From Polyangiales bacterium (GTDB lineage: Bacteria > Myxococcota_A > Polyangia > Polyangiales > Polyangiaceae), in NCBI GenBank assembly GCA_038231275.1, contig JBBRLQ010000026.1, positions 47,926 to 111,925 on the forward strand: 64,000 bases of DNA. Direction: 5' to 3'. The translations under genes and the position numbers were made by a program. Below, in pieces: positions 1-64,000 of this stretch. Within the stretch, counting starts at the first letter, position 1. Each line of letters begins with the position of its first letter. The notes below the pieces were generated by a model that saw only the letters and a list, made by a program, of their open reading frames with translations, did not search any database and was not told the origin of the DNA.

Positions 1-2
1 AC

Positions 3-995
3 TTCGGTCAGTGGCACGCCGCTCCCGCCGACCTGGCCCCGCGCGGCGCGTTCGACAGCGCAGCCTGCGCCGGCCTCGCCGGCTGGTCGCAGGATCAGAA
101 CGCGCCGACGACGGCGAACGGCGTGGAACTGTCGTTCAACGCCGCCGCGGGCGCCGCCGGATCGGAGGCTGTTCGCCTCGTCGCGTCGGTGAACCGTAAA
201 GATCTCTGCACGCCGCTCGGCTCGTGCGACCACGGCTTCACGTTCGAGATGCCGCTCGGCGTCCAAGACGGCAAACCGCACGCGGTGCACGCGTACGGCA
301 TCGACACCGCCGGCGGCCCGAGCACCGAGCTGACGGGAAGCCCCAAGTCGCTCCAGTGCCCCTACGCGACGCCGCCGCTGGACGCGACGGGCGGCATCAA
401 GCGCCACGTTCTCGATGCGGCCGCGATGAAGGCGTGGGGGTTCTCGTCGCTCCTCGATGTCGCGCCGCAACCGGACGCCGTCCTCACCGGCTTCGCGGCC
501 GGCGCGGATTGGACCGAAAAGCCCGCGTTGATCCAGGCCGACGACGGTTCGCCGTCTGTGTGGCTCCTCGACGGGAACATTCGCCGTCACGTCGTCAGCG
601 GGGCGTCCCTCGCCGCGTGGCACCGCACGTTCGCCGAGGTCGTGAAGACGCCGGCCGCCAAGGTGAACGCGTACGCGCAAGGGCCCGACCTTCCGACGAA
701 GCCGTTCCTCATGATCGGCAGCGGCCCCGCGGTGTACGTCCTCGACGCCGATCCGAGCACGCCGCCGGGCCCGGTCGATCCGGACGCCGGCGCGCCCGGT
801 GGTCCTGGAACGCCCGGTACTCCCGGGGCTCCTGGTTCCGGCGGTCCGTCGGCGAGCCCCGATCCCGGCAACGCCGATGGCGCGCACTCGAGTGGGTGCA
901 GCGCACATGGACGTGCGCCGGCGACGGACCTGGGGTGGATGCTGGGGCTCGCCGTCGCGTTGGCGACGCTCGGACGCCGTCGGCGCGCGGTCTGA
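3..995 (+). CDS. Cell-surface protein with MYXO-CTERM-type sorting signal (5'-truncated by the window edge)
   Basis: Frame is open from base 3. A Pro/Gly-rich linker is followed by SSGC-x-hydrophobic helix-RRRR (SSGCSAHG...WMLGLAVALATLGRRRRAV). Confidence 0.8.
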   Translation, partial: FGQWHAAPADLAPRGAFDSAACAGLAGWSQDQNAPTTANGVELSFNAAAGAAGSEAVRLVASVNRKDLCTPLGSCDHGFTFEMPLGVQDGKPHAVHAYGIDTAGGPSTELTGSPKSLQCPYATPPLDATGGIKRHVLDAAAMKAWGFSSLLDVAPQPDAVLTGFAAGADWTEKPALIQADDGSPSVWLLDGNIRRHVVSGASLAAWHRTFAEVVKTPAAKVNAYAQGPDLPTKPFLMIGSGPAVYVLDADPSTPPGPVDPDAGAPGGPGTPGTPGAPGSGGPSASPDPGNADGAHSSGCSAHGRAPATDLGWMLGLAVALATLGRRRRAV

Positions 996-1139
996 GCGCG
1001 ATTGCCGCGCGTCACGGCGTCAGCGCGTTGACGCGTAGGTGCGCGGGACGATGAATCTTTCGTCTTGAGGCACGCGGCGCTTAGGTCGCGGCGAGAGAGG
1101 TCGTTTTTCTTGGTGAACCCTCCGCCAAGGACTAGACCC

Positions 1140-1544
1140 ATGCCCTCCCTCTCCCCGCTCTCGAGCTTCACGTTTGCCGCATTCGTCGCCACCTTCGCCC
1201 TCGCCGGCTGCGGCGGCGCGCCGCAATCCGACGCCGAAGCCCACGCCACCGACACCGCTTCGGCGGCCCTCGCGACGCCGGCGCCCCGCGCCCACGCCGT
1301 TCACGCGGTCCACGCCGCGCCGATCGGCGACTTCGAGATTCAGCCCCCGATGCCGCCGACGCCGTTTCCCCCGCCGGCGCCCATCTGCCTCGACTTCCAT
1401 CCCTGCATGGATGGTTTCGTCTTCGACAGCTCGCCCGACGTCTGCTCCTGCGTGACCGCGCCGTGCGTGCAGTTCGCGCAGTGCATGAAGGGCTCGACCT
1501 ACGACTCGACGCCCGGCGTCTGCGCCTGCGTCTCCGCGGGCTGA
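1140..1544 (+). CDS. Small Cys-rich lipoprotein
   Basis: ATG at 1140, hydrophobic leader with lipobox LAGC, and two tandem 4-Cys repeats at the C-terminus. Confidence 0.7.
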   Translation: MPSLSPLSSFTFAAFVATFALAGCGGAPQSDAEAHATDTASAALATPAPRAHAVHAVHAAPIGDFEIQPPMPPTPFPPPAPICLDFHPCMDGFVFDSSPDVCSCVTAPCVQFAQCMKGSTYDSTPGVCACVSAG

Positions 1545-1590
1545 GCCTGCTTGCGCGCGCCGCATCGTCGTGGTGATGTGCCCGGCTCCA

Positions 1591-1794
1591 ATGAGCACAC
1601 TCATCGAGATGCAGGCCTCGCACAACGGGAGGATGCTGGAACGCGCGATTCGGCTCGACGCCGTCCCGCGCGTCGGCACGCTCGTCTTCATCCAAGGGCA
1701 CAGCAAGCACAACCTCAGGGTGAAGCAGGTGCTTTACCGCGACGGCGGCGGAATCACGCTGCTCCTCGGTGACGACGAAGAGTCGTGGACCTGA
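1591..1794 (+). CDS. Small hypothetical protein
   Basis: GC3-biased 67-aa ORF that fills the gap and overlaps the start of the next gene. Confidence 0.55.
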   Translation: MSTLIEMQASHNGRMLERAIRLDAVPRVGTLVFIQGHSKHNLRVKQVLYRDGGGITLLLGDDEESWT

Positions 1795-2366
1795 CCCACG
1801 AGGCCGCCATGAACGCCGCGATGGCGGAGGCGGAGCGTGCACGTGGCAGCACCGGCGACAACCCGTGGGTCGGTAGCGTCATCGTCGCCGGCGGACACAT
1901 CGTCGCGCGCGGCCACACGCAAGGCCCCGGCGAGGACCACGCGGAGATCGGCGCGCTGCGTGAGGCCCGTGCCGCCGGCGTCGCCCTGACGAGCGCGGTG
2001 CTCTACTCGACCCTCGAGCCATGCTCGTTCCACGGCCGGACGCCCGCGTGCGCGAAGGTCATCGCCGAGAGCGGCGTCCGCACGCTCGTCACCGGCATTC
2101 GCGATCCGAACCCGCGAGTCGACGGCGCCGGCGTGGCCATCGTGCGCGCGGCCGGCGTCGAGGTCGTCGAGGACGTGTGCGATGCGGCCATCCGCCTCCA
2201 GCTCGGCGCGTGGATCGTGCATTTCCATCCGCACGAACCGCTGAGGCGCGCCCGCGCGATGCTCCCGCTGGCCGACGACGCGATGGCAGACGCGCTCCGG
2301 AGCGTCTATGGCGTCGACATCGCGACCGCCCGCGACCTCGCACGACGCGCGCGCGCCGTGTCGTGA
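1785..2366 (+). CDS. RibD-like zinc deaminase (deaminase domain only)
   Basis: NPWVG, HAE and TLEPCSFHGRTPAC zinc motifs and DPNP. No reductase domain. Confidence 0.85.
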   Translation: MDLTHEAAMNAAMAEAERARGSTGDNPWVGSVIVAGGHIVARGHTQGPGEDHAEIGALREARAAGVALTSAVLYSTLEPCSFHGRTPACAKVIAESGVRTLVTGIRDPNPRVDGAGVAIVRAAGVEVVEDVCDAAIRLQLGAWIVHFHPHEPLRRARAMLPLADDAMADALRSVYGVDIATARDLARRARAVS

Positions 2367-2386
2367 CGCGGTCCTTCGCCTCGCCT

Positions 2387-2805
2387 CTACGCCCGTCGCT
2401 GCGCGAGGTAGGCGGTCACGCCGCCGAAGATGTGGATCAAGATCTTGATCCCTTGCAGCACCACGAAGAGCCCCCCACCGGATCCGATTTGGATGACCGC
2501 CGAGATGGCTCCGATGCCGTGGAGCCACATGATCCGGCGCGCCGCGGCGGGGTCGCCTTTGAAGATCTGAACCCCTCGCACGGCGTAGAGGACGATGAGC
2601 AGATCGGGAGGATCGTCTGGAACCCCGACACCGATCCGTGAGCGGCGCCGAGCCCGATGAGCAGCGTGAGTCCCGCCCAGTATGCGCTCGCGAGGCCGGC
2701 GCCGACCGCGGCGAGCACGAACATCGTACGATCGGGCGGCGGTCCGCCGGGCGCATACGGAAGCGGGCCTTGTGCGTTCGGGGGCTGGTAAGGGTTCGGG
2801 TTCAT
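2387..2805 (-). pseudogene. Membrane protein split by a 1-nt frameshift (about 139 aa if repaired)
   Basis: N-terminal half (NPYQPP motif and TM helix) and C-terminal half (TM helices) lie in different frames. The minus strand reads CCG ATC TG CTC ATC GTC CTC TAC at ~2600. Confidence 0.75.
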
Positions 2806-4061
2806 CGGTGGGCCGCGCCGATGCTATCCGACGCCGGGGAGCGTGGGGTCTGCGTCGTCAGCCATTTTTTGAGGACATCGTAGACCTCCGGCCGCGACAG
2901 CAGATCCAGGTGACCGACGCCGTAGGCGATCCATCGGTGGGTCTCCGGGAAGTCGAGCGCGAGATCGCCGTTCGCATGGCGGCCGAGGGCGCTTTCGACG
3001 GGGACGAGCCCGTCGCTGGCGAGGCTCGTGGCGGGCGCGGGCGTCGTCGTTCCGGCGATCGCGAAGCAGCGGACACCGTCCGGGAGCGCGAGGCGCCGGC
3101 GAGAATCGCGTCCATGCGCGAAGCGATCACGCCCCTCCCAGTGCTCGTCGAGGACGTAGCCGAATCGGAGATCGGTGACGCCGGCGCTGCGGAGCCGGCC
3201 GAGCCGCGACAGGGGCACGCTGTAGCGACTCACGCCGAGCAGGACGTCGATCATGTTGCCGCCGCGCTCGAGCGGCGCGCCGTGGTGCGGCGTTCCGATG
3301 CACGCGAGCGCGGTCAGCTTGGCGCGCCAGGCGTACTTCGCCGACTCCGCGGCGTGGCAGGCGCTTCGCGCGACGAGACCGCCCATGCTGTGCCCGACCA
3401 GCACGATCTCCTCGATGCGCACGGGCCAGGACGCGCAGAGGCGCTCGAGCATCTCGGCGAGCTCGCGCCCGTTCGTCGATACGTGCAGACCGGAGTTGTA
3501 CCGGGAGTACACCGCGGTGAGCCCCAAATCGCGCGCGAGGGCGGCGCCGTGATCGTGCCCTGCGCGTAGCCATTGCCCATCGTTCATGCTCGACCCGTGC
3601 ACGAGCACGACGACCCGCGCGCCTGCGTCCGGCAAGGCGCCCCGGAGCGCGGCGGGGTCGAGGTCGAGCGCTTCGCCAGAGACGCAGAACGCCATCGGCG
3701 TCGCGAGCGGGTTGCCCGTCTCGACGAGGTAGTCGCCGATGACGCCGTTCAGCACCGCAACGACGGCCGCGCGCTCGGGTCCAGGCACGCTCTCGCCGAG
3801 GAGCGGCGCGAGCTGCGTCAGCGTGAGATCGATCGCGGCGCCGACCGCGTGCGTCACGCCGCGAATGCTCCCGTACACGAGGCCGGTGAGCACGCGCACG
3901 GGACCATCGAGCGGGCGCCCCAAGAGATCGGGCCCCGCCGCGATCGTGCGATGCATCGCCTCGACGATGCCCGTCACCCTCTTCGTCGCGTCCACGACGA
4001 GGCGACTCGCGCCGCGAAGATCGCCCGCGTGGGAGCGCTTGGATTTTCGCTTCTTGGTCAC
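2802..4061 (-). CDS. Alpha/beta hydrolase, PGAP1/lipase-like
   Basis: GHSMGG nucleophile elbow, GTPHHGAPLE, DGLVP, and C-terminal GHLDLL. Confidence 0.85.
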   Translation of the reverse strand: MTKKRKSKRSHAGDLRGASRLVVDATKRVTGIVEAMHRTIAAGPDLLGRPLDGPVRVLTGLVYGSIRGVTHAVGAAIDLTLTQLAPLLGESVPGPERAAVVAVLNGVIGDYLVETGNPLATPMAFCVSGEALDLDPAALRGALPDAGARVVVLVHGSSMNDGQWLRAGHDHGAALARDLGLTAVYSRYNSGLHVSTNGRELAEMLERLCASWPVRIEEIVLVGHSMGGLVARSACHAAESAKYAWRAKLTALACIGTPHHGAPLERGGNMIDVLLGVSRYSVPLSRLGRLRSAGVTDLRFGYVLDEHWEGRDRFAHGRDSRRRLALPDGVRCFAIAGTTTPAPATSLASDGLVPVESALGRHANGDLALDFPETHRWIAYGVGHLDLLSRPEVYDVLKKWLTTQTPRSPASDSIGAAHR

Positions 4062-4068
4062 TCGGCCC

Positions 4069-5259
4069 TCAGCGTGCCTCGACCGCGATCGCCGCGTCGA
4101 GCGCGCTCATCGCGCGATCGAGCTCGGCCTCGGTGTTGTAGTGCACGGCCGACACGCGCACGACGCCGGCCGGGGCGAGTCCCAGCGCGTCGACGAGGCG
4201 TTTCGCGTAAAAGTCCCCGTGGCGGATTCCCACGCCGCACGGATCCACGCGGCGCACGATCGCCTCGGGCGACGCCCCGTCCACCGTGAAGCCGATCGTG
4301 GGCACCCGCCGCGCGCGATCGGCGACGGTGTCGCCCCACACGCGCGCGCCGCGGACGCCCGCGAGCCACCCGAGCAGGCGCGCGGAGAGGCGCTCTTCGT
4401 GTTCGGCGATCCGCGCGAACGCCTCTCGTTTGCCGCCGAGCGCGCCAACGTACTCGTAAATTCCGCCGAGCCCGTGCGACAGCTCGTAATTCACGTTGCC
4501 GGGCTGCAGCTTGTACGGGACCTCGTCGATGAACCCGTGGTTGATCCCGGCGAGCCGCTCGAGAAGCGCGCGCTTGCCGAAGAGCACGGCCATGTGCGGC
4601 CCGTACACCTTGTAGAAGCTGAAGACATAGTAGTCGACGTCCCACGCCGCGACATCGACCTCGCGGTGCGGCGCGAAGGCCACACCGTCGACGCACACCT
4701 TGGCGCCGTGCGCGTGCGCGAGGCGGGTCAGCGCGGAGACGTCATGGATGCTCCCGAGGACGTTCGAGACATGGGGGAACGCGACGAGGCGCGTGCGCTT
4801 CGTCAGGAGCGGCGCGAGCCCGCGCTCTTCGAGGCGCAGCGTCTCGGGATCCAGTGGCCACACCTTGATGACGACCCCGCGCGACGCGAGGCGCGTCCAC
4901 GGTCCCACGTTCGCTTCGTGATCGGCCTCCGTCGTCACGATCTCGTCGCCGGGCGAGAGCTCCGCCTCCATCGCACGCGAGAGGTTCTGGAGGAGCTGCG
5001 TCGTCGACGCGCCGAGGACGATCTCCCCCTCCGCCGCCCCCATGTACCGCGCCGTCTCGCGCGCGGCCTCGTCGACGCGCGCCGTCGAGATCTCGGAAAT
5101 CGCATACGAGGCGCCGAGCTGCACGTTGCTCGTGAGCAGGTAGTCGCGAATGCGATCGGCGACGCGTCCGAGCGTCTGCGAGCCGCCCGCGTTGTCCAAG
5201 AAGACGTAGCCGGCGGAGAGCGCGGGGAACTGCGCGCGGACGAAGTCGAGATCGAGCAC
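4069..5259 (-). CDS. Cysteine desulfurase-like PLP enzyme (aminotransferase class V)
   Basis: FLDNAGGSQ, DHEANV, DGVAFAPH, FSFYK (PLP lysine) and VRVSAVHYN. No catalytic Cys is visible in GIRHGDFYA. Confidence 0.85.
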   Translation of the reverse strand: MLDLDFVRAQFPALSAGYVFLDNAGGSQTLGRVADRIRDYLLTSNVQLGASYAISEISTARVDEAARETARYMGAAEGEIVLGASTTQLLQNLSRAMEAELSPGDEIVTTEADHEANVGPWTRLASRGVVIKVWPLDPETLRLEERGLAPLLTKRTRLVAFPHVSNVLGSIHDVSALTRLAHAHGAKVCVDGVAFAPHREVDVAAWDVDYYVFSFYKVYGPHMAVLFGKRALLERLAGINHGFIDEVPYKLQPGNVNYELSHGLGGIYEYVGALGGKREAFARIAEHEERLSARLLGWLAGVRGARVWGDTVADRARRVPTIGFTVDGASPEAIVRRVDPCGVGIRHGDFYAKRLVDALGLAPAGVVRVSAVHYNTEAELDRAMSALDAAIAVEAR

Positions 5260-5292
5260 GACGGCAGTACAGCACGACTCGCGGGAGCAGTC

Positions 5293-8200
5293 TCAGCGCG
5301 CGCGGAAGACCTCGCGCCCGCCATGCATCACGAAGTCCATCTCCGCAGCGACACCGAACGTGGTCCTCACCGGCGTGGTCGGAAGCCCCAGCTCCGCCGC
5401 GAGCGGGTGGCTGTCGTAATCGCAGACGGTCACTTCGTGGGGCGACAGAATCGGCCGCCAGCTACGCATCGCCGTTACGCTGGCCTCGGCCTCGACAATC
5501 GCCTGGTACGCCGCGCGACCGCCCTCCCCGGCCTGCCGGAACTGCTTCAGGAAGACGAGGTTCATCGTCGCGTCCACGAACCGCTTGGCGACGAGGTCGC
5601 GGACGGCCGACGCGAGCTCGAGGTCGGGTCCCGCGCGCTTGGCGATCGAGAGGAGTGTGCCTCGCTCGACGGTGGCGTCGGGGGCGTAGCGCCTCAGCAC
5701 GGGACCGCGCACGTCGAGCCGTGTGAGCCCGCCGCTCCCGCGCGTCACGTCGACGTCCACGACGCTCTTGGCGAAGCCGAAGATCTCGCGACCTGCCGCC
5801 ATCGCCGCGCCGCTGTCGACGAACACGTACGGCAAGAACCACGAGAGGCGCCGCGCACCCGAGACGCGCGAGAAGATCGGGACCCACACCGACACGTCGA
5901 TCTCCGGCATTCCGCCGCGGCGCGCGTGCTCCGGGTCGAGCGACGCGACGCGCGCTGTGAAGGCGCTGACGACGAACGCGAACGGGGCCGCCACCTCGTA
6001 CCTCAGCGCGCCCTTCGTCGGAGCCTCCAGGTAGCGGTGGACGAGCGCCTGCATCTTCCCTTCGTCGGCGCGGATCGCGAACGCGTCGAGCTGGACGCTC
6101 TGCATGGCGTACGGCGGACGGAGCACCATTTCGTCGGGCCGGTCCACGTACGCCGGGCCGCTCGTCACGCGCTCGCGGGCGACCGCCGACGCGGCGCGGA
6201 GCCACGCGGGCTCGCCGAAGACGTGCGCGGGCTCGCCGATCACCGCACGCGCCGCCTGGAGCCCGCTCATGGCCGCCGCCTCGATGCATCCTGCGTCGAA
6301 GCCGGTTCGCGTCCAGTCGCCGCACACGACGAGGTTCTCGAAGCCCGTGTCGTGAGCGGGCAAGCGGTGCTTCGTGGTTCCGGCGACGGACAAGACGTAA
6401 CGACCGGAAGGATCGGTGTTCGCACGCACGAAATGCGCCGTGAGCCGCGCCTCGCCGCACCGCTCCTCGACGTCGTGGAGCGTCGTCCAGTCGATCCCGC
6501 CGCGCGCGTCGGCGCCCTTGGGAAAGAGGTGTCCAGCGTGACGCGAGAGCCACGTGCCGGCGGCGTCCACGACCCGGGCGTGCTCGCGCGCGTGGTCCTC
6601 CGGCGTATCGGTGATCGGTGCGGCGCTCGTGTCGTAGGGACCACAAAAATACGCCAAATGCTTCACGCCGTCGTCGCGCGTCCACGACTCACGCGGCAAG
6701 AGGTGCGTCATGTCCGCCCACGTGTCGAACGGCTCGGCGTAGGTGCCGAGAACCGGCGGGGGCTTGGTCCAGCCGAGGTGCTCCAGGTCGCGCTTCAGCC
6801 ACAGTTGCATCGCGAGCGTCTTCGTCGTCCTCACGTTGTCGAGCATCGCGCGCCAGCGGGGCTCGGCCGCGGCGAGCTCCTCGCAAATGGGCGCCAGCGC
6901 GCCGTGGGAGATTCCGAGGACCACCCGATCGAAGTCACGCCCACGCGCGAGCTCTCGCTCCTCCGCGGCCGGCCAATCGAGCGACCAACTGGCAGGCCGC
7001 ACGCCGAGACGAGAGAGAGCGTCTCCCTCTTCCAGCTGCTCGTAGAGCGGCGCCTCCGGCCAGCACGCGAGACCTCCGACGTCGACGAGCGGCCGGTACT
7101 CGCCGTCCTTCACGCGCGCTTGGCGAGCGACGGTGACGCGGTCGATCGAGCGCCCGTCCGTTGCGACGCCGAGCCGCATCACTGTGTGGAAGAATTCGAA
7201 GCGGACCCCCCGTTTCTGAAGAACCTCGTAGAGCGGCGTGAACACGGTCTCGCCCATGCCCGCTTGCATCTTGTAATAGATGGCGCCGCGGTACCCGAGG
7301 AACATCCTCAGCGTCCCGAGCAGCGCTGTACCTGCGCCGGCGCCGTCGTCCCAGCTGAACGCGAGGTTGTAGAGGCCGCGGACCAACGACGAGCCGAGCG
7401 TCAGCTTCGATGCGCCATGCCGCTTCAGCCACGCGCGGTACTCCTCGTCGTCGAGCGCCGCAAAGTCCGCGTCGCGCGCGGTGAGGCCTTCGCGGATCAT
7501 GCCGACGAGGTTCGTCGAGAAGAAGTCGATCATGATCCAAAGGCGGCGGGACGTGTCGTCCTTCGCGAGATCGTCCTCGAGCAGGCGCGCCGCGCGTCGC
7601 GCGAACGCCGTCAGTACGTTCGCCGCCCATCGCCACGGCCCCGTCGCGCCTGCATCTTCGCTCGTCGCGCCCTCGCCCGCTGCCCACGCGAGGAGCTGCC
7701 GAACGCCGCGGTACGACGCCACGCCGAGCGTGACGCCGAGGCCCGCCGCGCCGAGGTTTACGAGCGCCGCCGCTTCCTCGAGCGAGTCCGCGAGCTCGCC
7801 GAGCCCCCGCCGCTTCTCGCCGTCGCGTTCGGACAGGCCCTCCCGCGCCCACGCGCGCAGATGGTGGCTCAGGTGCTTGAAGCCGAGGAGCAGGTAGTCG
7901 CGAGGGCCCGGCGGCTCGCGCCCGTCGCCCGGGACCTCGGCGTTCTCCGGCGCCGCGAAGTGCCAGTGCCGCCAGCCCTCGCGCGTCTCCTCCTCGAGCG
8001 TGATGAAGCTGTGCTTCTTGAACGCGTCCTCCCACGTCGCGAGCGGCGCCGACGGCGGGCGCGCGAGCTCGTCGTAGCAACCGCGCATGACCTGGAACGC
8101 GTTCTCGTAGAAGCCCATCCAGATGTGTAGCCCGTGCTCCTCGATGCGATCGTGGTGCGCGCGGTTGCGGACGCTCGCTCCCTTGCCGCCGAGCAGCCAG

Positions 8201-8376
8201 CCGTCCTGATAGACCGTGACCTCGTAGCGCTCCTTCCAGTCGGGGGCGCGTGTGAGGGCGAAGGCGGCGGTGAGTGCTCCCATGCCGCCACCGAGGACGG
8301 CGACCTTCTCGCGACGTTGCACGCCGTGCACCACTGCACGCCGCGGACCATGCGCAGGTGCCTCATTTTCGGCCAT
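5293..8376 (-). CDS. FAD/NAD(P)-binding oxidoreductase fused to a C-terminal acetoacetate-decarboxylase-like domain
   Basis: VLGGGMGAL dinucleotide motif, LGGKGAS, EEHGLHIW and GDWT...GCIEAA in the flavoprotein part, and GREIFGFAK in the C-terminal domain. Start uncertain (ATG 8376 or GTG ~8330). Confidence 0.75.
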   Translation of the reverse strand: MAENEAPAHGPRRAVVHGVQRREKVAVLGGGMGALTAAFALTRAPDWKERYEVTVYQDGWLLGGKGASVRNRAHHDRIEEHGLHIWMGFYENAFQVMRGCYDELARPPSAPLATWEDAFKKHSFITLEEETREGWRHWHFAAPENAEVPGDGREPPGPRDYLLLGFKHLSHHLRAWAREGLSERDGEKRRGLGELADSLEEAAALVNLGAAGLGVTLGVASYRGVRQLLAWAAGEGATSEDAGATGPWRWAANVLTAFARRAARLLEDDLAKDDTSRRLWIMIDFFSTNLVGMIREGLTARDADFAALDDEEYRAWLKRHGASKLTLGSSLVRGLYNLAFSWDDGAGAGTALLGTLRMFLGYRGAIYYKMQAGMGETVFTPLYEVLQKRGVRFEFFHTVMRLGVATDGRSIDRVTVARQARVKDGEYRPLVDVGGLACWPEAPLYEQLEEGDALSRLGVRPASWSLDWPAAEERELARGRDFDRVVLGISHGALAPICEELAAAEPRWRAMLDNVRTTKTLAMQLWLKRDLEHLGWTKPPPVLGTYAEPFDTWADMTHLLPRESWTRDDGVKHLAYFCGPYDTSAAPITDTPEDHAREHARVVDAAGTWLSRHAGHLFPKGADARGGIDWTTLHDVEERCGEARLTAHFVRANTDPSGRYVLSVAGTTKHRLPAHDTGFENLVVCGDWTRTGFDAGCIEAAAMSGLQAARAVIGEPAHVFGEPAWLRAASAVARERVTSGPAYVDRPDEMVLRPPYAMQSVQLDAFAIRADEGKMQALVHRYLEAPTKGALRYEVAAPFAFVVSAFTARVASLDPEHARRGGMPEIDVSVWVPIFSRVSGARRLSWFLPYVFVDSGAAMAAGREIFGFAKSVVDVDVTRGSGGLTRLDVRGPVLRRYAPDATVERGTLLSIAKRAGPDLELASAVRDLVAKRFVDATMNLVFLKQFRQAGEGGRAAYQAIVEAEASVTAMRSWRPILSPHEVTVCDYDSHPLAAELGLPTTPVRTTFGVAAEMDFVMHGGREVFRAR

Positions 8377-8494
8377 TCGTGATGCAGGGGGTGCACAGTG
8401 CACACGTTCGCTCCTGCACGCGGAGTGCTCCGGGTGCGCGTGGCGCGCCCTTTTGGCGGTCGCCCGCGCGTCCGTGCCGTAAGCTAGGAGAGCG

Positions 8495-9694
8495 ATGCGG
8501 CATCCCTCGATCTGGCTCGTGCTCGTGGCCGCCCCAATGGCGGCGGCGTTCGTCGCCAGCGGATGCGGCTCTTCTTCGCACGGCGACGCAACGCCCGGGG
8601 ACGCAGGCAACGACGCGCCGATTGTCACCCCGCCGCCTCCTCCCCCTCCCCCTCCCCCTCCGCCGACCGATGGATCCTCCGCGCTCGACTGCGCGACCGA
8701 TCTCGCGGCGGACGGCGTTTACGCGCATCTCCAATGCGCGGGCCTCTACACGGATTTCGCGGCGAAGACGCTCGCGAGCGACGCGCGCGCGTACGTGCCG
8801 GCGCTCCAGCTCTGGGCCGACGGCGCCACGAAGCAGCGCTGGCTCCAGCTCCCCGCCGGCCAGAAGATCGACTCGTCGGACATGGACGAGTGGGTCTTTC
8901 CGAACGGCACGAAGGTGTGGAAAGAGTTCTCGCTCGACGGCAAGCGAATCGAGACGCGCCTCTATTCGAAATCGGCGACCGGGAGCTGGCGCCACACGAC
9001 CTACCGCTGGAACGCCACCGACACCGACGCCGTGCGAAATGAGGTCGGCGAGCTCGTCGCGCGTGACGGCGGCGCCGAGGGGGGCGCTCCGCCGTACCAG
9101 GTCCCGACCGCCAACGAGTGCAACGACTGCCACGGCGGCCGCAAAGATCGCCTCCTCGGCCTCGAGCCCGTGAACCTCGGGATGCCTGGCGCGCAGGGGA
9201 TCACGCTCGCGTCACTCGTCGCCGAGGGCTTGCTCACGAACGCGCCGCCCGCCACGACCCTCGCGTTTCCCGAGGACACGTCGGGGAAAGCCGCCGCCGC
9301 GCTGGGGTGGCTGCACGTCTCGTGCGGCCCGTGCCACAACCGCTCGCGCGACGCGAACGCGCAGAACAGCAACATCCGCCTGCTCACGATGATGAGCCAA
9401 CTCGCGGGCGCCGACGCCGGTGCCGACGGAGGTCCGGTACCCGTCACCGCCCTCGACGCGTACCTCACCACCGTGGACCGCGTCTCGCCGACGCCAATCC
9501 CCGGCGGCGACGGCGGCACGTCCTACGTGATCAAGCGCGGCGATCCCTCGGTGAGCCTCGCCGCCTACCTCGCGGGCCACCGGGTCGGCCCCGCCGGGAC
9601 TCCGAACCAAAAGCAGCAGATGCCGCCCATCGTCACGCGCGTCCTCGACGGCGCGCACCAGAAGCTCGACGATTGGATCGTCGTGATCCCCTGA
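8495..9694 (+). CDS. Di-heme c-type cytochrome lipoprotein (SO2930-like)
   Basis: Lipobox ASGC, poly-Pro linker, LWADGATKQRW and FPNGT...KEF, CNDCH and CGPCH heme motifs, and distal QMPP. Confidence 0.8.
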   Translation: MRHPSIWLVLVAAPMAAAFVASGCGSSSHGDATPGDAGNDAPIVTPPPPPPPPPPPPTDGSSALDCATDLAADGVYAHLQCAGLYTDFAAKTLASDARAYVPALQLWADGATKQRWLQLPAGQKIDSSDMDEWVFPNGTKVWKEFSLDGKRIETRLYSKSATGSWRHTTYRWNATDTDAVRNEVGELVARDGGAEGGAPPYQVPTANECNDCHGGRKDRLLGLEPVNLGMPGAQGITLASLVAEGLLTNAPPATTLAFPEDTSGKAAAALGWLHVSCGPCHNRSRDANAQNSNIRLLTMMSQLAGADAGADGGPVPVTALDAYLTTVDRVSPTPIPGGDGGTSYVIKRGDPSVSLAAYLAGHRVGPAGTPNQKQQMPPIVTRVLDGAHQKLDDWIVVIP

Positions 9695-9727
9695 GAGCGA
9701 CCGCTTCTTTTTCGCGACTCGTTGCCG

Positions 9728-12010
<2,283 letters not shown>

Positions 12011-12047
12011 CGACCGTCGCGTTTAGCACGTCCGCTCGCCGGCGACG

Positions 12048-13292
12048 TCAGCCAGCACGCGCGGCGGGCCGCATCAGCCCGAGCGCGACGCTCACCCCCG
12101 TCCAGAGCACGCATGCGGACAGCGCGACGCCGAGCACGACCGGTCCCAGGAGCGCCGCGCCGCCGAAGACCGCAGCGCCGAGCGCGTCGCCGGTGCGATA
12201 GACGAAGGTGTCGATGAACGTCTTCGCCTTGTACTTCTCTTCGCGACTCACCACGGTGAAGAGGACCTCGCGCGCGGGCTTGGCGACGCCGTAGTCGCAC
12301 GCGCGACGGGCGACCTGGAACACGACGATCGCCGCGAGCGACGGCTCCAGGCCCACGACCGCGCAGCCGGCGAGCGTGAGGAGCGGCAACACGAGGAGCA
12401 CCGGCCCGACGCCGACCGCGCGGAGCAGCGGCCCGATGAGCACGCCCTGCAAGACGAGACTGCCCATGTTCACCGCCAGATCCATCTTCGCAAAGAGCTC
12501 CGTGCGGAGCGCCGTCGTCGGGATCGCCGCCTTCACGATGCGCGCCTGCTCGAAGTAGACGAACGTGGAGGTGAACGAGAAGAGGAGCATGTAGAGGACG
12601 ATCGTAAGGAGGTACTTGCTCCGCGCCGCCTCACGGGTCCACGCGAGCACGCCGCCTCGGCTCAGCTCCACGTCGCGCGCGGCCCCGTCGGCGATCGGAT
12701 CGTGGAAGATCCTCGACAAGCGGCGCACGCACCACACCGTGGCCTCGAGCAGCGCGGCGGCGAATATGAGGAGCGTCGCAGATCCGACGTGCTTCGCCAG
12801 CCCCGCGGTGACCGCCGAGCCCACCATCGCGCCGAGCGTCCCGCCCGCGCCGATGAAGCCGAAGAGCCGCACGCCCTGCTCCTTCTTGAAGAGATCGGCC
12901 ATCAGGCCCCAGAAGATCGACACCGAGAACAGGTTGAAGACGCTCGTCCACACGAAGAACACGCGCGCCGCGTCGGGCCCGACGTTCGGCGCCCGCAGCA
13001 CCCACGCGAACACAAGGAGCTGCAGCGCGAAGAAGCGATTGGTGATCGGGACGAAACGGCGGCGCGACATGCGCGACACCAGCGCCGTCAGGAGCGGCGT
13101 CACGAGGAACGTCACCGCGAGCGTCACGAGGAAGAGCTTTGGCAGATCGCCGACCTTGCCCGCGAGCCCCATTGCGTCGCGCACCGGCCGCAGCACGTAG
13201 TAGGCCGCCAGCAGGCAGAAGAAATAGAGGAACGACACGAACGCCGCGCCGCGCTCGTCGGGGCGCGCCGGCATCAAGGACGCGAGGCGCAT
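12048..13292 (-). CDS. Npt1/TLC-like (NTP/NDP exchanger family) MFS transporter
   Basis: YYVLRPVRD, FWGLMADLF, KPAREVLFT, KYKAKTFIDTFVYRTGD and about 12 TM helices. Confidence 0.85.
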   Translation of the reverse strand: MRLASLMPARPDERGAAFVSFLYFFCLLAAYYVLRPVRDAMGLAGKVGDLPKLFLVTLAVTFLVTPLLTALVSRMSRRRFVPITNRFFALQLLVFAWVLRAPNVGPDAARVFFVWTSVFNLFSVSIFWGLMADLFKKEQGVRLFGFIGAGGTLGAMVGSAVTAGLAKHVGSATLLIFAAALLEATVWCVRRLSRIFHDPIADGAARDVELSRGGVLAWTREAARSKYLLTIVLYMLLFSFTSTFVYFEQARIVKAAIPTTALRTELFAKMDLAVNMGSLVLQGVLIGPLLRAVGVGPVLLVLPLLTLAGCAVVGLEPSLAAIVVFQVARRACDYGVAKPAREVLFTVVSREEKYKAKTFIDTFVYRTGDALGAAVFGGAALLGPVVLGVALSACVLWTGVSVALGLMRPAARAG

Positions 13293-13298
13293 GCGTCG

Positions 13299-14468
13299 TC
13301 AGCCCGCCGTCGGCCTTTGACGTGCGCGCCACGCCGCGAGCACCTCGGCCTCTCGCGCGCGCGTGATGCCGGCGCGGAGCTTGTTTCGCCGCTCTTCCGG
13401 GAGCGTCGCGAACCACGTGAGGGTGTCCTTCACCGTCTCCTCGAGCGGCCGGAAGGTGAGCCCCTTGGCGATCGCCCTCGCGCTCGAAACGCGTGCGATG
13501 CCCGCGTCGTCGGAGACGGGATCCACCCAAACGGGCATGTCCGACCATGCCTCGACCTTCTGCGACGCGAGGAATTTAGCGTCCACCCACTCGAAGCGCG
13601 CGCGGCCGCCGGTCGCTGCGTTCGTGCGCGTGAGCATCTCGCCGACGCCTTGCCGCTCTTTCGGCCCCGCCACGTTGTAGACGCCCACGTCTCCGTTCTC
13701 CGCCGCGCGGATCATCCACGCGGCGAGATCGCGCACGTCGACGTACTGGACCGGATCGGCCGGATCGCCCGGCGCCATCACGTCCCCGCCGTCCTTGATG
13801 CGCGCCGGCCAGTACGTGAAGCGATCGGACCCGTCCCCCGGACCGACGATGAGACCCGGGCGCACGTTCGTGACCTTGCCCGGCATCGCCGCCTCCGCCG
13901 CGCGCTCGCACGCCGCCTTGAGCGGTCCGTAGCTGCCTTCGTCGATCTTCTCGACGTTGGGATCGGTCAGCTTTCCGACGGCGCCCGACTCGTCGACGCC
14001 GGTCGTCGGCGGCTTGTCGTAGACCGACACCGACGACACGAAGAGGTACTGCCGCGCGCCCGACAAGAGCTCGGCGGTCGCCTTCACCTTGCGCGGGACG
14101 AAGCCCGAGGTGTCGATGACGACGTCCCACGTGCGCCCGCGCAAGGCGTCGAGCGTCCCGTCGTCGCGATCGCCGTGGAGCTTCTCGACGTCTGGGAAGA
14201 GGCCCGGGTTCGTCTTGCCGCGGTTGAAGAGGGTGAGCGCATGCCCGCGCCCGCGCGCGGCGTCGACGAGCTCGGGTCCGAGGAACTTCGTGCCGCCGAG
14301 AATGAGGATCTTCATGGCCTTCCGTGGCGTGGCGCTCGTGCCGGGCGCGCCGGACAATGCCGCGGTCTTCGGCGGCGCAGGCTCGGCCCCCGCGCATCCA
14401 AGGAGACCGCCGGCGGCGGCGGTGGCGACGGCCGCTTGAAGGAGGAAATCACGACGATGGACGCTCAT
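13299..14468 (-). CDS. Tat-exported NAD(P)-dependent epimerase/isoflavone-reductase-like SDR
   Basis: HRRDFL twin-arginine motif, lipobox LLGC, ILGGTKFLG and YGPLK. Confidence 0.85.
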   Translation of the reverse strand: MSVHRRDFLLQAAVATAAAGGLLGCAGAEPAPPKTAALSGAPGTSATPRKAMKILILGGTKFLGPELVDAARGRGHALTLFNRGKTNPGLFPDVEKLHGDRDDGTLDALRGRTWDVVIDTSGFVPRKVKATAELLSGARQYLFVSSVSVYDKPPTTGVDESGAVGKLTDPNVEKIDEGSYGPLKAACERAAEAAMPGKVTNVRPGLIVGPGDGSDRFTYWPARIKDGGDVMAPGDPADPVQYVDVRDLAAWMIRAAENGDVGVYNVAGPKERQGVGEMLTRTNAATGGRARFEWVDAKFLASQKVEAWSDMPVWVDPVSDDAGIARVSSARAIAKGLTFRPLEETVKDTLTWFATLPEERRNKLRAGITRAREAEVLAAWRARQRPTAG

Positions 14469-14505
14469 CCGCGCACAAACACCGCAGGAGTCGATTTGTT
14501 CGCGT

Positions 14506-14538
14506 TTGACGATATTTCATATTTACGTTAACTATTAT
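14506..14538 (+). promoter_or_regulatory. Putative promoter with ArsR-type operator
   Basis: AT-rich island. TTGACG (14506-14511) is followed directly by the imperfect 8-8-8 palindrome ATATTTCA-TATTTACG-TTAACTAT, upstream of the VOC-ArsR operon. Confidence 0.6.
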
Positions 14539-14568
14539 GCGTATTCACTAACCACAAACGGAGCGCCC

Positions 14569-14994
14569 ATGAAACCGCCCCCCAAGGATTGGCCTCGCAT
14601 CTCCTCCTCCCTCTTTTACGACGACGCCGCCGCCGCGATCGACTGGCTGTGCAAGGCCTTCGACTTCAAGGTGCGCCTTCGCGTGGACGGTGAGGACGGA
14701 TCGGTCGTCCACTGCGAGCTCGACTACGGCGAGGGTCTCGTCATGGTGAGCAGCTCCAAACCCGACAAGCAGTACAAGGCCCCGAGCTCGCTCGGCGGCG
14801 CCAATACCCAGACCCTGTGCGTCCAAGTCGAGGACTGCGACGCCCACTTCGCCAAGGCCCGCGCGGCCGGCGCCGGGATCGTGTCGGAGCCGAAGGTGAC
14901 CGACTACGGCGAAGGGTACTGGGCCGACCGATCCTACGGCGCCGTCGATCCGGGCGGGCATCAGTGGTGGTTCGCGCAGCGCGTACGCGGGTGA
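14569..14994 (+). CDS. VOC/glyoxalase (PhnB-like) protein
   Basis: LFYDDAAAAIDWL...AF, VVHCEL and DPGGHQWWF. GGAG precedes the ATG. Confidence 0.85.
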   Translation: MKPPPKDWPRISSSLFYDDAAAAIDWLCKAFDFKVRLRVDGEDGSVVHCELDYGEGLVMVSSSKPDKQYKAPSSLGGANTQTLCVQVEDCDAHFAKARAAGAGIVSEPKVTDYGEGYWADRSYGAVDPGGHQWWFAQRVRG

Positions 14995-14998
14995 GGAG

Positions 14999-15307
14999 AT
15001 GACCGCCGAGATCGATCGCACGCTCGCCGCCCTCGCCGATCCGACACGCCGCCGCATCGTGGACGTCCTTCGGAAGAGGCCGCGTCGCGCGGGCGAGCTG
15101 GCGGCGGCGTTCGAGATGAGCGCGCCTGCGATGAGCGCACACCTCAAGGTCCTCCGGAAGATCGGCCTCGTGGAGCCATCAGGCCTCGCGGAAGACGCGC
15201 GCGTCCGCGTCTACCGCTTGCGCCCCGAGCGTTTCGGGGAGCTCCGCACCTGGCTCGACGAGGTCGAGGCGTACTGGGACGGCCAACAACGCGCCAGGCC
15301 ACGCTGA
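14999..15307 (+). CDS. ArsR/SmtB family regulator
   Basis: ALADPTRRRI and SAHLKVLRKIGLV. GAGGAG RBS. Confidence 0.9.
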   Translation: MTAEIDRTLAALADPTRRRIVDVLRKRPRRAGELAAAFEMSAPAMSAHLKVLRKIGLVEPSGLAEDARVRVYRLRPERFGELRTWLDEVEAYWDGQQRARPR

Positions 15308-15360
15308 TCGCGGGCGAGGCATCGACAGCGGACGGATCTTTCCCTACGTTCCCCGGCGCC

Positions 15361-16641
15361 TTGAGTCCCCCCTCCCCGCCTTCGAAGAAGAAAAAGCTCC
15401 CCACGAGCCGCGTCGGCCGCCTCGCGCAGGTCGCGCGCATCGGCCTCACGAGCGGCGCGGCGCGTGCGGAGAAGACTGCACAGGTCTTGTCGTCGATGCG
15501 CGGCCTCGCGGCGAAGGTCGGCCAAATGGCCAGCTACGTCGACGGCCTCGTCCCCGAGGAGCATCGCGAGTCGTACTCCTCGTGGCTCTCGCACCTGCGC
15601 ACGCAAGCCGCGCGCTCGGAGCCGGGAGAGGTGCGCGCGCTCGTCGAAGAGGAGCTCGGCGCCCCCGTCACGAAGCTCTTCGCAGAGTGGGACGAAGAGC
15701 CGTTCGCGAGCGCGTCGATTGGCCAGGTCCACCGCGCGCGCATGGCCGACGGGCGACTGCTCGCCGTGAAGGTGCAGCACCCGGGCGTCGCGAAGGCGGT
15801 CGAGAGCGATCTCTCGAACGCGAGCCTCGTCGAGTCGATGATCGGCGCGCTCGGCGGTCGCCGCCTCGACACCAGGCGCCTCCTCGAGGTCATCAAGCTC
15901 CGTTTCCGCGAAGAGCTGGACTACGCGCACGAGGCCGAGCAGCTCCTCTACTTCACCGCGCTCCACCAGGGCGATCCGCAGATCCACATTCCCGCGCTCG
16001 TCGCCGAGCGATCGTCGGGCCGCGTCCTCTCTACCGAGCTCGTCAGCGGGCGCACGTTCGACGAGGCCTGCGCCGCGAGCGCCGATGAGCGACGCGCGTG
16101 GGCGGAGACGCTCTGGCGCTACGTGTACCGAGGCAACCTCGTCGGCGGCCGCTTCAACGCGGATCCGCACCCCGGCAACTACATCTTCCACGACGACGCG
16201 CGCATCACGTTCCTCGACTACGGCTGCGTGCAGAAGATCGAGCCCCCCGCACTCGCCGGCGCCCGCGCGATGCACGACGCCGCGGTTCGACGCGACGAGG
16301 GAGCGTTCACGAAGCACGTCTCCACGATGATCGGCGCCAAGCCGGGCGCGCTGGAGGACGCGGCGCGCGCGTACATCCGCCGCTGCTTCGAGCCGATCTT
16401 CGCCTCCCCATTCCATATTACGCGTCCCTACACGGCGAGCCTCGTCGTCTCCACGAAGGGCCTGGCCGGCGTCGCGCGCGCCGTGAAGAACGAGGAGCTC
16501 TTCACGATGCCGCCGGAGATGCTCTTCATGAACCGGCTGCAGTTCGGCTTTTATTCGGTGCTCGCGCGCCTCGACGTAGAGGTCGATTACGCAGCGACCG
16601 AGCGCCGCATCCACGCCGAAATCGTCGCCGCGTCGTCGTGA
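15361..16641 (+). CDS. ABC1/AarF/UbiB family atypical kinase
   Basis: KVGQMAS, ASASIGQVHRA, AVKVQHPG, EELDY, ADPHPGN and LDYG. Confidence 0.9.
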   Translation: MSPPSPPSKKKKLPTSRVGRLAQVARIGLTSGAARAEKTAQVLSSMRGLAAKVGQMASYVDGLVPEEHRESYSSWLSHLRTQAARSEPGEVRALVEEELGAPVTKLFAEWDEEPFASASIGQVHRARMADGRLLAVKVQHPGVAKAVESDLSNASLVESMIGALGGRRLDTRRLLEVIKLRFREELDYAHEAEQLLYFTALHQGDPQIHIPALVAERSSGRVLSTELVSGRTFDEACAASADERRAWAETLWRYVYRGNLVGGRFNADPHPGNYIFHDDARITFLDYGCVQKIEPPALAGARAMHDAAVRRDEGAFTKHVSTMIGAKPGALEDAARAYIRRCFEPIFASPFHITRPYTASLVVSTKGLAGVARAVKNEELFTMPPEMLFMNRLQFGFYSVLARLDVEVDYAATERRIHAEIVAASS

Positions 16642-16642
16642 G

Positions 16643-17083
16643 TTACTCGAGGACCTTCGCGAGCAGCGCTTCGTTCTCCGGCGAGAGCCGAACGAACTTG
16701 AGGCCCACGTCGAATTTGCCGGGGGCGCCTTCCTCGAGGCGCTCGATCCAGGCGACCTCGGCGTCGAAGGTCACCGACGGCTGGTCCTTCAGGAACAGCT
16801 CCATCGTCAGGCGATCACCGACGCGCAGAGGTTCATCGGTGTACACGCGTACACCCCCGCGGCTGACGTCGATCGGCTCCTCTTGGTGATCGAAGAGCTT
16901 GAGACCCGCCGCCCGGCAATAGACGGGCGCCTCGATGCGCCGGAACTGACGACGCTCCTTCGGATCCTCCGGGATCTCCGCGGAAACCTTCGGACGGAAT
17001 CCGGATTTCGTACGGCTCGCCGGCTCGATGCCCGTAAGCATCGTCAAGACGCGCTGTGCGAGTGTTTTCTTCGGCTCGGTCAT
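16643..17083 (-). CDS. PilZ domain protein 1
   Basis: RRQFRR (RxxxR) and DVSRGG (DxSxxG) motifs. Confidence 0.85.
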   Translation of the reverse strand: MTEPKKTLAQRVLTMLTGIEPASRTKSGFRPKVSAEIPEDPKERRQFRRIEAPVYCRAAGLKLFDHQEEPIDVSRGGVRVYTDEPLRVGDRLTMELFLKDQPSVTFDAEVAWIERLEEGAPGKFDVGLKFVRLSPENEALLAKVLE

Positions 17084-17223
17084 CGAGGAGGGCGGCCCTT
17101 CACTTCGACCCTTACTGTGGCGCAACTCGGCGCCGCAAGCCTCAAAATGCCGTTTGGCTGGAATTTTGAGCGACGCATCGCGTCATCACGCCCTTGGAGC
17201 GCCCGATTTCCCGGCCGTTCGGT

Positions 17224-17571
17224 CTATTCGCCGAGCACTTTTCGGAGGAGCTCTTCGGCGCGGACGTCGAGGTGGAGGAACTTCAAGCCGACGTCGAAGC
17301 GCGCGACGGCTCCCTTCGGCAGCTTCTCTACCCACGCGACCATCGCCTGAAATGTCACTTCGTCGTCACCGGCGCCCTCGACGAAGAGCTCCAACGTCAA
17401 TCGATCGCCGACCTTCATCGGCTCGTCGCTGTAGATGCGGACGCCGCCGCGGCTCACGTCCACGGCCTCTTGCCGCTTGGACATGATCTTCAGCCCGGCG
17501 GGGCGACAGAAGACCGGCGCCTGGATTCGTCGATAGCGTCGCCTCTCGGGACCGTCGTCCGCCGAACCCAT
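17224..17571 (-). CDS. PilZ domain protein 2
   Basis: RRRYRR and DVSRGG motifs. Clear paralog of the neighbouring gene. Start may be 17583. Confidence 0.85.
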   Translation of the reverse strand: MGSADDGPERRRYRRIQAPVFCRPAGLKIMSKRQEAVDVSRGGVRIYSDEPMKVGDRLTLELFVEGAGDDEVTFQAMVAWVEKLPKGAVARFDVGLKFLHLDVRAEELLRKVLGE

Positions 17572-17645
17572 TCCAAGAAGCATGTCTGACCGAAGCCGGC
17601 GCGCAAGGGCGTTCGCGCAAGGGCGTTGTGGTACCGTTTTCGGTC

Positions 17646-18626
17646 ATGTTCTCTCGCGACGTCCTCGAGATCGATCGCGAGGCTGTGACGCGCGAGATCG
17701 CCGAGACCGTGCGCGCCCAGGTGCTCGGAACGCTCAAGCGTCGGGGCGCGATCGTCGGCCTCTCGGGCGGGATCGACAGCTCGGTCGTCGCGGCGCTGGC
17801 GGTGCGGGCGCTCGGAAAAGAGAAGGTGCTCGGTGTCTTCATGCCCGAGCGCGATTCGTCGGGCGACTCGCTGCGCCTGGGGAGGCTCCTCGCGGAGTCG
17901 CTCGGCATCGAGACCGTGCTCGAGGACATCGCGGGCACCGTGGAGGCCGCCGGCTGCTACCGCCGCCAGGACGACGCCGTCCGCACCGTGTTCCCGGAGT
18001 ACGGGCCCGGGTACAAGTGCAAGATCACCCTGCCGTCGATCCTCGAGAGCGAGCGGCTCAACGTCTTTCAGCTCACGATCCAGTCGCCGTCCGGCGAGAC
18101 GAAGACGAGCCGCATGGGGCTCGCGGCATTCCTGCTGCTCGTGGCGGCGACCAACCTCAAGCAGCGCGCGCGGAAGATGATGGAATACTTCCACGCCGAT
18201 CGGCTGAACTACGCCGTCGCCGGCACGCCGAACCGGCTCGAGTACGACCAGGGCTTCTTCGTGAAGCAAGGAGACGGCGCCGCGGATTTCAAGCCGATCG
18301 CGCACCTCTACAAGACGCAGGTGTACGCGCTCGCCGCGCACCTCCATGTCCCCGCGGAAATTTGCGAGAGGCCGCCCACGACCGACACGTACTCGATGCC
18401 GCAGACCCAGGAGGAGTTCTACTTCGCGCTCCCCTACGACAAGATGGACCTGTGCCTGTACGGCAAGAACCACGGCGTCCCGGCAGCGGAGGTCGCGCCG
18501 ATCGTCGGCGTCACCGCGGAGCAGGTCGAGCGCGTCTACAAGGACATCGACAAGAAGCGGATGACGACGCGCTACCTCCACGCGCGCCCGCTCCTCGTCC
18601 ACGACGTGCTCGAGATCGCGAAGTAG
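17646..18626 (+). CDS. nadE: NH3-dependent NAD synthetase-like ATP pyrophosphatase
   Basis: GLSGGIDS, NLKQRAR, GTPNRLE, GFFVKQGDG and PIAHLYKTQV. Confidence 0.85.
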   Translation: MFSRDVLEIDREAVTREIAETVRAQVLGTLKRRGAIVGLSGGIDSSVVAALAVRALGKEKVLGVFMPERDSSGDSLRLGRLLAESLGIETVLEDIAGTVEAAGCYRRQDDAVRTVFPEYGPGYKCKITLPSILESERLNVFQLTIQSPSGETKTSRMGLAAFLLLVAATNLKQRARKMMEYFHADRLNYAVAGTPNRLEYDQGFFVKQGDGAADFKPIAHLYKTQVYALAAHLHVPAEICERPPTTDTYSMPQTQEEFYFALPYDKMDLCLYGKNHGVPAAEVAPIVGVTAEQVERVYKDIDKKRMTTRYLHARPLLVHDVLEIAK

Positions 18627-18627
18627 A

Positions 18628-20616
18628 ATGTGCGGGATCGCCGGCATCGTCGCCACCGGCGCCGCCGCCCTCCCCCCGACGCGCGAGGCCCTCACGCGAA
18701 TGGCGGCAGCGCTGCACCATCGCGGCCCCGACGAGCTCGGCGTCTACCGCCGCGGCCCCGCCGGCCTCGCGCACGCGCGCCTCTCGATCATCGATTTGAA
18801 GAGCGGGCAGCAGCCCCTCGCGAACGAGGATCACACGCTTTGGGTCGTCTACAACGGCGAGATCTTCAACTACGTCGAGCTCCGCGCCGACCTCGTCGCG
18901 CGCGGTCACGTGTTCAGGACCGCCAGCGACACCGAGGTCATCGTCCACGCGTACGAGGCCTGGGGAGACGACGCGTTCGCGCGCTTCAACGGCCAATTCG
19001 CGATCGCGCTGTGGGACGAGACGCGCGCACGCCTCGTCCTCGCGCGCGACCGGCTGGGCGTAAGGCCGCTCCACGTCTGCGAGCGCGGAGGCCGCGTCGT
19101 CTTCGCGAGCGAGGTAAAGGCTATTTTCGCCGGCGATCCGGAGATCCCGCGCGCGCTCGATCCGAAGGGGATCGACGAGACGTTCACGTTCTGGTCGATC
19201 GTCCCTCCGCAAGGCGTCTTCGAAGGCATCGGCGAGCTCCGCCCCGGGCACGTGCGAACGTACCAAGCAGGCGAGGTCCATGAGCGCGCGTTCTGGACGC
19301 CCTGCTTTCCACCGCAGCACGGATTTCACGGCACGCTGGACGATGCGGTTGTCCAGGTCCGCGCGGCGCTTGAGGACGCGACGCGCCTGCGCATGCTCCG
19401 CGCCGACGTCCCGGTAGGCAGCTACCTCTCTGGCGGCCTCGACAGCTCGCTCGTCGCCGCGCTCGGTCTCCGCGTGAAGGGAGAGGGCTTTCACACCTTC
19501 TCGCTCCGCTTCGAGGACGCCGAGTACGACGAGACCGCGTTTCAACGCGCGATGGCGGCTCGCCTCGGCACGCAGCACCACGAGGTGATCGTCTCGCGCG
19601 CCGACATCGCGGGCGTGTTTCCCGAGGTCGTCTTCCACACCGAGCGTCCGATCCTCCGCACCGCGCCGGCCCCGCTGCTCCTCCTCTCGCGCCTCGTCCG
19701 GGAGACCGGCATCAAGGTCGTCCTCACCGGCGAGGGCGCCGACGAGATCTTCGCCGGCTACGATCTGTTCCGCGAGGCGAAGGTCCGCCGCTTCTGGGCG
19801 AAGGCGCCGGCGTCACGGACGCGCCCACGCCTCCTCGAGCGGCTCTACCCTTACTTGGCGCGCTCGCCGGTCGCGCAGCAAGCGATCGCGCGGCAGTTCT
19901 TCGGGAGGGATCTCGACCAGTGGCGTGCTCCCGGCTTTGGCCACGCGACGCGATGGAATGGCACGAGCGCGCTAAAACGCCTATTTTCGAAGGAGATGCG
20001 CGATCGGACGACAGGACGAGACGCCGTCGCGCGGCTTCTCGCCGATCTGCCCGCCGCGTTCGCGTCGTGGGATCCGCTCGCGCAAGATCAGTACCTGGAG
20101 ATGAGGACGCTCCTCTCGGGGTACCTCCTCGCGTCGCAGGGCGATCGCATGCTCATGGCGAGCTCGGTGGAGGGGCGCTTCCCGTTCCTCGACGCCAACG
20201 TCGTGGAGCTCGCGAGCACGCTGCCCTCCCGGTACAAGCTCGCGGTCCTCGACGAGAAGCACGTCCTGAAGCGCGCGGCGGCAGGCCTCGTCCCCGACGC
20301 GATCCTACGTAGGCAGAAGCAGCCGTACCGCGCGCCCGACGCGCTGTCGTTCGTGGGGCCTCACGCGCCGGCGTGGGTGAGCGACGCGATGAGCGAGGCG
20401 CGCGTGGCGGAGGCCGGCGTCTTCGATCCGGGCGTGGTCGGGCAGCTCTGGAAGAAGTGCGCGGCGAAGAAGGACGACGGGCAGTTCTCGAACGCCGACA
20501 ACATGGCCGTGGTCGGCGTCCTGTCGACGCAGCTCCTCCACGCCCGCTTCGTCGCGCGCCCGCCCGACCCGACGAGACCCATCCCCCTCACGACGCTCGT
20601 AGAGAGAGACCCATGA
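18628..20616 (+). CDS. asnB: Asparagine synthetase (glutamine-hydrolysing) family amidotransferase 1
   Basis: MCGIAG N-terminal Cys, HRGPD, NGEIFN, LSGGLDS, GEGADE and EGRFPFLD. Confidence 0.93.
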   Translation: MCGIAGIVATGAAALPPTREALTRMAAALHHRGPDELGVYRRGPAGLAHARLSIIDLKSGQQPLANEDHTLWVVYNGEIFNYVELRADLVARGHVFRTASDTEVIVHAYEAWGDDAFARFNGQFAIALWDETRARLVLARDRLGVRPLHVCERGGRVVFASEVKAIFAGDPEIPRALDPKGIDETFTFWSIVPPQGVFEGIGELRPGHVRTYQAGEVHERAFWTPCFPPQHGFHGTLDDAVVQVRAALEDATRLRMLRADVPVGSYLSGGLDSSLVAALGLRVKGEGFHTFSLRFEDAEYDETAFQRAMAARLGTQHHEVIVSRADIAGVFPEVVFHTERPILRTAPAPLLLLSRLVRETGIKVVLTGEGADEIFAGYDLFREAKVRRFWAKAPASRTRPRLLERLYPYLARSPVAQQAIARQFFGRDLDQWRAPGFGHATRWNGTSALKRLFSKEMRDRTTGRDAVARLLADLPAAFASWDPLAQDQYLEMRTLLSGYLLASQGDRMLMASSVEGRFPFLDANVVELASTLPSRYKLAVLDEKHVLKRAAAGLVPDAILRRQKQPYRAPDALSFVGPHAPAWVSDAMSEARVAEAGVFDPGVVGQLWKKCAAKKDDGQFSNADNMAVVGVLSTQLLHARFVARPPDPTRPIPLTTLVERDP

Positions 20617-22166
20617 ACGGCGTTCCCCAGCTCCACGACTACCTCTCCGACTCCGCGCGGCGCCTGCCGGAGAAGATTGCGCTCGTCTGTCGCAAGCAGC
20701 GCTTCTCGTACCGCGAGCTCGATCGGCGCGCGAACCGTCTCGCCCACGCGCTTCAACGGCGCGGAGTCTCGCGCGGCGATCGGATCGTCGTCTTCGCGGA
20801 CAACACGGTAGAGACCGTGATCGCGTTCTGGGCGATCTTGAAGGCGAACGCCGTCGTCTCGATCGTCAACCCCCTCACCAAGGCCGACAAGCTCGCCTAC
20901 CTCTTGAACGACTGCCGCGCGGTGGCGCTCGTCACCGACGGGCACCTCACGCCGGTCTTCGCCGACGCCGCGACGAAGTCTCGGCACCTCCGCCACGTCA
21001 TCATTTCCGGGGCGATCGACGCGGCGCGCACAGCGAGCCTGCCCGGGGTGGTCGCGTGGGACGTGGCCCTCGAGGATGGAGATCCCGCCGCGCCGCCGCC
21101 CCGGAAGAACATCGACATCGACCTCGCCGCCATCATCTACACCTCGGGGAGCACCGGCGATCCGAAGGGCGTCATGCTCACCCACCGGAACATGCTCACC
21201 GCGGCGCGCTCGATCACGACGTACCTCGAGAACGTCGAGGACGACGTGATCCTCGGCGTCCTCCCCCTCGCCTTCGATTACGGCCTCTACCAGATGATCA
21301 TGGCGTTCCGCGTCGGCGCCCGCCTCGTGCTCGAGCGCTCGTTCACCTACCCGGCCCAGGTGCTCGAGGTGGTGGTCAGCGAGAAGGTCACCGGCTTCCC
21401 CGGCGTGCCGACCATCTTCGCCATCCTCGCGGAGATGAAGACGCTCAAATCCCATGATTTTTCGAGCATCCGCTACGCGACGAACACCGCCGCGGCGTTG
21501 CCGGTCAAGCACATCACCGTCCTGCAAGACATCTTCCCGGGCGCGAAGATCTTCAGCATGTACGGCCTCACCGAGTGCAAGCGCTGCACGTACCTCCCGC
21601 CCGCCGATCTCGCGCGCAAGCCGACCAGCGTAGGCGTCGCCATCCCGAACACCGAGCTCTGGATCGTCGACGAGAACGGCGCAAAGGTCGGTCCCAACGT
21701 CGTCGGCCAGCTCGTCATCCGCGGCGCGACCGTCATGAAGGGCTACTGGGAGAAGCCCGAGGAGACGGCGAAGAAGCTGCGGCCCGGTCCAGTGCCCGGC
21801 GAACAGGTCCTCTACACCGGCGATCTCTGCAAGCTCGACGACGAGGGCTACCTCACCTTCGTCGGGCGCATGGACGACATCATCAAGAGCCGCGGCGAGA
21901 AGGTGGCGCCGAAGGAGGTCGAGACCGCGCTCATGAACGTCGTCGGCGTGAAAGAGGCGGCGGTCATCGGCGTGCCCGACGAGATCCTCGGCCAGGCGAT
22001 CAAAGCGTTCGTGGTCCTAGAAGAGGGCGCGACGCTGACCGAGAAGGATCTCCAGAAGGAGTGCCAGAGGCGCCTCGAGAATTTCATGGTGCCCAAGCAC
22101 TTCGCGTTCGTCGCCGAGCTTCCGAAGACGACGACCGGCAAGATCAAGAAGACGGGGCTCGCGTGA
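20613..22166 (+). CDS. AMP-forming acyl-CoA/acyl-ACP ligase
   Basis: YTSGSTGDPKG, YGLTE, TGD and PKTTTGKI. ATGA-coupled to asnB. Confidence 0.92.
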   Translation: MNGVPQLHDYLSDSARRLPEKIALVCRKQRFSYRELDRRANRLAHALQRRGVSRGDRIVVFADNTVETVIAFWAILKANAVVSIVNPLTKADKLAYLLNDCRAVALVTDGHLTPVFADAATKSRHLRHVIISGAIDAARTASLPGVVAWDVALEDGDPAAPPPRKNIDIDLAAIIYTSGSTGDPKGVMLTHRNMLTAARSITTYLENVEDDVILGVLPLAFDYGLYQMIMAFRVGARLVLERSFTYPAQVLEVVVSEKVTGFPGVPTIFAILAEMKTLKSHDFSSIRYATNTAAALPVKHITVLQDIFPGAKIFSMYGLTECKRCTYLPPADLARKPTSVGVAIPNTELWIVDENGAKVGPNVVGQLVIRGATVMKGYWEKPEETAKKLRPGPVPGEQVLYTGDLCKLDDEGYLTFVGRMDDIIKSRGEKVAPKEVETALMNVVGVKEAAVIGVPDEILGQAIKAFVVLEEGATLTEKDLQKECQRRLENFMVPKHFAFVAELPKTTTGKIKKTGLA

Positions 22167-22843
22167 GCGAGGACGAGCGCGTTCGTCGCGCGTACGCCGA
22201 GGGGCGCGTTCGGTTCTTGGATCTCGATCTGGAGATCGCGCCGGGCGCGCTCGTCCCTCGTCGAGAGACGGAGCTCCTCGCGCGCACGGCGATCGGTCTC
22301 CTCGCGGCCCTGCCAGGCGACCTTCGCGTGGTGGACATGTGCTGCGGCTCCGGAAACCTCGCGTGCGCCATCGCGTCCTTCATCCCGCAATCGCACGTGT
22401 GGGCGAGCGATCTGACGGACGGTTGCGTGGCGGTCACGAGGAGGAACGTCGCGCGCCTGGACCTCGGCGCGCGGGTGACGGTCACGCAAGGCGATCTGTT
22501 CGCCGCCCTCGCCGGCTCGGGCCTCGAGGCTGCGGTCGACGTCGTCGTCTGCAACCCGCCGTACATCTCGACCGGCCGCCTCGAGAAGGAGCGCAAGGAA
22601 CTGCTCGATCACGAGCCGCGCGAAGCGTTCGACGGGGGCCCCTACGGCCTCACGATTCACCAGCGCGTCGTCCGAGAGGCGCCCCCGTTCCTGCGCGCGG
22701 GGGGGTCGCTCCTCTTCGAGATCGGGCTTGGGCAGGAGCGTCAGGTCGACGTCCTCTTTCGTCGCGCGACCTCGTACACTGCCACCGTGCACGAAAAGGA
22801 CGCCGACGGTCACGTGCGCGTCGTGATGGCAAAGAAGGTCTGA
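22163..22843 (+). CDS. HemK/PrmC-like SAM N-methyltransferase lacking the N-terminal domain
   Basis: LVPRRETELL, DMCCGSG, NPPY and EP..AFDGG. GTGA overlap with the ligase. Confidence 0.85.
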   Translation: MSEDERVRRAYAEGRVRFLDLDLEIAPGALVPRRETELLARTAIGLLAALPGDLRVVDMCCGSGNLACAIASFIPQSHVWASDLTDGCVAVTRRNVARLDLGARVTVTQGDLFAALAGSGLEAAVDVVVCNPPYISTGRLEKERKELLDHEPREAFDGGPYGLTIHQRVVREAPPFLRAGGSLLFEIGLGQERQVDVLFRRATSYTATVHEKDADGHVRVVMAKKV

Positions 22844-22846
22844 CGA

Positions 22847-23089
22847 ATGGAAATCAAGGAGCAGGTCCGTCAGTTCATCGTCAGCAACTTCTACGTCGCG
22901 GACCCCGTTGCGGTCGGAGACGAGACGTCGCTCCTCGACCAGGGCATCATCGACTCGACCGGCGTCCTCGAGGTCATCAGCTTCCTCGAGTCGACGTTCG
23001 GCATCGTGGTCGCCGACGAGGAGATGCTCCCCGACAACCTCGACACGATCGGGCGCATCGCCGCGTTCGTCGGCAAGAAAAGGGCATGA
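22847..23089 (+). CDS. Acyl carrier protein 1
   Basis: 80 aa, acidic, GIIDSTG phosphopantetheine motif. Confidence 0.9.
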   Translation: MEIKEQVRQFIVSNFYVADPVAVGDETSLLDQGIIDSTGVLEVISFLESTFGIVVADEEMLPDNLDTIGRIAAFVGKKRA

Positions 23090-23362
23090 GGACGACGGCG
23101 CGCGCGGGTTGATCCGCCGCCTGAGCCGTCGCGCCTGAACGCGCGGAGAAGGCTCGGAAAACCGACACGCCTCGATGCGAGAGCTCCGCCTTGCACGGCG
23201 GCGGCCCGCGTGGCAGTACCCGCGCGCGCAAGAGCCAAAGTGGGGGTGCGTTGCGCGCCGGCGAGGGCGACGCCATGGGGTCGTTTGTCCCGCCATTACT
23301 GAACGCATTTCTAGTACGCGGACCACGGCCGTTCGGTCGAAGAGCCCGGCGGTTCGAGGGCG

Positions 23363-23472
23363 GAAAAGACCGCGAAAAGACGGCCTCGAACGCCTGATTT
23401 ACCGATAATTTCCGGCGCGTTGGCCCGGAGAAGAAAAGGCAACTTTTCGAGGGCGATTTTTATCGCCTGATT
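23363..23472. promoter_or_regulatory. Candidate regulator-binding repeats upstream of the priming glycosyltransferase
   Basis: GAAAAGAC direct repeat at 23363 and 23374, palindrome GAAAAG-GCAA-CTTTTC at 23433-23448, and CGCCTGATT at 23391 and 23464. Confidence 0.45.
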
Positions 23473-23591
23473 CAGCGTACTTAGGCCCAATGTGGACGAC
23501 GCTCGCGAAATGTAGGTTGCACGGTGCGGGCGCGGCGCATACGAGGAACAGTCGCGGTTTCACTACCCCTCACTCTCTTCCGAGCACCACC

Positions 23592-24977
23592 ATGATCACC
23601 CCCCGATTGAACAACCTGGCGCCTGGTCTGACCTCGAAGGTCAACCTTGCGGCGGATTGTGCGGCGCTGGCGGTGGCGGGGGGGCTCGCGTGCGTGGGGT
23701 CCTGGTCGGAGCCGGCGCTGGTCGCTTCGGCGACGATCGTGGGCTGGGTCCTCGCGGCCCGCGTCCTTCGCCAGTACGACATCTGGCACAAGCAGGGCGT
23801 CGTCGGCGAGCTCGCCCTCACGACCGTGATGGTCCTCGGGACGGTCATCGAGCTGTTCCTCCTGCGCCTCGTCCTTCCGGCGCACGTGATGCCGAACCTC
23901 TCGCTCGGCAAGTACGTCGACGTCGCGCTCCCAGCTCTCGTTCTGCTTCGCCTCTTCATGGTCGCCGTCCGCTCGGTGCGTGAGCAGGCAAAGCACGACG
24001 TCCTCGTCGTCGGCGCCGGCGCGCTGGGGCGCGTCACGGCGGAGGATCTCCTCGCCGATCGCGCGCAGCCGAAGCAGATCGTGGGGTTCCTCCGCTTCCG
24101 TGACGACGCGACGGTCCCGCGCATTCCCGGCCCGCTGCTCGGAGACGTGAGCGAGCTCGACTCGGTGCTCAAGACGCACCCGGTGAGCGAGGTCTACATC
24201 GCCGGCAACATGGTCAAGAACGCCGAGACGATGCAGGCCGTCATCCGCGTCTGCGAGAAGTTCGGCGTGCCGTTCGCGCTGCCTGCGGCGGGCTTCCGCT
24301 TCGGCCGCGCCCGCGCCGTCAACGCCAAGGCCATCCAGGATGGCTACATCCACTACCAGGCGTTCGAGGCGAAGCCGGTGCAGGTCGCCCTCAAGCGCGC
24401 CTTCGACGTCGCGCTCTCGGCGATCGCGCTCTGGCTCCTCTCGCCCGTTCTGATCGCCACCGCGATCGCCGTCAAGCTCTCGTCGAAGGGGCCCGTCCTC
24501 TTCAAGCAGCCGCGCGTCGGCATGCACGGTCGCCCGTTCAACATGCTGAAGTTCCGGTCGATGGTCGTGAACGCCGAGGCGCTCAAAGAGCAGCTGATGG
24601 CGCAGAACGAGCAGAGCGGCCCGGTCTTCAAGATGAAGTCGGATCCGCGCGTCACCGCCGTCGGCCGCTTCATCCGCAAGTACTCGATCGACGAGCTCCC
24701 GCAGCTGATCAACATCCTCCGCGGCGAGATGGCCATCGTCGGCCCGCGCCCGCCGGTCCCCAAGGAGGTCGCGCTGTACGAGCCGTGGCAGCGCCGCCGC
24801 CTCAGCGTCCGTCCGGGACTCACGTGCGTGTGGCAGGTCAGCGGCCGCAACGAGATCAGCTTCGAGCAGTGGATGTACTTGGACATGCAGTACATCGACA
24901 ACTGGAGCCTCGGTCAGGACCTGGGCCTCATCCTGAAGACTGTGCCCGTCGTCCTGACCGGCCGCGGCGCTTCCTGA
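23592..24977 (+). CDS. Priming polyprenyl glycosylphosphotransferase (WcaJ/EpsZ-like)
   Basis: N-terminal TM helices, Rossmann-like VVGAG, KRAFD, KFRSM, DPRVT, SIDELPQL and GPRP. Confidence 0.93.
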   Translation: MITPRLNNLAPGLTSKVNLAADCAALAVAGGLACVGSWSEPALVASATIVGWVLAARVLRQYDIWHKQGVVGELALTTVMVLGTVIELFLLRLVLPAHVMPNLSLGKYVDVALPALVLLRLFMVAVRSVREQAKHDVLVVGAGALGRVTAEDLLADRAQPKQIVGFLRFRDDATVPRIPGPLLGDVSELDSVLKTHPVSEVYIAGNMVKNAETMQAVIRVCEKFGVPFALPAAGFRFGRARAVNAKAIQDGYIHYQAFEAKPVQVALKRAFDVALSAIALWLLSPVLIATAIAVKLSSKGPVLFKQPRVGMHGRPFNMLKFRSMVVNAEALKEQLMAQNEQSGPVFKMKSDPRVTAVGRFIRKYSIDELPQLINILRGEMAIVGPRPPVPKEVALYEPWQRRRLSVRPGLTCVWQVSGRNEISFEQWMYLDMQYIDNWSLGQDLGLILKTVPVVLTGRGAS

Positions 24978-25064
24978 CGCGTCCTGCCGGCCCATACGCC
25001 CCTACAAGACGTCATCCGTTTGGGGCGATGACTTGGCCGCAGCGACGGTTACACTAGGCATCCG

Positions 25065-25493
25065 ATGGCGACCGCCCGCCGCTCGAGCACCAAGCTCAAG
25101 GCCGCTTCTGCAAAGAAGCGCATCCTCCTCGTGGAGGACGAGCCGACGTTGCGCCAAAGCGTGAAAAATCACCTGGTCCGCAGAGGGTTCGACGTCGACG
25201 CGACCAGCGACTCGGAGTCGGGGATCCGCGCGGTGAAGGGCCACCTGCCGGATCTCGTCTTCGTCGATCTGCAGCTGCCACGGGAGTCGGGGTACGAGGT
25301 CTGCGAGATCCTGCGCAATGAGCTGCGGCTCAAGGAGCTGCCGATCGTCCTCATGGGGGAGACCAACTCTCCCGAGGCGCGGGCGTTCGCTGAAGAGGCC
25401 GGCGCGGATCGCTACTTGAACAAGCCCTTCACCTTGCGCCAGCTCGACGCGCTCGTGGACGCGCTCCTCCGGGCCGAGGCGCGCAAGGCGTGA
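25065..25493 (+). CDS. Single-domain response regulator (EpsW-like by context)
   Basis: LLVEDE, DLVFVDLQLP and KPF. No output domain. Confidence 0.88.
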   Translation: MATARRSSTKLKAASAKKRILLVEDEPTLRQSVKNHLVRRGFDVDATSDSESGIRAVKGHLPDLVFVDLQLPRESGYEVCEILRNELRLKELPIVLMGETNSPEARAFAEEAGADRYLNKPFTLRQLDALVDALLRAEARKA

Positions 25494-25999
25494 TCGTCGC
25501 CCGCTTCCGGCTCCGCGCGTGCGCGTCGGTCGGCGAGGCGCCGCGCGTGCTCGGCCGGATCTGGGTGCACGGCGACGGGGCGATCCGGATCGGCCATCGG
25601 GTCGTCCTCGACGCGCGCATCGCGCCGATCGAGTTGCACGCCACGAGCGCAGGCGCCGAGCTGGTCCTCGGGGACGACGTCGTCATTGGCCCGGGGACGT
25701 CGATCGAGGCGGAGCAGTCGGTCCGTATCGGCGCCCGTGTGCGCATCGGCGCGTTCTGCCGCGTGATGGACAGCCACTTCCACCCCCTCCGCGGCGATCG
25801 CGAGAGACGGCCACGCCCGATGCCGGTGATCGTGGAGGAGGACGTCGAGATGGGGGACCGGTCGATCCTCGTCGCCGGAAGCCACCTCGAGCATCACGTC
25901 GTCGTCGCGCCCGGCACCGTCGTGACCCGCCGCGTGCGTGCGGGGTGCACGGTGCGTGGGGCGCCGTTCCAGGTGGTCGCCGTGGGGGCGGCGCGGTGA
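25490..25999 (+). CDS. Hexapeptide-repeat (LbH) acyltransferase 1
   Basis: IG-x4 hexapeptide repeats, DSHFH and PVIVEEDV. Confidence 0.8.
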   Translation: MIVARFRLRACASVGEAPRVLGRIWVHGDGAIRIGHRVVLDARIAPIELHATSAGAELVLGDDVVIGPGTSIEAEQSVRIGARVRIGAFCRVMDSHFHPLRGDRERRPRPMPVIVEEDVEMGDRSILVAGSHLEHHVVVAPGTVVTRRVRAGCTVRGAPFQVVAVGAAR

Positions 26000-26577
26000 C
26001 CGACGAGCCGCTCACCGATCGCGCGTTCGCCCGCCTCGCGGAGACGGTTCGGCGCCCACGGGTCGCGCGCGAGGTGCTCGACGGGACGATCGCGCTCGCC
26101 CGGGCGCGATTTCTCTTCCGCGGGTGCCACCTCGGGCGGCGCGTGCGTGCGTTCGGCCCGGTACGCGTCGTCGCGCACGGCCGCATCGCGCTCGACGATT
26201 TCGCGTTCTTCCTCCGCGGGATGATCCCCTCCGAGATCGTCTGCCACGAGGGGGCCGAGATCGTGGTCGGGGAGCGCTCCGGCTTCAACTACGGCGTATC
26301 GCTCGAGGCGCGCGCGCGCCTGACGCTCGGCAAGCGCTGCCTCGTCGCGGCGATGGTGCGCATCGGCGATACGCGCGGCGGCAAATCCGCGCCCATCACG
26401 ATCGGGGATGACGTATGGATCGCCCACGGCGCCATCGTCGAACCCGGCGTCACGATCGGGGATCGCTCGGTCGTCGCAGCAGGGAGCGTGGTGGTGAGCG
26501 ACGTGCCGGCCGATCGAATGGCCATCGGCAACCCCGCGCGCGCGGTGCCGCTCGAAGCGCGCAAGACCACCACCTGA
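25996..26577 (+). CDS. Hexapeptide-repeat (LbH) acyltransferase 2
   Basis: PITIGDDVWI, GVTIGDRSVVAAGSVV and GNPAR. Confidence 0.85.
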   Translation: MTDEPLTDRAFARLAETVRRPRVAREVLDGTIALARARFLFRGCHLGRRVRAFGPVRVVAHGRIALDDFAFFLRGMIPSEIVCHEGAEIVVGERSGFNYGVSLEARARLTLGKRCLVAAMVRIGDTRGGKSAPITIGDDVWIAHGAIVEPGVTIGDRSVVAAGSVVVSDVPADRMAIGNPARAVPLEARKTTT

Positions 26578-26588
26578 AGACGTGTCGC

Positions 26589-27344
26589 TCAGGAGCGGCG
26601 CGACGCGTAGGCGCGCCAGTACGGCGACGCCTTGAGCAACTCGAGGTGAGGCGACGCATCGAGCAGCTTCAGCGTCTCGCCGGGGGGCTTTCGGTAGAGC
26701 AGAATCACCTTGCGTGGATGCGCGGCGATCGACGCCTCCACGTGGCGGATCGCGCGCGCCGCGATTTCATCGGGGAACGGCGCGTTCATGAAGAAGAGCG
26801 CGGGGCGCGGCGCGATCGCGTGGCGCATGAAGTCGTCGCACACCCACTCCACGCGGAGGTCACGGCCCGTCGCGCGCTCGAAGATGGCGAGGTTCTTCTT
26901 TCCTGCCTCCACGAGGGGTGGCGAAAATTCGACCCCCACGAGCTCGCGGAATGGGTAGTCGCTCGCCAGCATCAGCGCGAGGCCCTTCCCTGCCCCGACG
27001 TCGACGAAGCCGTAGTCCTCGAAGCGAATCGGCAGCGCGCGCAGCATCTCGTGGAAGAAGTCGGGGTTGACCGGGCCGTACATCCACGTCCCGAACGTCG
27101 GATCGAAGCCGCCCGTGATCTCCAGGTCGGAGAGGTGCAAACGCTCGTAGGTGTCGGTGCCGTACTTGCGGTCGAAGGCGCGCGTCCGGTAATCCGTGTA
27201 GCGGCCCATCCACTCCTGGAGCCGGCCAACCGCGTGCCGGCCGACGCCGACCCGTCCGGAGACCTTGTGGAGCACGCTGAGCGCACCCCCAAAGTGGGAC
27301 GTCGAGTCCAAGAGCCCGCGCGCGCGGAGGAGTAGGGTCTTCAT
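26589..27344 (-). CDS. Class I SAM-dependent methyltransferase
   Basis: FVDVGAGKG, GVEFS and FFMNAPF. Confidence 0.8.
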   Translation of the reverse strand: MKTLLLRARGLLDSTSHFGGALSVLHKVSGRVGVGRHAVGRLQEWMGRYTDYRTRAFDRKYGTDTYERLHLSDLEITGGFDPTFGTWMYGPVNPDFFHEMLRALPIRFEDYGFVDVGAGKGLALMLASDYPFRELVGVEFSPPLVEAGKKNLAIFERATGRDLRVEWVCDDFMRHAIAPRPALFFMNAPFPDEIAARAIRHVEASIAAHPRKVILLYRKPPGETLKLLDASPHLELLKASPYWRAYASRRS

Positions 27345-27347
27345 CGG

Positions 27348-28271
27348 ATGGGAACGGAGTCTCTCACGAGGGCGCCGCGGCGCAACCGGCTCGGACGCGC
27401 CGCGCTCGTCGCGCTCGCGATCTTCGTGGTGGGGTGCGCGGCGCAGGCGGTTCGCGTGGCGCGGCGGACGATCGCCTCGTGCCACCCGGCGCGTGCCCGC
27501 CTCCGCGCCGAAGATCACGCCGCCGCGCGCGACGCGTTCCCGTCGTTGGAGGAGGTCTCGTTCCGCACGAAGGACGGAATCACGCTGCGCGGTTGGCGGA
27601 TCCCGTCGAAGAACCGCGCGGCCGTGATCCTCGTACACGGCGGTGGCGGCAACCGAGCGCACTGGATGCCGGAGCTCCGCGCCCTCGCGGACCGCGGCTA
27701 CGGCGCCCTCGCCTATGACTCGCGCGCGTGCGGAGAGAGCGACGGTGATCTCGTCACCGCAGGCGATCGGGAGCGGGCCGACGTCGTCGCGGCGCTCGAC
27801 CTCGTCACGACAAGTGCCGACGTGGATCCGGCGCGCGTCGGCCTCGTCGGTTTCTCGTACGGAGCGTCGGCCGTGCTCCTCGTCGCCGCGACCGACACAC
27901 GCGCGCGCGCGGTCCTGGTGGGCGCATCGTGGACGTCACTCGAGGACGAGCTTACGAAGAAAAGCGGAAAATTCCAGCCGATCGCGAACGTCGCGAGCCT
28001 CTGGGCGATGCGCCACGAAGGCGTGCGCGTCGACGACGTCCGCCCGATCGATCACGTCGCCGAGATCTCGCCTAGACCGCTCTTCCTCGTGACGGGCGAC
28101 CTCGACACCGACACGCCCGTCGCTGTCGTGCGGGCGCTGCTCGACGCCGCTCGTATGCCCAAAGAGCTCTGGATCGTCCCCGGCGCGGGCCACGGAGACT
28201 ACGCGGCGGTGTCGCCGGCGGAGGTTCCCCGCCGCTTCGTGGCGTTCTTCGACGGCGCGCTCCTGCGGTAG
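27348..28271 (+). CDS. Alpha/beta hydrolase with N-terminal membrane anchor or signal
   Basis: LVHG, GFSYG nucleophile motif, GDLD and GAGH. Confidence 0.85.
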   Translation: MGTESLTRAPRRNRLGRAALVALAIFVVGCAAQAVRVARRTIASCHPARARLRAEDHAAARDAFPSLEEVSFRTKDGITLRGWRIPSKNRAAVILVHGGGGNRAHWMPELRALADRGYGALAYDSRACGESDGDLVTAGDRERADVVAALDLVTTSADVDPARVGLVGFSYGASAVLLVAATDTRARAVLVGASWTSLEDELTKKSGKFQPIANVASLWAMRHEGVRVDDVRPIDHVAEISPRPLFLVTGDLDTDTPVAVVRALLDAARMPKELWIVPGAGHGDYAAVSPAEVPRRFVAFFDGALLR

Positions 28272-28281
28272 GGCGCGGGGT

Positions 28282-29100
28282 ATGCTCGGCACGATGGGAA
28301 TCGACGTGTCGGTGGTGGTCCCGACGTTCCGCCGTCCGGAGTTGCTCCGAGAGGCGCTTGCCACCGCGCTGGCGCAGGAGGGCGTGTCGCTCGAGATCAT
28401 CGTGGTGGACGACAGCCCCGAGGGCTCCGCCGAAGCGGCGGTCGAGCAGCTCGGCGACGCGCGGGTGCGGTACGTGAAGATGGAGACGCCGAGCGGCGGA
28501 TGGCCGGGCCGCGTACGCAACGTCGGATGGCCGCTGACCACCGGGCGCCTCGTTCATTTCCTCGACGACGACGATCGCCTGGAGCCGGGGCATTACGCGG
28601 CGATGAAGCGCGCCTTCGACGAGCACCCCACACTTGGCGTCGTCTTCAGCCGTCTCGAGCCGTTCGGCGACGAGGGCGTGATGGGCCACGAGCGCGGTTA
28701 CTTCCGGCGCGCCGCCGAGACCGCCGCAAAGAGCGCGCGGTTCGGGTCGAGGCTCGGCTACCTCGCGCGCATCCTCTTCGAGCCCACCATGATCGTCTGC
28801 GGCGTGAGCACGGTGCGGCGCGATTGCCTCGCGCGCGCGAACGGCTTCGATCCGCGCATCCGCGTCGGGGAGGACATCGACCTCATGCTCCGCATCATCC
28901 GAGAGAGCGGCGCCATGTACGTCGATCGCATCGCGATCCACTACCGCGTCGACGGCACGTCGATGGCCCACTCCGAGCAAGCGAAGACAGACATCCGCGA
29001 GACGTATCGCCTCATGCACCGGCGGTACCGGGACACCCACGGCCGCCTCGAATTCTTCACGCTCAAAGTGCTAGCCAAGAGCCTCTTCAAGGTGATCTGA
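28282..29100 (+). CDS. GT2 glycosyltransferase
   Basis: VSVVVPTF, VVDD, RNVG, FLDDDD and GED. Confidence 0.9.
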   Translation: MLGTMGIDVSVVVPTFRRPELLREALATALAQEGVSLEIIVVDDSPEGSAEAAVEQLGDARVRYVKMETPSGGWPGRVRNVGWPLTTGRLVHFLDDDDRLEPGHYAAMKRAFDEHPTLGVVFSRLEPFGDEGVMGHERGYFRRAAETAAKSARFGSRLGYLARILFEPTMIVCGVSTVRRDCLARANGFDPRIRVGEDIDLMLRIIRESGAMYVDRIAIHYRVDGTSMAHSEQAKTDIRETYRLMHRRYRDTHGRLEFFTLKVLAKSLFKVI

Positions 29101-29126
29101 TAGTGGAGCGAAGCGCAGCGGAGGGT

Positions 29127-30197
29127 ATGCTGTCCCGCGTCATGAGAGCAGCCCAGGCCGCCACACAGACGTGGTCGCTGGTGATCGCAACCTACAAGCG
29201 CGAGGACGTCCTTCGTCGATGCTTGAAGCTGGCGGCCGAGCAGACGCGGCCGCCGATCGAGATCGTCGTCGTCGACTCGAGCCCCGGATGGGAGGCGTCG
29301 CGCGACTGGGTGATGGCCAACCTCGCGCCGAAGTACCCGGCCATCGCCTGGCGCTATGCGGAGGCCGAGGTGCGATCGTCGGGCGCGCAGAGAAACCAGG
29401 GCGCGCGCCTCGCCGTCGGCGACGTCCTCTTCCTGATCGACGACGACTCGCTCATGTACGCCGACTGCGCGGAGCGGATCATGGAGGTGTACGACGCCGA
29501 TCCCGAGCGCGCGATCGTCGGCGTCAACGCGATCCACGTCCCCACGCCTCCCGACGATCCGTCGGAAGTACCCGATCCAGAGTATGGCACCACCAAACAC
29601 TACGGCCCCGTCGCGCGCGCGGTTCGACGGCTGCTCGACGCCGACAACGTCTTCGTCCCGTACGACGACGACTGGCCGCGTACCCCCATCCCGGCGGCGG
29701 TCCTTCGCCTCCGCGTGAGCCGCTGGCCGAACGCCGCCGGTTGGGGGATGACGTTCCGCCGCGCGGTCTTCTTGAAGGAGCCGTTCGACGAGATCCTCGC
29801 GGCGTACTCCGCGACCGAAGACTCGGACATGAGCTACCGCGCGAGCCGTCACGGCGCGTTCGTCGGGTGCGACGACGCGCGCCTCTGCCACATCGGCTCG
29901 CGCGGCGGTCGGCTCGGCGTCCTGACGGTCTCGAGCTTGAAGGGGCTCAACTCGCTCGTCCTGCATCGCATCAACACCACCGACGTCGAGCGCGGCCGGC
30001 GCTTGTGCCGAAGGCTCCTCGTGCGCCGCGCGATGATCGCGCTCGCCAAGGACATCAACAAGCGACGCATCGACGCGCCCGAAGCGCGCGGGTGGCTGCA
30101 CGCGGTGAAGATGGTCGACGCCATCTTCGACAAGACGCCGGAGGAGCTGCGGCGCTGGTATCCCGGCTACCAGAGAGAGCTCCTCGGCGGCTCGTGA
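29127..30197 (+). CDS. GT2 glycosyltransferase
   Basis: SLVIATYKR, VVDSS, RNQG, LIDDD and TEDSD. Confidence 0.88.
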   Translation: MLSRVMRAAQAATQTWSLVIATYKREDVLRRCLKLAAEQTRPPIEIVVVDSSPGWEASRDWVMANLAPKYPAIAWRYAEAEVRSSGAQRNQGARLAVGDVLFLIDDDSLMYADCAERIMEVYDADPERAIVGVNAIHVPTPPDDPSEVPDPEYGTTKHYGPVARAVRRLLDADNVFVPYDDDWPRTPIPAAVLRLRVSRWPNAAGWGMTFRRAVFLKEPFDEILAAYSATEDSDMSYRASRHGAFVGCDDARLCHIGSRGGRLGVLTVSSLKGLNSLVLHRINTTDVERGRRLCRRLLVRRAMIALAKDINKRRIDAPEARGWLHAVKMVDAIFDKTPEELRRWYPGYQRELLGGS

Positions 30198-30206
30198 GGC
30201 GGCGCC

Positions 30207-31739
30207 ATGCCTGGTGAGGAGCCGCCCTTGACGGCGCCGAAGGACGTGGCGTCGAGCGGCCATGGTGCGGCCATTCGCACGTCCGTGGCGAACGCGTCGA
30301 AGCTCTCGCTCGCGATGGCCATCACGATCCCGCTCGGGTTCGTGGGGCGGATCTTGATCCCGCGCTTCCTCGGGAGCGAGCAGGCCGGAATGCTCTTCTT
30401 CGCCGAGGGCTTCCCGGTGCTCCTCCTCACCTTCATGCCGCTCGGGATCCCGGCGTACATCTCCAAGACGGTGCCGCCGCGCCACGAGCACGCCGCGGAG
30501 ATCCTCTCGCCGATCCTGCGCATCGAGCTGCTCCTCGGCGCCGCGCTGACGGTGGCGCTCATGGCCTTCATGTGGCTGGCGCACTACCCGACGCCGATCC
30601 TGCTCCTCACCGGCGTGATGGCCGCCTACCAGACGCTGTGGATGCTCACGACGGAGATCTTCCAGCCGCTCTTTTTGGCGATCGGGCAGATCAACTTCAC
30701 GACGCTGCTGAACGTCGGCGCGAAATTCGTGGTGACGGCGTGCATCCTCGCGTGCCTGCTCGCGGGCGGCGGGCCGATGGCGCTGGCGTGGGTCTTTTTG
30801 ATCACCCAGTGCGGGATCGTCCTGGCCCTGCTGGGCAAGGCGGGGCGCCTCGGGCTGCGATCGCAGGGAGGCGGCGCGGCGGCGATGTGGCCGATGCTGT
30901 GGGCGAGCTTGCCGTTCTTCGCGGGGAGCGTGCTCGCGCGGACGACCGGGAGCATCGACATCGCGATCTTGTCGCGGATGGGCGGCTACCAGGAGGTCGG
31001 CTTCTACGGCGCGGTGCAGCGCCTCCACGGTCTCTTCATGCTGCTCGTACCCATCGTGCAAAATTCGATGATCCCGGTGCTCTCGCGGGCGTTCGCGCAC
31101 GACAAGGCGCAGTATCGCCTCCTCGCCGGCTCCGGCGCGCGCGCGCTCGCCATCCTGGCGTTTCCACTCAGCGTGGGGATGACCGCCTTCGCGACGGAGA
31201 TCATCGCGGTCGTCTACGGCCCGAGCTTCGCGCCGGCTGCGCACGTCCTCCGCGTCAACGGGCCGCTCCTTCTCCTGTCGTACGTGACCACCTTCATCGC
31301 GATGAACGTCGTCATCACTACCAACGGACGCGGCATGGCGGGGGCGCTCCTCGTGAGCTTCGTCCTGAACGCGCTCTTCGACGTTCTCTTCATCCCGCTG
31401 GGGCGGGCCCACTTCGGGATCGGCGGCGGCGCGGCGGGCGCCCTCGCGTCGACGCTCGTGGTCGAGCTCGTGACGGCCTTGACGCTCCTCTGGCTCGCGA
31501 AGGACAGCGAGCTCCGCGGCCGGACGCTTTTCACGCTCGTCACCGCCGCGGCCCCTTCGGTCGCCTTGGTCGCCCTCGGCGATCATTGGTCCACCCTCCC
31601 GCTGACGATCCGCATCGCGGCGTTCCTGGTCGGCGTACCCGCCTATTTCTTCGCGAGCCGGATGGCGAAGGTCTCGGAGATCGTCGCGTTCGTCGACATC
31701 CTCCGCAAACGGAAGACGGCGCCCGCGACCGAGCCGTGA
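30207..31739 (+). CDS. wzx: Wzx-type polysaccharide flippase
   Basis: About 14 TM helices, PRFLG and D..ILS...EVGFYG...PVLSR. Confidence 0.85.
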   Translation: MPGEEPPLTAPKDVASSGHGAAIRTSVANASKLSLAMAITIPLGFVGRILIPRFLGSEQAGMLFFAEGFPVLLLTFMPLGIPAYISKTVPPRHEHAAEILSPILRIELLLGAALTVALMAFMWLAHYPTPILLLTGVMAAYQTLWMLTTEIFQPLFLAIGQINFTTLLNVGAKFVVTACILACLLAGGGPMALAWVFLITQCGIVLALLGKAGRLGLRSQGGGAAAMWPMLWASLPFFAGSVLARTTGSIDIAILSRMGGYQEVGFYGAVQRLHGLFMLLVPIVQNSMIPVLSRAFAHDKAQYRLLAGSGARALAILAFPLSVGMTAFATEIIAVVYGPSFAPAAHVLRVNGPLLLLSYVTTFIAMNVVITTNGRGMAGALLVSFVLNALFDVLFIPLGRAHFGIGGGAAGALASTLVVELVTALTLLWLAKDSELRGRTLFTLVTAAAPSVALVALGDHWSTLPLTIRIAAFLVGVPAYFFASRMAKVSEIVAFVDILRKRKTAPATEP

Positions 31740-31745
31740 CGTTCG

Positions 31746-32603
31746 CTACAAGCCGAACGCCGCGCGGATCTCGGACATCGGAGTCGGTGAGCGCGCGCTC
31801 ACCATCGCGAGGACGCGATCCTCGGGCACCGTGCGGCTGAACTCGCCGAGCTCCGCCGCCGTCATCGGACGCGCGTCCCAAAACTCGTGGCACAGGTGGC
31901 GATCGAAGCCGTAGTGCCCCGCGGCGTCGATGCCGAGGACCTCGTCGACGAAGATCCCGTAGAGCATGTACTCCGAGAACGTGACGTGTCGCGCGATGCC
32001 GCGCAGCCACGCCGCGCCGCTACGCCCGTTCGACAGGTGCGCCTCGAGCTTCCCGAGCACGTCGCGCCGCCAGAACGGCCCCGGCCCGACGTAGCCGACG
32101 CGCCACGGCCGCGTGGATCTCGGAAGGCGCAAGGCGCGATGACTGATCGCCGCCCACTTCTGGTGATCGGCGCTCGTCTCGTACCAGTCCTTCTCTTCGC
32201 GCAGCATCGGGACCTTGCCGTCCACGACGAACGAGCGCGGGTCGCATGGGCGGACGAAGAAGATGTCCGAGTCGATGAACATGTACGCGTCGGCGTCGAC
32301 GGCGCGCGCGATGGAGAGCTTGACCATCTGCTGCCAAATCCAGCCCCGGATGGGCGGCGTCATCCAGCCGATCCGCGAATTTTTTGGCCACGGCAGACGA
32401 ACGAAGCGTCCTTCGACGATGTCCTCCTGGACGATCACCCGCGTCCGGCGGTTGGCGCGCGCTTGGAAGAGCGCGTGGTCGCTGCGGCTCACGATGATGA
32501 CGTGCTCCACGTCCTCCGGGACGTGCCGCGCGATCGAGTCGTTCAAGAGAAGGCAGCGCTCGTAGTCGAGGTGGAACGACGGCGTGACGATCGCAAAGCG
32601 CAT
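31746..32603 (-). CDS. DUF6492-like protein, probable GT-A fold
   Basis: IVTPSF..D, GWIWQQMVKL, IDSD (DxD) and SEYMLYG. Confidence 0.65.
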   Translation of the reverse strand: MRFAIVTPSFHLDYERCLLLNDSIARHVPEDVEHVIIVSRSDHALFQARANRRTRVIVQEDIVEGRFVRLPWPKNSRIGWMTPPIRGWIWQQMVKLSIARAVDADAYMFIDSDIFFVRPCDPRSFVVDGKVPMLREEKDWYETSADHQKWAAISHRALRLPRSTRPWRVGYVGPGPFWRRDVLGKLEAHLSNGRSGAAWLRGIARHVTFSEYMLYGIFVDEVLGIDAAGHYGFDRHLCHEFWDARPMTAAELGEFSRTVPEDRVLAMVSARSPTPMSEIRAAFGL

Positions 32604-32621
32604 CTTCTCCGCCCTCGGCCT

Positions 32622-33602
32622 CTACCGCGCCGGCCCGAACGTGCGCGCGAGGCACGCCTGATGATCGAGCTTCGGGCTCCAGCCGAGGACCTCGCGCGCG
32701 CGGCGGTAGTCGAATTTGAGCGGCTTCATGCGCGACTCGAAGCGGTTCGGGATGAGGATGCCCGGCACCTTGGTCGCCGTGCGGAAGACGGTGGCGTACG
32801 CGAGGCGAACGGCGGAGATGCCCAGCGCGTACGGCACGGGGAGCCGCAGTCCTTTCTCGCCGGTGCCGCGGAGGTAGTCGGAGAGGTAGCTCCAGATTCG
32901 CTCGCCGGGGCCGTCGACGACGTTGAACGTCTGGCCCTTCGCGCGCGGGTCCGTTGCCGCGAGCGCGAAGAGATCGGCGCAGTTCTCGACGTGCGTGAGC
33001 GGGATGCGCGTCATCGGGCCGATGACGATGTGGTGCCGCCCGATCTGCTGGCCGAGAGCGGCGAGGTACGCGTGGTCTTTGCCCCAGATGAAGCCGGGGC
33101 GCAGCACCGTGAGATCCCAGCCGTGGCGCGCGGCGTAGCGACGCGTGACCTTCTCCTGCCAAAATTTCGCGATCGTGTAGCCGTCGCGACCGAATACGGC
33201 CCGCTCGTCGTGGAGCGGCGCGTCCTCGTCGAGGATGCCGCGCGTGGCGCCAAAATCGTAGACCGAGAAGCTGCTCGCGAGGACCAGGCGCGTGCACGCG
33301 CTCTTGGCCATCGCGTCGAGGAGGCGCTCGGTGCCGGCGACGCCGACCGCGAACTGCTGATCCTCGCCGCCGCTCACCGCTGCAGCCAAGTGAAGGAGCA
33401 CGTCGACGCCTTCGAACGCGCGCTCCAGATCGCGCGCCTCGCGGAGATCGGCGCGGAATACCTCCACCCTAGCCGGCCAGCCGAGATCGTCGACGCGCGC
33501 GGCGGGCCTCACCATCGCGCGCACGCTCTCGCCGCGCGCCGCCAGCGCGGTGACGACGTGGCGGCCGAGAAATCCGCCGGCCCCGGTGACGAGCGCCTTC
33601 AC
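32622..33602 (-). CDS. NAD-dependent epimerase/dehydratase (extended SDR)
   Basis: VTGAGGFLG, HLAA, SS..VY and YTIAK. Confidence 0.88.
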   Translation of the reverse strand: MKALVTGAGGFLGRHVVTALAARGESVRAMVRPAARVDDLGWPARVEVFRADLREARDLERAFEGVDVLLHLAAAVSGGEDQQFAVGVAGTERLLDAMAKSACTRLVLASSFSVYDFGATRGILDEDAPLHDERAVFGRDGYTIAKFWQEKVTRRYAARHGWDLTVLRPGFIWGKDHAYLAALGQQIGRHHIVIGPMTRIPLTHVENCADLFALAATDPRAKGQTFNVVDGPGERIWSYLSDYLRGTGEKGLRLPVPYALGISAVRLAYATVFRTATKVPGILIPNRFESRMKPLKFDYRRAREVLGWSPKLDHQACLARTFGPAR

Positions 33603-34639
33603 GAACGTGGCTCCTTCGGCTTCAGCGCCTCGACCATGCGGTTCACCTCGAGGACGTCGCGCGGCCCGATGGGGAGCGCGGAGTGATCGGCGAGCGCGAG
33701 GTAGGTGCGGCGCAAGTACTCCCACAGGCCCTCGTACGCGCCGGGGCCCTTGAATTTACGGAGGAGCGTGGCGACCGCGGCCTTGCCGATCGCGCGGCCT
33801 TCGTCGAGGCCGTTCCAGAACGGGCGGAGGGGCTTGGGGCCGCCGTGAACGCCGTCGAAGGTCACGCGCGTCTCGAAGAGGTTGGCGCTGGCCTGCTGCT
33901 TTTCGCCGTACACGCGCAGCCAGAACGCATCGGGCTGCGAGCACGCGCTGAAGCCGAGCGCGGCGGTCCCTCCCTCGCAGTCGACGACCGCGCGGAGCTC
34001 GTCGAACGGGAGGATCGACTCGCGGCGCTTCCTCCAGACGGGGTGCGCCTCGCGGTAGGGACCGACGAACGCGTGCGCGAGCGACGCCAGGTGCGGCAAG
34101 AAATCGGCGATGGCTCCGCCGGGAATCTTGAGCACCGGGTTGGGGACGTTGGGATCGGCGAAGCCGCCGGGTCCGAAGATGTCGAGGCAGATCAGCACCT
34201 CGACGTGGACGACCTTGCCCAGCTCGCCGGAGCGGATGCGTCGCTGGATCTCGAGCGGACCGCGGTTGAAGACGTAGTTGTAGTCCTCCGTGAGGCCGAG
34301 CTTCTTCTCCTCCGCGCGCGCGAGCAGCGTGTCGAGCTCGGCGAAGCTCGCGGTGACGGGCTTTTCCACGATGACGTGCGCGCCCGCGTCCAGGCACTCC
34401 ATCGCGATGCGAAAATGCGTCGTCGGCGGCGTGGTGATGTGGACGACGTCGGGTTTCACCTCGCGCAGCATCTTCGCGTGATCGGTGAACCACGATTTGG
34501 CCCCGAAGCGCGCCGCAGCGGCCTCCGCGGTGGCGCTCGAGAGATCGCACACAGCCGCGATCTCGACGCCGGGCAGCTGCCGCAAGCATCCCAGATGTTG
34601 CCGGGCGATCTGCCCAGCGCCCACGAGCGCAGTCTTCAC
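33599..34639 (-). CDS. Gfo/Idh/MocA oxidoreductase
   Basis: VGAGQIA, TPPTTH, VEKP and DFLPH. Confidence 0.88.
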   Translation of the reverse strand: MKTALVGAGQIARQHLGCLRQLPGVEIAAVCDLSSATAEAAAARFGAKSWFTDHAKMLREVKPDVVHITTPPTTHFRIAMECLDAGAHVIVEKPVTASFAELDTLLARAEEKKLGLTEDYNYVFNRGPLEIQRRIRSGELGKVVHVEVLICLDIFGPGGFADPNVPNPVLKIPGGAIADFLPHLASLAHAFVGPYREAHPVWRKRRESILPFDELRAVVDCEGGTAALGFSACSQPDAFWLRVYGEKQQASANLFETRVTFDGVHGGPKPLRPFWNGLDEGRAIGKAAVATLLRKFKGPGAYEGLWEYLRRTYLALADHSALPIGPRDVLEVNRMVEALKPKEPRS

Positions 34640-35883
34640 GTCGAGCCTCCCGTCCCGCCCAGTACCTGATCGAAGAATCCCTCGAGTGACGCCGCCGCCG
34701 CGCTCCACGAGTACCGCGCCACCGCCAGCGTGCGCGCCGCCTCTCCGATCGTCGCGCCGAGGCGCGGCTCGTCGAGGAGCCGGATCACCGCCGCCGCGAA
34801 CGCCGCCGGATCGTCGGCGATGAGGATGTCCTTCTCCGGCGTCGCGTCGATGCCCTCGGCGCCGAGCGTCGTCGACACGATCGCCTTGCCCATCGCCATC
34901 CCCTCCACGATCTTGAGGCGCGTGCCGCTGCCGACGCGGAGCGGGACGACGATCGCCGCCGCCGATGCGAGGCTCGGCCGGAGATCCTCGACGAAGCCGG
35001 TAATCTCGACGCCGGGGCCGGCGAGATCTCGGATCGCCTGGGGGGGGCGCGCGCCGACGATCTTGCAGCGCGCGCTCGGTCGCGCCGCGGCGACCCTCGG
35101 CCAGATCTCGCGAAGGAGGAACGTCACGCCGTCGATGTTCGGGAACGTCGACAGGAGGCCGAAGAAGACGACAGTGCGCCCGTCGGGCTTCGGATCGCTG
35201 TCGCGCGGCTGGTAGTGGACGACGTCGGCGGCGTTGGGGATCAGGACCACGCGCGCCGCTGGGATCTCGGCGTGGATGCGCCGCTCGTCCTCCACGCTGC
35301 AGACGCAGAGACCGTCGGAGCCGCGAAACGCCGCGAGCTCTTCGCGACGCAGCTTGCGCCAGTTGAGCGAGCCGTAGAGGCGCCGCGGGAGGCTGCCGCC
35401 GCTCGCGGCCATTTGCCGGGCGAGATCGTAGGCGACCTCGTGGGTGTCGAGGACGACCTTGGGTGGCTTGGTCCCCGGCGGCGACTTGCGGAGGGCGTAG
35501 TGGGCGGAGAAATGGAACTCGAGGTTCACGACGTCGAAGCGCGTTCGCTCGAGGAGGCGATCGAGCGCCGCCTGGAGGCCTGGCGCCGCGAACTGACGCC
35601 GCTCGAAGCTGTGCATCGACGCGAGCGACCGAAGCTGCTGAACGCGCTTCGCCGCGCCGTTTCCGCCGCGCGGGTTGTCGACGAGCACCACCTCGCGGCA
35701 ATACTCCTTCATCGCGCGCTCGCACGCCTTGGCGTCGAAGTCGCCGTCGACGAGGGACAGGGCGGTGACGTCGTGCCGGCGCGCGAGCTCCGTCAGGAGG
35801 CCGTGCATGCGCGCCTGCGCACCGAACCCCGGCGGGCTGGGCGGAAAGGGAGACACGCTTAGGATCTGGAGACGCCCCGACAC
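34636..35883 (-). CDS. GT4 glycosyltransferase
   Basis: IPNAAD, PNIDG, GFVEDL and GSGTRLKIVEGMAMG. Confidence 0.9.
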   Translation of the reverse strand: MSGRLQILSVSPFPPSPPGFGAQARMHGLLTELARRHDVTALSLVDGDFDAKACERAMKEYCREVVLVDNPRGGNGAAKRVQQLRSLASMHSFERRQFAAPGLQAALDRLLERTRFDVVNLEFHFSAHYALRKSPPGTKPPKVVLDTHEVAYDLARQMAASGGSLPRRLYGSLNWRKLRREELAAFRGSDGLCVCSVEDERRIHAEIPAARVVLIPNAADVVHYQPRDSDPKPDGRTVVFFGLLSTFPNIDGVTFLLREIWPRVAAARPSARCKIVGARPPQAIRDLAGPGVEITGFVEDLRPSLASAAAIVVPLRVGSGTRLKIVEGMAMGKAIVSTTLGAEGIDATPEKDILIADDPAAFAAAVIRLLDEPRLGATIGEAARTLAVARYSWSAAAASLEGFFDQVLGGTGGST

Positions 35884-35988
35884 CGAGCCGCGAGAGATAC
35901 CACAGCTCGGGCCGCTCCGAGGGCCGCGCGGAGGCACGGAGGGCGTGACTCCCGCGCGCATCCATGGTCTGGTTCGATCGGCAAACGA

Positions 35989-37929
35989 ATGTGCGGAATC
36001 GCCGGAATCCTCGGGCGCGTGGGCGACCGAAATCGCGCCGCGCTCCGCCGGATGAGCGCCGCGATGCTCCACCGCGGCCCTGACGCCGACGGCACCTGGG
36101 AGGCTCCGCCCGACGATCGGGGGCGCGGCGTCCTCCTGGCGCATCGTCGTCTCTCGATCATCGATCTGTCACCGGCGGGCGCGCAGCCGATGATCGATCC
36201 GGTCACCGGGCACGTCACGGTCTACAACGGCGAAATCTACAACTACCAGGCGGTGCGCGAGGAGCTCGCATCGGAGGGGCAGAGGTTCGCGTCGACCGGC
36301 GACACGGCGGTCATGCTCCGCGCGCTCTCGGTCCACGGGCGGCGCGCGCTGACGAAGCTGCGCGGGATGTTCGCGCTGGCGCTCTGGGATCCGGCGCGGC
36401 GCGAGCTCCTCCTCGCGCGCGATCCGCTGGGAATCAAGCCGATTTACGTCGCACGAAACTCGGACCCCGACGGAGACTGGTCGATTGCGTTCGCCTCCGA
36501 GGTGCGCGCGATCCTGGCGTCGGGCCTCCTGGGGACGGCGCGCCTCGATCCGCAGGCGGCGGCGTCGGTCGCGTGGAACGGCTTCGTCGTGGGGCCGCGC
36601 ACGGTCGTGGCGGGCGTCGAGCTCCTGTCGTCCGGGGCGGCGCGCGTCTACGACGCGGGGGGAACGCAGGTGGCGTCGGAGGAGTACTGGTCCATGCCGG
36701 CGCCCGGTCACGGATCTCCGGCGACGGAGGCCGAGCTGGCGCGCGCGCTGGAGGAGTGCCTGCGCCTGCACCTCATCGCCGACGTGCCGCTCGGGATTTT
36801 TCTCTCGAGTGGGATCGACTCGTCGGCGGTCGCGAACCTCGCGCAGCGCGCGGCCCCGGGCGGCGTGCGAACGTTCACGCTGGCGTTCGAGGAGAAAGAG
36901 TTCGACGAGGGAGCGTGGGCGAAGAAGATCGCCAAGGCGATCGGCACGCAGCACCAGGAGGTCGTGCTCACCGAGCAGGCGTTCGTCACCGGCCTCGAGA
37001 CCGCGCTCGACACACTCGATCAGCCGACGTTCGACGGGCTCAACTCCTACTTCATGTCGCGCGCCGTCCGCGACGCCGGCTTCACGGTGGCGCTCGTGGG
37101 GACCGGCGGCGACGAGCTCTTCGGCGGCTACACGTCGTTCCGCGATCTGCCTGCGCTCCTCGCGTGGTCCAAGCGCGCGCGCAGGATTCCACGCGGCGCG
37201 CTCGTCGGCCTCGCGCGCAAAGTCGTGGCGACGCTGCAGCCCGAGCGCGGCTCATTCCCGCGGCAAACACGCTGGGCGAAGCTCCCCGACATGATCCGAG
37301 ACGGCGACGATCTGCTCGCCCTCTACCAGCTCGCCTACGCGCTCTTCTTGCCGAGCACCCAGCGCGAGCTCGTCGGCGACGACGCCGCCCGCGCCTTGGT
37401 CGACGGCCTGCCCGCCGAGATGCACGCGCGCGTCGTCCGCGATACGCGCGGGCGATCTCCGCTGTCGGCGCTCAGCGTGATGGAAGAGCGCCTCTTCCTC
37501 GGCGAGCGCCTCCTCCGCGACAACGACGCCGCGAGCATGGCCGCGTCGATCGAGCAGCGCCTGCCCCTCGTCGATCAGGTGCTGTTCGAGACGGTGGATC
37601 GCCTCCCCGAAACCGTGCGCTATGCGCCGGTGAGAAAGAAGGCGGCGCTGAGGCGCGTTGGGCTCGCTGGGCTCGACCCCGCGCTCTTCAATCGCCCCAA
37701 GGTCGGCTTCGTCCTCCCGTTCGACCGCTGGATCCGGCAAGGACTGACCAAGGCCGTCGACGAGACGCTGCGGGATGCCGCGGCGGTTCGCGCGGCAGGC
37801 CTTCGCGCAGAGCCGGTCGAGCGCCTATGGCGAGCGTTCCAGGCCGGCGCGCCCGGCGTATACTGGTCGCGCGTGTGGTCGCTCTACGCGCACGTCCGCT
37901 GGTGCCATCGCCACAAGGTCCTCGCATGA
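35989..37929 (+). CDS. asnB: Asparagine synthetase family amidotransferase 2
   Basis: MCGIAG, HRGPD, NGEIYN, LSSGIDS, GGDELFGGY and EQRLPLVD. Confidence 0.92.
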   Translation: MCGIAGILGRVGDRNRAALRRMSAAMLHRGPDADGTWEAPPDDRGRGVLLAHRRLSIIDLSPAGAQPMIDPVTGHVTVYNGEIYNYQAVREELASEGQRFASTGDTAVMLRALSVHGRRALTKLRGMFALALWDPARRELLLARDPLGIKPIYVARNSDPDGDWSIAFASEVRAILASGLLGTARLDPQAAASVAWNGFVVGPRTVVAGVELLSSGAARVYDAGGTQVASEEYWSMPAPGHGSPATEAELARALEECLRLHLIADVPLGIFLSSGIDSSAVANLAQRAAPGGVRTFTLAFEEKEFDEGAWAKKIAKAIGTQHQEVVLTEQAFVTGLETALDTLDQPTFDGLNSYFMSRAVRDAGFTVALVGTGGDELFGGYTSFRDLPALLAWSKRARRIPRGALVGLARKVVATLQPERGSFPRQTRWAKLPDMIRDGDDLLALYQLAYALFLPSTQRELVGDDAARALVDGLPAEMHARVVRDTRGRSPLSALSVMEERLFLGERLLRDNDAASMAASIEQRLPLVDQVLFETVDRLPETVRYAPVRKKAALRRVGLAGLDPALFNRPKVGFVLPFDRWIRQGLTKAVDETLRDAAAVRAAGLRAEPVERLWRAFQAGAPGVYWSRVWSLYAHVRWCHRHKVLA

Positions 37930-38915
37930 GCTCGCGCAAGTACTGCCTCATCACCCCGTGCCGCGACGAAGCGAAGTACGCGAGGCGCACGCTCGACTCC
38001 GTCACGGGCCAGACCGAGCCCCCTACCCTCTGGGTCATCGTCGACGACGGCTCCAAGGACGAGACACCCGCGATCCTCGCCGACTACGCCGCGCGCTTTC
38101 CGTTCATCCGCGTCGTGACGCGCGCCGATCGCGGCGCTCGGAAGGTCGGCGGCGGCGTCATCGACGCGTTTTACTCCGGGTGGGACACGATCACGCCGAG
38201 CGACTTCGACTACGTCTGCAAGCTGGACCTCGATCTGGATCTTCCGCCCGCCTACTTCGCCGGCCTCATGGACCGGATGGAGGCTGGACCGCGCATCGGC
38301 ACCTGCTCGGGAAAGCCCTATTTTTTCCCTGAAAGCACCGCCGACGACGTCGTCACATTTCCACTGTCCGATCCCAGCTCGGTCGGCCTTGTCTCCGAGA
38401 TGATTGGCGACGAGCACTCCGTCGGGATGACCAAGTTCTACCGAACGAGCTGCTTCGCGCAGATCGGCGGCTTCGTGCGCGAGGTGATGTGGGACGGCAT
38501 CGACAGCCACCGCTGCCGCCAGCTCGGGTGGATCGCGGTGTCGTGGGACGATCCCGCGCTGCGCTTCGTGCATCTCAGGCCGATGGGGACGAGCCAGAAG
38601 AACTGGTGGACCGGCCGCGTTCGCCACGGCTTCGGGCAGTACTTCATGGGCACCGCGCCGGTGTACATGCTGGCGAGCGCGATCTACCGCATGACGCGGC
38701 CGCCGCTCGTCGTCGGCGGCATCGCGATGATGCACGGCTACCTGGACAGCATGGTCAAAGGGAAGCCGCGGTACGGGACGCCGGAGTTCCGGGCGTTCTT
38801 GCGGCGCTACCAGCTCGCGTGCCTCGTGAAGGGCAAGAAGCGCGCGACAGAGGAGCTCGACGCAGAGCAGGCCGCGCGCTGGCATCCGTCGCCAGAGGAC
38901 GCGCCGCGCTCGTGA
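37926..38915 (+). CDS. GT2 glycosyltransferase
   Basis: ITPCRDE, VDDGS and KLDLD. Confidence 0.88.
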   Translation: MSSRKYCLITPCRDEAKYARRTLDSVTGQTEPPTLWVIVDDGSKDETPAILADYAARFPFIRVVTRADRGARKVGGGVIDAFYSGWDTITPSDFDYVCKLDLDLDLPPAYFAGLMDRMEAGPRIGTCSGKPYFFPESTADDVVTFPLSDPSSVGLVSEMIGDEHSVGMTKFYRTSCFAQIGGFVREVMWDGIDSHRCRQLGWIAVSWDDPALRFVHLRPMGTSQKNWWTGRVRHGFGQYFMGTAPVYMLASAIYRMTRPPLVVGGIAMMHGYLDSMVKGKPRYGTPEFRAFLRRYQLACLVKGKKRATEELDAEQAARWHPSPEDAPRS

Positions 38916-40693
38916 CGACGGGCCTCGCCATCCCCGTCGTCTTCGGGCCCGCGGGCCGCGCGATCTCGGGGTTTCATCACCCGGCGCGCGCCGCGGATGG
39001 ACGCACGCGCGCCATCGGTATCGTCTTGTGCAATCCGCTCGGGTACGACGCGATGTGCACGCACCGCACGTACCGTCACCTCGCCGAGCGCGCGGCCGAG
39101 CACGGATTTCAGACGCTGCGCTTCGACTACGAAGGGACCGGAGACTCCGCCGGTCGCCCGGACTCGCCCGATCGCGGGCGGGCGTGGCTCGACAGCGTCG
39201 CATTCGCGATCGACGAGTTGCGCGCGCGCTCAGGCGTCGAGAAGGTCGCGCTCTTCGGCGTACGGTTCGGCGCGACCCTCGCGGCAACGGCGGCGGCGAC
39301 GCGCGACGACGTGGACGCGCTGATCTTGTGGGCGCCGTGCGCGTCGGGGCGCGCGTACGTGCGCGAGCTCCGCGCGTTCCGGATGATCAAGGCGAAGGAA
39401 GCGCCGAAGGCGAGCGACGTGGGCGACGAGGAGGTGGCGGGCTACCTCTTCGACAAGGCGACCGTGGCGGACATGAGCGCGCTCGATCTCCTCGCTCGCC
39501 GTGAGCGGCCGGCGCGACGCGTGCTCGTCGTCCCGCGTGATCTGGCGTCGGCAGAGGCCCGCCTGGTCACGCACCTCGAGGCGGTGGGCGCCGCGGTGAC
39601 CGTCGCGCGTGAGTCGGGGTACGCACTGATGATGCGCGATCCGCAGGACACGATCGTCCCCGTCGGCACGTTGGACGGGATCGTCGAGTGGCTGGCGCAC
39701 GGAGAGCCCTTGGATTCGCCGCACCCTCCCTCTCGAGACCATGCGCCTCCGCCCGTGCTCACCACGACCGCCGCGTCGGGCGCCGAGGTCCGCGAAGAGG
39801 CCGTGCAGTTCGGCGACGGCGACCGCCTGTTCGGCGTGGTCACCGAGCCCATCGCGCGCGAGTGCCTCGCGGGCGGCCCGACGATCTTGTTCTTGAACGT
39901 GGGCGCGAACCACCGCGTCGGGCCGAACCGCATGTACGTCTCGATGGCGCGTGACCTCGCCGCGCTCGGCTACCGCGGCATGCGCTTCGACGTGGCCGGC
40001 CTCGGCGACAGCCGCATCGCCCCCGGCGCGCCCGAGAACCGGCTCTATTCGAAGGACTCCGTCGTCGACGTGAAAGCGGCGATGGACTTTCTCGAGAAGA
40101 CGCGCGGCGCGAGGCGCTTCGTCCTCCTCGGGTTGTGCTCGGGCGCGTACCTCGCCTTTCATACCGCCGTCGAGGACCCTCGCGTCGTCGGTCAGGTGCT
40201 CTTGAACCCACAGACCTTCGAGTGGAAAGAGGGGGACTCGCTCGAGCTCTCGATGCGAAAGAGCTTCCTCTCGACCCGCTACTACGCGCGCGCGCTCTTG
40301 GAGCCGGCGATGTGGAAGCGGCTCGTACGCGGGCGAGTCAACGTGCGCGGCGTCATGGGTGCCCTGCGCGAGCGAATGGCGACGCAGGCGCGCGCCCGCG
40401 CGGAGGCGCTACGTGCACGGCTCACCGGCCAGCGCGAGCCGCAGACCGACATCGAGCGCGCGTTCGTCGCCATCTCCGATCGCGGCGTCGCTTCGCTGCT
40501 GGTCTTCAGCTTCGATGACGGGGGCCTCGACATGATCGAGCAGCACCTCGGCCGGAACGTCCGCAAGATGGCCCGGCGAAAGAACTTCCATTTCGAAATC
40601 GTGGACGGCGCCGACCACACTTTCACCCCCATCCACTCGCAGCACACGCTGCACGGGATCGTCACCCGCTACGTGACGGCCAGCTTCGGCTGA
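38912..40693 (+). CDS. Tandem double alpha/beta-hydrolase-fold protein (exosortase-associated hydrolase 2 + hydrolase 1-like)
   Basis: Two RFD..G.GDS domains. Elbow motifs are GVRFG (domain 1) and GLCSG (domain 2). C-terminal GADHTF. Confidence 0.8.
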   Translation: MTTGLAIPVVFGPAGRAISGFHHPARAADGRTRAIGIVLCNPLGYDAMCTHRTYRHLAERAAEHGFQTLRFDYEGTGDSAGRPDSPDRGRAWLDSVAFAIDELRARSGVEKVALFGVRFGATLAATAAATRDDVDALILWAPCASGRAYVRELRAFRMIKAKEAPKASDVGDEEVAGYLFDKATVADMSALDLLARRERPARRVLVVPRDLASAEARLVTHLEAVGAAVTVARESGYALMMRDPQDTIVPVGTLDGIVEWLAHGEPLDSPHPPSRDHAPPPVLTTTAASGAEVREEAVQFGDGDRLFGVVTEPIARECLAGGPTILFLNVGANHRVGPNRMYVSMARDLAALGYRGMRFDVAGLGDSRIAPGAPENRLYSKDSVVDVKAAMDFLEKTRGARRFVLLGLCSGAYLAFHTAVEDPRVVGQVLLNPQTFEWKEGDSLELSMRKSFLSTRYYARALLEPAMWKRLVRGRVNVRGVMGALRERMATQARARAEALRARLTGQREPQTDIERAFVAISDRGVASLLVFSFDDGGLDMIEQHLGRNVRKMARRKNFHFEIVDGADHTFTPIHSQHTLHGIVTRYVTASFG

Positions 40694-40701
40694 TTTTCTT
40701 C

Positions 40702-43236
40702 TTACGTCTTCGCGACGACGATCTTCGTCGGCGAGGCTGCGTTCAGAGGGACGACGCGGCCGGGAGACGCGTCGGTGCGGAGGCCGTGCAGCGTGACGGT
40801 GCGCTCGCCGCCCGGCTCGACGTGGAAGAACTCGTCGTCGGCGACGAATCCGCGCGCGTCGAAGGCGACGGCGAGCGCGAGCCTCTTGGCGCGCACGGTG
40901 ACACGCCACGTCTCCGCGGGTCCCGGCGTCGCCACCGCCTCGACGCCGAGGTCTGCCGCCCGCGCGTGCGGGGTGCCGCACGGGAAATGGAACGCGCGCC
41001 CGATGCACGCCCCGTCCTTCCGATCGACGAGGGTGCCGACGACGAGATCGTGTCCTGGCGGACCGAAGCGGTACGCGTAGGTCGTGTCGACGAAGCGCCC
41101 GAGGACGGAGTCGGCAGAGATGGCGGTCACGCCGCGCGCCGGGACGGCCACCGGCGCGGCGCCTTCGACGACGCGTACATCGCCCCGGTAGAGCGTGACG
41201 CGCACCTCCGTGTCGAGCGCCACGGGGCCGTCGTTGACGGCGTGGAACGTGAGGCCGTTGAGGCCTTCGTCGGTCGCGAGGAGGGCCACCGGCGCGAACG
41301 CACGCGCGAGGTAGTGGTACGCCGCCTTGGGACGCCCGTTCGCGTCGACGACGCCCCACCCCGCCCCCGCCCAAAGGTCACGGAGGAGCCAGACCAGCGC
41401 ACCTTTGCACTCCGAGCCCGCGCGTCGAAACTCCGAGATCGTCGCGAGCATCGCCTCGCCGGTGACGACGCGCCCGAGCTCGAGGTAGCGCGCGACGTCG
41501 GCGGCCCGAAGCAGCGCCGGATCGACGCCGAAGAGTCGGCCGAGGTAGTGATCGCGAACGTCCTCGAAATCCCACGAGGCGCCGCGATCGCGCGGGACGC
41601 GGGCCTTCCATCGCGGGTGGTTCGGAGGAGACTCACCGTCGCGGAGGAGGCCCTCGATCGTCTCGTCGCACGGGACGTTCGCGAACGCGAGGCACTCGGC
41701 GGTGAAGCGCACGCGAGATCGTCGCGCGTCTTCGAGCGGCCGCAAGTACGCGCCGACGCCGTAGTAATGCGACACCCCCTCGTCGACGCGGAACGGCAGC
41801 GCCCCGCCCTCCGGTGTGCTCGCCACGTAGGGAACGTCGGGACGCGCCGCGCGCGCGACGGCCGGCAAGAGCTCGTCGAAGAGCGGACCGGACCACTCCT
41901 TCTCCGGCAGGCCGAGCATCGCGGCCTGCTGCGCGACCTCGCTGTTTCCGCAAAAAATTGCCAGGCTGGGCGAGAGCTGGAGCCGGCTCGCGAGCTGCGT
42001 CGCCTCGGCGCGAACGGACGCAGCGAACGCCTCGTCGGCGATCGGGTAGTCCATGTTGGCGAACATGAAGTCCTGCCACACCATGATGCCGAGCTCGTCG
42101 CAGAGATCGTGGAAGGTCTCGGGCGCGTAGCCCATCGTGCCGCCGACGCGGAGCATGTTCATCCCTGCGCGCGCGGCCATCGTGAGCGCGGCGCGCAGAT
42201 CCTGGAGATCGTCGCCGTCGGTGATCCCGACGAGGTCGAGCGGCGTCCAGACGGCCCCTCGCGCGAAGACGTCCACCCCGTTGACGCGAACGCCGAAGCC
42301 GCCGCCCTCGCGATCGAGCGTGATCGTACGAAAGCCGGTCCTGCCGAGGTCCATCTTCACGTCGCCGCGATCGGTGTGGGCGACGACGACGACGTCGTGG
42401 AGCGTCGGCGCACCGTGGGTCGCCGGCCACCAGAGCGCGACGTCGGGGATCGTGAGCGTGCCGCGCGCGACGACGGCGCCGTCCGCCTGCGATTCGGTGA
42501 CCAGCTCCGTGACCGCGGCCCCGACGGCGAGCGATACGCTGCGAATGAGCGCGGGTCCGACGGTCGCGAGACGGAGCGCGATGTCCAAGGCGCCGTCGCG
42601 ACCCTCTACGCGCGTCCTCGCGTCGGCAGAGAGCACGCATACACGCCCGCGCCGCTCGACGGCGATCGCGCGGTAGGGCCCGACCGGCGCGACCGGCGGC
42701 GACCACGCCGGGATGCGCCCGAGGAGCGCCGTTCGAATCCAGCGAAGCTGCTGCTGCGCCACGATCTGCGCGCGCCACCGCGGCCGCGGGCGGCGCTTCT
42801 TCAGCTCCTCGGTGATCGACGCGAACCGCAGGACGAGCTCGCCCGGGCCGCCGTGGCCAGTCACGTCGACGTCGTGCGCGAGGAACATGTTGTCGGAGCG
42901 AAGGACGTGCGCGCCGTCGAGCCACACGTCCGCGAGCGTCGCGAGGCCGTCGAAGCGGAGGATCACCTTCTCGTCGGCCTCGCGCGGCGTGAGGTCGACC
43001 TTCGCGCGAAACCACCAGTCGCTCTCGTCGAAGTCGCGCCCGTCGTCGAGGCTCCACGCCTTCGCGGCCGCGAGCGCGCTCGCCGCGGTGCCCGGCACTC
43101 GCGCGTCGAACCAGCGCGCGCTCGCGGCCTCGAGCCCCGCCGGATCGCTCACGGAGCCCGCCGCAAGCGCGGCGCACGACCATCCGCCCGAAAGCGTGGT
43201 CACCAGGGTCCCGTCGATCGCGCGGACCTTGGCCAT
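40702..43236 (-). CDS. GH2 beta-mannosidase-like protein, no signal peptide
   Basis: FDGLAT, SDNMF, NMLRVGG, GIMVWQDFMFA and CGNSE. Confidence 0.87.
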   Translation of the reverse strand: MAKVRAIDGTLVTTLSGGWSCAALAAGSVSDPAGLEAASARWFDARVPGTAASALAAAKAWSLDDGRDFDESDWWFRAKVDLTPREADEKVILRFDGLATLADVWLDGAHVLRSDNMFLAHDVDVTGHGGPGELVLRFASITEELKKRRPRPRWRAQIVAQQQLRWIRTALLGRIPAWSPPVAPVGPYRAIAVERRGRVCVLSADARTRVEGRDGALDIALRLATVGPALIRSVSLAVGAAVTELVTESQADGAVVARGTLTIPDVALWWPATHGAPTLHDVVVVAHTDRGDVKMDLGRTGFRTITLDREGGGFGVRVNGVDVFARGAVWTPLDLVGITDGDDLQDLRAALTMAARAGMNMLRVGGTMGYAPETFHDLCDELGIMVWQDFMFANMDYPIADEAFAASVRAEATQLASRLQLSPSLAIFCGNSEVAQQAAMLGLPEKEWSGPLFDELLPAVARAARPDVPYVASTPEGGALPFRVDEGVSHYYGVGAYLRPLEDARRSRVRFTAECLAFANVPCDETIEGLLRDGESPPNHPRWKARVPRDRGASWDFEDVRDHYLGRLFGVDPALLRAADVARYLELGRVVTGEAMLATISEFRRAGSECKGALVWLLRDLWAGAGWGVVDANGRPKAAYHYLARAFAPVALLATDEGLNGLTFHAVNDGPVALDTEVRVTLYRGDVRVVEGAAPVAVPARGVTAISADSVLGRFVDTTYAYRFGPPGHDLVVGTLVDRKDGACIGRAFHFPCGTPHARAADLGVEAVATPGPAETWRVTVRAKRLALAVAFDARGFVADDEFFHVEPGGERTVTLHGLRTDASPGRVVPLNAASPTKIVVAKT

Positions 43237-44219
43237 CAGACCTGGTAGCGCCGGGCGAGCGCCGAGACGCCAACCTCCCACGCGCGCTCGAGGTCCGACA
43301 GCATCGGCCCCAGATCGACGACCTTCTTCGCGCCGACCGCGCGCGCGGTCTTCAAGATGAGCGATTTACTCGTGTCGGAGATCGCCATGAACGCCTTCGC
43401 GCTCTCCTCCAGGCCGCCCTCACCGCGCTCGCCGAGCCACCGCAGGTAGAGCGCCGCGAGCTCGAACGCAGAGCCGAGCTGCCGGATCGTGGCGAACGCG
43501 TACACGTGGTACGCGCCGAGCCCCTCCCCCTTGAGCCGCTCGACGTCCTCCTTGAACCGCGCTGAGAAGCGCGCGAGCGGGTTGTCGTCGGGCCGACGCG
43601 CGAGGTGCTTTTGCAAGAGCTCCACCGAGCGGCGCGTAAGATCCGCCGGATCGCGAAGAACGACCCGCGCGGTGCGGACGAACTCCGCGAAGAACGGCAT
43701 GAACGTCGGATCGGCCGGCGCGCCCAGTCGAAACAGGCTCACGAAGTCCTCGCCTGCGAGCGCGTGGTAGCTGCTGTTGTGGAAATACCCGAGCGTGCGC
43801 GCCTCGACGTCGATCTCCTGGATGCCGATCGTCGTCTTCGTGTGCTGCGTTCGGTAGTCGGTTCCCACGGTGTCGGGCAAATAGAACGCGTCGGCCTCCG
43901 CCAGGACGAGCTTGCCGCCGCGGAGCATCTCTTGCGCGTTGTCGATGAGCGGGCGGTAGACGTTGAGCTCTTGGATGTCGAGGCCGTAGAGCGCCGTCAG
44001 GTCCTCGTGCGGCGGCTTGAAGAAAGTGAATTGATCGCCCTCCCAGTCGAGCCCCATCAAGAACCCGAGGCACGCGTGCGGATCGCAGCCGAGCGCGTGC
44101 AGGACCTCGATCCACACGTCGATGTAGCAGTTCGACTCGCCCCACGCGCGCGTCGGGCCGTGGAGCGCGTGCGGCACGTATGCCTTCGCGTCGATCGACC
44201 GGAGCGCGGCGACCTTCAC
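43236..44219 (-). CDS. DUF1839 family protein
   Basis: SNCYIDVWIE, EGDQFTFFKPP, DAFYLPDT, HTKTTI, YFHN and FATIRQLG. Typical neighbour of aa:CP ligases. Confidence 0.8.
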   Translation of the reverse strand: MKVAALRSIDAKAYVPHALHGPTRAWGESNCYIDVWIEVLHALGCDPHACLGFLMGLDWEGDQFTFFKPPHEDLTALYGLDIQELNVYRPLIDNAQEMLRGGKLVLAEADAFYLPDTVGTDYRTQHTKTTIGIQEIDVEARTLGYFHNSSYHALAGEDFVSLFRLGAPADPTFMPFFAEFVRTARVVLRDPADLTRRSVELLQKHLARRPDDNPLARFSARFKEDVERLKGEGLGAYHVYAFATIRQLGSAFELAALYLRWLGERGEGGLEESAKAFMAISDTSKSLILKTARAVGAKKVVDLGPMLSDLERAWEVGVSALARRYQV

Positions 44220-45127
44220 GGCCAGAGCTTCTCCCGGACCGCCGCCGGCCACGTCTTCGGATCGAAACCGTGGTGCTTGAAGAGCGCCATGCACACGCGC
44301 TCCATCCCGAAGCCGAGGCACGCGGTGTTGGCGAGCTTGCCGTCGGCGGTCTTGATGTCGAAGATCTTGCCGAAGTGATCCTGGTGCCAGTTGAAGGAGC
44401 ACACCGCGGTGGGCTTCTCTTCGGAGATGACGGGGATGGTGACCTCGAATTTGAGCTGCTGCTCGCGCTGCGTCGCCGCGAGCATGCGGCCGCCGCGGCC
44501 GAAGAACGGATCGTTCGCGACCTCCGGCTTCGCGGGGAGGCCGAGGGCGCGCATGATCGTGACGCCGCGCTCGAGCCACATGTCACGCCACGCGACGACC
44601 ACCTCCGGCGCGCCGACCCGCACGAACTCGCGGACGCGGAAGGCCTGCATGCGCGTCGGCTCGGTCGACGGCTCGTTGCGGAAGACCCAGTTCTGCATGT
44701 CGACGAGTCGCCCCGCCGGGCCGAGCGTGCCTGTGAAGCTCGGATAGACGGGGTAGCAAGCGGCGGGCGTCAGCACCACGTCGGTCATCGTCTGGAGCGC
44801 GCTCCACGACTCACCGGCGTGGACGCGCGACGCGAGCTCCGCGTGCTCCTTCTCTTTGCCGGCGAACGAGAAGACCGTGCCGGCCAGCTGCGGGAACGAG
44901 TCCAGGAACTCGCTCTTTTCGAGCACCTTGCGATCTAGCGTCGGCGGAAAGAGCATCTGCTCGGCGCCGTCGTCCTTCGCGACGCGCGAGACGTAGTCGT
45001 CGAAGTGACGGAGCACGTCCTCGAAGACGGCGTTTCGCCCGAAAATTCCCGGCACGCCGACCGGGATGATGAGCCCCGACTGGACCAGCCCGTCGTAGAG
45101 CTCCTGCGAGGAGTACGTCACGCCCAT
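44216..45127 (-). CDS. Amino acid:[carrier protein] ligase (atypical SerRS catalytic-domain homolog)
   Basis: PAACYP, FRNE (motif 2), FRVREFV, ANDPFFGR and TACLGFGMER (motif 3). No tRNA-binding domain. Confidence 0.92.
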   Translation of the reverse strand: MGVTYSSQELYDGLVQSGLIIPVGVPGIFGRNAVFEDVLRHFDDYVSRVAKDDGAEQMLFPPTLDRKVLEKSEFLDSFPQLAGTVFSFAGKEKEHAELASRVHAGESWSALQTMTDVVLTPAACYPVYPSFTGTLGPAGRLVDMQNWVFRNEPSTEPTRMQAFRVREFVRVGAPEVVVAWRDMWLERGVTIMRALGLPAKPEVANDPFFGRGGRMLAATQREQQLKFEVTIPVISEEKPTAVCSFNWHQDHFGKIFDIKTADGKLANTACLGFGMERVCMALFKHHGFDPKTWPAAVREKLWP

Positions 45128-45142
45128 GAAGGTTCGCCTCGT

Positions 45143-46321
45143 TCAGTCGTCCTTGAGGACGAGCAACATCGACGCGTTCGTCGACAGGATGCGATCGTTG
45201 CCCACCATGAGCGCCGCGGAGAGCGCGTCGCGGAGGTGACGGCCGACCGAGAATTTAGAGTCGTTCTTGTAGCCCATGATTCCGCAAATCTGGAGCGCGT
45301 GGTGGACGATCTGCGACGCCATCTGCGACGACGAGACCTTCAGGTTGTTCATCTTCAGCGCAAAGGCGATCGACGACAGACTCTTGGTGCCCTGCTCGTC
45401 GTCTTTCATGAGCGCCTCGCACTCGCTCGCCACGTCGTGCGCGTTGGTGCGCATCGACTGGAGCATGCTCGAGACCTCGGCCAAGCGGAGCGCGCTGGGA
45501 GGGACGGTGCCGGGTTTGGCGCGCGCTTGCTGGCGCACGAACGCGCGCGCGCGCCGCACCGCGCCCATCGATATGCCGAGCCACACGTTCGACCACAAGA
45601 CGTGGCTGAACGGCACCTGCGTCTCGCTCGCGACGTCGGAGAACGGCGTCGTGAAAATCTGACCATCCTCCCCCTTCGATTGGAGCATGAACGGCGGGCT
45701 GCAGGTGCCGCGCATGCCGAGCGTGTCCCAAACGCCTTTCTGGGTGAGCGTGACGTCCTTCTTCCTGACGAGGACGAAGATCTGATCGTTCGGGGGCGAG
45801 TCGGGGCCCCGCCGCGCCTGGAAAAGGATGTCGTCGGCCTGCGCGCCGTAAGAAATCGTCGTGCAGTCCTTGTCGAGGGTGAAGCGCCCGGCGCCGTCGT
45901 GCGCCACCGCGCATTTGCTGGTGCGCATCTCTCCGCCGATGCCGGCCTCGCTCGTCGCCGAGGCGATCAGGATCTGCTCGCGGACCAGATCGCCGACGTA
46001 CTTCTGGTAGTACGGCTGTCCCATCGCGTGGCGAAGGATGCTCGCCACCTGGATGTGGTGCATCGCGAAGACCATCGCCGCGGACGCGCAGTGCTGGCCG
46101 AGCGCCTCGCACATCGCGGCGAGCTCGATCATCCCGCACCCGAGCCCGCCTTGCTCGCGCGGGACGAGCGCGCTCATCATACGCGCCTTCTTGAGCGCCT
46201 CGATCGCTTCGGTCGGGAAGCGCGCGTCGCGATCGACGGCGTCGGCGGCGGGGCCCGCGATCTCCTCAGCGAGGCGCTGGACGATCTCGACCGACGACGA
46301 GCGGGTCTCCTGGGCTTGCAT
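45143..46321 (-). CDS. Acyl-CoA/acyl-ACP dehydrogenase family flavoprotein
   Basis: VDRDARFP, ASATSE, WDTLGMRGTCS, ALQICGIMGY and RHLRD. Confidence 0.9.
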   Translation of the reverse strand: MQAQETRSSSVEIVQRLAEEIAGPAADAVDRDARFPTEAIEALKKARMMSALVPREQGGLGCGMIELAAMCEALGQHCASAAMVFAMHHIQVASILRHAMGQPYYQKYVGDLVREQILIASATSEAGIGGEMRTSKCAVAHDGAGRFTLDKDCTTISYGAQADDILFQARRGPDSPPNDQIFVLVRKKDVTLTQKGVWDTLGMRGTCSPPFMLQSKGEDGQIFTTPFSDVASETQVPFSHVLWSNVWLGISMGAVRRARAFVRQQARAKPGTVPPSALRLAEVSSMLQSMRTNAHDVASECEALMKDDEQGTKSLSSIAFALKMNNLKVSSSQMASQIVHHALQICGIMGYKNDSKFSVGRHLRDALSAALMVGNDRILSTNASMLLVLKDD

Positions 46322-46345
46322 GATTCGTGCGTTCCCTGCTTCCGC

Positions 46346-46588
46346 TCAGCGGTCCTTGGTCAGCTCTTCGATCGCCGCCCGGATGGCGGCGACGCTCTCG
46401 AACACCCCGCGGCGCAGCATGCGATCGGGGAACTCCACGTCGAACGTCCCCTCGAGCGCGAGCATCACGTTGACGCTGGCGTGCGACGTCATCCCCGACT
46501 GGTAGAGATCGCCGTCGTCGGCGAGGGCGTCGACGTCGACCGCCAGGCGACCGTGCTCCTTCAGGATGGCGCGAATCTGATCGTTCAT
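46346..46588 (-). CDS. Acyl (aminoacyl) carrier protein 2
   Basis: 80 aa, GMTSHA Ser motif and LE..FDVEFPD. Confidence 0.88.
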   Translation of the reverse strand: MNDQIRAILKEHGRLAVDVDALADDGDLYQSGMTSHASVNVMLALEGTFDVEFPDRMLRRGVFESVAAIRAAIEELTKDR

Positions 46589-47025
46589 GGGCGATGGGCT
46601 CCGGGCTTGCGTGCGCGCGTAGAGAGGCGGCTCGTCGTGGAACGTTCACGCTCGCCCATGACGACGGCGATGGCGAGGTTCCCCTGGTGGCTGATGGACA
46701 CTTCGAGAGACCGCGCGCCCGCACGCCGCGCCGCACGCTCCGCCGCGCCCGACAGCGCCACGCCACACGCGCCGTCGGCAGCCTTCGTCACCTCGATGGA
46801 TCGAGGATCGACGCCGACGTCGCTCGCACGGAGGGCCTTGATCGTCGCCTCTTTCACGGCGAAGCGGCCCGCGAGGCGACGCGCCGTCTCGGGAGGCGCT
46901 GCCATCGCGTACGCGATTTCTGCCGGCGTGTAGATGCGGGAGAGGTACCGGTCCCCGAAGGTCCGCATCGCATCCTCGACCTCGCGTACGTCCACCAAGT
47001 CGGTTCCGAGCAAGACCCCTCGCAT
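46585..47025 (-). CDS. acpS: Holo-ACP synthase (AcpS-type PPTase)
   Basis: GTDLV, RFAVKEA..KA and VSISH. Confidence 0.9.
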   Translation of the reverse strand: MRGVLLGTDLVDVREVEDAMRTFGDRYLSRIYTPAEIAYAMAAPPETARRLAGRFAVKEATIKALRASDVGVDPRSIEVTKAADGACGVALSGAAERAARRAGARSLEVSISHQGNLAIAVVMGERERSTTSRLSTRARKPGAHRP

Positions 47026-47070
47026 GGTGCGTTCTCGAACACGATACCACGCTGCACCAACCTTGAGCCC

Positions 47071-47832
47071 TTACTTACGCGACGCGCCGCGCAGCAAAAT
47101 CCACGCGAATTTCGGATCGCGCACCAGGTACCGGCGCCAGAGGCGACGCGGCTCTCGCCCGAGGCGGTAGGCCCACTCGAGGCCGTTCTTCGACATCCAC
47201 GCCGGCGCGCGCGGGATGGTTCCGGCGACGAAATCGATCGACGCACCGAGGCCGAGGAGCACCGCGGGCGCGAGCGCCTCCTTGGACTCGTGGATGAAGA
47301 GCTCCTGCTTCGGCGCGCCAAGGCCTACGACGACGATCTCCGGCGCGGCCCGCTTCACCGCCTCACGGATCGCGTCGCGACGTTCGAACGGCTCGCGCAT
47401 GTCGACCCGCGGCGCGAGCGTGCCCACGATCGCGATGCCGGGGAGAGTCTTCTCGAGCTCCTGCTGCGCCCGCGCCGCGACCCCGTCTCCGCCCCCGAGG
47501 AGGAACACGCGCCATTTGCGCGACGCCGCACGACGGAGCAGCGGCATGACCAGATCGGATCCCGACACCTTCTCCGGCAACGGCCTGCCGAGGAGGCGCG
47601 ACGCCCACAGCACCGGCATCCCATCGGCGACCGAGAGGCTGGCCGCCTCGTAGGCCGCGCGCATCGCCGGATTCTCGGAGTATTCGACGACGTGATCGAC
47701 GTTGGGCGTGAAGACCGAGCCGCCTTTCTTCGCGACGACGAGCGCGTCGATCGCGTCGACGGTCTCCGCCAACGTGAGCGCGTCGATGGGAACGCCGCCG
47801 ACGCGCACGCGCGAATGAAGGGCGGACACCAC
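47071..47832 (-). CDS. WecB/TagA/CpsF (GT26) glycosyltransferase (EpsA-like)
   Basis: TPNVDH, ADGMP, GLGAPKQE and GLEWAYRL..EPRRL. Confidence 0.92.
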   Translation of the reverse strand: MVSALHSRVRVGGVPIDALTLAETVDAIDALVVAKKGGSVFTPNVDHVVEYSENPAMRAAYEAASLSVADGMPVLWASRLLGRPLPEKVSGSDLVMPLLRRAASRKWRVFLLGGGDGVAARAQQELEKTLPGIAIVGTLAPRVDMREPFERRDAIREAVKRAAPEIVVVGLGAPKQELFIHESKEALAPAVLLGLGASIDFVAGTIPRAPAWMSKNGLEWAYRLGREPRRLWRRYLVRDPKFAWILLRGASRK

Positions 47833-47838
47833 GGGCGG

Positions 47839-50016
47839 CTATTTCTCGAGAGGGCCCGCGATCGGTCGGGCCAGGCGCAGGTCCACGACCGTGATCGACC
47901 ACGGCGGAAGGACCGTGTCGGTGGACGACGGCGCGGCATCCCCGCGCTCGGGGGCGACCGCGGTGAGCGTCCGTGCCCCCCGCGCGAGGACGTACGTGCT
48001 CATCGACGTGACCGCGCCGCACGTGTCGAGCCCGAGCTTCGCGAGCACCGCCTCGTCCGGGGACTGGTTGACCGCGAGCAGCACGAGGTGCTGCCCCGCC
48101 TCGTCGCGCGACGCAAAGAGCGAGACGTGATCCGCGCCGGTGGTCGGGACGTACCAGTCGAGGAACCGCCCGCCCTTGCCGTCGAAATTCCGGTACGCCA
48201 GGAACGCCTGCACGACCGGCGAGCCCTCGGTGGGGTGCGTCCAATAGAACGCCGACGTGATGCCGTGCTGCGCGAAGCGACCGAGCGCCTCCGCGGTTGC
48301 GAGCGCGCCGGAGATGTGACCCTCGCCGCCCATGTTCCACTCGCCGATCGATATCCCGCGGCCTGGGTAGTTCTTGTCGACCCACTCCTTCATGCGAGGC
48401 AGGAGGCGCACCGGCTCCTTGATCCACGACTCGTCCGTGTAGGTCGGATCCCACAGGCCGCGCGTCTGGCGAAGACGCAGCGCAGCCCCCTTCGTGTCCG
48501 TGCCGCCGTTGCCGTAGACGTTGTCGCCTTGCGGATAGAAGTGCAAATCGAGGACGTCGAGGACGCGAACGCCGGTCTTCTGCTCGTGCTCGCGCAGCTT
48601 CTTCAGGTACCACTCGACGAGCGGGACGTCGTCGTGCGCGCGACGGTCGGGGCGCGCGGAGGGGCCCTGGAGGTTGTCCTTCGCCGAGTAGAAATACCCG
48701 GTCCAGCCCCACTCGGCGGGTCCGGCGATGACCGCATCGGGATCGGCCTGCCGGATCGCGGTGCCGTAGCGGATGGTGCGATCCAGCAGCTCGTCGTACC
48801 CGAGCGGCTCGGGGTGCACGTCGCGGTGTTTGTTGCTCCAGAGCATCGGCTCGTTGTCGAGGATGTACTGGTGCACGCTGCGCTTGCCGGCCTTGGCGTC
48901 GCGGGCGCGGATCGCCTCGACCCATCGCTTCATGAACTCGGGCGGCGAGGGCACGCTCGTGCGCGTCGCCGGCCCCGGCGCGATCGGCTTGCCGGCGGGG
49001 CTCATCCCGTCGCCCGCCTCTTTGAGCCACGGATCGGTCTTCGCTTGGGCGCCGAACGCCGACACTGGAAACGAGAACGACGTGTCGTCCTTGGCGACCC
49101 ACCCCATCATCGGGATGGTCAGAGCGCTCATCATGCCGTGCGCCTCGTCGTCCTCGAGGAACTTGTCGTACTTGAGCGCCGCGCCTTTGTTCTCGAAGAA
49201 CCAATCGCCGCCGAGGTTCCAGTCGCCGAGCTCCCAGTTGTAGCGCGTCGTCGTGTTGCCGCCGAAGCGGCGCGCGGTGGCGCCCATGTTCCACTGCGCG
49301 GGATCCTTGTCGGTCTCGTGGTAGTAGGCGATGCCGTAGATGAGCGGGTTTATCTTGGTGGCCTTCGCCTCGCACGACACGCGCACCGTCGCCGGCTTCG
49401 CCTTGCCGGCGTAGCTCGCCGGGCTCACGCGCGCAGAGGCGATGGCCGCCGGGTCGGCCTTGGTGAACGCGACACCGTCGATGAGCGTGACCTCGTCGTC
49501 GATGTCGCGAAAGGCGCGGAAGATGACGCGATCGAACGACACGTCATCGGGGTTGAGCTCGTGGATGGGGATGCGCACGTCGTACCAGCCGTCCGCGCTC
49601 CCGACGTGGTGCTCAGCGCGCACCTTCACGCGCGGGAACGTGGTCATCGTCGGGATTTCCAGCCGCACCTCGAGGAATTCGGCCTCGCCCTTCGGCTCCT
49701 TCACGCGGAAGACGAGCGCGCCGTAGCTCGCGGGCTTGAGCTTCTGCTTCGTCAAGATCCAGCCGCCCCACTTGGTGAAGTGGAGCGCCGCCGGCCCCGG
49801 GCCTCCCGTCGTGCGTGGGCACCAGCCCCAGTCCTGCCACTCGTTCTTGAGGCCGCCCGCGAAGATGTCCTCGGCGTGCTCTTCGTGGGCCGGCGGTGGC
49901 GGCGCGGGAGTCGCGACCGTGGGACCCCCGCTTCCCTTGGGCGGCTCCTTCGTGCACGCTGAGGCCGCCACGCACGCTGCGAAGGCGAGACCCGCGCGTC
50001 GCGTCGTGCGGTTCAT
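47839..50016 (-). CDS. GH44 endoglucanase-like lipoprotein (EpsB-like)
   Basis: Lipobox ASAC, N-terminal beta-sandwich, RFGGN..TRYNW, LDNEP, LDLHFYPQ and IGEW. Confidence 0.87.
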   Translation of the reverse strand: MNRTTRRAGLAFAACVAASACTKEPPKGSGGPTVATPAPPPPAHEEHAEDIFAGGLKNEWQDWGWCPRTTGGPGPAALHFTKWGGWILTKQKLKPASYGALVFRVKEPKGEAEFLEVRLEIPTMTTFPRVKVRAEHHVGSADGWYDVRIPIHELNPDDVSFDRVIFRAFRDIDDEVTLIDGVAFTKADPAAIASARVSPASYAGKAKPATVRVSCEAKATKINPLIYGIAYYHETDKDPAQWNMGATARRFGGNTTTRYNWELGDWNLGGDWFFENKGAALKYDKFLEDDEAHGMMSALTIPMMGWVAKDDTSFSFPVSAFGAQAKTDPWLKEAGDGMSPAGKPIAPGPATRTSVPSPPEFMKRWVEAIRARDAKAGKRSVHQYILDNEPMLWSNKHRDVHPEPLGYDELLDRTIRYGTAIRQADPDAVIAGPAEWGWTGYFYSAKDNLQGPSARPDRRAHDDVPLVEWYLKKLREHEQKTGVRVLDVLDLHFYPQGDNVYGNGGTDTKGAALRLRQTRGLWDPTYTDESWIKEPVRLLPRMKEWVDKNYPGRGISIGEWNMGGEGHISGALATAEALGRFAQHGITSAFYWTHPTEGSPVVQAFLAYRNFDGKGGRFLDWYVPTTGADHVSLFASRDEAGQHLVLLAVNQSPDEAVLAKLGLDTCGAVTSMSTYVLARGARTLTAVAPERGDAAPSSTDTVLPPWSITVVDLRLARPIAGPLEK

Positions 50017-50609
50017 GCCTTCTCTCCGGCGCCGTCGTCCGACTCGTCCTTGGACTCATCCCGCTCAGGAGGAGGAGGAGGAGGAGGAGGAGGGCCTGCG
50101 GCGCTCGCTTCTTCGTCCGACACGAGGAGCGTGCCGATGAACTTCTCGAGCCCCACCGCGTCGAGCGTCTTCTGCGCGACCTTCGCCTCGGTCTTCCCGA
50201 GCTGAACGCAGAGCACGGCGGTGTCGGCGGCGCGCGCGAGCGGGGCGGTCGTCGGATTCTCCGAGGTCGAGCGCAGCGCGATGAAGACGCGCTCGCCCCC
50301 CTTCAAGTCGGACGCCATCTCTCGCAGCTGATGCTCGAGGAGGCGCAGGCTGAGATCCCGCATGTCGAACACCGCCGACGGCTGGCCGGTGTACCACCAC
50401 GCGATCTTCGCCAGATCGTTGGCGACCTTGAGCGTGTCGATCCCCTTCGACGCGCCGACGACCGCGAGCGTCCTCCATGACCGCTTCTGGAGGGACAGCC
50501 AGAGGTGCTGCATCTTCACGTCGTCGGAGAGCGGGCCGCTCTGCGGACGAACGGCGAGCGCATCCGACCTCGGCGTGGAGTGGGGCGTGGGCGGATCTTC
50601 CTCCGTCAT
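50013..50609 (-). CDS. Degenerate BY-kinase-like (Wze-type pseudokinase) partner of the co-polymerase
   Basis: LWLSL...WRTLAVV, degenerate P-loop, ARAADTAVLCVQLGKT and FIG. Lies directly downstream of the co-polymerase. Confidence 0.65.
   Translation of the reverse strand: MTEEDPPTPHSTPRSDALAVRPQSGPLSDDVKMQHLWLSLQKRSWRTLAVVGASKGIDTLKVANDLAKIAWWYTGQPSAVFDMRDLSLRLLEHQLREMASDLKGGERVFIALRSTSENPTTAPLARAADTAVLCVQLGKTEAKVAQKTLDAVGLEKFIGTLLVSDEEASAAGPPPPPPPPPERDESKDESDDGAGEKA
50067..50093. repeat. Perfect (AGG)9 trinucleotide repeat encoding Pro9
   Basis: Read directly from the sequence. Confidence 0.9.
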
Positions 50610-50625
50610 GGGAGACCTCGCCGGC

Positions 50626-52164
50626 TCACGGTGGTGGCGACAAATCGCCGAGGATGGGGAGCTTCAACCGACGCTCGACCTGCCACGGCTCCATCAAGCG
50701 CCCTCGCCACAAATCGACGCCCCCCGGGACGAGCACCATCAAGAGGAGAGACAGGAGCAGGGAGCCGAAGAGCACGAGCGAGACGTTGGGCTTGCTCGGC
50801 CCACGCGCGAGCTCCGGCGGACGGACGACCGTGTACTGGTACTTGAACGCCGCGCGCGTCACCTCGAGCTCGATGTTGGCGGCCTCGATGCGCGAGAGCA
50901 GCTCGTTGTACTTCGTGGACGCGTTGGTCAGACGTTGGCGAGCAAGGACCGTCTTCGTGTCGTCGCGCAGATCGACGGTGGGCCGCAGGCGCGGGACCGT
51001 CGGCGCGGGGACCGAGGGGGCGAAGCGCGGCGGCGCCGGAGCGTCGGTCGACGCGGGCACCGGCGCCGGCGCGGGGATCGCCAGCAGCGCGATGAGCTCC
51101 CGCTCTCTTGCGTCGAGCGCCTTCAGCTCCGCGGGCGCCTCGACGAGCTGCGCGAGCTTCTCGTTGAGGCCGACGACGGTGGGGTGCATCGGACCGAGCG
51201 TCGCCCGCGCGTCCACGAGCTGCCGCTGCGCGTCGGCGACTTGCCGCTCATGGTCCTCGGTGATCGCGCGGATGCGCCGCCTCACGTCCTGGAGCTCGTG
51301 CGCGACGTCGCTCTCGGCGGGCGCGACACCTGCAGTCGTCGCGGTGGTAGGGCGCGGCGCGGTCACCGTGGAGGCCGGCCGCGGCGCGGTGCCCGGCGTA
51401 TGCACCGCGGGCGTGGTGGGCGTGGGCGTGATCGGAAGGGCCGGCCCGCCCGTCCCGCGCTCCGCCTCGATCTTCATGAGCTCCGCGAGCGCCGCGTCGA
51501 CCTCCGCGGCCTGCGGTTTCGCGCGCTCGTCGAGGATCCGAATGGCCTCGACGATGACGTTCACGTTCGCGTCGTAGCGCGCTTCGAGAAAATTCTTCTG
51601 GACGAGGGAAACGATATCGAAGGCCGTCTCGCGATCGGGCCACTCGATCGAGATCGTGATCGTCGACTCGTCCGCGAGCACCACGAGGCGTTTGGCGAGC
51701 AGACCGATGATGTCGCGCAGCCGATCGTCCTCCGACTTCGTCCCGAGCACGCCGAACACCGAGTCCTTGAAGCGCGCCGCCGGCTGACGCGTCGCCTCCC
51801 AGCGATCGACGAGATCGAGCTGCTTGGTGAGGGCGACGAGGTTGTCGCTGCGGAGGATCGCGTCGGCGGCGTTCTTGGTCGGCGCGTCGGCCTCGTGCGG
51901 CACCGCGCGGCCGGGGTTGTCGAGCGCCGGCAGCACCAGGTTTCGCTGCGCGAGGATGCGGAGATCGCAGGTGTACGTGCGCGGCAAATACTTCGCGATG
52001 AGGAACCCGAGGACGAGCGTCAAGATGAGCGACGCGGCGGCGAGGCGGGGGCGGCGGCGAGGCGCGCGGAGGAGGAATCCGGCGATCTCCTTCAGCTGCT
52101 GCAGATCGAACTCGTCCTCCCGGCCTTCTTCCGACGGGTCCCGAGCGCGTGGGTTCGTGGACAT
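50626..52164 (-). CDS. Polysaccharide co-polymerase (Wzc/GumC/EpsV-like, no kinase domain)
   Basis: TM helix, periplasmic coiled coil with GPMHPTV, VVRPPELA..P.KP, second TM helix and LPILG. Confidence 0.85.
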   Translation of the reverse strand: MSTNPRARDPSEEGREDEFDLQQLKEIAGFLLRAPRRRPRLAAASLILTLVLGFLIAKYLPRTYTCDLRILAQRNLVLPALDNPGRAVPHEADAPTKNAADAILRSDNLVALTKQLDLVDRWEATRQPAARFKDSVFGVLGTKSEDDRLRDIIGLLAKRLVVLADESTITISIEWPDRETAFDIVSLVQKNFLEARYDANVNVIVEAIRILDERAKPQAAEVDAALAELMKIEAERGTGGPALPITPTPTTPAVHTPGTAPRPASTVTAPRPTTATTAGVAPAESDVAHELQDVRRRIRAITEDHERQVADAQRQLVDARATLGPMHPTVVGLNEKLAQLVEAPAELKALDARERELIALLAIPAPAPVPASTDAPAPPRFAPSVPAPTVPRLRPTVDLRDDTKTVLARQRLTNASTKYNELLSRIEAANIELEVTRAAFKYQYTVVRPPELARGPSKPNVSLVLFGSLLLSLLLMVLVPGGVDLWRGRLMEPWQVERRLKLPILGDLSPPP

Positions 52165-52257
52165 GTTCCCGAGCGCAAAAGGTACCATACGAACCGCGCC
52201 ACCGCGAAAAAGAACCCCTCGTAACCACGTCCTTTTGCGTTGATACTCGGGTGGCCG

Positions 52258-53514
52258 ATGATGCTCCCTGCCGTCGTCCTCCTCGCCGAGTACGCAGGGA
52301 CGCTCGATCTGTCGAACCGCACGGAGATGCGCGTCCGGCACACCCAGGACGTCCAGCCGGATCGCTCGGTCGACCTGACCGACATACCGACCGCGCGCCT
52401 CGGGCTGCGCGATCATCGCTGGAACCACACGCTCGGCTACTCGATGCTGGCCGCCGTCCCCGACGTCCAAGCCGGCGTCTCGCCGCAGCTGCTGCAGCTC
52501 GCGGACGTGTCGACCGCGTGGCACGATCGGCGCGTTCGCGTCGGGCTCGCCGAGTTCGTGTCCTATGGAGAGACCAACTCGGGGTTCCTCCTCGGCGGCC
52601 CCGCGGTGGCTGTACCGCCGCCCGCGACGGCGGCGCCGGGGACGGGACCCGCCGCGCCCACGCCCGTCGGCCCCGCTCCGCCCGCGGTGCTGACGCAGCC
52701 GGCGACGCTTCGCACCGGGAGCTCGCGCACGGCGCTCACCGCATCGACGCAGATGACGCGTCATCTCACGACGACGAGCACGGTCGACTACAGCGTGGGC
52801 GGCGGCGTCGACGAGGCATCACGCGCGGCGCTGCCGATCATCCGCGGACCCCGCGGAGAGCTGACCGCGACGTACAGCCTGACCCGCCTGGACGGGCTCG
52901 AGACGCGCATCGCCGCGCAGCACACGACGGCGTCGGCCGGGACCTGCTCACCCCTCCTCGTGAACGTCCCCGCAGGCGCGTCGTGCGCCACGACCGGCGA
53001 CACCGCGCAGATCTCGGAGGCGTGGCTGCGCCGCCTCACGCGGACGTCCACCGCGACGCTCGCCGGGGGCGCGAGCCTCGGCCACGTGCGCCTGCGGCCT
53101 GAGGATCCGTTCATCACGCACACCTACCCCGTCATCCGCGCGAGCTTCACGCACGAGCGGGTCGTCGAGGATCTGCACACCTTCCTCCGCGTCGACGCGC
53201 AGCTCGCCCCGCTCATCGACGTCCGCACCGGCATCGTCGACCAGCGCGCGCAGGGCTCGGTCCTCCTCTCCATCCCCATCCAGCGCGTGACCTTGGCGGG
53301 CTCCTTCAGCGGGACGCGCTCGGTCTCCTCGCCGTACGTGCAGCCGGTCACCGGGCTGCAAGGCGTCTTCGAGGTCGCGTACCGCGTGGACAGCCACGTG
53401 AGCCTCGGCGCCGGCGGCCGGTACGCGTGGCAAGTGCAAACCGGGCAGCCCTCGATCTCCGCCAGTGCGGCGTTCGTGCAGGCGACATTCCGCGCGTCGC
53501 AGATCCATTTCTAA
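52258..53514 (+). CDS. Outer-membrane beta-barrel (EpsX/Wzp-like polysaccharide porin)
   Basis: Amphipathic Thr/Ser/aromatic strands, C-terminal Phe (SQIHF), and location between the co-polymerase and wzy. Confidence 0.65.
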   Translation: MMLPAVVLLAEYAGTLDLSNRTEMRVRHTQDVQPDRSVDLTDIPTARLGLRDHRWNHTLGYSMLAAVPDVQAGVSPQLLQLADVSTAWHDRRVRVGLAEFVSYGETNSGFLLGGPAVAVPPPATAAPGTGPAAPTPVGPAPPAVLTQPATLRTGSSRTALTASTQMTRHLTTTSTVDYSVGGGVDEASRAALPIIRGPRGELTATYSLTRLDGLETRIAAQHTTASAGTCSPLLVNVPAGASCATTGDTAQISEAWLRRLTRTSTATLAGGASLGHVRLRPEDPFITHTYPVIRASFTHERVVEDLHTFLRVDAQLAPLIDVRTGIVDQRAQGSVLLSIPIQRVTLAGSFSGTRSVSSPYVQPVTGLQGVFEVAYRVDSHVSLGAGGRYAWQVQTGQPSISASAAFVQATFRASQIHF

Positions 53515-53529
53515 CGTACGCTTTTCGCC

Positions 53530-54894
53530 GTGCGACGGCTCGCTCTCGCCCTCCTGTTCCTGATGCTCGCGGACGAGGGCACGACGATCTACGGCCGCTT
53601 CATGTTCGCCCCGTTCGCGTGGGTGCGTGAGGTCCTCTTCGCGCCGATCGTCAACGTCCGCCCGTTCGACGCGTTCATGGCGCTCATCCTCATCGTCTCG
53701 CTTCTGACGAAGGCCAAGCGCCCGACCGTGCGGCCGATGCGACGCACGCTGCTCGTCGCGCTCGGCACCGTCGGCGCGTCGCTCATCTATGGCCTCGCGC
53801 GCGGCGGGGATGCGCGAGCCGCGTCGTGGCAGATCTACCTGCTCCTCGCGCTGCTGCTCGCGAGCTTCACGTTCGCGACGGTGCTCGAGACGACGGAGCA
53901 CTTCGTGTCGCTTGCCCGTACCGTCGTGGGCGCCGGCGTCTACCACGCCGCGATGTGCGTGGTCTTCTGGGTCTTCTACATCAAAACCGGCCGCATCTCC
54001 GCCGGCGCCATCAACGAGGCGGGCGACTACCTGAGCACGCACGACGACACCGTCCTCTGGACCTGCGGCGTCGGCTTCATCGTCCTCAGCGCGATCCAGA
54101 AGCCCACGCAGCGCATGCGCGCGATCGCGTTCGTCCTGGTGCCGCTCCTCCTGTTCGCGATTCAGCTGAACCACCGGCGGCTCGCGTGGATCAGCCTCGG
54201 CGGCGTCATCGCGGCGCTCTATTTCCTCGTTCCGCCGAGCCGGCTGAAGCGACGCATCCGTAAGGTCGCGCAGGTCCTCGTCCCGATCATTGCACTCTAC
54301 ACGCTCGTCGGGTGGGGGCGGCCCGAGGGTGTGTTCCGGCCGCTGCGCTCGTTCGAGACCGTCGTGAGCCGCGAGGACGCGTCGACGCGCGCGCGCAACA
54401 TCGAGAACCTCGGCCTCATCGCGACCGCCAACCAGGGCTGGGTGCTCGGCACCGGGTGGGGGCACAAGTACGTCGAGGTCTCGAACAAGTACAACATCCA
54501 CTTCATGGAGCTGTGGCCGTACATCCCGCACAACAGCGTGCTCGGGCTCTTCGCGTACACCGGCTACTTGGGGTTCTTGGGGTACTGGATGGCGTTTCCG
54601 ATGGCGGTCTACTTTCACACGCGCACTGCGCGCCTCGCGGCTCGTCCCGTCGAGCGGCTCGTCGGCGCGTTCGGCGTGATGCAGATCGTGGCGGTCTCCG
54701 GCCAGTGGTACGGAGACATGGGCTCGTTCTCGTCGGTCACCGACTACACGCTGGCGGCGTGCTTCGCCGCGGCGATGCGCGTGCCCGCCGAGGCCGGAGT
54801 GTGGCCAGGGAACGGCGGCGCGACGGCGACGCCAGCCGCGCCCGAGCCCGAGCAAGTGCCCGCGCACGCGGACGAGCCCGCAGAGACTGCGTGA
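53530..54894 (+). CDS. wzy: Wzy polymerase / O-antigen-ligase family
   Basis: About 11 TM helices, NHRR, STRAR.IE, GTGWG and HNSVL. Confidence 0.8.
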   Translation: MRRLALALLFLMLADEGTTIYGRFMFAPFAWVREVLFAPIVNVRPFDAFMALILIVSLLTKAKRPTVRPMRRTLLVALGTVGASLIYGLARGGDARAASWQIYLLLALLLASFTFATVLETTEHFVSLARTVVGAGVYHAAMCVVFWVFYIKTGRISAGAINEAGDYLSTHDDTVLWTCGVGFIVLSAIQKPTQRMRAIAFVLVPLLLFAIQLNHRRLAWISLGGVIAALYFLVPPSRLKRRIRKVAQVLVPIIALYTLVGWGRPEGVFRPLRSFETVVSREDASTRARNIENLGLIATANQGWVLGTGWGHKYVEVSNKYNIHFMELWPYIPHNSVLGLFAYTGYLGFLGYWMAFPMAVYFHTRTARLAARPVERLVGAFGVMQIVAVSGQWYGDMGSFSSVTDYTLAACFAAAMRVPAEAGVWPGNGGATATPAAPEPEQVPAHADEPAETA

Positions 54895-54903
54895 GTCGCG
54901 ACC

Positions 54904-55083
54904 GTGGTCAAGCTCATCCCCCTGTCGATCGTGCTCGCCAGCATCGTTTTGCCGATGTGGATGGCGGCGCTGCCGCGGCCGAAGCGCGCGCTGCGGCGGC
55001 TCCAGATCACGATGGCGGTCTTGATGCTGCTTTGGGCGATCCTGTGCGTGCAGGTCTACCCGATGTACGTCGTGCCCGAGTGA
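54904..55083 (+). CDS. Small two-TM membrane protein (59 aa, absent from the ORF track)
   Basis: GTG...TGA, translating to MVKLIPLSIVLASIVLPMWMAALPRPKRALRRLQITMAVLMLLWAILCVQVYPMYVVPE. Strong GC3 bias, 9 nt after wzy. Confidence 0.75.
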   Translation: MVKLIPLSIVLASIVLPMWMAALPRPKRALRRLQITMAVLMLLWAILCVQVYPMYVVPE

Positions 55084-55101
55084 CGCGAGGCGACGAACGC
55101 T

Positions 55102-55731
55102 CTACTCGACGACGATCAGATCGCCGCCGCGTAGGATGAACCCGGCGCTCGCCGGCTCGCCCTGCGAGATGTCCGCGTACGTGAAGCGCGCGCGGATCGG
55201 CTGCGGCGCGCTCCGGACGAGGAAGATGCGGTCCTTGGACGCGTAGTCGGTGAGGCCGCCCGCGGCGGCGAGGACCTGCGCGACGGTGCCGTGCGCGTCG
55301 ACCGGGAACGTCCCCGGGTGCGTCACCTCGCCGAGCACCGAGATGACGATCGGCTGCGACTCGTCGACGGTGACGGTGACGCTCGGCGCGTTGACGTAGT
55401 CCTTGAGGCGCGCCTCGATCTCGCCCTTCAGCGCCGTCGGCCTCTTGCCGCGCACCTCGATGTCCCCGAGAGCCGGCATGGCGATGCGCCCGTCGCTCCG
55501 CACCTTCGCGTGCGTCGAGAGGGACTCCTGGTTGAAGACGCGGATGGTCACGGTGTCGCCGTCGCTCATCACGTAGTCGGAGTTCGAACGGCCCGCTACG
55601 TAGGTCGCTGGCAAATCGTGCGCCCACACGTACGTGCCCGACCCCGTGCACCCGGAGGCGACGCACCCCGCGGCGACGGCCAGCACCTGAGAAATGCTTG
55701 AAAGCACGATTTTCTTCGGCGATCCGAGCAT
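55102..55731 (-). CDS. Short OPX/Wza polysaccharide export lipoprotein (Poly_export + one SLBB; EpsY-like)
   Basis: GDTVTI.VF, VRSDGRIAMPALG, VLGEV..PG, AAGG and LRGGDLIVVE end with no C-terminal OM helix. Confidence 0.9.
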   Translation of the reverse strand: MLGSPKKIVLSSISQVLAVAAGCVASGCTGSGTYVWAHDLPATYVAGRSNSDYVMSDGDTVTIRVFNQESLSTHAKVRSDGRIAMPALGDIEVRGKRPTALKGEIEARLKDYVNAPSVTVTVDESQPIVISVLGEVTHPGTFPVDAHGTVAQVLAAAGGLTDYASKDRIFLVRSAPQPIRARFTYADISQGEPASAGFILRGGDLIVVE

Positions 55732-55812
55732 GGCAACGACAGTACTATCGCGTCTGCGAAACTGCCGCAATTTCGGGTTCCGGGGGCGTCTGCGGATAGG
55801 ATTGGCCGGTCG

Positions 55813-57714
55813 ATGAAGAGCGGCCGCGCCACCTCCTCGAGCCTCGTCGTCGGCGAGCACATCGTCTCGCGCTGCGCGGACGGGCTGCTCGAGGCGGAGT
55901 ACGCGCTCTTCGATCCCGACGACGTCATCGTGACGGCGCAGCTCGGCTTCGGCGCGCGCGAGCAGGGGTACCTGACGACTGCAGGCATGGCGCGCGAGCG
56001 GATGAGGACGCTCGGCATCAACAGCGTGCTCGCAGCGGACACGTTCGCGGCGTTCCGCTCGGTGCACCTCCGCTCGCTCGCGCGCGCGCCGTTCGTCGTC
56101 CAGGTGATCGACCAGCTGTCGGCGTACGAGGCGTTCGAGGGGGGTACGTTCTCGTCGGAGTCGAAGACGTACGCGGGCACGTGGCTCGACCTCCGCGCGC
56201 TTGCGCAGAGCTGCCCTCTGTCGACCGCGAGCATCGTGCTGCAGGCGCTGCACCTCTTCTTGGTCGTCGAGGAGATGGCGGACGACGTGCCAGTGCGTCT
56301 CCTCACCGCCGACGTCACCGAAGACCGGCGGCCGGGGACGCGCACGTGGAGCAAGCAGCGCTTCGAGAGCGCGCCGCGCCTGCCGTGGGTGCTGCGCTCC
56401 ATGCGCGTCGCGCCACCCAAGCCGCCCCTCATGACGACGGAGGACGAGGAGCTCCTTCGCGCCGATCTCGTCGTGACCTTACGGGCGCGCGCGACCGCTG
56501 CGCCGAGCGTGCGCGTCCGGCTCCGGACGCTCGCGGCGCAAGTGGCGCGGCCGCTGGAGACGCCGGCGTACGGCTCTCCTCCGATCGACTCGCTCGAGTC
56601 GGCGACCGCCGCGCTCCGCCACACGCCGCAGCCGCGTCAGCACGTCCAGGCGCCGCACATGGCGCTCCCGCCGGAGGCCCCGCCGCTCTTCGAGGAGCTG
56701 CGGCTACACACCGAGCTGCTGAAGGGCGACGCGCACATCCGCGAGGTCGCGAAATTCCTTTCCGCGATGGCGGAGCGCGCCGGGACGATGCCCGAGCTCG
56801 CGATCCTCGCCGCGCGCGCGTGGCTGGCGTCGGGCGAGCTCGGGCACGCGCGGCACCTCGCGAAGGAGCTCGTCTCGGATCTCGACACACCGGAGGACGT
56901 GCGGATCACGGCGCTCGAGATCTTGAAGACGACCGCGCCGACGAACGAGTCGGGACAGCCGCCGCCGGTCGCCGTGATCGAGCCGTCGCCGATCGTGTTC
57001 CTCGCCTCGGAGCCGGATCGCGCGGCGCCGGCGGGTGCGTCGCTCCCTCCGTACGCGAGCGAGCCCGCGAAGCCGCCCGCGCCAAGCCCCGCGTTCGTGG
57101 TGACCCCGGCCCCGCGACGCGCCGCGCGCCCCGAGACCCGCCCCAAGGACGAGACCATCATCGACGCTGCCGGAAGCGAGCCGCCGCCGAAGGCGCATCG
57201 CACGAGGGCAGCTCGCTCCGAGATCGTCGAGACGCTTCCCTTCCCCGCCGGCCTCGACGACGCGACCCTCGAGGAAGGCGCGACCCCGACGACGCCCGCG
57301 CAGATGCGCGTCGCGATGACGCGGCAGGCGCGCGCGCTGGGGCGCGACTACAGGATCTGGTACGGCACGGCGCTCAAGACGAACGCGATGGCGATCGAGG
57401 CCATGCAGCGGCACCTCCGCCGCCGATTCGGAGACGGAGGCTCGGATCCCAAGACCGAGAAGAAGCTCGAGACCGAGCTCACGCGGCACGGCGCGCTCCT
57501 CTCGGAAATCCTCGCGCGCATGCTCGGCGGCGCGTGGGTGGACGTGTCGGGCGACGAGCCGGGCCGCTGGGCGATGCTCCTCGGGCCGAACCTTCGCGTG
57601 TGGCCGATCGGGCGCGTCTACCGCTTCTTCCGGCAGGGGCACCGTGAGGAAGATCTCGTCGCGTTTTATTTGGAGCTCGAGCGAGCGCTCGAGGACGGGG
57701 AAAAGTCGCCGTGA
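55813..57714 (+). CDS. Hypothetical multidomain protein
   Basis: 633-aa ORF with GC3 bias. Globular N- and C-termini flank Pro-rich linkers. Confidence 0.75.
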   Translation: MKSGRATSSSLVVGEHIVSRCADGLLEAEYALFDPDDVIVTAQLGFGAREQGYLTTAGMARERMRTLGINSVLAADTFAAFRSVHLRSLARAPFVVQVIDQLSAYEAFEGGTFSSESKTYAGTWLDLRALAQSCPLSTASIVLQALHLFLVVEEMADDVPVRLLTADVTEDRRPGTRTWSKQRFESAPRLPWVLRSMRVAPPKPPLMTTEDEELLRADLVVTLRARATAAPSVRVRLRTLAAQVARPLETPAYGSPPIDSLESATAALRHTPQPRQHVQAPHMALPPEAPPLFEELRLHTELLKGDAHIREVAKFLSAMAERAGTMPELAILAARAWLASGELGHARHLAKELVSDLDTPEDVRITALEILKTTAPTNESGQPPPVAVIEPSPIVFLASEPDRAAPAGASLPPYASEPAKPPAPSPAFVVTPAPRRAARPETRPKDETIIDAAGSEPPPKAHRTRAARSEIVETLPFPAGLDDATLEEGATPTTPAQMRVAMTRQARALGRDYRIWYGTALKTNAMAIEAMQRHLRRRFGDGGSDPKTEKKLETELTRHGALLSEILARMLGGAWVDVSGDEPGRWAMLLGPNLRVWPIGRVYRFFRQGHREEDLVAFYLELERALEDGEKSP

Positions 57715-57736
57715 CCGTGCTAAGGGTCGCGTCGGA

Positions 57737-58819
57737 ATGGCGGACGCGGGCCTGGCGGCGCTGACGGCGAAGCTCGAGACGCTGCTCGTGCGCGAGCTCG
57801 CCTTGGAGTGGCTCCACCTCAATCGCCTCTATTTCAAGGACGGGCTGACGGCGCCGCAGATCGTGCTCGTGCCTACGCGCGGCCACCTCGGGCGCTGGCA
57901 TCGTGAGACGCGCACGCTCGAAATCTCGCGCCCGCTCGTGCTGGCGCAACCGTGGGGCGTCGTGCTCGAGGTCATGAAGCACGAGATGGCGCACCAGTAT
58001 GTGAACGAGACGCTGGGCGAGTCGAGCGAGTCACCACACGGCCCTGCGTTCCGCGCGGCGTGCGCGCGCTTGGGCATCGACGCGGCCGCCGCCGGAATGC
58101 CGACGGCGAAGAACGACGGCGAGGAGCGCATCGCAACCCGCATCGCGCGCCTCCTCGCGCTCGCCGAGAGCCCCAACCAGCACGAGGCCGAGGCCGCCGC
58201 CGCCGCCGCGCAGCGCCTCATGCTGAAGCACAACCTCGAGGTCCGCCGCGACGCGGCCGGGCGCGGCTACGGCTGGAAGCACTTCGGCGCGCCGACCGGC
58301 CGCGTCACCGAGGCCGAGCGCATCCTCGCCATGGTCATCGGCAAGCACTTCTTCGTCGACGTCATTTGGGTCCCCGTCTACCGCCCCCTCGAAGGGAAGC
58401 GCGGGAGCGTCCTCGAAGCGTGCGGCTCGCCGGCGAACCTCGAGATCGCGGAGTACGTGCACGACTTCATGCGCGCCACCGCCGAGCGCCTGTGGAGCGA
58501 GCACAAAGCCACGCGCGGAATCGACGGGAACCGCGATCGGCGCACCTTCCTCGCGGGGGTGATGACAGGCTTCGCAGAGAAGCTCTCGAGGAGCGCCGCG
58601 CAACACAAGAGCGAAGGGCTCGTGTGGGTCCGCGACGGCGATCTCGGGCAGTACCTCCGCGTCCGCCACCCGCACGTCCGCCACGTCCGCCACGCAAGCG
58701 CGCAACGAAACGAGGCGTTCTCGCACGGTCGTCAGGCAGGCCGCGGCATCGTCCTTCACCGCGGCGTGCGTGGCGCGGCCGAGAGCCGCGGTCGCCTTCT
58801 TCCGCCAGGCCGTGGTTGA
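57737..58819 (+). CDS. SprT-like zincin + DUF2786 domain protein
   Basis: KHEMAHQ...HGPAF and RIARLLALAESPNQHEAEAA...LMLKHN. Confidence 0.85.
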   Translation: MADAGLAALTAKLETLLVRELALEWLHLNRLYFKDGLTAPQIVLVPTRGHLGRWHRETRTLEISRPLVLAQPWGVVLEVMKHEMAHQYVNETLGESSESPHGPAFRAACARLGIDAAAAGMPTAKNDGEERIATRIARLLALAESPNQHEAEAAAAAAQRLMLKHNLEVRRDAAGRGYGWKHFGAPTGRVTEAERILAMVIGKHFFVDVIWVPVYRPLEGKRGSVLEACGSPANLEIAEYVHDFMRATAERLWSEHKATRGIDGNRDRRTFLAGVMTGFAEKLSRSAAQHKSEGLVWVRDGDLGQYLRVRHPHVRHVRHASAQRNEAFSHGRQAGRGIVLHRGVRGAAESRGRLLPPGRG

Positions 58820-58826
58820 GCGGGCG

Positions 58827-60005
58827 ATGGGCAAATTCCACCTCTTCGAGACGCCGATCGGCCCGTGCGCGATCGCGTGGAGCGACGACGGCATCCTCCG
58901 ATTCCAGCTCCCCGAGCGAATCGAGGCCGACGCCCGCGCGCGGCTCGCCGGCCACGACGAAGCAACGCCGCCGAAGTGGCTGAAGGACACGCTGAAGCGC
59001 GTCGCGCGCCACCTCGAAGGCTCGCCGCAGCGCTTCGACGAGGAGCCGCTCGATCTCTCCGGCGTTCCGCCCTTCCACGCCAAGGTCTACGCGGCGTTGC
59101 GCGGCGTGAAGCCCGGCGAGACGGTCACGTACGGCGAGCTCGCGTCGCGCGCCGGATCGAAGAGTGCGCTGCGGGCCGTCGGCCAGGCGATGGCGAAGAA
59201 CCCGATCCCGCTCCTCGTCCCCTGCCACCGCGTCCTCGCCGCCGGCGATCGCGCGGGGGGGTTCTCGGCGTACGGCGGTCGCGTGACCAAGGCCGCCCTC
59301 CTCGCGCTCGAAGGCGTGACGCTCGGCGACAAGAAGGACGACGCGCCCCTCTTCGCCGTACGCGCCGGCGAGGGCACGCTTCTCCCCTACGACCCCGCCG
59401 AGGCGATCGCGCACCTCTCTGCGCAAGACGACAAGCTCGCCGATCTGATCCGCCGCGCCGGCCCCTTCACGCTCACGTTGAAAGAGACGGAGGGCGCGTT
59501 TCTCGCGCTCGCCGAATCGATCGTCTACCAGCAGCTCCACGGCAAGGCGGCCGCGACCATCCTCGGGCGCGTGAAGGCGCTCTTCGCCCGCCCCGCGTTC
59601 ACGCCGCGCGACATCCTCGGCGCCTCGGAGTCCGATCTCCGCATGGCCGGCCTCTCGCGCAGCAAGCTCGCCGCGCTCAAGGACCTCGCCGCGAAGGCCG
59701 AGGACGGCACCGTCCCCACCCTCCCCGCGCTCGCGAAGATGACCGACGACGAGATCGTCGAGCGCCTCACCGTGGTCCGCGGAATCGGGCGCTGGACCGT
59801 CGAGATGCTCCTCATGTTCCGCCTCGGCCGCCCCGACGTTCTGCCCGTCTCCGACTTTGGCGTCCGCCTCGGATTCAAGACGACGTTCCGCACGCGCGGC
59901 ATGCCGAGCCCCGCGCAGATGACGAAACGCGCGGAGAAATGGCGCCCGTTTCGCTCGGTGGCCGCCTGGTACATGTGGCGCGCAGTGGATCTTTCCCGTC
60001 GCTGA
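58827..60005 (+). CDS. Fused O6-methylguanine methyltransferase (Ogt) and AlkA-type 3-methyladenine glycosylase
   Basis: TYGELA, RAVG and IPLLVPCHRV, then IVYQQL and VRGIGRWT...LGRPD.LP.SD (HhH-GPD). Confidence 0.9.
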   Translation: MGKFHLFETPIGPCAIAWSDDGILRFQLPERIEADARARLAGHDEATPPKWLKDTLKRVARHLEGSPQRFDEEPLDLSGVPPFHAKVYAALRGVKPGETVTYGELASRAGSKSALRAVGQAMAKNPIPLLVPCHRVLAAGDRAGGFSAYGGRVTKAALLALEGVTLGDKKDDAPLFAVRAGEGTLLPYDPAEAIAHLSAQDDKLADLIRRAGPFTLTLKETEGAFLALAESIVYQQLHGKAAATILGRVKALFARPAFTPRDILGASESDLRMAGLSRSKLAALKDLAAKAEDGTVPTLPALAKMTDDEIVERLTVVRGIGRWTVEMLLMFRLGRPDVLPVSDFGVRLGFKTTFRTRGMPSPAQMTKRAEKWRPFRSVAAWYMWRAVDLSRR

Positions 60006-60064
60006 ACGAAGATTCCTGGGTCGCGGGTTGCGTAGGGGGAAGTGTATGCTAGTTGACTACGTAC

Positions 60065-60451
60065 ATGATGAGCAGCTCCGACGTGGTGCGCCTCCTGGAA
60101 CGGTCCGCTCGTACGAGCTCGATGGCGCCCAAGCCTGCAGAGGCGGTGCGCTCGGCCAAGACCGGAGGCCTCGTCCACTGCGGGCTCGTGCTGCAGAAGA
60201 TCGACGGCCGCGCGTACACGATCTTCCCCGAGAACCGTGTCCTCTGGGCCGATCGTGAGGCGCTCTCGAAGGACGTCGCCGACGTCATGATCGCGATGAG
60301 CGATCCCTTCTCGACCACCTGGGAGGCGCTCGTCGAGCAGGTGCGCGTCCTCGCCGCGACCACCAGCGTCTATTTCGCGCACGTCACGCCGAACGTGGCG
60401 CGCGCGCAGTTCCTCGCCGAATGGGAGCTGGTTCGAACGCTCGCCGGCTGA
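60065..60451 (+). CDS. Hypothetical protein
   Basis: 128-aa GC3-biased ORF downstream of a locally AT-richer spacer. Confidence 0.6.
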   Translation: MMSSSDVVRLLERSARTSSMAPKPAEAVRSAKTGGLVHCGLVLQKIDGRAYTIFPENRVLWADREALSKDVADVMIAMSDPFSTTWEALVEQVRVLAATTSVYFAHVTPNVARAQFLAEWELVRTLAG

Positions 60452-60524
60452 CCCCAAACCGGCCGCCGGGTCGCGATGCCCGGTCTCTGCGCGCCGCGCG
60501 GGTTTGCTGATACGCTGCGAGGAG

Positions 60525-62081
60525 ATGCCCCTCGGGCCCGACACGCACGAGACGCCCAAGGCCGAGCCCGGCGAGCTTCCGGAGGGCACGCGGCTCCTCG
60601 ACCGCTACACGATCATCGATCGCGTGGGCTCTGGCGGGATGGCCAGCATCTACCGCGCGATGGACGACCGCCTCGATCGCGTCGTCTGCGTGAAGCTTTT
60701 GCGCCTGGTCCTCGAAGGCTCGGGTAGCACCGCCGGCGGCAGCGTGTACCAAGCCACGTACTCGCATTTTTTGCAGGAGGCGCTCGCGCTCTCGAAGCTC
60801 CAGCACCCCAACACCCTGCGCATCTACGATTTCGGGTACCTCGACGAGACGCAGCGCCCCTTCCAGATCAGCGAGTACCTCGACGGCGGCAACCTCGAGG
60901 GCCGCGTCCGACGGAGCGGGCCGCTCGATCGTGACGCGATCGAAGGGATCCTCGAGCCGATGACCGCGGCGGTCACCGAGGCGCACGCGAACCGCATCAT
61001 CCACCGCGACATCAAGCCGTCGAACATCCTGTTCGCGCGCATCGGCGAGACACTCGTCCCGAAGCTCGCCGACTTCGGCATTGCGCGGAGCGAACTGAAG
61101 AAGCAGCGCCGCCCTGGAGATCCGGTGGGCCCCGGCGAAGACGACGCCACGGGCGCGCTGAGCACGATCGCCCTATTTTCCCCGCGCTGGGCGGCCCCCG
61201 AGCAGCTGTGCGGCGCGCCCGAAGGTCCGTACACCGACGTCTATGCGCTCGGCCTGCTGACGCTCTTCATGATCTCCGGACGACCCCCCTTCGACGATCC
61301 GGACGCCCGCGCCACGTTCAGCGCCCGCGTACGTTCCGACGATCTGATGCAGCGACGACTCCGCGATCGGACGGTGGACGGGCCGCTCGTCGGCGTGCTC
61401 GCCGCGGCGATGGCGGCGGATCCGAAGAAGCGGATCCCATCGCCCGCCGAATTTCATGCGCGCGTCCGCGCCGCGCTGCGACCGGCGTTGCCGCCCCGGT
61501 CGAGCGTTCCGCCGCCGTCACCTCGTTCGCCCTCGGGCGCGCCGCCGCCACGCCCGCCGTCCGGGCCGCCCCCGATGCGGAAGAAGATGGACTCGGTCAC
61601 CGTCGAGCTCGAGGCGATCATGCCGAGGCCGGACGCTCCGGAAGAGCCGGTCGTCGCGACGGAGCGCGAGGAGACGGTCGGCCGTTACCGCGTGCGCTTG
61701 GTCGAGGTGAACGACGCCATCGACTTCACGCGCGCGACCGCCACGGGCGAGCTGCGTTTTCGCATCTCGATGATCGCCATTCCCCACACCCCGCTCCGGA
61801 TCAACATCAAGGGGCTCAACTGTTTCGTCGCATGGGCAGATCGCGCCACGCGCCCGACGCCGGCCATCGTCGCGACCCAGGACGGGTCGGTCGATCTGGT
61901 GTCGGCACAGCGGGAGAAGATCGGCCGCGTCTCGTGGTCTTTCGGTACACCAGCTCACACAGGGCGCGTGTTTCTCGTGGACGGCCAAGAGTTGGTGATA
62001 CCCTACGAGAATGCATCGTCGGCCGTGGTCGTGCACCTCGGGGACGATCGTGAGCTAGTGGCCATGTGCAAGCGCGGGTAA
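60525..62081 (+). CDS. Hanks-type Ser/Thr protein kinase with Pro-rich linker and unknown C-terminal domain
   Basis: GSGGMA, VCVK, HPN, HRDIKPSN, DFG, APE and DVYALG. Confidence 0.92.
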   Translation: MPLGPDTHETPKAEPGELPEGTRLLDRYTIIDRVGSGGMASIYRAMDDRLDRVVCVKLLRLVLEGSGSTAGGSVYQATYSHFLQEALALSKLQHPNTLRIYDFGYLDETQRPFQISEYLDGGNLEGRVRRSGPLDRDAIEGILEPMTAAVTEAHANRIIHRDIKPSNILFARIGETLVPKLADFGIARSELKKQRRPGDPVGPGEDDATGALSTIALFSPRWAAPEQLCGAPEGPYTDVYALGLLTLFMISGRPPFDDPDARATFSARVRSDDLMQRRLRDRTVDGPLVGVLAAAMAADPKKRIPSPAEFHARVRAALRPALPPRSSVPPPSPRSPSGAPPPRPPSGPPPMRKKMDSVTVELEAIMPRPDAPEEPVVATEREETVGRYRVRLVEVNDAIDFTRATATGELRFRISMIAIPHTPLRINIKGLNCFVAWADRATRPTPAIVATQDGSVDLVSAQREKIGRVSWSFGTPAHTGRVFLVDGQELVIPYENASSAVVVHLGDDRELVAMCKRG

Positions 62082-62117
62082 GCAAACGCGCGCAAGTTCC
62101 TGGCCAGGGAGACTTCG

Positions 62118-64000
62118 TTGGGCCAAAGGAACGCGCCACCAGTGCCGCCGACACGCCAGCCCTCGCAGCCAACGGTGGTGACGGACGACGCGCTCGACGA
62201 CGCGACGCCCGTCGAGACGCACATGGCGGTGCCCGGCGCGGCCCAGGGTCCGCGCCCGCCGGTCCGCCCGATGGGGCCGCCGCCCGGTCCGCGGGGCCAG
62301 TTCGTCCACATCTCCACGCCGACGGCGTTCACTCCGCAGCCGATCGGCAACGGCCCGATCGCGCCGCAGCAGCAACGTGAGCGTGACAGCGAGCCGCAGA
62401 CCGCCGTGGCCGCGAATCCTCTCCAACCCCAGCCGCCTCCCCGGCCCCCGCAGCAGAGCGGGCCGCCGCCGTCGATGCGTGGGATGTTGCAGAGCCGCCC
62501 GCCGTCGTCGCAAGCGTTCCCCGTTCCGGGTCCGCCGAACCCCGGCAGCATGACCCCGTCGGGGATCTCGCCCACCGCGCACGCGCACAGCGGTCCTCCG
62601 TCGCCGCTCGGGATGACGCAGCAGGCGCCGTCGCCTCCCCAACATCATCCGCCGTCGTCGATGATGCATGCCGCCGCCCAGCAGCAAGGGCAACAGCAAC
62701 AGCAACAGCAACAGCACTCGCAGCATCCGCCGATGCCGATGCAGATGCAGCCGCTCTCAGGCGGCACGCAGATGCTGGCGCTCCACACAGCCGATCCGCA
62801 GAAGGGCTACCGCACCGCCGCCAGCCACGTCACCCGCGGGCGCGCCTACTCGTTCGTCCTCGACGCGCGCGGCATGCCGATCGAGCTCGGGAGCGGCCGC
62901 TTCGCGAAGGTCTACCTCGGCGAGGAGCGCTGGCTCGAGTCGAAGACCGACTACCGCCGCGAGATCGTCATCAAGATCCTCCAGAAGGGCGTGTGCGAGG
63001 AGGATCACATGCGCTTCCAGATGGAGAAGGAGCTCCTCGAGCGCGTGCAGGGGCACCCGAACATCGTCGAGCTCATGGCGAGCGGCGAGCTCGAGGACAC
63101 CGAGTTCATCCCGCCGATCATCCGCGACAAGGTCGACTGCGAGTTCATGATCCTGGAGCGGCTCGAGATGAGCCTCGAGGAGCGGCTCAAGGGCTCGCGC
63201 ACCAAGGGCAAGAAGGACGAGCTCCTCGCATGCGACATGCGCGAGCGCATTTTCCGCGTGCTCGACTACGTGATCCCGATCGCCAGCGCCGTCGAGTACG
63301 CGCACCTGATCCGGAACATGTGCCACCGCGACATCAAGCCCGCGAACGTCCTCGTCGGGCTGCCGAACCCCAACCTCCGCGGCTCCACGCTGGAGGTCCG
63401 CCTCGCCGACTTCAACGTCGCCAAGCTCCGCGACGACGACGTGAACTTCGGGATGACGCAGATGAAAGCGGTCCCCGGGACGCTCTTTTTCCAGAGCCCC
63501 GAGCAGGAGACGAACATCATCGAGCTCCTCGTCAACACGCAGCAAGGCGTGCCCGAGGTCGAGTATTTTGAGGATTTCTACATCCAGATCGCCAAAAACG
63601 ACACGTTCTCCCTCTTCAACCGCGGCGAGCAGTACCCGATCCTCTACGCCGATCGCGCGCGCAAGCGCATCGTCCTCGCGCGCCCGTACCGCGACACGAG
63701 CGAATCGAACGTCCGCGCGAAGGTCCAGAAGAGCGTAGGTCGACCGGCGGACATCTACTCTCTCGGCGCGACCCTCTACTATTTGATCAGCGGCGCATAC
63801 GCGAACCCCAAGACGCTCTACGACGCGTTCCACAAGTTCATCGAGTACGAGCGCGCCGACGAGAACAACACCATCGAGGGGTATCTGCAGCACGAGTACT
63901 CGGTCATCAACTCGCTGCGCGCGCCGAAGCAGAACGACGGGAACATGGAGGTCGCGCCCGCCGATCGCTTCTTCACCTACAAGCACTACCTCGACGGCAA
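62118..64000 (+). CDS. Ser/Thr protein kinase with long P/Q/M-rich N-terminus (3'-truncated; absent from the ORF track)
   Basis: Open frame from TTG 62118 (AGGGAG upstream; alternative ATG 62223) to the window end. GSGRFA, IVIK, HPN, HRDIKPAN, DFN, SPE and DIYSLG. Confidence 0.88.
   Translation, partial: MGQRNAPPVPPTRQPSQPTVVTDDALDDATPVETHMAVPGAAQGPRPPVRPMGPPPGPRGQFVHISTPTAFTPQPIGNGPIAPQQQRERDSEPQTAVAANPLQPQPPPRPPQQSGPPPSMRGMLQSRPPSSQAFPVPGPPNPGSMTPSGISPTAHAHSGPPSPLGMTQQAPSPPQHHPPSSMMHAAAQQQGQQQQQQQQHSQHPPMPMQMQPLSGGTQMLALHTADPQKGYRTAASHVTRGRAYSFVLDARGMPIELGSGRFAKVYLGEERWLESKTDYRREIVIKILQKGVCEEDHMRFQMEKELLERVQGHPNIVELMASGELEDTEFIPPIIRDKVDCEFMILERLEMSLEERLKGSRTKGKKDELLACDMRERIFRVLDYVIPIASAVEYAHLIRNMCHRDIKPANVLVGLPNPNLRGSTLEVRLADFNVAKLRDDDVNFGMTQMKAVPGTLFFQSPEQETNIIELLVNTQQGVPEVEYFEDFYIQIAKNDTFSLFNRGEQYPILYADRARKRIVLARPYRDTSESNVRAKVQKSVGRPADIYSLGATLYYLISGAYANPKTLYDAFHKFIEYERADENNTIEGYLQHEYSVINSLRAPKQNDGNMEVAPADRFFTYKHYLDG

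Follow-up and report, generated by a model that had tools for sequence, protein, structure and literature searches.

The window, a 64,000-nt stretch of DNA from a Polyangiales bacterium (GCA_038231275.1 JBBRLQ010000026.1:47926-111925), carries five plus-strand ORFs at positions 17646-23089, in the order NadE-like, AsnB, ligase, methyltransferase and acyl carrier protein (ACP). The first (17646-18626) encodes a 326-aa NadE-like PP-loop ATP pyrophosphatase (NF002048, PF02540), and its ATG at 17646 agrees with the N-termini of homologues, which read MFS(K/R)DVL. It is followed by genes for a 662-aa AsnB-type glutamine-hydrolysing amidotransferase (18628-20616), a 517-aa stand-alone adenylation enzyme of the ANL family that resembles an NRPS A domain (the ligase; 20613-22166; PF00501 and PF13193), a 226-aa truncated HemK/PrmC-type NPPY SAM methyltransferase (22163-22843) and an 80-aa ACP (22847-23089; PF00550). 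All five ORFs are present, and their junctions were read directly in the DNA: the NadE-like and AsnB genes are separated by 1 nt (TAG-A-ATG), AsnB and the ligase overlap by 4 nt (ATGA), as do the ligase and the methyltransferase (GTGA), and a 3-nt gap (TGA-CGA-ATG) precedes the ACP gene. The run of five genes with 1-3 nt gaps or 4-nt overlaps described in an earlier, sequence-only reading was thus borne out, as was its placing of the ACP last, just before a priming glycosyltransferase. The latter is an EpsZ-like polyprenyl-phosphate hexose-1-phosphate transferase (23490-24977, plus strand; PF02397) that scored 383.8 bits against TIGR03025 (cut-off 295.6) and 607 bits against NF041877, below the cut-off of 800; it is the priming step of the adjoining Wzx/Wzy exopolysaccharide (EPS) pathway. 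Hexapeptide-repeat acyltransferase ORF(s) with Hexapep matches lie further along the same strand in two frames (25490-25999 and 25519/26002-26577).

We examined 80 related loci, which bore about 11 phylum-level labels in their record titles. Within 8 kb of the NadE-like gene, AsnB was present in 74 loci, the ligase (counted at 45% identity or more) in 67, the ACP in 65 and the methyltransferase in 34. Restricting the count to the 43 loci whose flanks reach 6.5 kb or more on each side gave 43, 39, 42 and 20, and AsnB, ACP, ligase and NadE-like genes occurred all together in 38. Gene order varied, with NadE-AsnB-Lig-MT-ACP found in 17 loci, NadE-Lig-MT-ACP-AsnB in 9, NadE-AsnB-Lig-ACP in 9 and AsnB-ACP-Lig-NadE in 8. 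The arrangement is far beyond chance because almost every related locus has the same set of neighbours around its NadE-like gene. The five window genes make up a single operon-like cassette and represent one copy of a widespread kit. Gene fusions were also found: PF00501 and PF02540 were combined in one protein in 12 of 60 longer homologues, and inspection of 11 of these revealed ten with the ligase ahead of the NadE-like domain and one in the reverse order. Both halves aligned over nearly their full length in nine of the 11, the ligase half being partial in P0019 and P0002, and one fusion (P0011) represents three sequences on nine contigs. Together, the cross-phylum synteny and the ligase::NadE-like fusions tie the NadE-like gene to carrier-protein genes. 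Apparent NadE::AsnB fusions were also seen; many are a single sequence on a single contig and could reflect miscalled genes where the gap is only 1 nt.

The NadE-like protein scored 527.5 bits against the subfamily model NF002048 (cut-off 313) and 156.5 bits against TIGR00552 (cut-off 63.65), and fell below the cut-offs of NF010587 (174.8 versus 255), NF001979 (84.7 versus 250) and NF010588 (88.6 versus 479). Its PF02540 match (170.5 bits) is split into two stretches, and the protein has an insertion of about 55 residues (approximately residues 104-158) comprising one helix and three strands. Mean column identity over 37 cassette NadE-like proteins was 73%, with the insertion conserved too. 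A second nadE, which the earlier reading had proposed looking for, was found on another contig of this genome (C6:191616-192338, minus strand), within a 637-aa protein whose CN_hydrolase domain spans residues 8-264 and whose NAD_synthase domain spans residues 331-570; a sole nadE, which that reading had listed as part of what would refute it, is thus not what this genome has. A further PF02540 match, besides the split cassette-type match, was present elsewhere in all 30 other cassette-bearing genomes, which were chosen from the 80 loci for long contigs and varied taxa; these extra matches lay mostly in open frames of 540-850 aa, with a few shorter (276-439 aa). The NadE-like gene is therefore an additional copy in 31/31 genomes. 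It is also patchy, as expected for an accessory gene: of 201 genomes of the phylum, 17 had a match above the cut-off. The NadE phylogeny, also proposed earlier, was a maximum-likelihood tree of 58 rows, made up of the 37 cassette proteins and 21 canonical NadEs, among them the E. coli enzyme and the C6 copy; it placed all cassette proteins on one side of a branch with a stem of 1.66 (UFBoot 100, SH-aLRT 99). Judged from gene content and phylogeny, the cassette has a NadE paralogue of its own, distinct from the cell's NAD synthase, which is the CN-hydrolase and NAD-synthase protein on C6.

The NadE and AsnB families both convert carboxylates to amides through acyl-adenylates. The cassette AsnB has GATase_7/6 and Asn_synthase domains, an N-terminal Cys2 and an SGGLDSS PP-loop; it scored 525.8 bits against TIGR01536 (cut-off 267) and 444 bits against TIGR03108, below the cut-off of 817, and its closest solved structure is the hydroxyamidotransferase 7ylz. 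In the ACP, the phosphopantetheine site lies at Asp36-Ser37, and D36, S37 and G39 were invariant in 30 homologues. The nearest NCBIfam model to the ligase is TIGR03098 (493.1 bits, below the cut-off of 592.35), and its best PDB matches were the LgrA A domain and VinN (3wvn, the best non-LgrA match, E = 1e-66). Two ligase motifs are conserved in 73 family members: FDYGLYQ, with Asp at the place of GrsA residue 235 and Tyr at that of 236, and YGLTECKRC, whose Lys-Arg loop is shorter by two residues than that of LgrA A2 in the HMMER alignment. The ligase thus shows the VinN-type signature: Asp at 235, a bulky side chain at 236, and a Lys-Arg pair within a beta13-beta14 loop that is shortened. This comparison rests on motifs and the LgrA alignment and takes its criteria from section 2.3 of PMC11253843. 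In VinN, that section describes D230, F231 and K330/R331 of the shortened loop as binding 3-methylaspartate, and L-Asp as a beta-amino acid (PMC11253843). The signature suggests an aspartate-like acid as substrate, and the ligase is predicted to load the ACP with an acidic amino acid of this kind.

Members of the PrmC/HemK family methylate amide nitrogen. The cassette methyltransferase scored 142.7 bits against TIGR00536 (hemK_fam, cut-off 115.5) and 177.8 bits against TIGR03534, below the cut-off of 199.1 and over profile positions 47-252 only, and its NPPY and DxCCGSGN motifs were invariant in 14 homologues. We rejected it as the PrmC of this genome, given its missing N-terminal domain, its sub-threshold TIGR03534 score and the full-length PrmC encoded elsewhere (266 bits, profile positions 1-252).

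The cassette also has a counterpart in Sinorhizobium: a tblastn search of S. meliloti 2011 pSymB identified AsnB (51% identity), ACP (47%), ligase (55%) and NadE-like (59%) genes side by side. By sequence, the cassette is orthologous to the pSymB asnB-ACP(SMb20651)-ligase(SMb20650)-nadE operon, which was reportedly described by Ramos-Vega et al. in 2009 (Microbiology 155:257; cited in PMC9386255). According to the introduction of PMC7232532, smb20650 and the ACP gene smb20651 are cotranscribed, and expression of smb20650 in E. coli led to acylated SMb20651; the results of that paper show that SMb20650 could not replace FadD, the ligase not being a fatty-acid CoA ligase.

Given the observed genes, paralogy, synteny, fusions and S. 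meliloti orthology, we consider it fairly probable (about 60%) that the cassette assembles a small acyl unit with an amide group on a dedicated carrier protein and that the NadE-like enzyme does not serve NAD synthesis. The substrate, the order of steps, the site of action of each amidating enzyme and the acceptor are proposed here from family chemistry. The stand-alone adenylation enzyme would charge the 80-residue ACP with an acidic amino acid, most likely aspartate, tethered through its side-chain carboxyl in the manner of VinN and leaving the alpha-carboxylate free. The AsnB-type and NadE-like enzymes, of which the former has its own glutaminase domain and the latter none, could then convert the free carboxyl(s) of the tethered unit or of the acceptor to amides via acyl-adenylates, and the truncated HemK-type NPPY enzyme may methylate the amide or amine nitrogen. 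The finished unit would probably end up on the exopolysaccharide repeat unit made by the adjacent EpsZ/Wzx/Wzy pathway, with the hexapeptide acyltransferases (25490-26577) or alpha/beta-hydrolases as candidate transferases. A narrower version, which we advance tentatively and at less than even odds, is that the NadE-like protein would be the first member of the NAD-synthetase family to act on a carrier-tethered substrate: docked or fused with the ligase, it would amidate side-chain-tethered aspartate and, with AsnB and the NPPY methyltransferase, yield an (N-methyl)amide-bearing aminoacyl unit. If so, exopolysaccharides and further envelope molecules of more than ten phyla would carry this unit as a substituent not described before, and the NAD(+) synthase label would be mistaken in hundreds of annotations. 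Against the main proposal stands the fact that one free carboxylate on side-chain-tethered aspartate leaves the need for two amidating enzymes unexplained.

The link between the cassette and EPS is one of gene context. In a Pfam scan of the flanks of 12 loci, about seven had genes of polysaccharide, sugar-nucleotide or exosortase type less than 8 kb away, and no such genes were seen over that distance in the other five (L045, L066, L069, L083 and the S. meliloti locus L107). Hexapeptide acyltransferases adjoined the cassette in 17 of the 80 loci, were also seen in L013, L066 and L069 in the 12-locus flank scan, and in one protein (P0013) were fused to the NadE-like domain. As a rival reading, the NadE-like enzyme might amidate a uronic acid, either within the repeat unit or as a nucleotide-sugar uronate, which is similar to NaAD in being a dinucleotide-like carboxylate. 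It would do so independently of the ACP, whose arm would then supply a separate substituent. The WecG/TagA family includes N-acetylmannosaminuronate transferases, and the window encodes an EpsA-like member of it (47071-47838) together with sugar oxidoreductases; NDP-sugar dehydrogenases also adjoin the cassette in some loci (L016, L085). However, some copies of the cassette (pSymB, L066, L069) have no polysaccharide gene within 8-9 kb, the ligase::NadE-like fusions favour work on the same carrier-bound intermediate, and a second, separate AsnB-type amidotransferase in the window (35989-37929, 34% identical) could serve uronamide formation. We regard a uronate substrate as unlikely.

We give a somewhat lower standing to the reading that the protein is a true NAD+ (or NMN) synthetase of the NH3-dependent type, its gene being carried along with the cassette, and that it uses ammonia from the AsnB glutaminase or boosts NAD for the many NAD-dependent sugar enzymes of such loci. 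Its case lies in the protein itself, which passed the TIGR00552 and NF002048 cut-offs, falls under the NCBI name NAD(+) synthase and, in an AF2 model (pLDDT 91.2, pTM 0.90), had the short-type NadE/NMN synthetases 2e18, 3fiu and 1xng as its top structural matches. The SGGIDS PP-loop was invariant among 37 NadE-like homologues, and alignment with E. coli NadE revealed retention of the PP-loop, the Mg/ATP residues and the N..K.R.R, E, GFF.K.GDG..D, K, PT.D and KR motifs, with two differences in the GFF.K.GDG motif (Thr to Val, Tyr to Gln). The N..K.R.R, GFFxKxGDGxxD, K, PTxD and KR set is one that we take to include NaAD-contact residues. Against a synthetase stand its status as an additional copy in every genome surveyed, its own long-stemmed clade, the ligase fusions in several lineages and its patchy distribution, and profile scanning of 50 window ORFs detected no other NAD gene, in agreement with the sequence-only reading. 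The proposal in that reading that the NadE had been repurposed held in part: second nadE, clade, synteny and fusions identify a module-dedicated paralogue, but the sequence, with its catalytic and several NaAD-contact motifs retained, is also compatible with NaAD as substrate.

Other PP-loop enzymes couple amines or activate amide carbonyls (nitrile, amidine). It is very improbable that the NadE-like enzyme likewise makes no primary amide from ammonia, and instead couples an adenylated carboxylate to an amine or activates an amide carbonyl to a nitrile or amidine after AsnB has given the first amide: two adenylate-forming amidating enzymes do occur together in 43/43 well-flanked loci, which calls for two distinct steps, and a Pirellulales locus (L013) has two NadE-like paralogues, but the sequence is consistent with ordinary ammonia attack and the GDG-motif residue aligned with the catalytic Asp is invariant in the homologues.

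The cassette resembles several known systems in part. The exosortase-A (XrtA/PEP-CTERM) set, comprising the TIGR03098 ligase, an ACP and the TIGR03099 PLP decarboxylase, also occurs in EPS loci. We rejected membership of this set on the sub-threshold TIGR03098 score of the ligase and on searches of the 94%-complete genome, which contained no TIGR03099 decarboxylase over the cut-off (best 150 bits versus 478, on another contig) and no match to exosortase (EpsH). Hydr1/hydr2_PEP-like and stp1-like genes were observed in the window. The release-factor glutamine-N5 methyltransferase PrmC/HemK shares its catalytic domain, NPPY and SAM motifs with the cassette enzyme, which lacks the N-terminal substrate-recognition domain (profile positions 1-46). 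Short-type NadEs (P. horikoshii 2E18, H. pylori 1XNG) and the Francisella NMN synthetase 3FIU share the fold (target-normalised TM-score 0.81-0.85), the PP-loop and the catalytic motifs; in contrast, the cassette protein has the conserved insertion of about 55 residues, forms a separate clade, and is a second copy linked or fused to carrier-protein genes.

The pSymB operon has the same four genes, 47-59% identical over nearly their full length, in the order asnB-ACP-ligase-nadE, whereas the cassette has the order NadE-AsnB-ligase-MT-ACP with the NPPY methyltransferase inserted. The cassette lies inside a Myxococcus-type EPS locus, whereas no polysaccharide gene was seen up to 9 kb from the pSymB copy. 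In the vicenistatin starter-unit pathway (VinN/VinL/VinO), 3-methylaspartate is loaded on an ACP by a stand-alone A domain. Like the cassette, this system pairs a stand-alone A domain with a small ACP, and VinN has the Asp235, bulky-236 and Lys-Arg-loop signature in common with the cassette ligase. Tailoring in vicenistatin is by a PLP decarboxylase; the cassette, which is without a PKS, instead has two amidating enzymes and a methyltransferase. The 3-methylaspartate unit is tailored on its carrier, and on-carrier tailoring is what we propose for the cassette.

Five plus-strand open reading frames fill 17646-23089, separated by gaps of 1-3 nt or overlapping by 4 nt and ending in an ACP gene upstream of a priming glycosyltransferase. 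This packing had been described in the sequence-only reading and was confirmed throughout by the reading frames, the junctions and family scans. The first gene encodes a NadE-like protein of 326 aa, matched by PF02540 in two stretches and by NF002048/PRK00876 at 527.5 bits (cut-off 313). As read from the sequence, a 1-nt gap (TAG-A-ATG) separates it from an AsnB-type amidotransferase (662 aa; TIGR01536, 525.8 bits; Cys2 and SGGLDSS). Overlaps of 4 nt join AsnB to an ANL adenylating enzyme, here termed the ligase (ATGA; 517 aa, PF00501 and PF13193), and the ligase to a HemK-family methyltransferase (GTGA; 226 aa; TIGR00536, 143 bits, cut-off 115.5); a 3-nt gap (TGA-CGA-ATG) leads to an ACP of 80 aa (PF00550). 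The earlier observation that no other NAD-pathway gene lies nearby was borne out, with no such family besides the cassette NadE among the 50 window ORFs scanned. No promoter or terminator signal in 16500-25200 exceeded shuffled expectation, and Rfam had no match within the window, which has a G+C content of 66-71%. Immediately upstream, divergent from the cassette, are two small genes (16643-17583, minus strand) whose matches to the myxobacterial TIGR02266 (PilZ-like) domain are both under the cut-off; a UbiB-like kinase gene occupies 14995-16641.

The priming transferase is EpsZ-like and lies about 400 bases downstream of the cassette. A Myxococcus-type Wzx/Wzy EPS locus makes up the remaining window, with genes that resemble EpsW, EpsD, Wzx, EpsA, EpsB, EpsV, Wzy and EpsY. 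It also carries look-alikes of exosortase-associated genes: an stp1-like glycosyltransferase (34636-36168), a second AsnB-type amidotransferase (35989-37929, plus strand; N-terminus MCGIAGI, 34% identical to the cassette AsnB), which is a separate candidate for uronamide formation, and a 786-aa fusion of two alpha/beta-hydrolases resembling exosortase-A hydr2_PEP and hydr1_PEP, both below cut-off (38333-40693, plus strand). Membership of an XrtA/exosortase system was rejected, as neither an exosortase nor a decarboxylase was found, and the ligase scored below the cut-off of its closest NCBIfam model, the exosortase-A ligase TIGR03098 (493 against 592 bits); a search of this 94%-complete genome found no exosortase. 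A second carrier-protein module is located within the EPS locus on the minus strand (43239-46645), comprising DUF1839 (43239-44582), an amino acid--[ACP] ligase of the tRNA-synthetase-like type (44216-45142; NF005479, 421 bits, cut-off 357), an acyl-CoA-dehydrogenase-like protein (45143-46345) and an ACP (46346-46645; NF005480, 107 bits, cut-off 72).

The sequence-only reading had proposed that the cassette NadE is a repurposed paralogue, to be checked by a search for a housekeeping nadE and by a NadE phylogeny. A PF02540 search of the genome identified a further NadE on another contig, a 637-aa protein (CN_hydrolase 8-264, NAD_synthase 331-570) with the two-domain build of glutamine-dependent NAD synthetase. 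We extended this search to the genomes behind 30 of 80 related loci, picked so as to favour long contigs and a range of taxa; each of the 30 had a further PF02540 match besides the cassette type, mostly in open frames of 540-850 aa with a few shorter (276-439 aa). A maximum-likelihood tree was built from 37 cassette NadE-like proteins and 21 canonical NadEs, including E. coli NadE and the two-domain copy of this genome. All 37 fell on one side of a branch (UFBoot 100 / SH-aLRT 99, stem 1.66), so that the suggested phylogeny sets them apart as a separate clade. The clade is secure, but whether the E. coli type is its sister is uncertain, because long branches meet near that node. The curated NadE-like model scored above cut-off in 17 of 201 sampled genomes of the window's phylum and in 7 of 15 of the same family, which is the pattern of an accessory gene.

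To examine linkage, one genome per species was searched, yielding 170 relatives, of which the best 80 loci (57-91% identity) were kept. By their titles, these best 80 of 170 come from Myxococcota, Planctomycetota, Beta- and Gammaproteobacteria, Nitrospirota, Acidobacteriota, Zixibacteria, Gemmatimonadota, Binatia, Syntrophobacteria, Victivallales and Bdellovibrionales. Partners were counted by tblastn with the window's proteins within 8 kb, the ligase at 45% identity or more, both in all 80 loci and in the 43 with at least 6.5 kb on both sides. AsnB was present in 74/80 loci and 43/43 well-flanked loci, the ligase in 67/80 and 39/43, the ACP in 65/80 and 42/43, and the methyltransferase in 34/80 and 20/43. 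The four well-flanked loci that lack a ligase at this threshold have a more distant one (34-38% identity). The NadE-like gene stood alone in two loci, one a 2-kb contig and the other on a contig ending 588 bases upstream of the gene. There are at least four common gene arrangements, and linkage is therefore selected, not merely inherited. Clustering of all ORFs from the 80 loci revealed no further universal neighbour, with nothing besides the five genes in more than 19 loci; several recurrent clusters without a Pfam or NCBIfam match may be spurious frames in GC-rich DNA. In one Pirellulales locus, two NadE-like paralogues (L013:4404-5345 and L013:8001-8972), which share 44% and 64% identity with the window protein, surround a single AsnB-ACP-ligase set; an ORF of this locus (L013:9897-11918) combines a hexapeptide-repeat domain with an EpsH exosortase domain.

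Among 60 longer homologues, 12 unite the NadE-like domain with an AMP-binding ligase. Eleven of these were examined: 10 have the ligase first and one the reverse order, both halves align near full length in 9 (the ligase half is partial in P0019 and P0002), and the linkers are as short as 2-9 residues. One ligase::NadE-like form, P0011, represents 3 sequences on 9 contigs. In about 16 other longer homologues a NadE-like part is combined with an AsnB part, but almost every one is represented by a single sequence, and these may be gene-calling errors across 1-nt gaps. In a cluster of 11 sequences (P0013) the NadE-like domain is joined to a hexapeptide acyltransferase. A more distant offshoot (P0041-P0044; 33-36% identity, 580-719 aa) carries a fused N-terminal alpha/beta-hydrolase, with an additional C-terminal SCP2 domain in P0042 and P0043.

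The best PDB matches of the ligase were LgrA adenylation domains, followed by VinN (3wvn, E 1e-66). Its A4 motif is FDYGLYQ, and CKRC follows YGLTE in a loop 2 residues shorter than that of LgrA A2; both segments are common to 73 family members and fused forms. Passages of the review PMC11253843 attribute VinN's binding of 3-methylaspartate, and of L-Asp as a beta-amino acid, to D230 (GrsA 235), the bulky F231 (236), S299 (301) and the pair K330/R331, which lies in a shortened beta13-beta14 loop. Because the ligase signature matches that of VinN, it suggests a substrate resembling aspartate, held via its side-chain carboxyl with the alpha-carboxylate free. A long-chain fatty-acid ligase was rejected on the evidence of the A-domain-like signature and of the S. 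meliloti counterpart SMb20650, which cannot replace FadD (PMC7232532, results). The methyltransferase keeps NPPY and the SAM motif. It was rejected as a release-factor methyltransferase, as it falls below the TIGR03534 cut-off (178 against 199 bits, profile positions 47-252 only), lacks the N-terminal domain and is accompanied by a full-length PrmC encoded elsewhere in the genome. The ACP keeps Asp36-Ser37.

We give a probability of about 0.6 to a four-step reading of the cassette as a general statement, and grade its details lower. The ligase would load an aspartate-like acid onto the ACP; AsnB and the NadE-like protein would each catalyse an adenylate-dependent amidation, with the tethered unit or its acceptor as substrate; the NPPY enzyme would methylate an amide or amine nitrogen; and the unit would pass to the EPS repeat unit, with hexapeptide acyltransferase ORFs at 25490-26577 or alpha/beta-hydrolases as candidate transferases. 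The hexapeptide-repeat matches there fall in two overlapping plus-strand frames (25490-25999 and 25519-26577), either two short acyltransferase genes or one frameshifted gene. A single free carboxylate on the substrate would leave the need for two amidating enzymes unexplained.

The tie of the cassette to EPS is contextual. Polysaccharide, sugar-nucleotide or exosortase genes occur within 8 kb in about 7 of 12 loci scanned by Pfam and are absent in 5, including S. meliloti. KAS III, FabA-like and SDR genes flank the cassette in Binatia and Nitrospira loci (L015:1870-5914, L070:192-3532). A hexapeptide acyltransferase, an SbmA/BacA-type ABC transporter, a 5'-nucleotidase and an uncharacterised ORF of about 272 aa flank it in two others (L066:12856-16952; L069:3504-7838 and 13652-15033), with no glycosyltransferase within 8 kb of the cassette. 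Because the flanks vary among the 12 loci, the acceptor may differ between hosts. Amidation of a nucleotide-sugar uronate by the NadE-like protein would suit the EPS setting of the window and sits less easily with loci free of such genes; we consider it unlikely.

Conservation within the NadE-like family is very high, with a mean column identity of 73% over 37 sequences. Its AlphaFold model (pLDDT 91.2, pTM 0.90) contains an insertion of about 55 residues (helix 104-113, strands 124-128, 142-146 and 152-156), and this insertion splits the PF02540 match of the cassette type in two. The nearest solved folds were short-type NadEs and Francisella NMN synthetase (E 6e-18 to 1e-14; target-normalised TM-score 0.81-0.85); the subfamily itself has no solved structure. 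Compared with E. coli NadE, the PP-loop, N..K.R.R, the Mg-binding Glu, GFF.K.GDG..D, the downstream Lys, PT.D and KR are kept; the protein departs from E. coli NadE in its N-terminal Tyr segment, at the His that precedes KR and within GFF.K.GDG, where Val replaces Thr and Gln replaces Tyr. These residues were assigned to NaAD contacts after the B. subtilis and E. coli NadE structures. Since the E. coli motifs are kept, the protein is predicted to be an intact adenylate-forming amidating enzyme, and NaAD may still be its substrate. A genuine NAD or NMN synthetase carried along with the cassette would fit these motifs and folds and has against it the other PF02540 protein in every genome checked; we regard it as somewhat less probable again than uronate amidation. 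A role as an amide ligase or second-step enzyme is the least probable. The proposal of a repurposed NadE paralogue is supported, but not proven, by comparative evidence, through paralogue status and linkage.

The cassette is widespread: the NadE-like query matched 444 representative clusters at E <= 1e-30, the related loci bear about 11 phylum-level labels, and NF002048 also exceeded its cut-off in Methanosarcina acetivorans, the sole such match among 14 control genomes. Databases label the cassette members as NAD(+) synthase, asparagine synthase and, through resemblance, release-factor methyltransferase, and such labels lead metabolic reconstructions astray, for instance when an accessory gene is credited with NAD amidation. 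Working out what the cassette does would give the NadE fold a new function and would probably reveal a new amide-type decoration on surface polymers; concrete substrates that can be tested follow from the ligase::NadE-like fusions and from the VinN-like signature of the ligase.

The window genes are another copy of a cassette that has reportedly been known from S. meliloti since Ramos-Vega et al. 2009, its ACP said to have been described seventeen years ago. Our literature searches for the gene combination returned nothing relevant, and the literature searched assigned no product to the cassette and held no test of its nadE gene. In its introduction, PMC7232532 reports cotranscription of smb20650 with the ACP gene smb20651 and acylation of SMb20651 when smb20650 is expressed in E. 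coli; a transcriptome paper lists smb20650 among down-regulated CoA-activation genes. On pSymB of S. meliloti 2011, AsnB, ACP, ligase and NadE-like genes stand side by side, their products 51%, 47%, 55% and 59% identical to those of the window. On a Mesorhizobium plasmid, genes annotated as nadE, asnB, AMP-binding and ACP follow the order of the window, and a methyltransferase homologue (55%) lies on the opposite strand. Compared with S. meliloti, the window cassette differs in its added NPPY methyltransferase and its EPS setting.

Follow-up and report, generated by a model that had tools for sequence, protein, structure and literature searches.

A further copy of an orphan carrier-protein gene cassette, probably for surface-glycan decoration, in a myxobacterial eps-type locus

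AlmEFG aminoacylates a surface polymer by way of a carrier, and the Dlt system (DltA/C/B/D) likewise loads an amino acid onto a dedicated carrier before it is passed to a cell-surface glycopolymer. The cassette analysed here resembles Dlt in that plan, but it encodes a class II aminoacyl-tRNA synthetase (aaRS)-like ligase rather than an A-domain, has no MBOAT, and goes beyond both systems with a predicted redox step, a papain-like transferase and a GH2 enzyme. Papers from 2010 (PMC2922099) and 2023 (PMC10318531) already presented the cassette and the surface-sugar idea, the former predicting amide transfer to a surface sugar and the latter connecting the five-gene neighbourhood with glycan processing. 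The biological role of aa:CP ligases (amino acid:[carrier protein] ligases) is given as “unknown” in a 2022 review (PMC9437257).

We analysed a copy from a Polyangiales bacterium, using a 64,000-nt stretch of contig JBBRLQ010000026.1 (hereafter the window). Its ligase family is shared with operons of Bradyrhizobium (Bll0957; PDB 3mey, 4h2w) and Agrobacterium (Atu2574 region), and its gene order, ACP-ACAD-ligase-DUF1839-GH2, is the same as that in the PMC10318531 supplement. Compared with the Bradyrhizobium and Agrobacterium operons, the window copy includes two further genes, for AcpS and for a convergent tandem hydrolase, and sits in a myxobacterial eps-type locus. It is a further copy of a known orphan gene kit that puts a small amino acid onto a carrier protein and, probably, a derived group onto a surface sugar polymer.

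A preliminary description of this DNA had proposed six tightly packed minus-strand genes for AcpS, ACP, ACAD, aa:CP ligase, DUF1839 and GH2. All six were found as open reading frames with gaps or overlaps of -4 to 24 nt, NCBIfam and Pfam profile matches upheld their identities (Table 1), and the five genes from ACP to GH2 are all present, adjacent and in that order. With corrected starts for DUF1839 (GTG, 44219) and GH2 (ATG, 43236), the distances are 45 nt (tagA-acpS), -4 (acpS-ACP), 24 (ACP-ACAD), 15 (ACAD-ligase), -4 (ligase-DUF1839) and -1 (DUF1839-GH2). The placement of the module 45 nt downstream of a TagA-type glycosyltransferase, after a co-polymerase-Wze-GH44-TagA run, was also confirmed. 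Successive gaps in that run (EpsV-like PCP, Wze-like gene, GH44/EpsB, WecG/TagA/EpsA) are 16, -4 and 30 nt; the PCP gene has an ATG at 52164, TagA starts at 47808, and the Wze-like gene (168-198 aa) is Pfam-negative. A seventh member had been overlooked, the tandem alpha/beta hydrolase convergent with GH2, with 8 nt between its end and the GH2 stop.

Table 1. Features of the cassette and its immediate surroundings (window coordinates).
Feature	Position	Strand	Length	Basis or remark
AcpS-type phosphopantetheinyl transferase	46585..47025	-	146 aa	Pfam match
Carrier protein (ACP), dedicated	46346..46588	-	80 aa	NF005480 above cut-off
ACAD-fold flavoprotein	45143..46321	-	392 aa	Pfam PF02771, PF00441 and PDB matches
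Amino acid:[carrier protein] ligase, Bll0957 homolog	44216..45127	-	303 aa	NF005479 above cut-off
DUF1839	43236..44219	-	327 aa	PF08893, E 1e-105
GH2, beta-mannosidase type	40702..43236	-	844 aa	Pfam match
Tandem alpha/beta hydrolase	38912..40693	+	593 aa	TIGR03101-/TIGR03100-like halves
Extended -10-like element, candidate promoter, in the tagA-acpS gap	47041..47053 (approximate)	-		GCGTGGTATCGTG region
WecG/TagA (EpsA-like) glycosyltransferase	47071..47808	-		Adjoins acpS here
GH44 (EpsB-like), Wze-like gene and EpsV-like co-polymerase (PCP)	47839..52164	-		

The wider eps-type locus, at about 17.6-55.7 kb of the window, also carries EpsZ-, EpsW-, EpsX-, EpsY-, Wzx- and Wzy-like genes, every one of these Eps-, Wzx- and Wzy-like assignments scoring below its NCBIfam cut-off. 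With the Myxococcus xanthus eps locus (PMC7484181) the window has EpsZ-, Wzx-, EpsY-, EpsX-, EpsV-, Wzy-, EpsB- and EpsA-like genes in common, at such sub-threshold scores, and the accessible part of that source lists no such cassette.

We doubt the further proposal that a single transcript runs from 52164 to 40702. An extended -10-like element lies in the 45-nt gap, and tagA was never the direct upstream gene in the related loci checked. The 9-mer TGGTATCGT, whose end lies 15 nt ahead of the acpS ATG, has 15 copies in the 9.3-Mb genome, 10 of them with an ATG within 16 nt (7 at 6-8 nt), counting any ATG, gene start or not. The pattern TGnTAnnnT occurs on the sense strand of 82 of 1315 co-directional gaps, compared with 4 of 1315 on the antisense strand and 2 of 600 convergent gaps. 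The 13-mer GCGTGGTATCGTG also precedes acpS in a related locus (L005) whose module faces away from the EPS operon, and in the two closest relatives (L002, L003) an inverted wzx lies ahead of acpS. Simple scans gave no sigma70 consensus, and terminators were at chance level (6 found, 5.1 expected). The tagA gene is adjacent here but is no conserved direct neighbour of the module, which, to judge from these patterns, probably has its own promoter; read-through from tagA may occur.

AcpS is optional, being encoded in 26 of 47 full-length related loci, with an Sfp type instead in some. The ACP scores 108 bits against NF005480 (cut-off 72), and its putative Ppant site, Ser35, is present in 105/105 aligned matches. 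Two genes downstream of this cognate carrier, the ligase is a truncated SerRS catalytic core without the tRNA-binding domain; it scores 421 bits against NF005479 (cut-off 357) and aligns with Bll0957 over 19-300 (E 8e-74). Residues C124, E167 and C270, which we take to be the Zn-binding Cys/Glu/Cys, are found in 105, 106 and 109 of 109 matches, respectively, and Bll0957 has the same motifs. Gly272 stands at the position of an Ala in Bll0957, which suggests a wider pocket than in that enzyme, whose pocket is reportedly affected by an A281G substitution.

The ACAD-fold enzyme is encoded in 47/47 full-length loci. In enzymes of this fold, the catalytic Glu/Asp usually comes from one of two places, the C-terminal IYEG position and helix G. 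Neither is acidic here (V373, S239). In the sequence alignment, 110 of 111 matches have V or I at 373, all 111 have S, T, C or A at 239, and His240 is kept in all 111. Of the features of a canonical acyl-CoA/ACP dehydrogenase (alpha,beta-desaturase), the fold is present and the catalytic acid appears to be absent at both positions. Since both acids are missing, the transferred group is probably oxidised rather than a plain amino acid.

For DUF1839, the predicted model (pLDDT 96) has a papain-like domain and a helical bundle. It matches CcbD (Z 19.8, rmsd 3.5, 288 aligned), AziU3 (Z 18.5) and CtaG (Z 17.3, rmsd 3.7, 272 aligned), with the next best match only at Z 8.4; Foldseek E-values are 1e-7 to 1e-4. 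AziU3 has this fold, yet it is no acyltransferase. CcbD and CtaG are described in PMC12945683 and PMC12865890 as carrier-dependent, amide-forming enzymes. In the model, DUF1839 shares the two-domain fold of CcbD/LmbD and CtaG/BtrH/AsbE over its whole length, together with their N-terminal catalytic-type Cys, and CcbD/CtaG-type clusters, like the cassette, encode a carrier protein and a loading enzyme together. The differences are an identity of 11-17%, a site published for DUF1839 as permuted, C(T/S)H, where these relatives have Cys-His-Glu/Asp, and the small-molecule products of the known CcbD, CtaG, BtrH and AsbE members. Cys31 is kept in 116 of 117 matches and His147 in all 117, and Thr129 and Asp34 are also conserved. 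The model thus points to DUF1839 as the candidate acyltransferase of the cassette. Neither this fold match nor the tandem hydrolase is mentioned in the accessible text of PMC2922099 or PMC10318531.

In domain 1 of the tandem hydrolase, the position of the nucleophile is occupied by Arg118; domain 2 has GLCSG with Cys409, plus Asp568-His569. Its scores against the exosortase-associated TIGR03100 and TIGR03101 (138.5 against a cut-off of 168.45; 105.6 against 202.75) fall short of the cut-offs, and the protein is a fused relative. It is present in 45 of 47 full-length loci and in 19/19 Pseudomonadota genomes with DUF1839; of 20 genomes that encode the hydrolase at full length, 19 also have DUF1839. 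Within the window's own phylum this co-occurrence is looser: five of seven cases are clear, one genome (G279) has none, and two have a fused-type hydrolase without DUF1839. Three loci (L092, L094, L096) have a Wzx flippase fused to the hydrolase, confirmed by Pfam for L092. Of the five genomes where the hydrolase is detached from the core, four have it next to Wzx or PCP genes and one next to GT4 genes. In 18 Undibacterium loci the Atlas marks the adjacent gene as flippase-like, and in one genome (G692) an A-domain, a small ORF and the hydrolase share a PCP/GMD locus that lacks DUF1839. The GH2 catalytic Glu residues are kept (E433 in 103/106 matches, E514 in 105/106), and the residue before the acid/base Glu, Ser432, is Ser in 102/106 as against the Asn of GNNE in beta-mannosidase structure 6bye. 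No obvious signal peptide was seen in GH2.

Wzx/Wzy genes lie within about 10 kb of the cassette in 11 of 25 evenly sampled genomes versus 2 of 40 matched control windows (Fisher p 2e-4, overstated since the sampled genomes are partly kin). Pathway markers occur at that distance in 10 of 18 sampled Pseudomonadota and 1 of 7 sampled own-phylum genomes, compared with 8 of 416 tiles of the window's own genome. Five of the 18 Pseudomonadota genomes (G567, G517, G353, G543, G625) have no Wzx/Wzy marker by the core or the hydrolase, G625 having only a GH5 there, and most own-phylum loci (L111, L113, L115, L117) have none nearby. A core marker is found in only 20 of 80 close loci, many of them short contigs or from one genus, and 1 of 9 annotated plasmid or chromid loci is in an EPS cluster. 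DUF1839 is rare in the phylum (7 of 300 other genomes).

On a Burkholderia cenocepacia replicon, Crp-ACP-ACAD-ligase-DUF1839-GH2 is flanked by a sigma54 regulator and by another Crp gene and adjoins GNAT, ManC, Wzc, Wzx, hydrolase and OPX genes. This arrangement matches the bep layout (bep, Bcam1330-1341; berB, Bcam1342; berA, Bcam1349), and synteny in another strain with differently ordered polysaccharide genes suggests that the cassette corresponds to Bcam1343-1348. The accessible descriptions of bep report a TIGR03100-type hydrolase, akin to that of the window, an Acyl_transf_3 and a COG2153 acyltransferase, and a transposon screen that yielded the 12 genes Bcam1330-1341 without the six between berB and berA. 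No phenotype for Bcam1343-1348 was found in the literature searched. The published Bep repeat unit contains neutral hexoses only, without amino sugar or substituent, from material extracted in 0.3 M NaOH with spectra in NaOD. That treatment would strip esters but probably not amides, which speaks against an amide on Bep itself.

Co-transcription with EPS export genes had been the ground for proposing glycan aminoacylation. That argument is weak, given the promoter-like element in the gap and the inverted wzx before acpS in L002 and L003, and “aminoacylation” is probably too simple a term because the ACAD-fold enzyme is in every full-length locus. The glycan part gains support from the DUF1839 fold, the Wzx/Wzy enrichment, the Wzx::hydrolase fusion and the bep-type locus.

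On balance, we favour the view that this is a self-contained kit, acting in the cytoplasm, for making an acyl donor and transferring its group, and that it decorates a Wzx/Wzy-type surface glycan prior to repeat-unit flipping. The likeliest target here is what the surrounding eps-type locus produces. From the families, AcpS would prime ACP Ser35, and the ligase would load a small amino acid as thioester, probably Ala, Ser or Gly, as shown for homologs. Rather than desaturating the amino acid on its carrier, the ACAD-fold enzyme may then oxidise it at the nitrogen or an adjacent position, giving an imine or 2-oxoacyl product, or N-oxygenation. Judging by its fold, DUF1839 would take the acyl group onto Cys31 and form an amide with an amine acceptor, the way CcbD acts with an amino sugar or CtaG with a second carrier-bound chain. 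The Cys-nucleophile hydrolase, as flippase partner, could be the last relay to the undecaprenyl-linked repeat unit or a carrier unloader, and GH2 might, speculatively, supply or trim a 2-substituted beta-manno-type sugar. More tentatively, the cassette could possibly represent an unrecognised cross-phylum Wzx/Wzy decoration route, in which aaRS paralog, base-less flavoenzyme and CcbD-like ligase assemble on the carrier an oxidised acyl group derived from an amino acid, with which the hydrolase-fold flippase partner, through its Cys nucleophile, esterifies the lipid-linked repeat unit. Such a group would be base-labile and therefore absent from a Bep structure solved after NaOH extraction.

We find it rather doubtful that the cassette instead makes its own small acylated glycoside, glycolipid or periplasmic-glucan substituent, its frequent place in EPS loci reflecting common regulation or a common sugar supply rather than the polymer as acceptor. 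Such a role would suit the complete cassettes that stand alone in Azospirillum, Phyllobacterium, Rhizobium, Mycetohabitans, Kofleriaceae-type and Solirubrobacterales loci, as well as the candidate promoter and the small molecules made by CcbD, CtaG, BtrH and AsbE, and a cytoplasmic GH2 fits poorly with polymer decoration; however, the Wzx fusion, the Wzx/PCP surroundings of the detached hydrolase and the recurring Acyl_transf_3, GNAT and polysaccharide-deacetylase neighbours all speak against it. Placed among PCP, OPX and Wzy genes for secreted polymers, here and in many other cases, and with no sortase or target gene found near it, the cassette is unlikely to serve a flipped glycan bound for proteins or lipids, whether of exosortase/PEP-CTERM type or for O-glycosylation, rather than bulk EPS. 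That destination would accommodate the TIGR03101- and TIGR03100-like hydrolase halves, the Bep repeat without substituent, the Rhizobium-type loci consisting of GT4, Wzx::hydrolase and GT4 only, and the lone flippase-like gene without polymerase in Undibacterium, with its weak match to an O-glycosylation flippase (E 0.002-0.006). We give least credence to editing or recycling, in which GH2, DUF1839 and the hydrolase would degrade or reclaim sugars that carry acyl groups, or repeat units that have stalled, with the carrier serving only as a transient sink. In its favour, a hydrolase fold is found in three of the seven members and both GH2 Glu residues are kept. Synthesis is indicated, however, by the ATP-consuming ligase, by the dedicated ACP and by the PPTase that often accompanies them, and the closest folds to DUF1839 are ligases, not peptidases.

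What is gained is a sharper test of the 2010 surface-sugar idea. New here are an acyltransferase candidate with solved structural relatives and a seventh gene, overlooked before, which fusion and position connect with the flippase. There are also genetically tractable loci, bep-type in Burkholderia and Rhizobium-type, with a polymer characterised under ester-stripping conditions. If the decoration kit is real, it would be a new biofilm-polysaccharide modification chemistry in myxobacteria, rhizobia and Burkholderia. If the cross-phylum ester route also holds, there would be a hidden substituent on Bep and on the EPS of the window, and the question that aa:CP ligases have posed since 2010 would have its answer.

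Six tightly packed genes on the minus strand, acpS-ACP-ACAD-aa:CP ligase-DUF1839-GH2, made up the module named in the preliminary description, and their open reading frames, family assignments and junctions all support them as real and intact. The six frames have coding-type GC3, with the exception of the short acpS (0.80), and Pfam and NCBIfam assign their products, in order, to ACPS, PP-binding/NF005480, Acyl-CoA_dh, NF005479, DUF1839 and GH2. The carrier protein scored 108 bits against NF005480 (cut-off, 72), the ligase scored 421 bits against NF005479 (cut-off, 357) and aligned with the Bradyrhizobium aa:CP ligase Bll0957 at an E value of 8e-74, and the DUF1839 protein matched its Pfam family at 1e-105. 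From tagA-acpS to DUF1839-GH2, the successive junctions measure 45, -4, 24, 15, -4 and -1 nt, and a crude scan found no strong hydrophobic stretch in any module protein. Each module gene is present once in the genome, except that the ligase has a single distant homolog. We conclude that the module is genuine and complete, represents a known orphan cassette and lies within an eps-type locus. The ligase homolog (G000, our own genome, C21:13079-14584) is longer, with approximately 30% identity and an extra N-terminal region, and is possibly methanogen-type SerRS-like; ORFs near it resemble, by eye, a hexapeptide acyltransferase and a flippase.

We compared the module with 80 fetched loci bearing DUF1839, 47 of which were at least 20 kb long and were treated as full-length. 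ACP and ACAD were present in all 47 of these, GH2 in 46, a tandem alpha/beta hydrolase in 45, the ligase in 43 and AcpS in 26; we regard the whole as a mobile kit of seven genes. A dedicated flavin reductase was rejected as a core member, being directly upstream of ACP in L050 only and located among unrelated genes in L056 and L063. DUF1839 occurred in 7 of 300 other genomes of the same phylum, in 7 of 40 relatives, and in 18 of 400 Pseudomonadota genomes plus the centre genome of that sample. A full-length hydrolase accompanied it in all 19 of these Pseudomonadota genomes, and 19 of the 20 genomes of this sample with a full-length hydrolase carried DUF1839. The link is looser in the own phylum, where the hydrolase was clear in 5/7 DUF1839 genomes (G249 had a half-type match and G279 none), fused-type matches occurred without DUF1839 in G229 and G264, and about 11 other genomes held half-length matches or split pairs only.

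Several individual loci depart from the common layout. The ligase is missing from L007, L008, L033, L069 and L115, in which ACAD leads almost straight into DUF1839; an AMP-binding enzyme ahead of acpS in L033 is possibly a replacement loader. Frameshifts leave the ligase status of L011 ambiguous. Two genomes have two DUF1839 copies, G698 (L093) and G616 (L100/L110), and one L093 copy seems to lack the catalytic-type Cys, although its start may be miscalled. L082 holds a solitary DUF1839 amid plasmid transfer genes.

The region from 17.6 to 55.7 kb is a Wzx/Wzy locus whose best matches were to Myxococcus xanthus Eps models, every one below cut-off (the M. xanthus comparison follows the available part of PMC7484181). 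The features that we located in it are listed below together with a fusion protein from other loci. Its second carrier-protein cassette is kept in genome G706 at 81-91%, and the order AsnB-like, GT2, tandem hydrolase is retained in L002. Myxobacterial loci (L005, L019, L020, L041, L056 and L063) repeatedly carry, near the cassette, an Acyl_transf_3 protein, a 135-aa GNAT and two hydrolases, one of 220 aa and a single alpha/beta type of about 300 aa; these are possibly further accessory transferases.

Features of the window and of related loci
Feature	Position	Strand	Context
Second carrier-protein cassette, same locus	17646-23089	+	NadE-like, AsnB-like, AMP-ligase (TIGR03098-like), HemK-like methyltransferase, ACP
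Single alpha/beta hydrolase, ~300 aa	27348-28271	+	
Second AsnB-like amidotransferase	35989-37929	+	upstream of GT2 and tandem hydrolase
GT2	37926-38915	+	leads straight into tandem hydrolase
Tandem hydrolase, seventh member	38912-40693	+	convergent; overlooked in the preliminary description
Wzx::hydrolase fusion	L092:14316-17597		downstream of efp-epmA-epmB and cassette (also L094, L096)

The module had been placed on a single transcript running through tagA, a proposal undercut by a promoter-like element in the intervening gap and by the finding that tagA is not a conserved neighbour. The 45-nt gap contains TGGTATCGT, which has 15 copies in the genome, 10 of them with an ATG no more than 16 nt away and 7 lying 6-8 nt ahead of one. 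With genes from a crude caller, the motif TGnTAnnnT was found in 82 of 1315 co-directional gaps in the sense orientation versus 4 of 1315 in antisense, and in 80/788 divergent and 2/600 convergent gaps, a strong strand bias upstream of genes in this genome. Together, this bias and the spacing between TGGTATCGT and ATG suggest that the organism may use leaderless transcripts. The 13-mer of this gap also precedes acpS in the divergent locus L005, and a similar element precedes epsV; a sigma70/terminator scan was uninformative. TagA-like matches were found in 8/80 loci, and we discarded tagA as a conserved partner, as it was present in 5/47 full-length loci and never directly before the module in the upstream-gene listing. 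In the closest relatives, L002 (86%) and L003 (83%), an inverted wzx lies ahead of acpS, and in L005, L009 and L016 the module is directed away from the locus's own EpsV-WecG operon. In other genomes (L023, L052, L055, L060, L093 and L100), EPS genes share a strand with the module and lead into it, but the partners differ. Transcription strictly as one unit, without a start inside it, is improbable.

A role for the family in glycan modification had been argued from that co-transcription; the role stands as the best reading, although for other reasons, among them the enrichment of pathway markers and a Wzx fusion. As markers we used PGT, Wzx, OPX, PCP, Wzy and WecG, confirmed by Pfam, NCBIfam or annotation, within the fetched region of approximately 20 kb, excluding matches of at least 60% identity. 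With our own genome and the centre genome set aside, a marker was present in 10/18 sampled Pseudomonadota genomes (11/19 loci; 7 of all 26 loci were shortened by contig ends) and in 1/7 own-phylum genomes, with one more having OPX by Pfam. Controls, drawn from 21/25 genomes, gave a marker in 2/40 windows of the same contigs, and own-genome tiles in 8/416. The Fisher p of 2e-4 is overstated because the sampled loci are partly kin (L092/094/096, L102/103 and L093/098/100 look related). Among four further relatives, Wzx, PGT or WecG adjoined the module in three and was absent in one. In L092, L094 and L096, a Wzx domain (Polysacc_synt_3, E 8e-12 in L092) and a C-terminal tandem hydrolase form one protein of 1093 aa. 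Where the hydrolase is detached from the core, it adjoins Wzx or PCP genes (G469, G380, G694 and one of two copies in G563) or GT4 genes (G608). In G692 (locus L167), the sole Pseudomonadota hydrolase genome without DUF1839, a minimal variant lies between PCP and GMD (GDP-mannose dehydratase), in which an amino-acid adenylation enzyme and a 78-aa ORF (presumably the carrier) immediately precede the tandem hydrolase. The fusion, the neighbours of detached copies and G692 suggest that the hydrolase ties the cassette to a glycan and that the remaining genes build an acyl group.

Against a glycan link, five sampled genomes and 8/9 annotated plasmid or chromid loci have no EPS cluster, and markers are confined to 20 of the 80 close loci. 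Eighteen more are Undibacterium loci with a gene called flippase-like from Atlas and a weak NCBIfam match; its membrane protein gave no Pfam match and no pairwise BLAST match to a Wzx. We discounted the PCP match in L086 as a RepA/ParA false positive. On balance, we consider it reasonably probable that the module decorates a glycan.

The individual enzymes give some indication of the chemistry. Gly272 of the ligase is retained in 101/109 matches, with Ala in 8 Solirubrobacterales-type loci; Bll0957 differs from the window's ligase in having Ala here, and an Ala-to-Gly change reportedly broadens specificity to Ala and Ser. In the ACAD, both usual base positions lack an acid, and His240 and Trp243 occur in 111/111 matches; its best single-sequence PDB matches include flavin N-oxygenases, marginally above ordinary ACADs. 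Glycine cannot undergo alpha,beta-desaturation, and the glycine ligase of Bradyrhizobium likewise has an ACAD encoded beside it, bll0958 (available part of PMC10888616); we therefore infer that oxidation takes place at C-alpha/N or at N. In the tandem hydrolase (model pLDDT 89), Cys409 is found in 84/88 matches (4 not covered) and His569 in 82/88 (6 not covered), the domain 1 nucleophile position is mostly Arg or Gly, and a fold search returned only generic single-domain alpha/beta hydrolases. The GH2 is beta-mannosidase-type (E 5e-56) with both Glu retained; Ser precedes the acid/base in 102/106, which, speculatively, might leave room for a C2 substituent. The DUF1839 model (pLDDT 96, pTM 0.93) matched CcbD (Z 19.8), AziU3 (18.5) and CtaG (17.3), the next match scoring 8.4, and a second fold search agreed. 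Its profile found nothing below E 0.6 among PDB sequences, so the link to CcbD and CtaG is by fold only. Cys31 and Thr/Ser129 are conserved in 116/117 sequences, His147 and Asp34 in 117/117. According to the available parts of PMC12945683 and PMC12865890, CcbD passes carrier-bound proline through a Cys to an amino sugar, CtaG couples one carrier-bound chain to another, BtrH and AsbE are predicted to be related, and AziU3 is functionally unrelated.

Parts of this picture were already in print. As far as the accessible text goes, PMC10318531 describes a five-gene neighbourhood, a papain-like fold and glycan processing, and PMC9437257 and PMC5370406 describe aa:CP ligases, the former calling their role unknown. 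An additional file of PMC2922099 may already list hydrolase or EPS neighbours. Our literature search, beyond which most subscription journals lay, found no published link of the cassette to Bep (the exopolysaccharide of the Burkholderia cenocepacia bep locus), a Wzx fusion or the CcbD fold.

The bep locus codes for Acyl_transf_3, a TIGR03100 hydrolase and a COG2153 acyltransferase (excerpt of PMC3584217), and the genes berB and berA are Bcam1342 and Bcam1349 (excerpts of PMC9684580 and PMC5552954). On a B. cenocepacia replicon (L171), genes for Crp, ACP, ACAD, ligase, DUF1839 and GH2 lie between a sigma54 regulator and an outer Crp, with GNAT and ManC next to the six genes, as in bep; the core is laid out likewise in Burkholderia JSH-S8. 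By synteny, the six are probably Bcam1343-1348; these tags were not found in the available portion of the supplement to PMC7474642. The Bep repeat consists of Gal, Glc, Gal and Man, and extraction of the polymer used 0.3 M NaOH, its spectra being recorded in NaOD (available part of PMC7084887). An amide on Bep itself is argued against because Bep has no amino sugars, and esters on it would be lost under such handling. We tentatively raise the possibility, which we do not favour, that Bep-type or myxobacterial EPS carries a hidden base-labile substituent.
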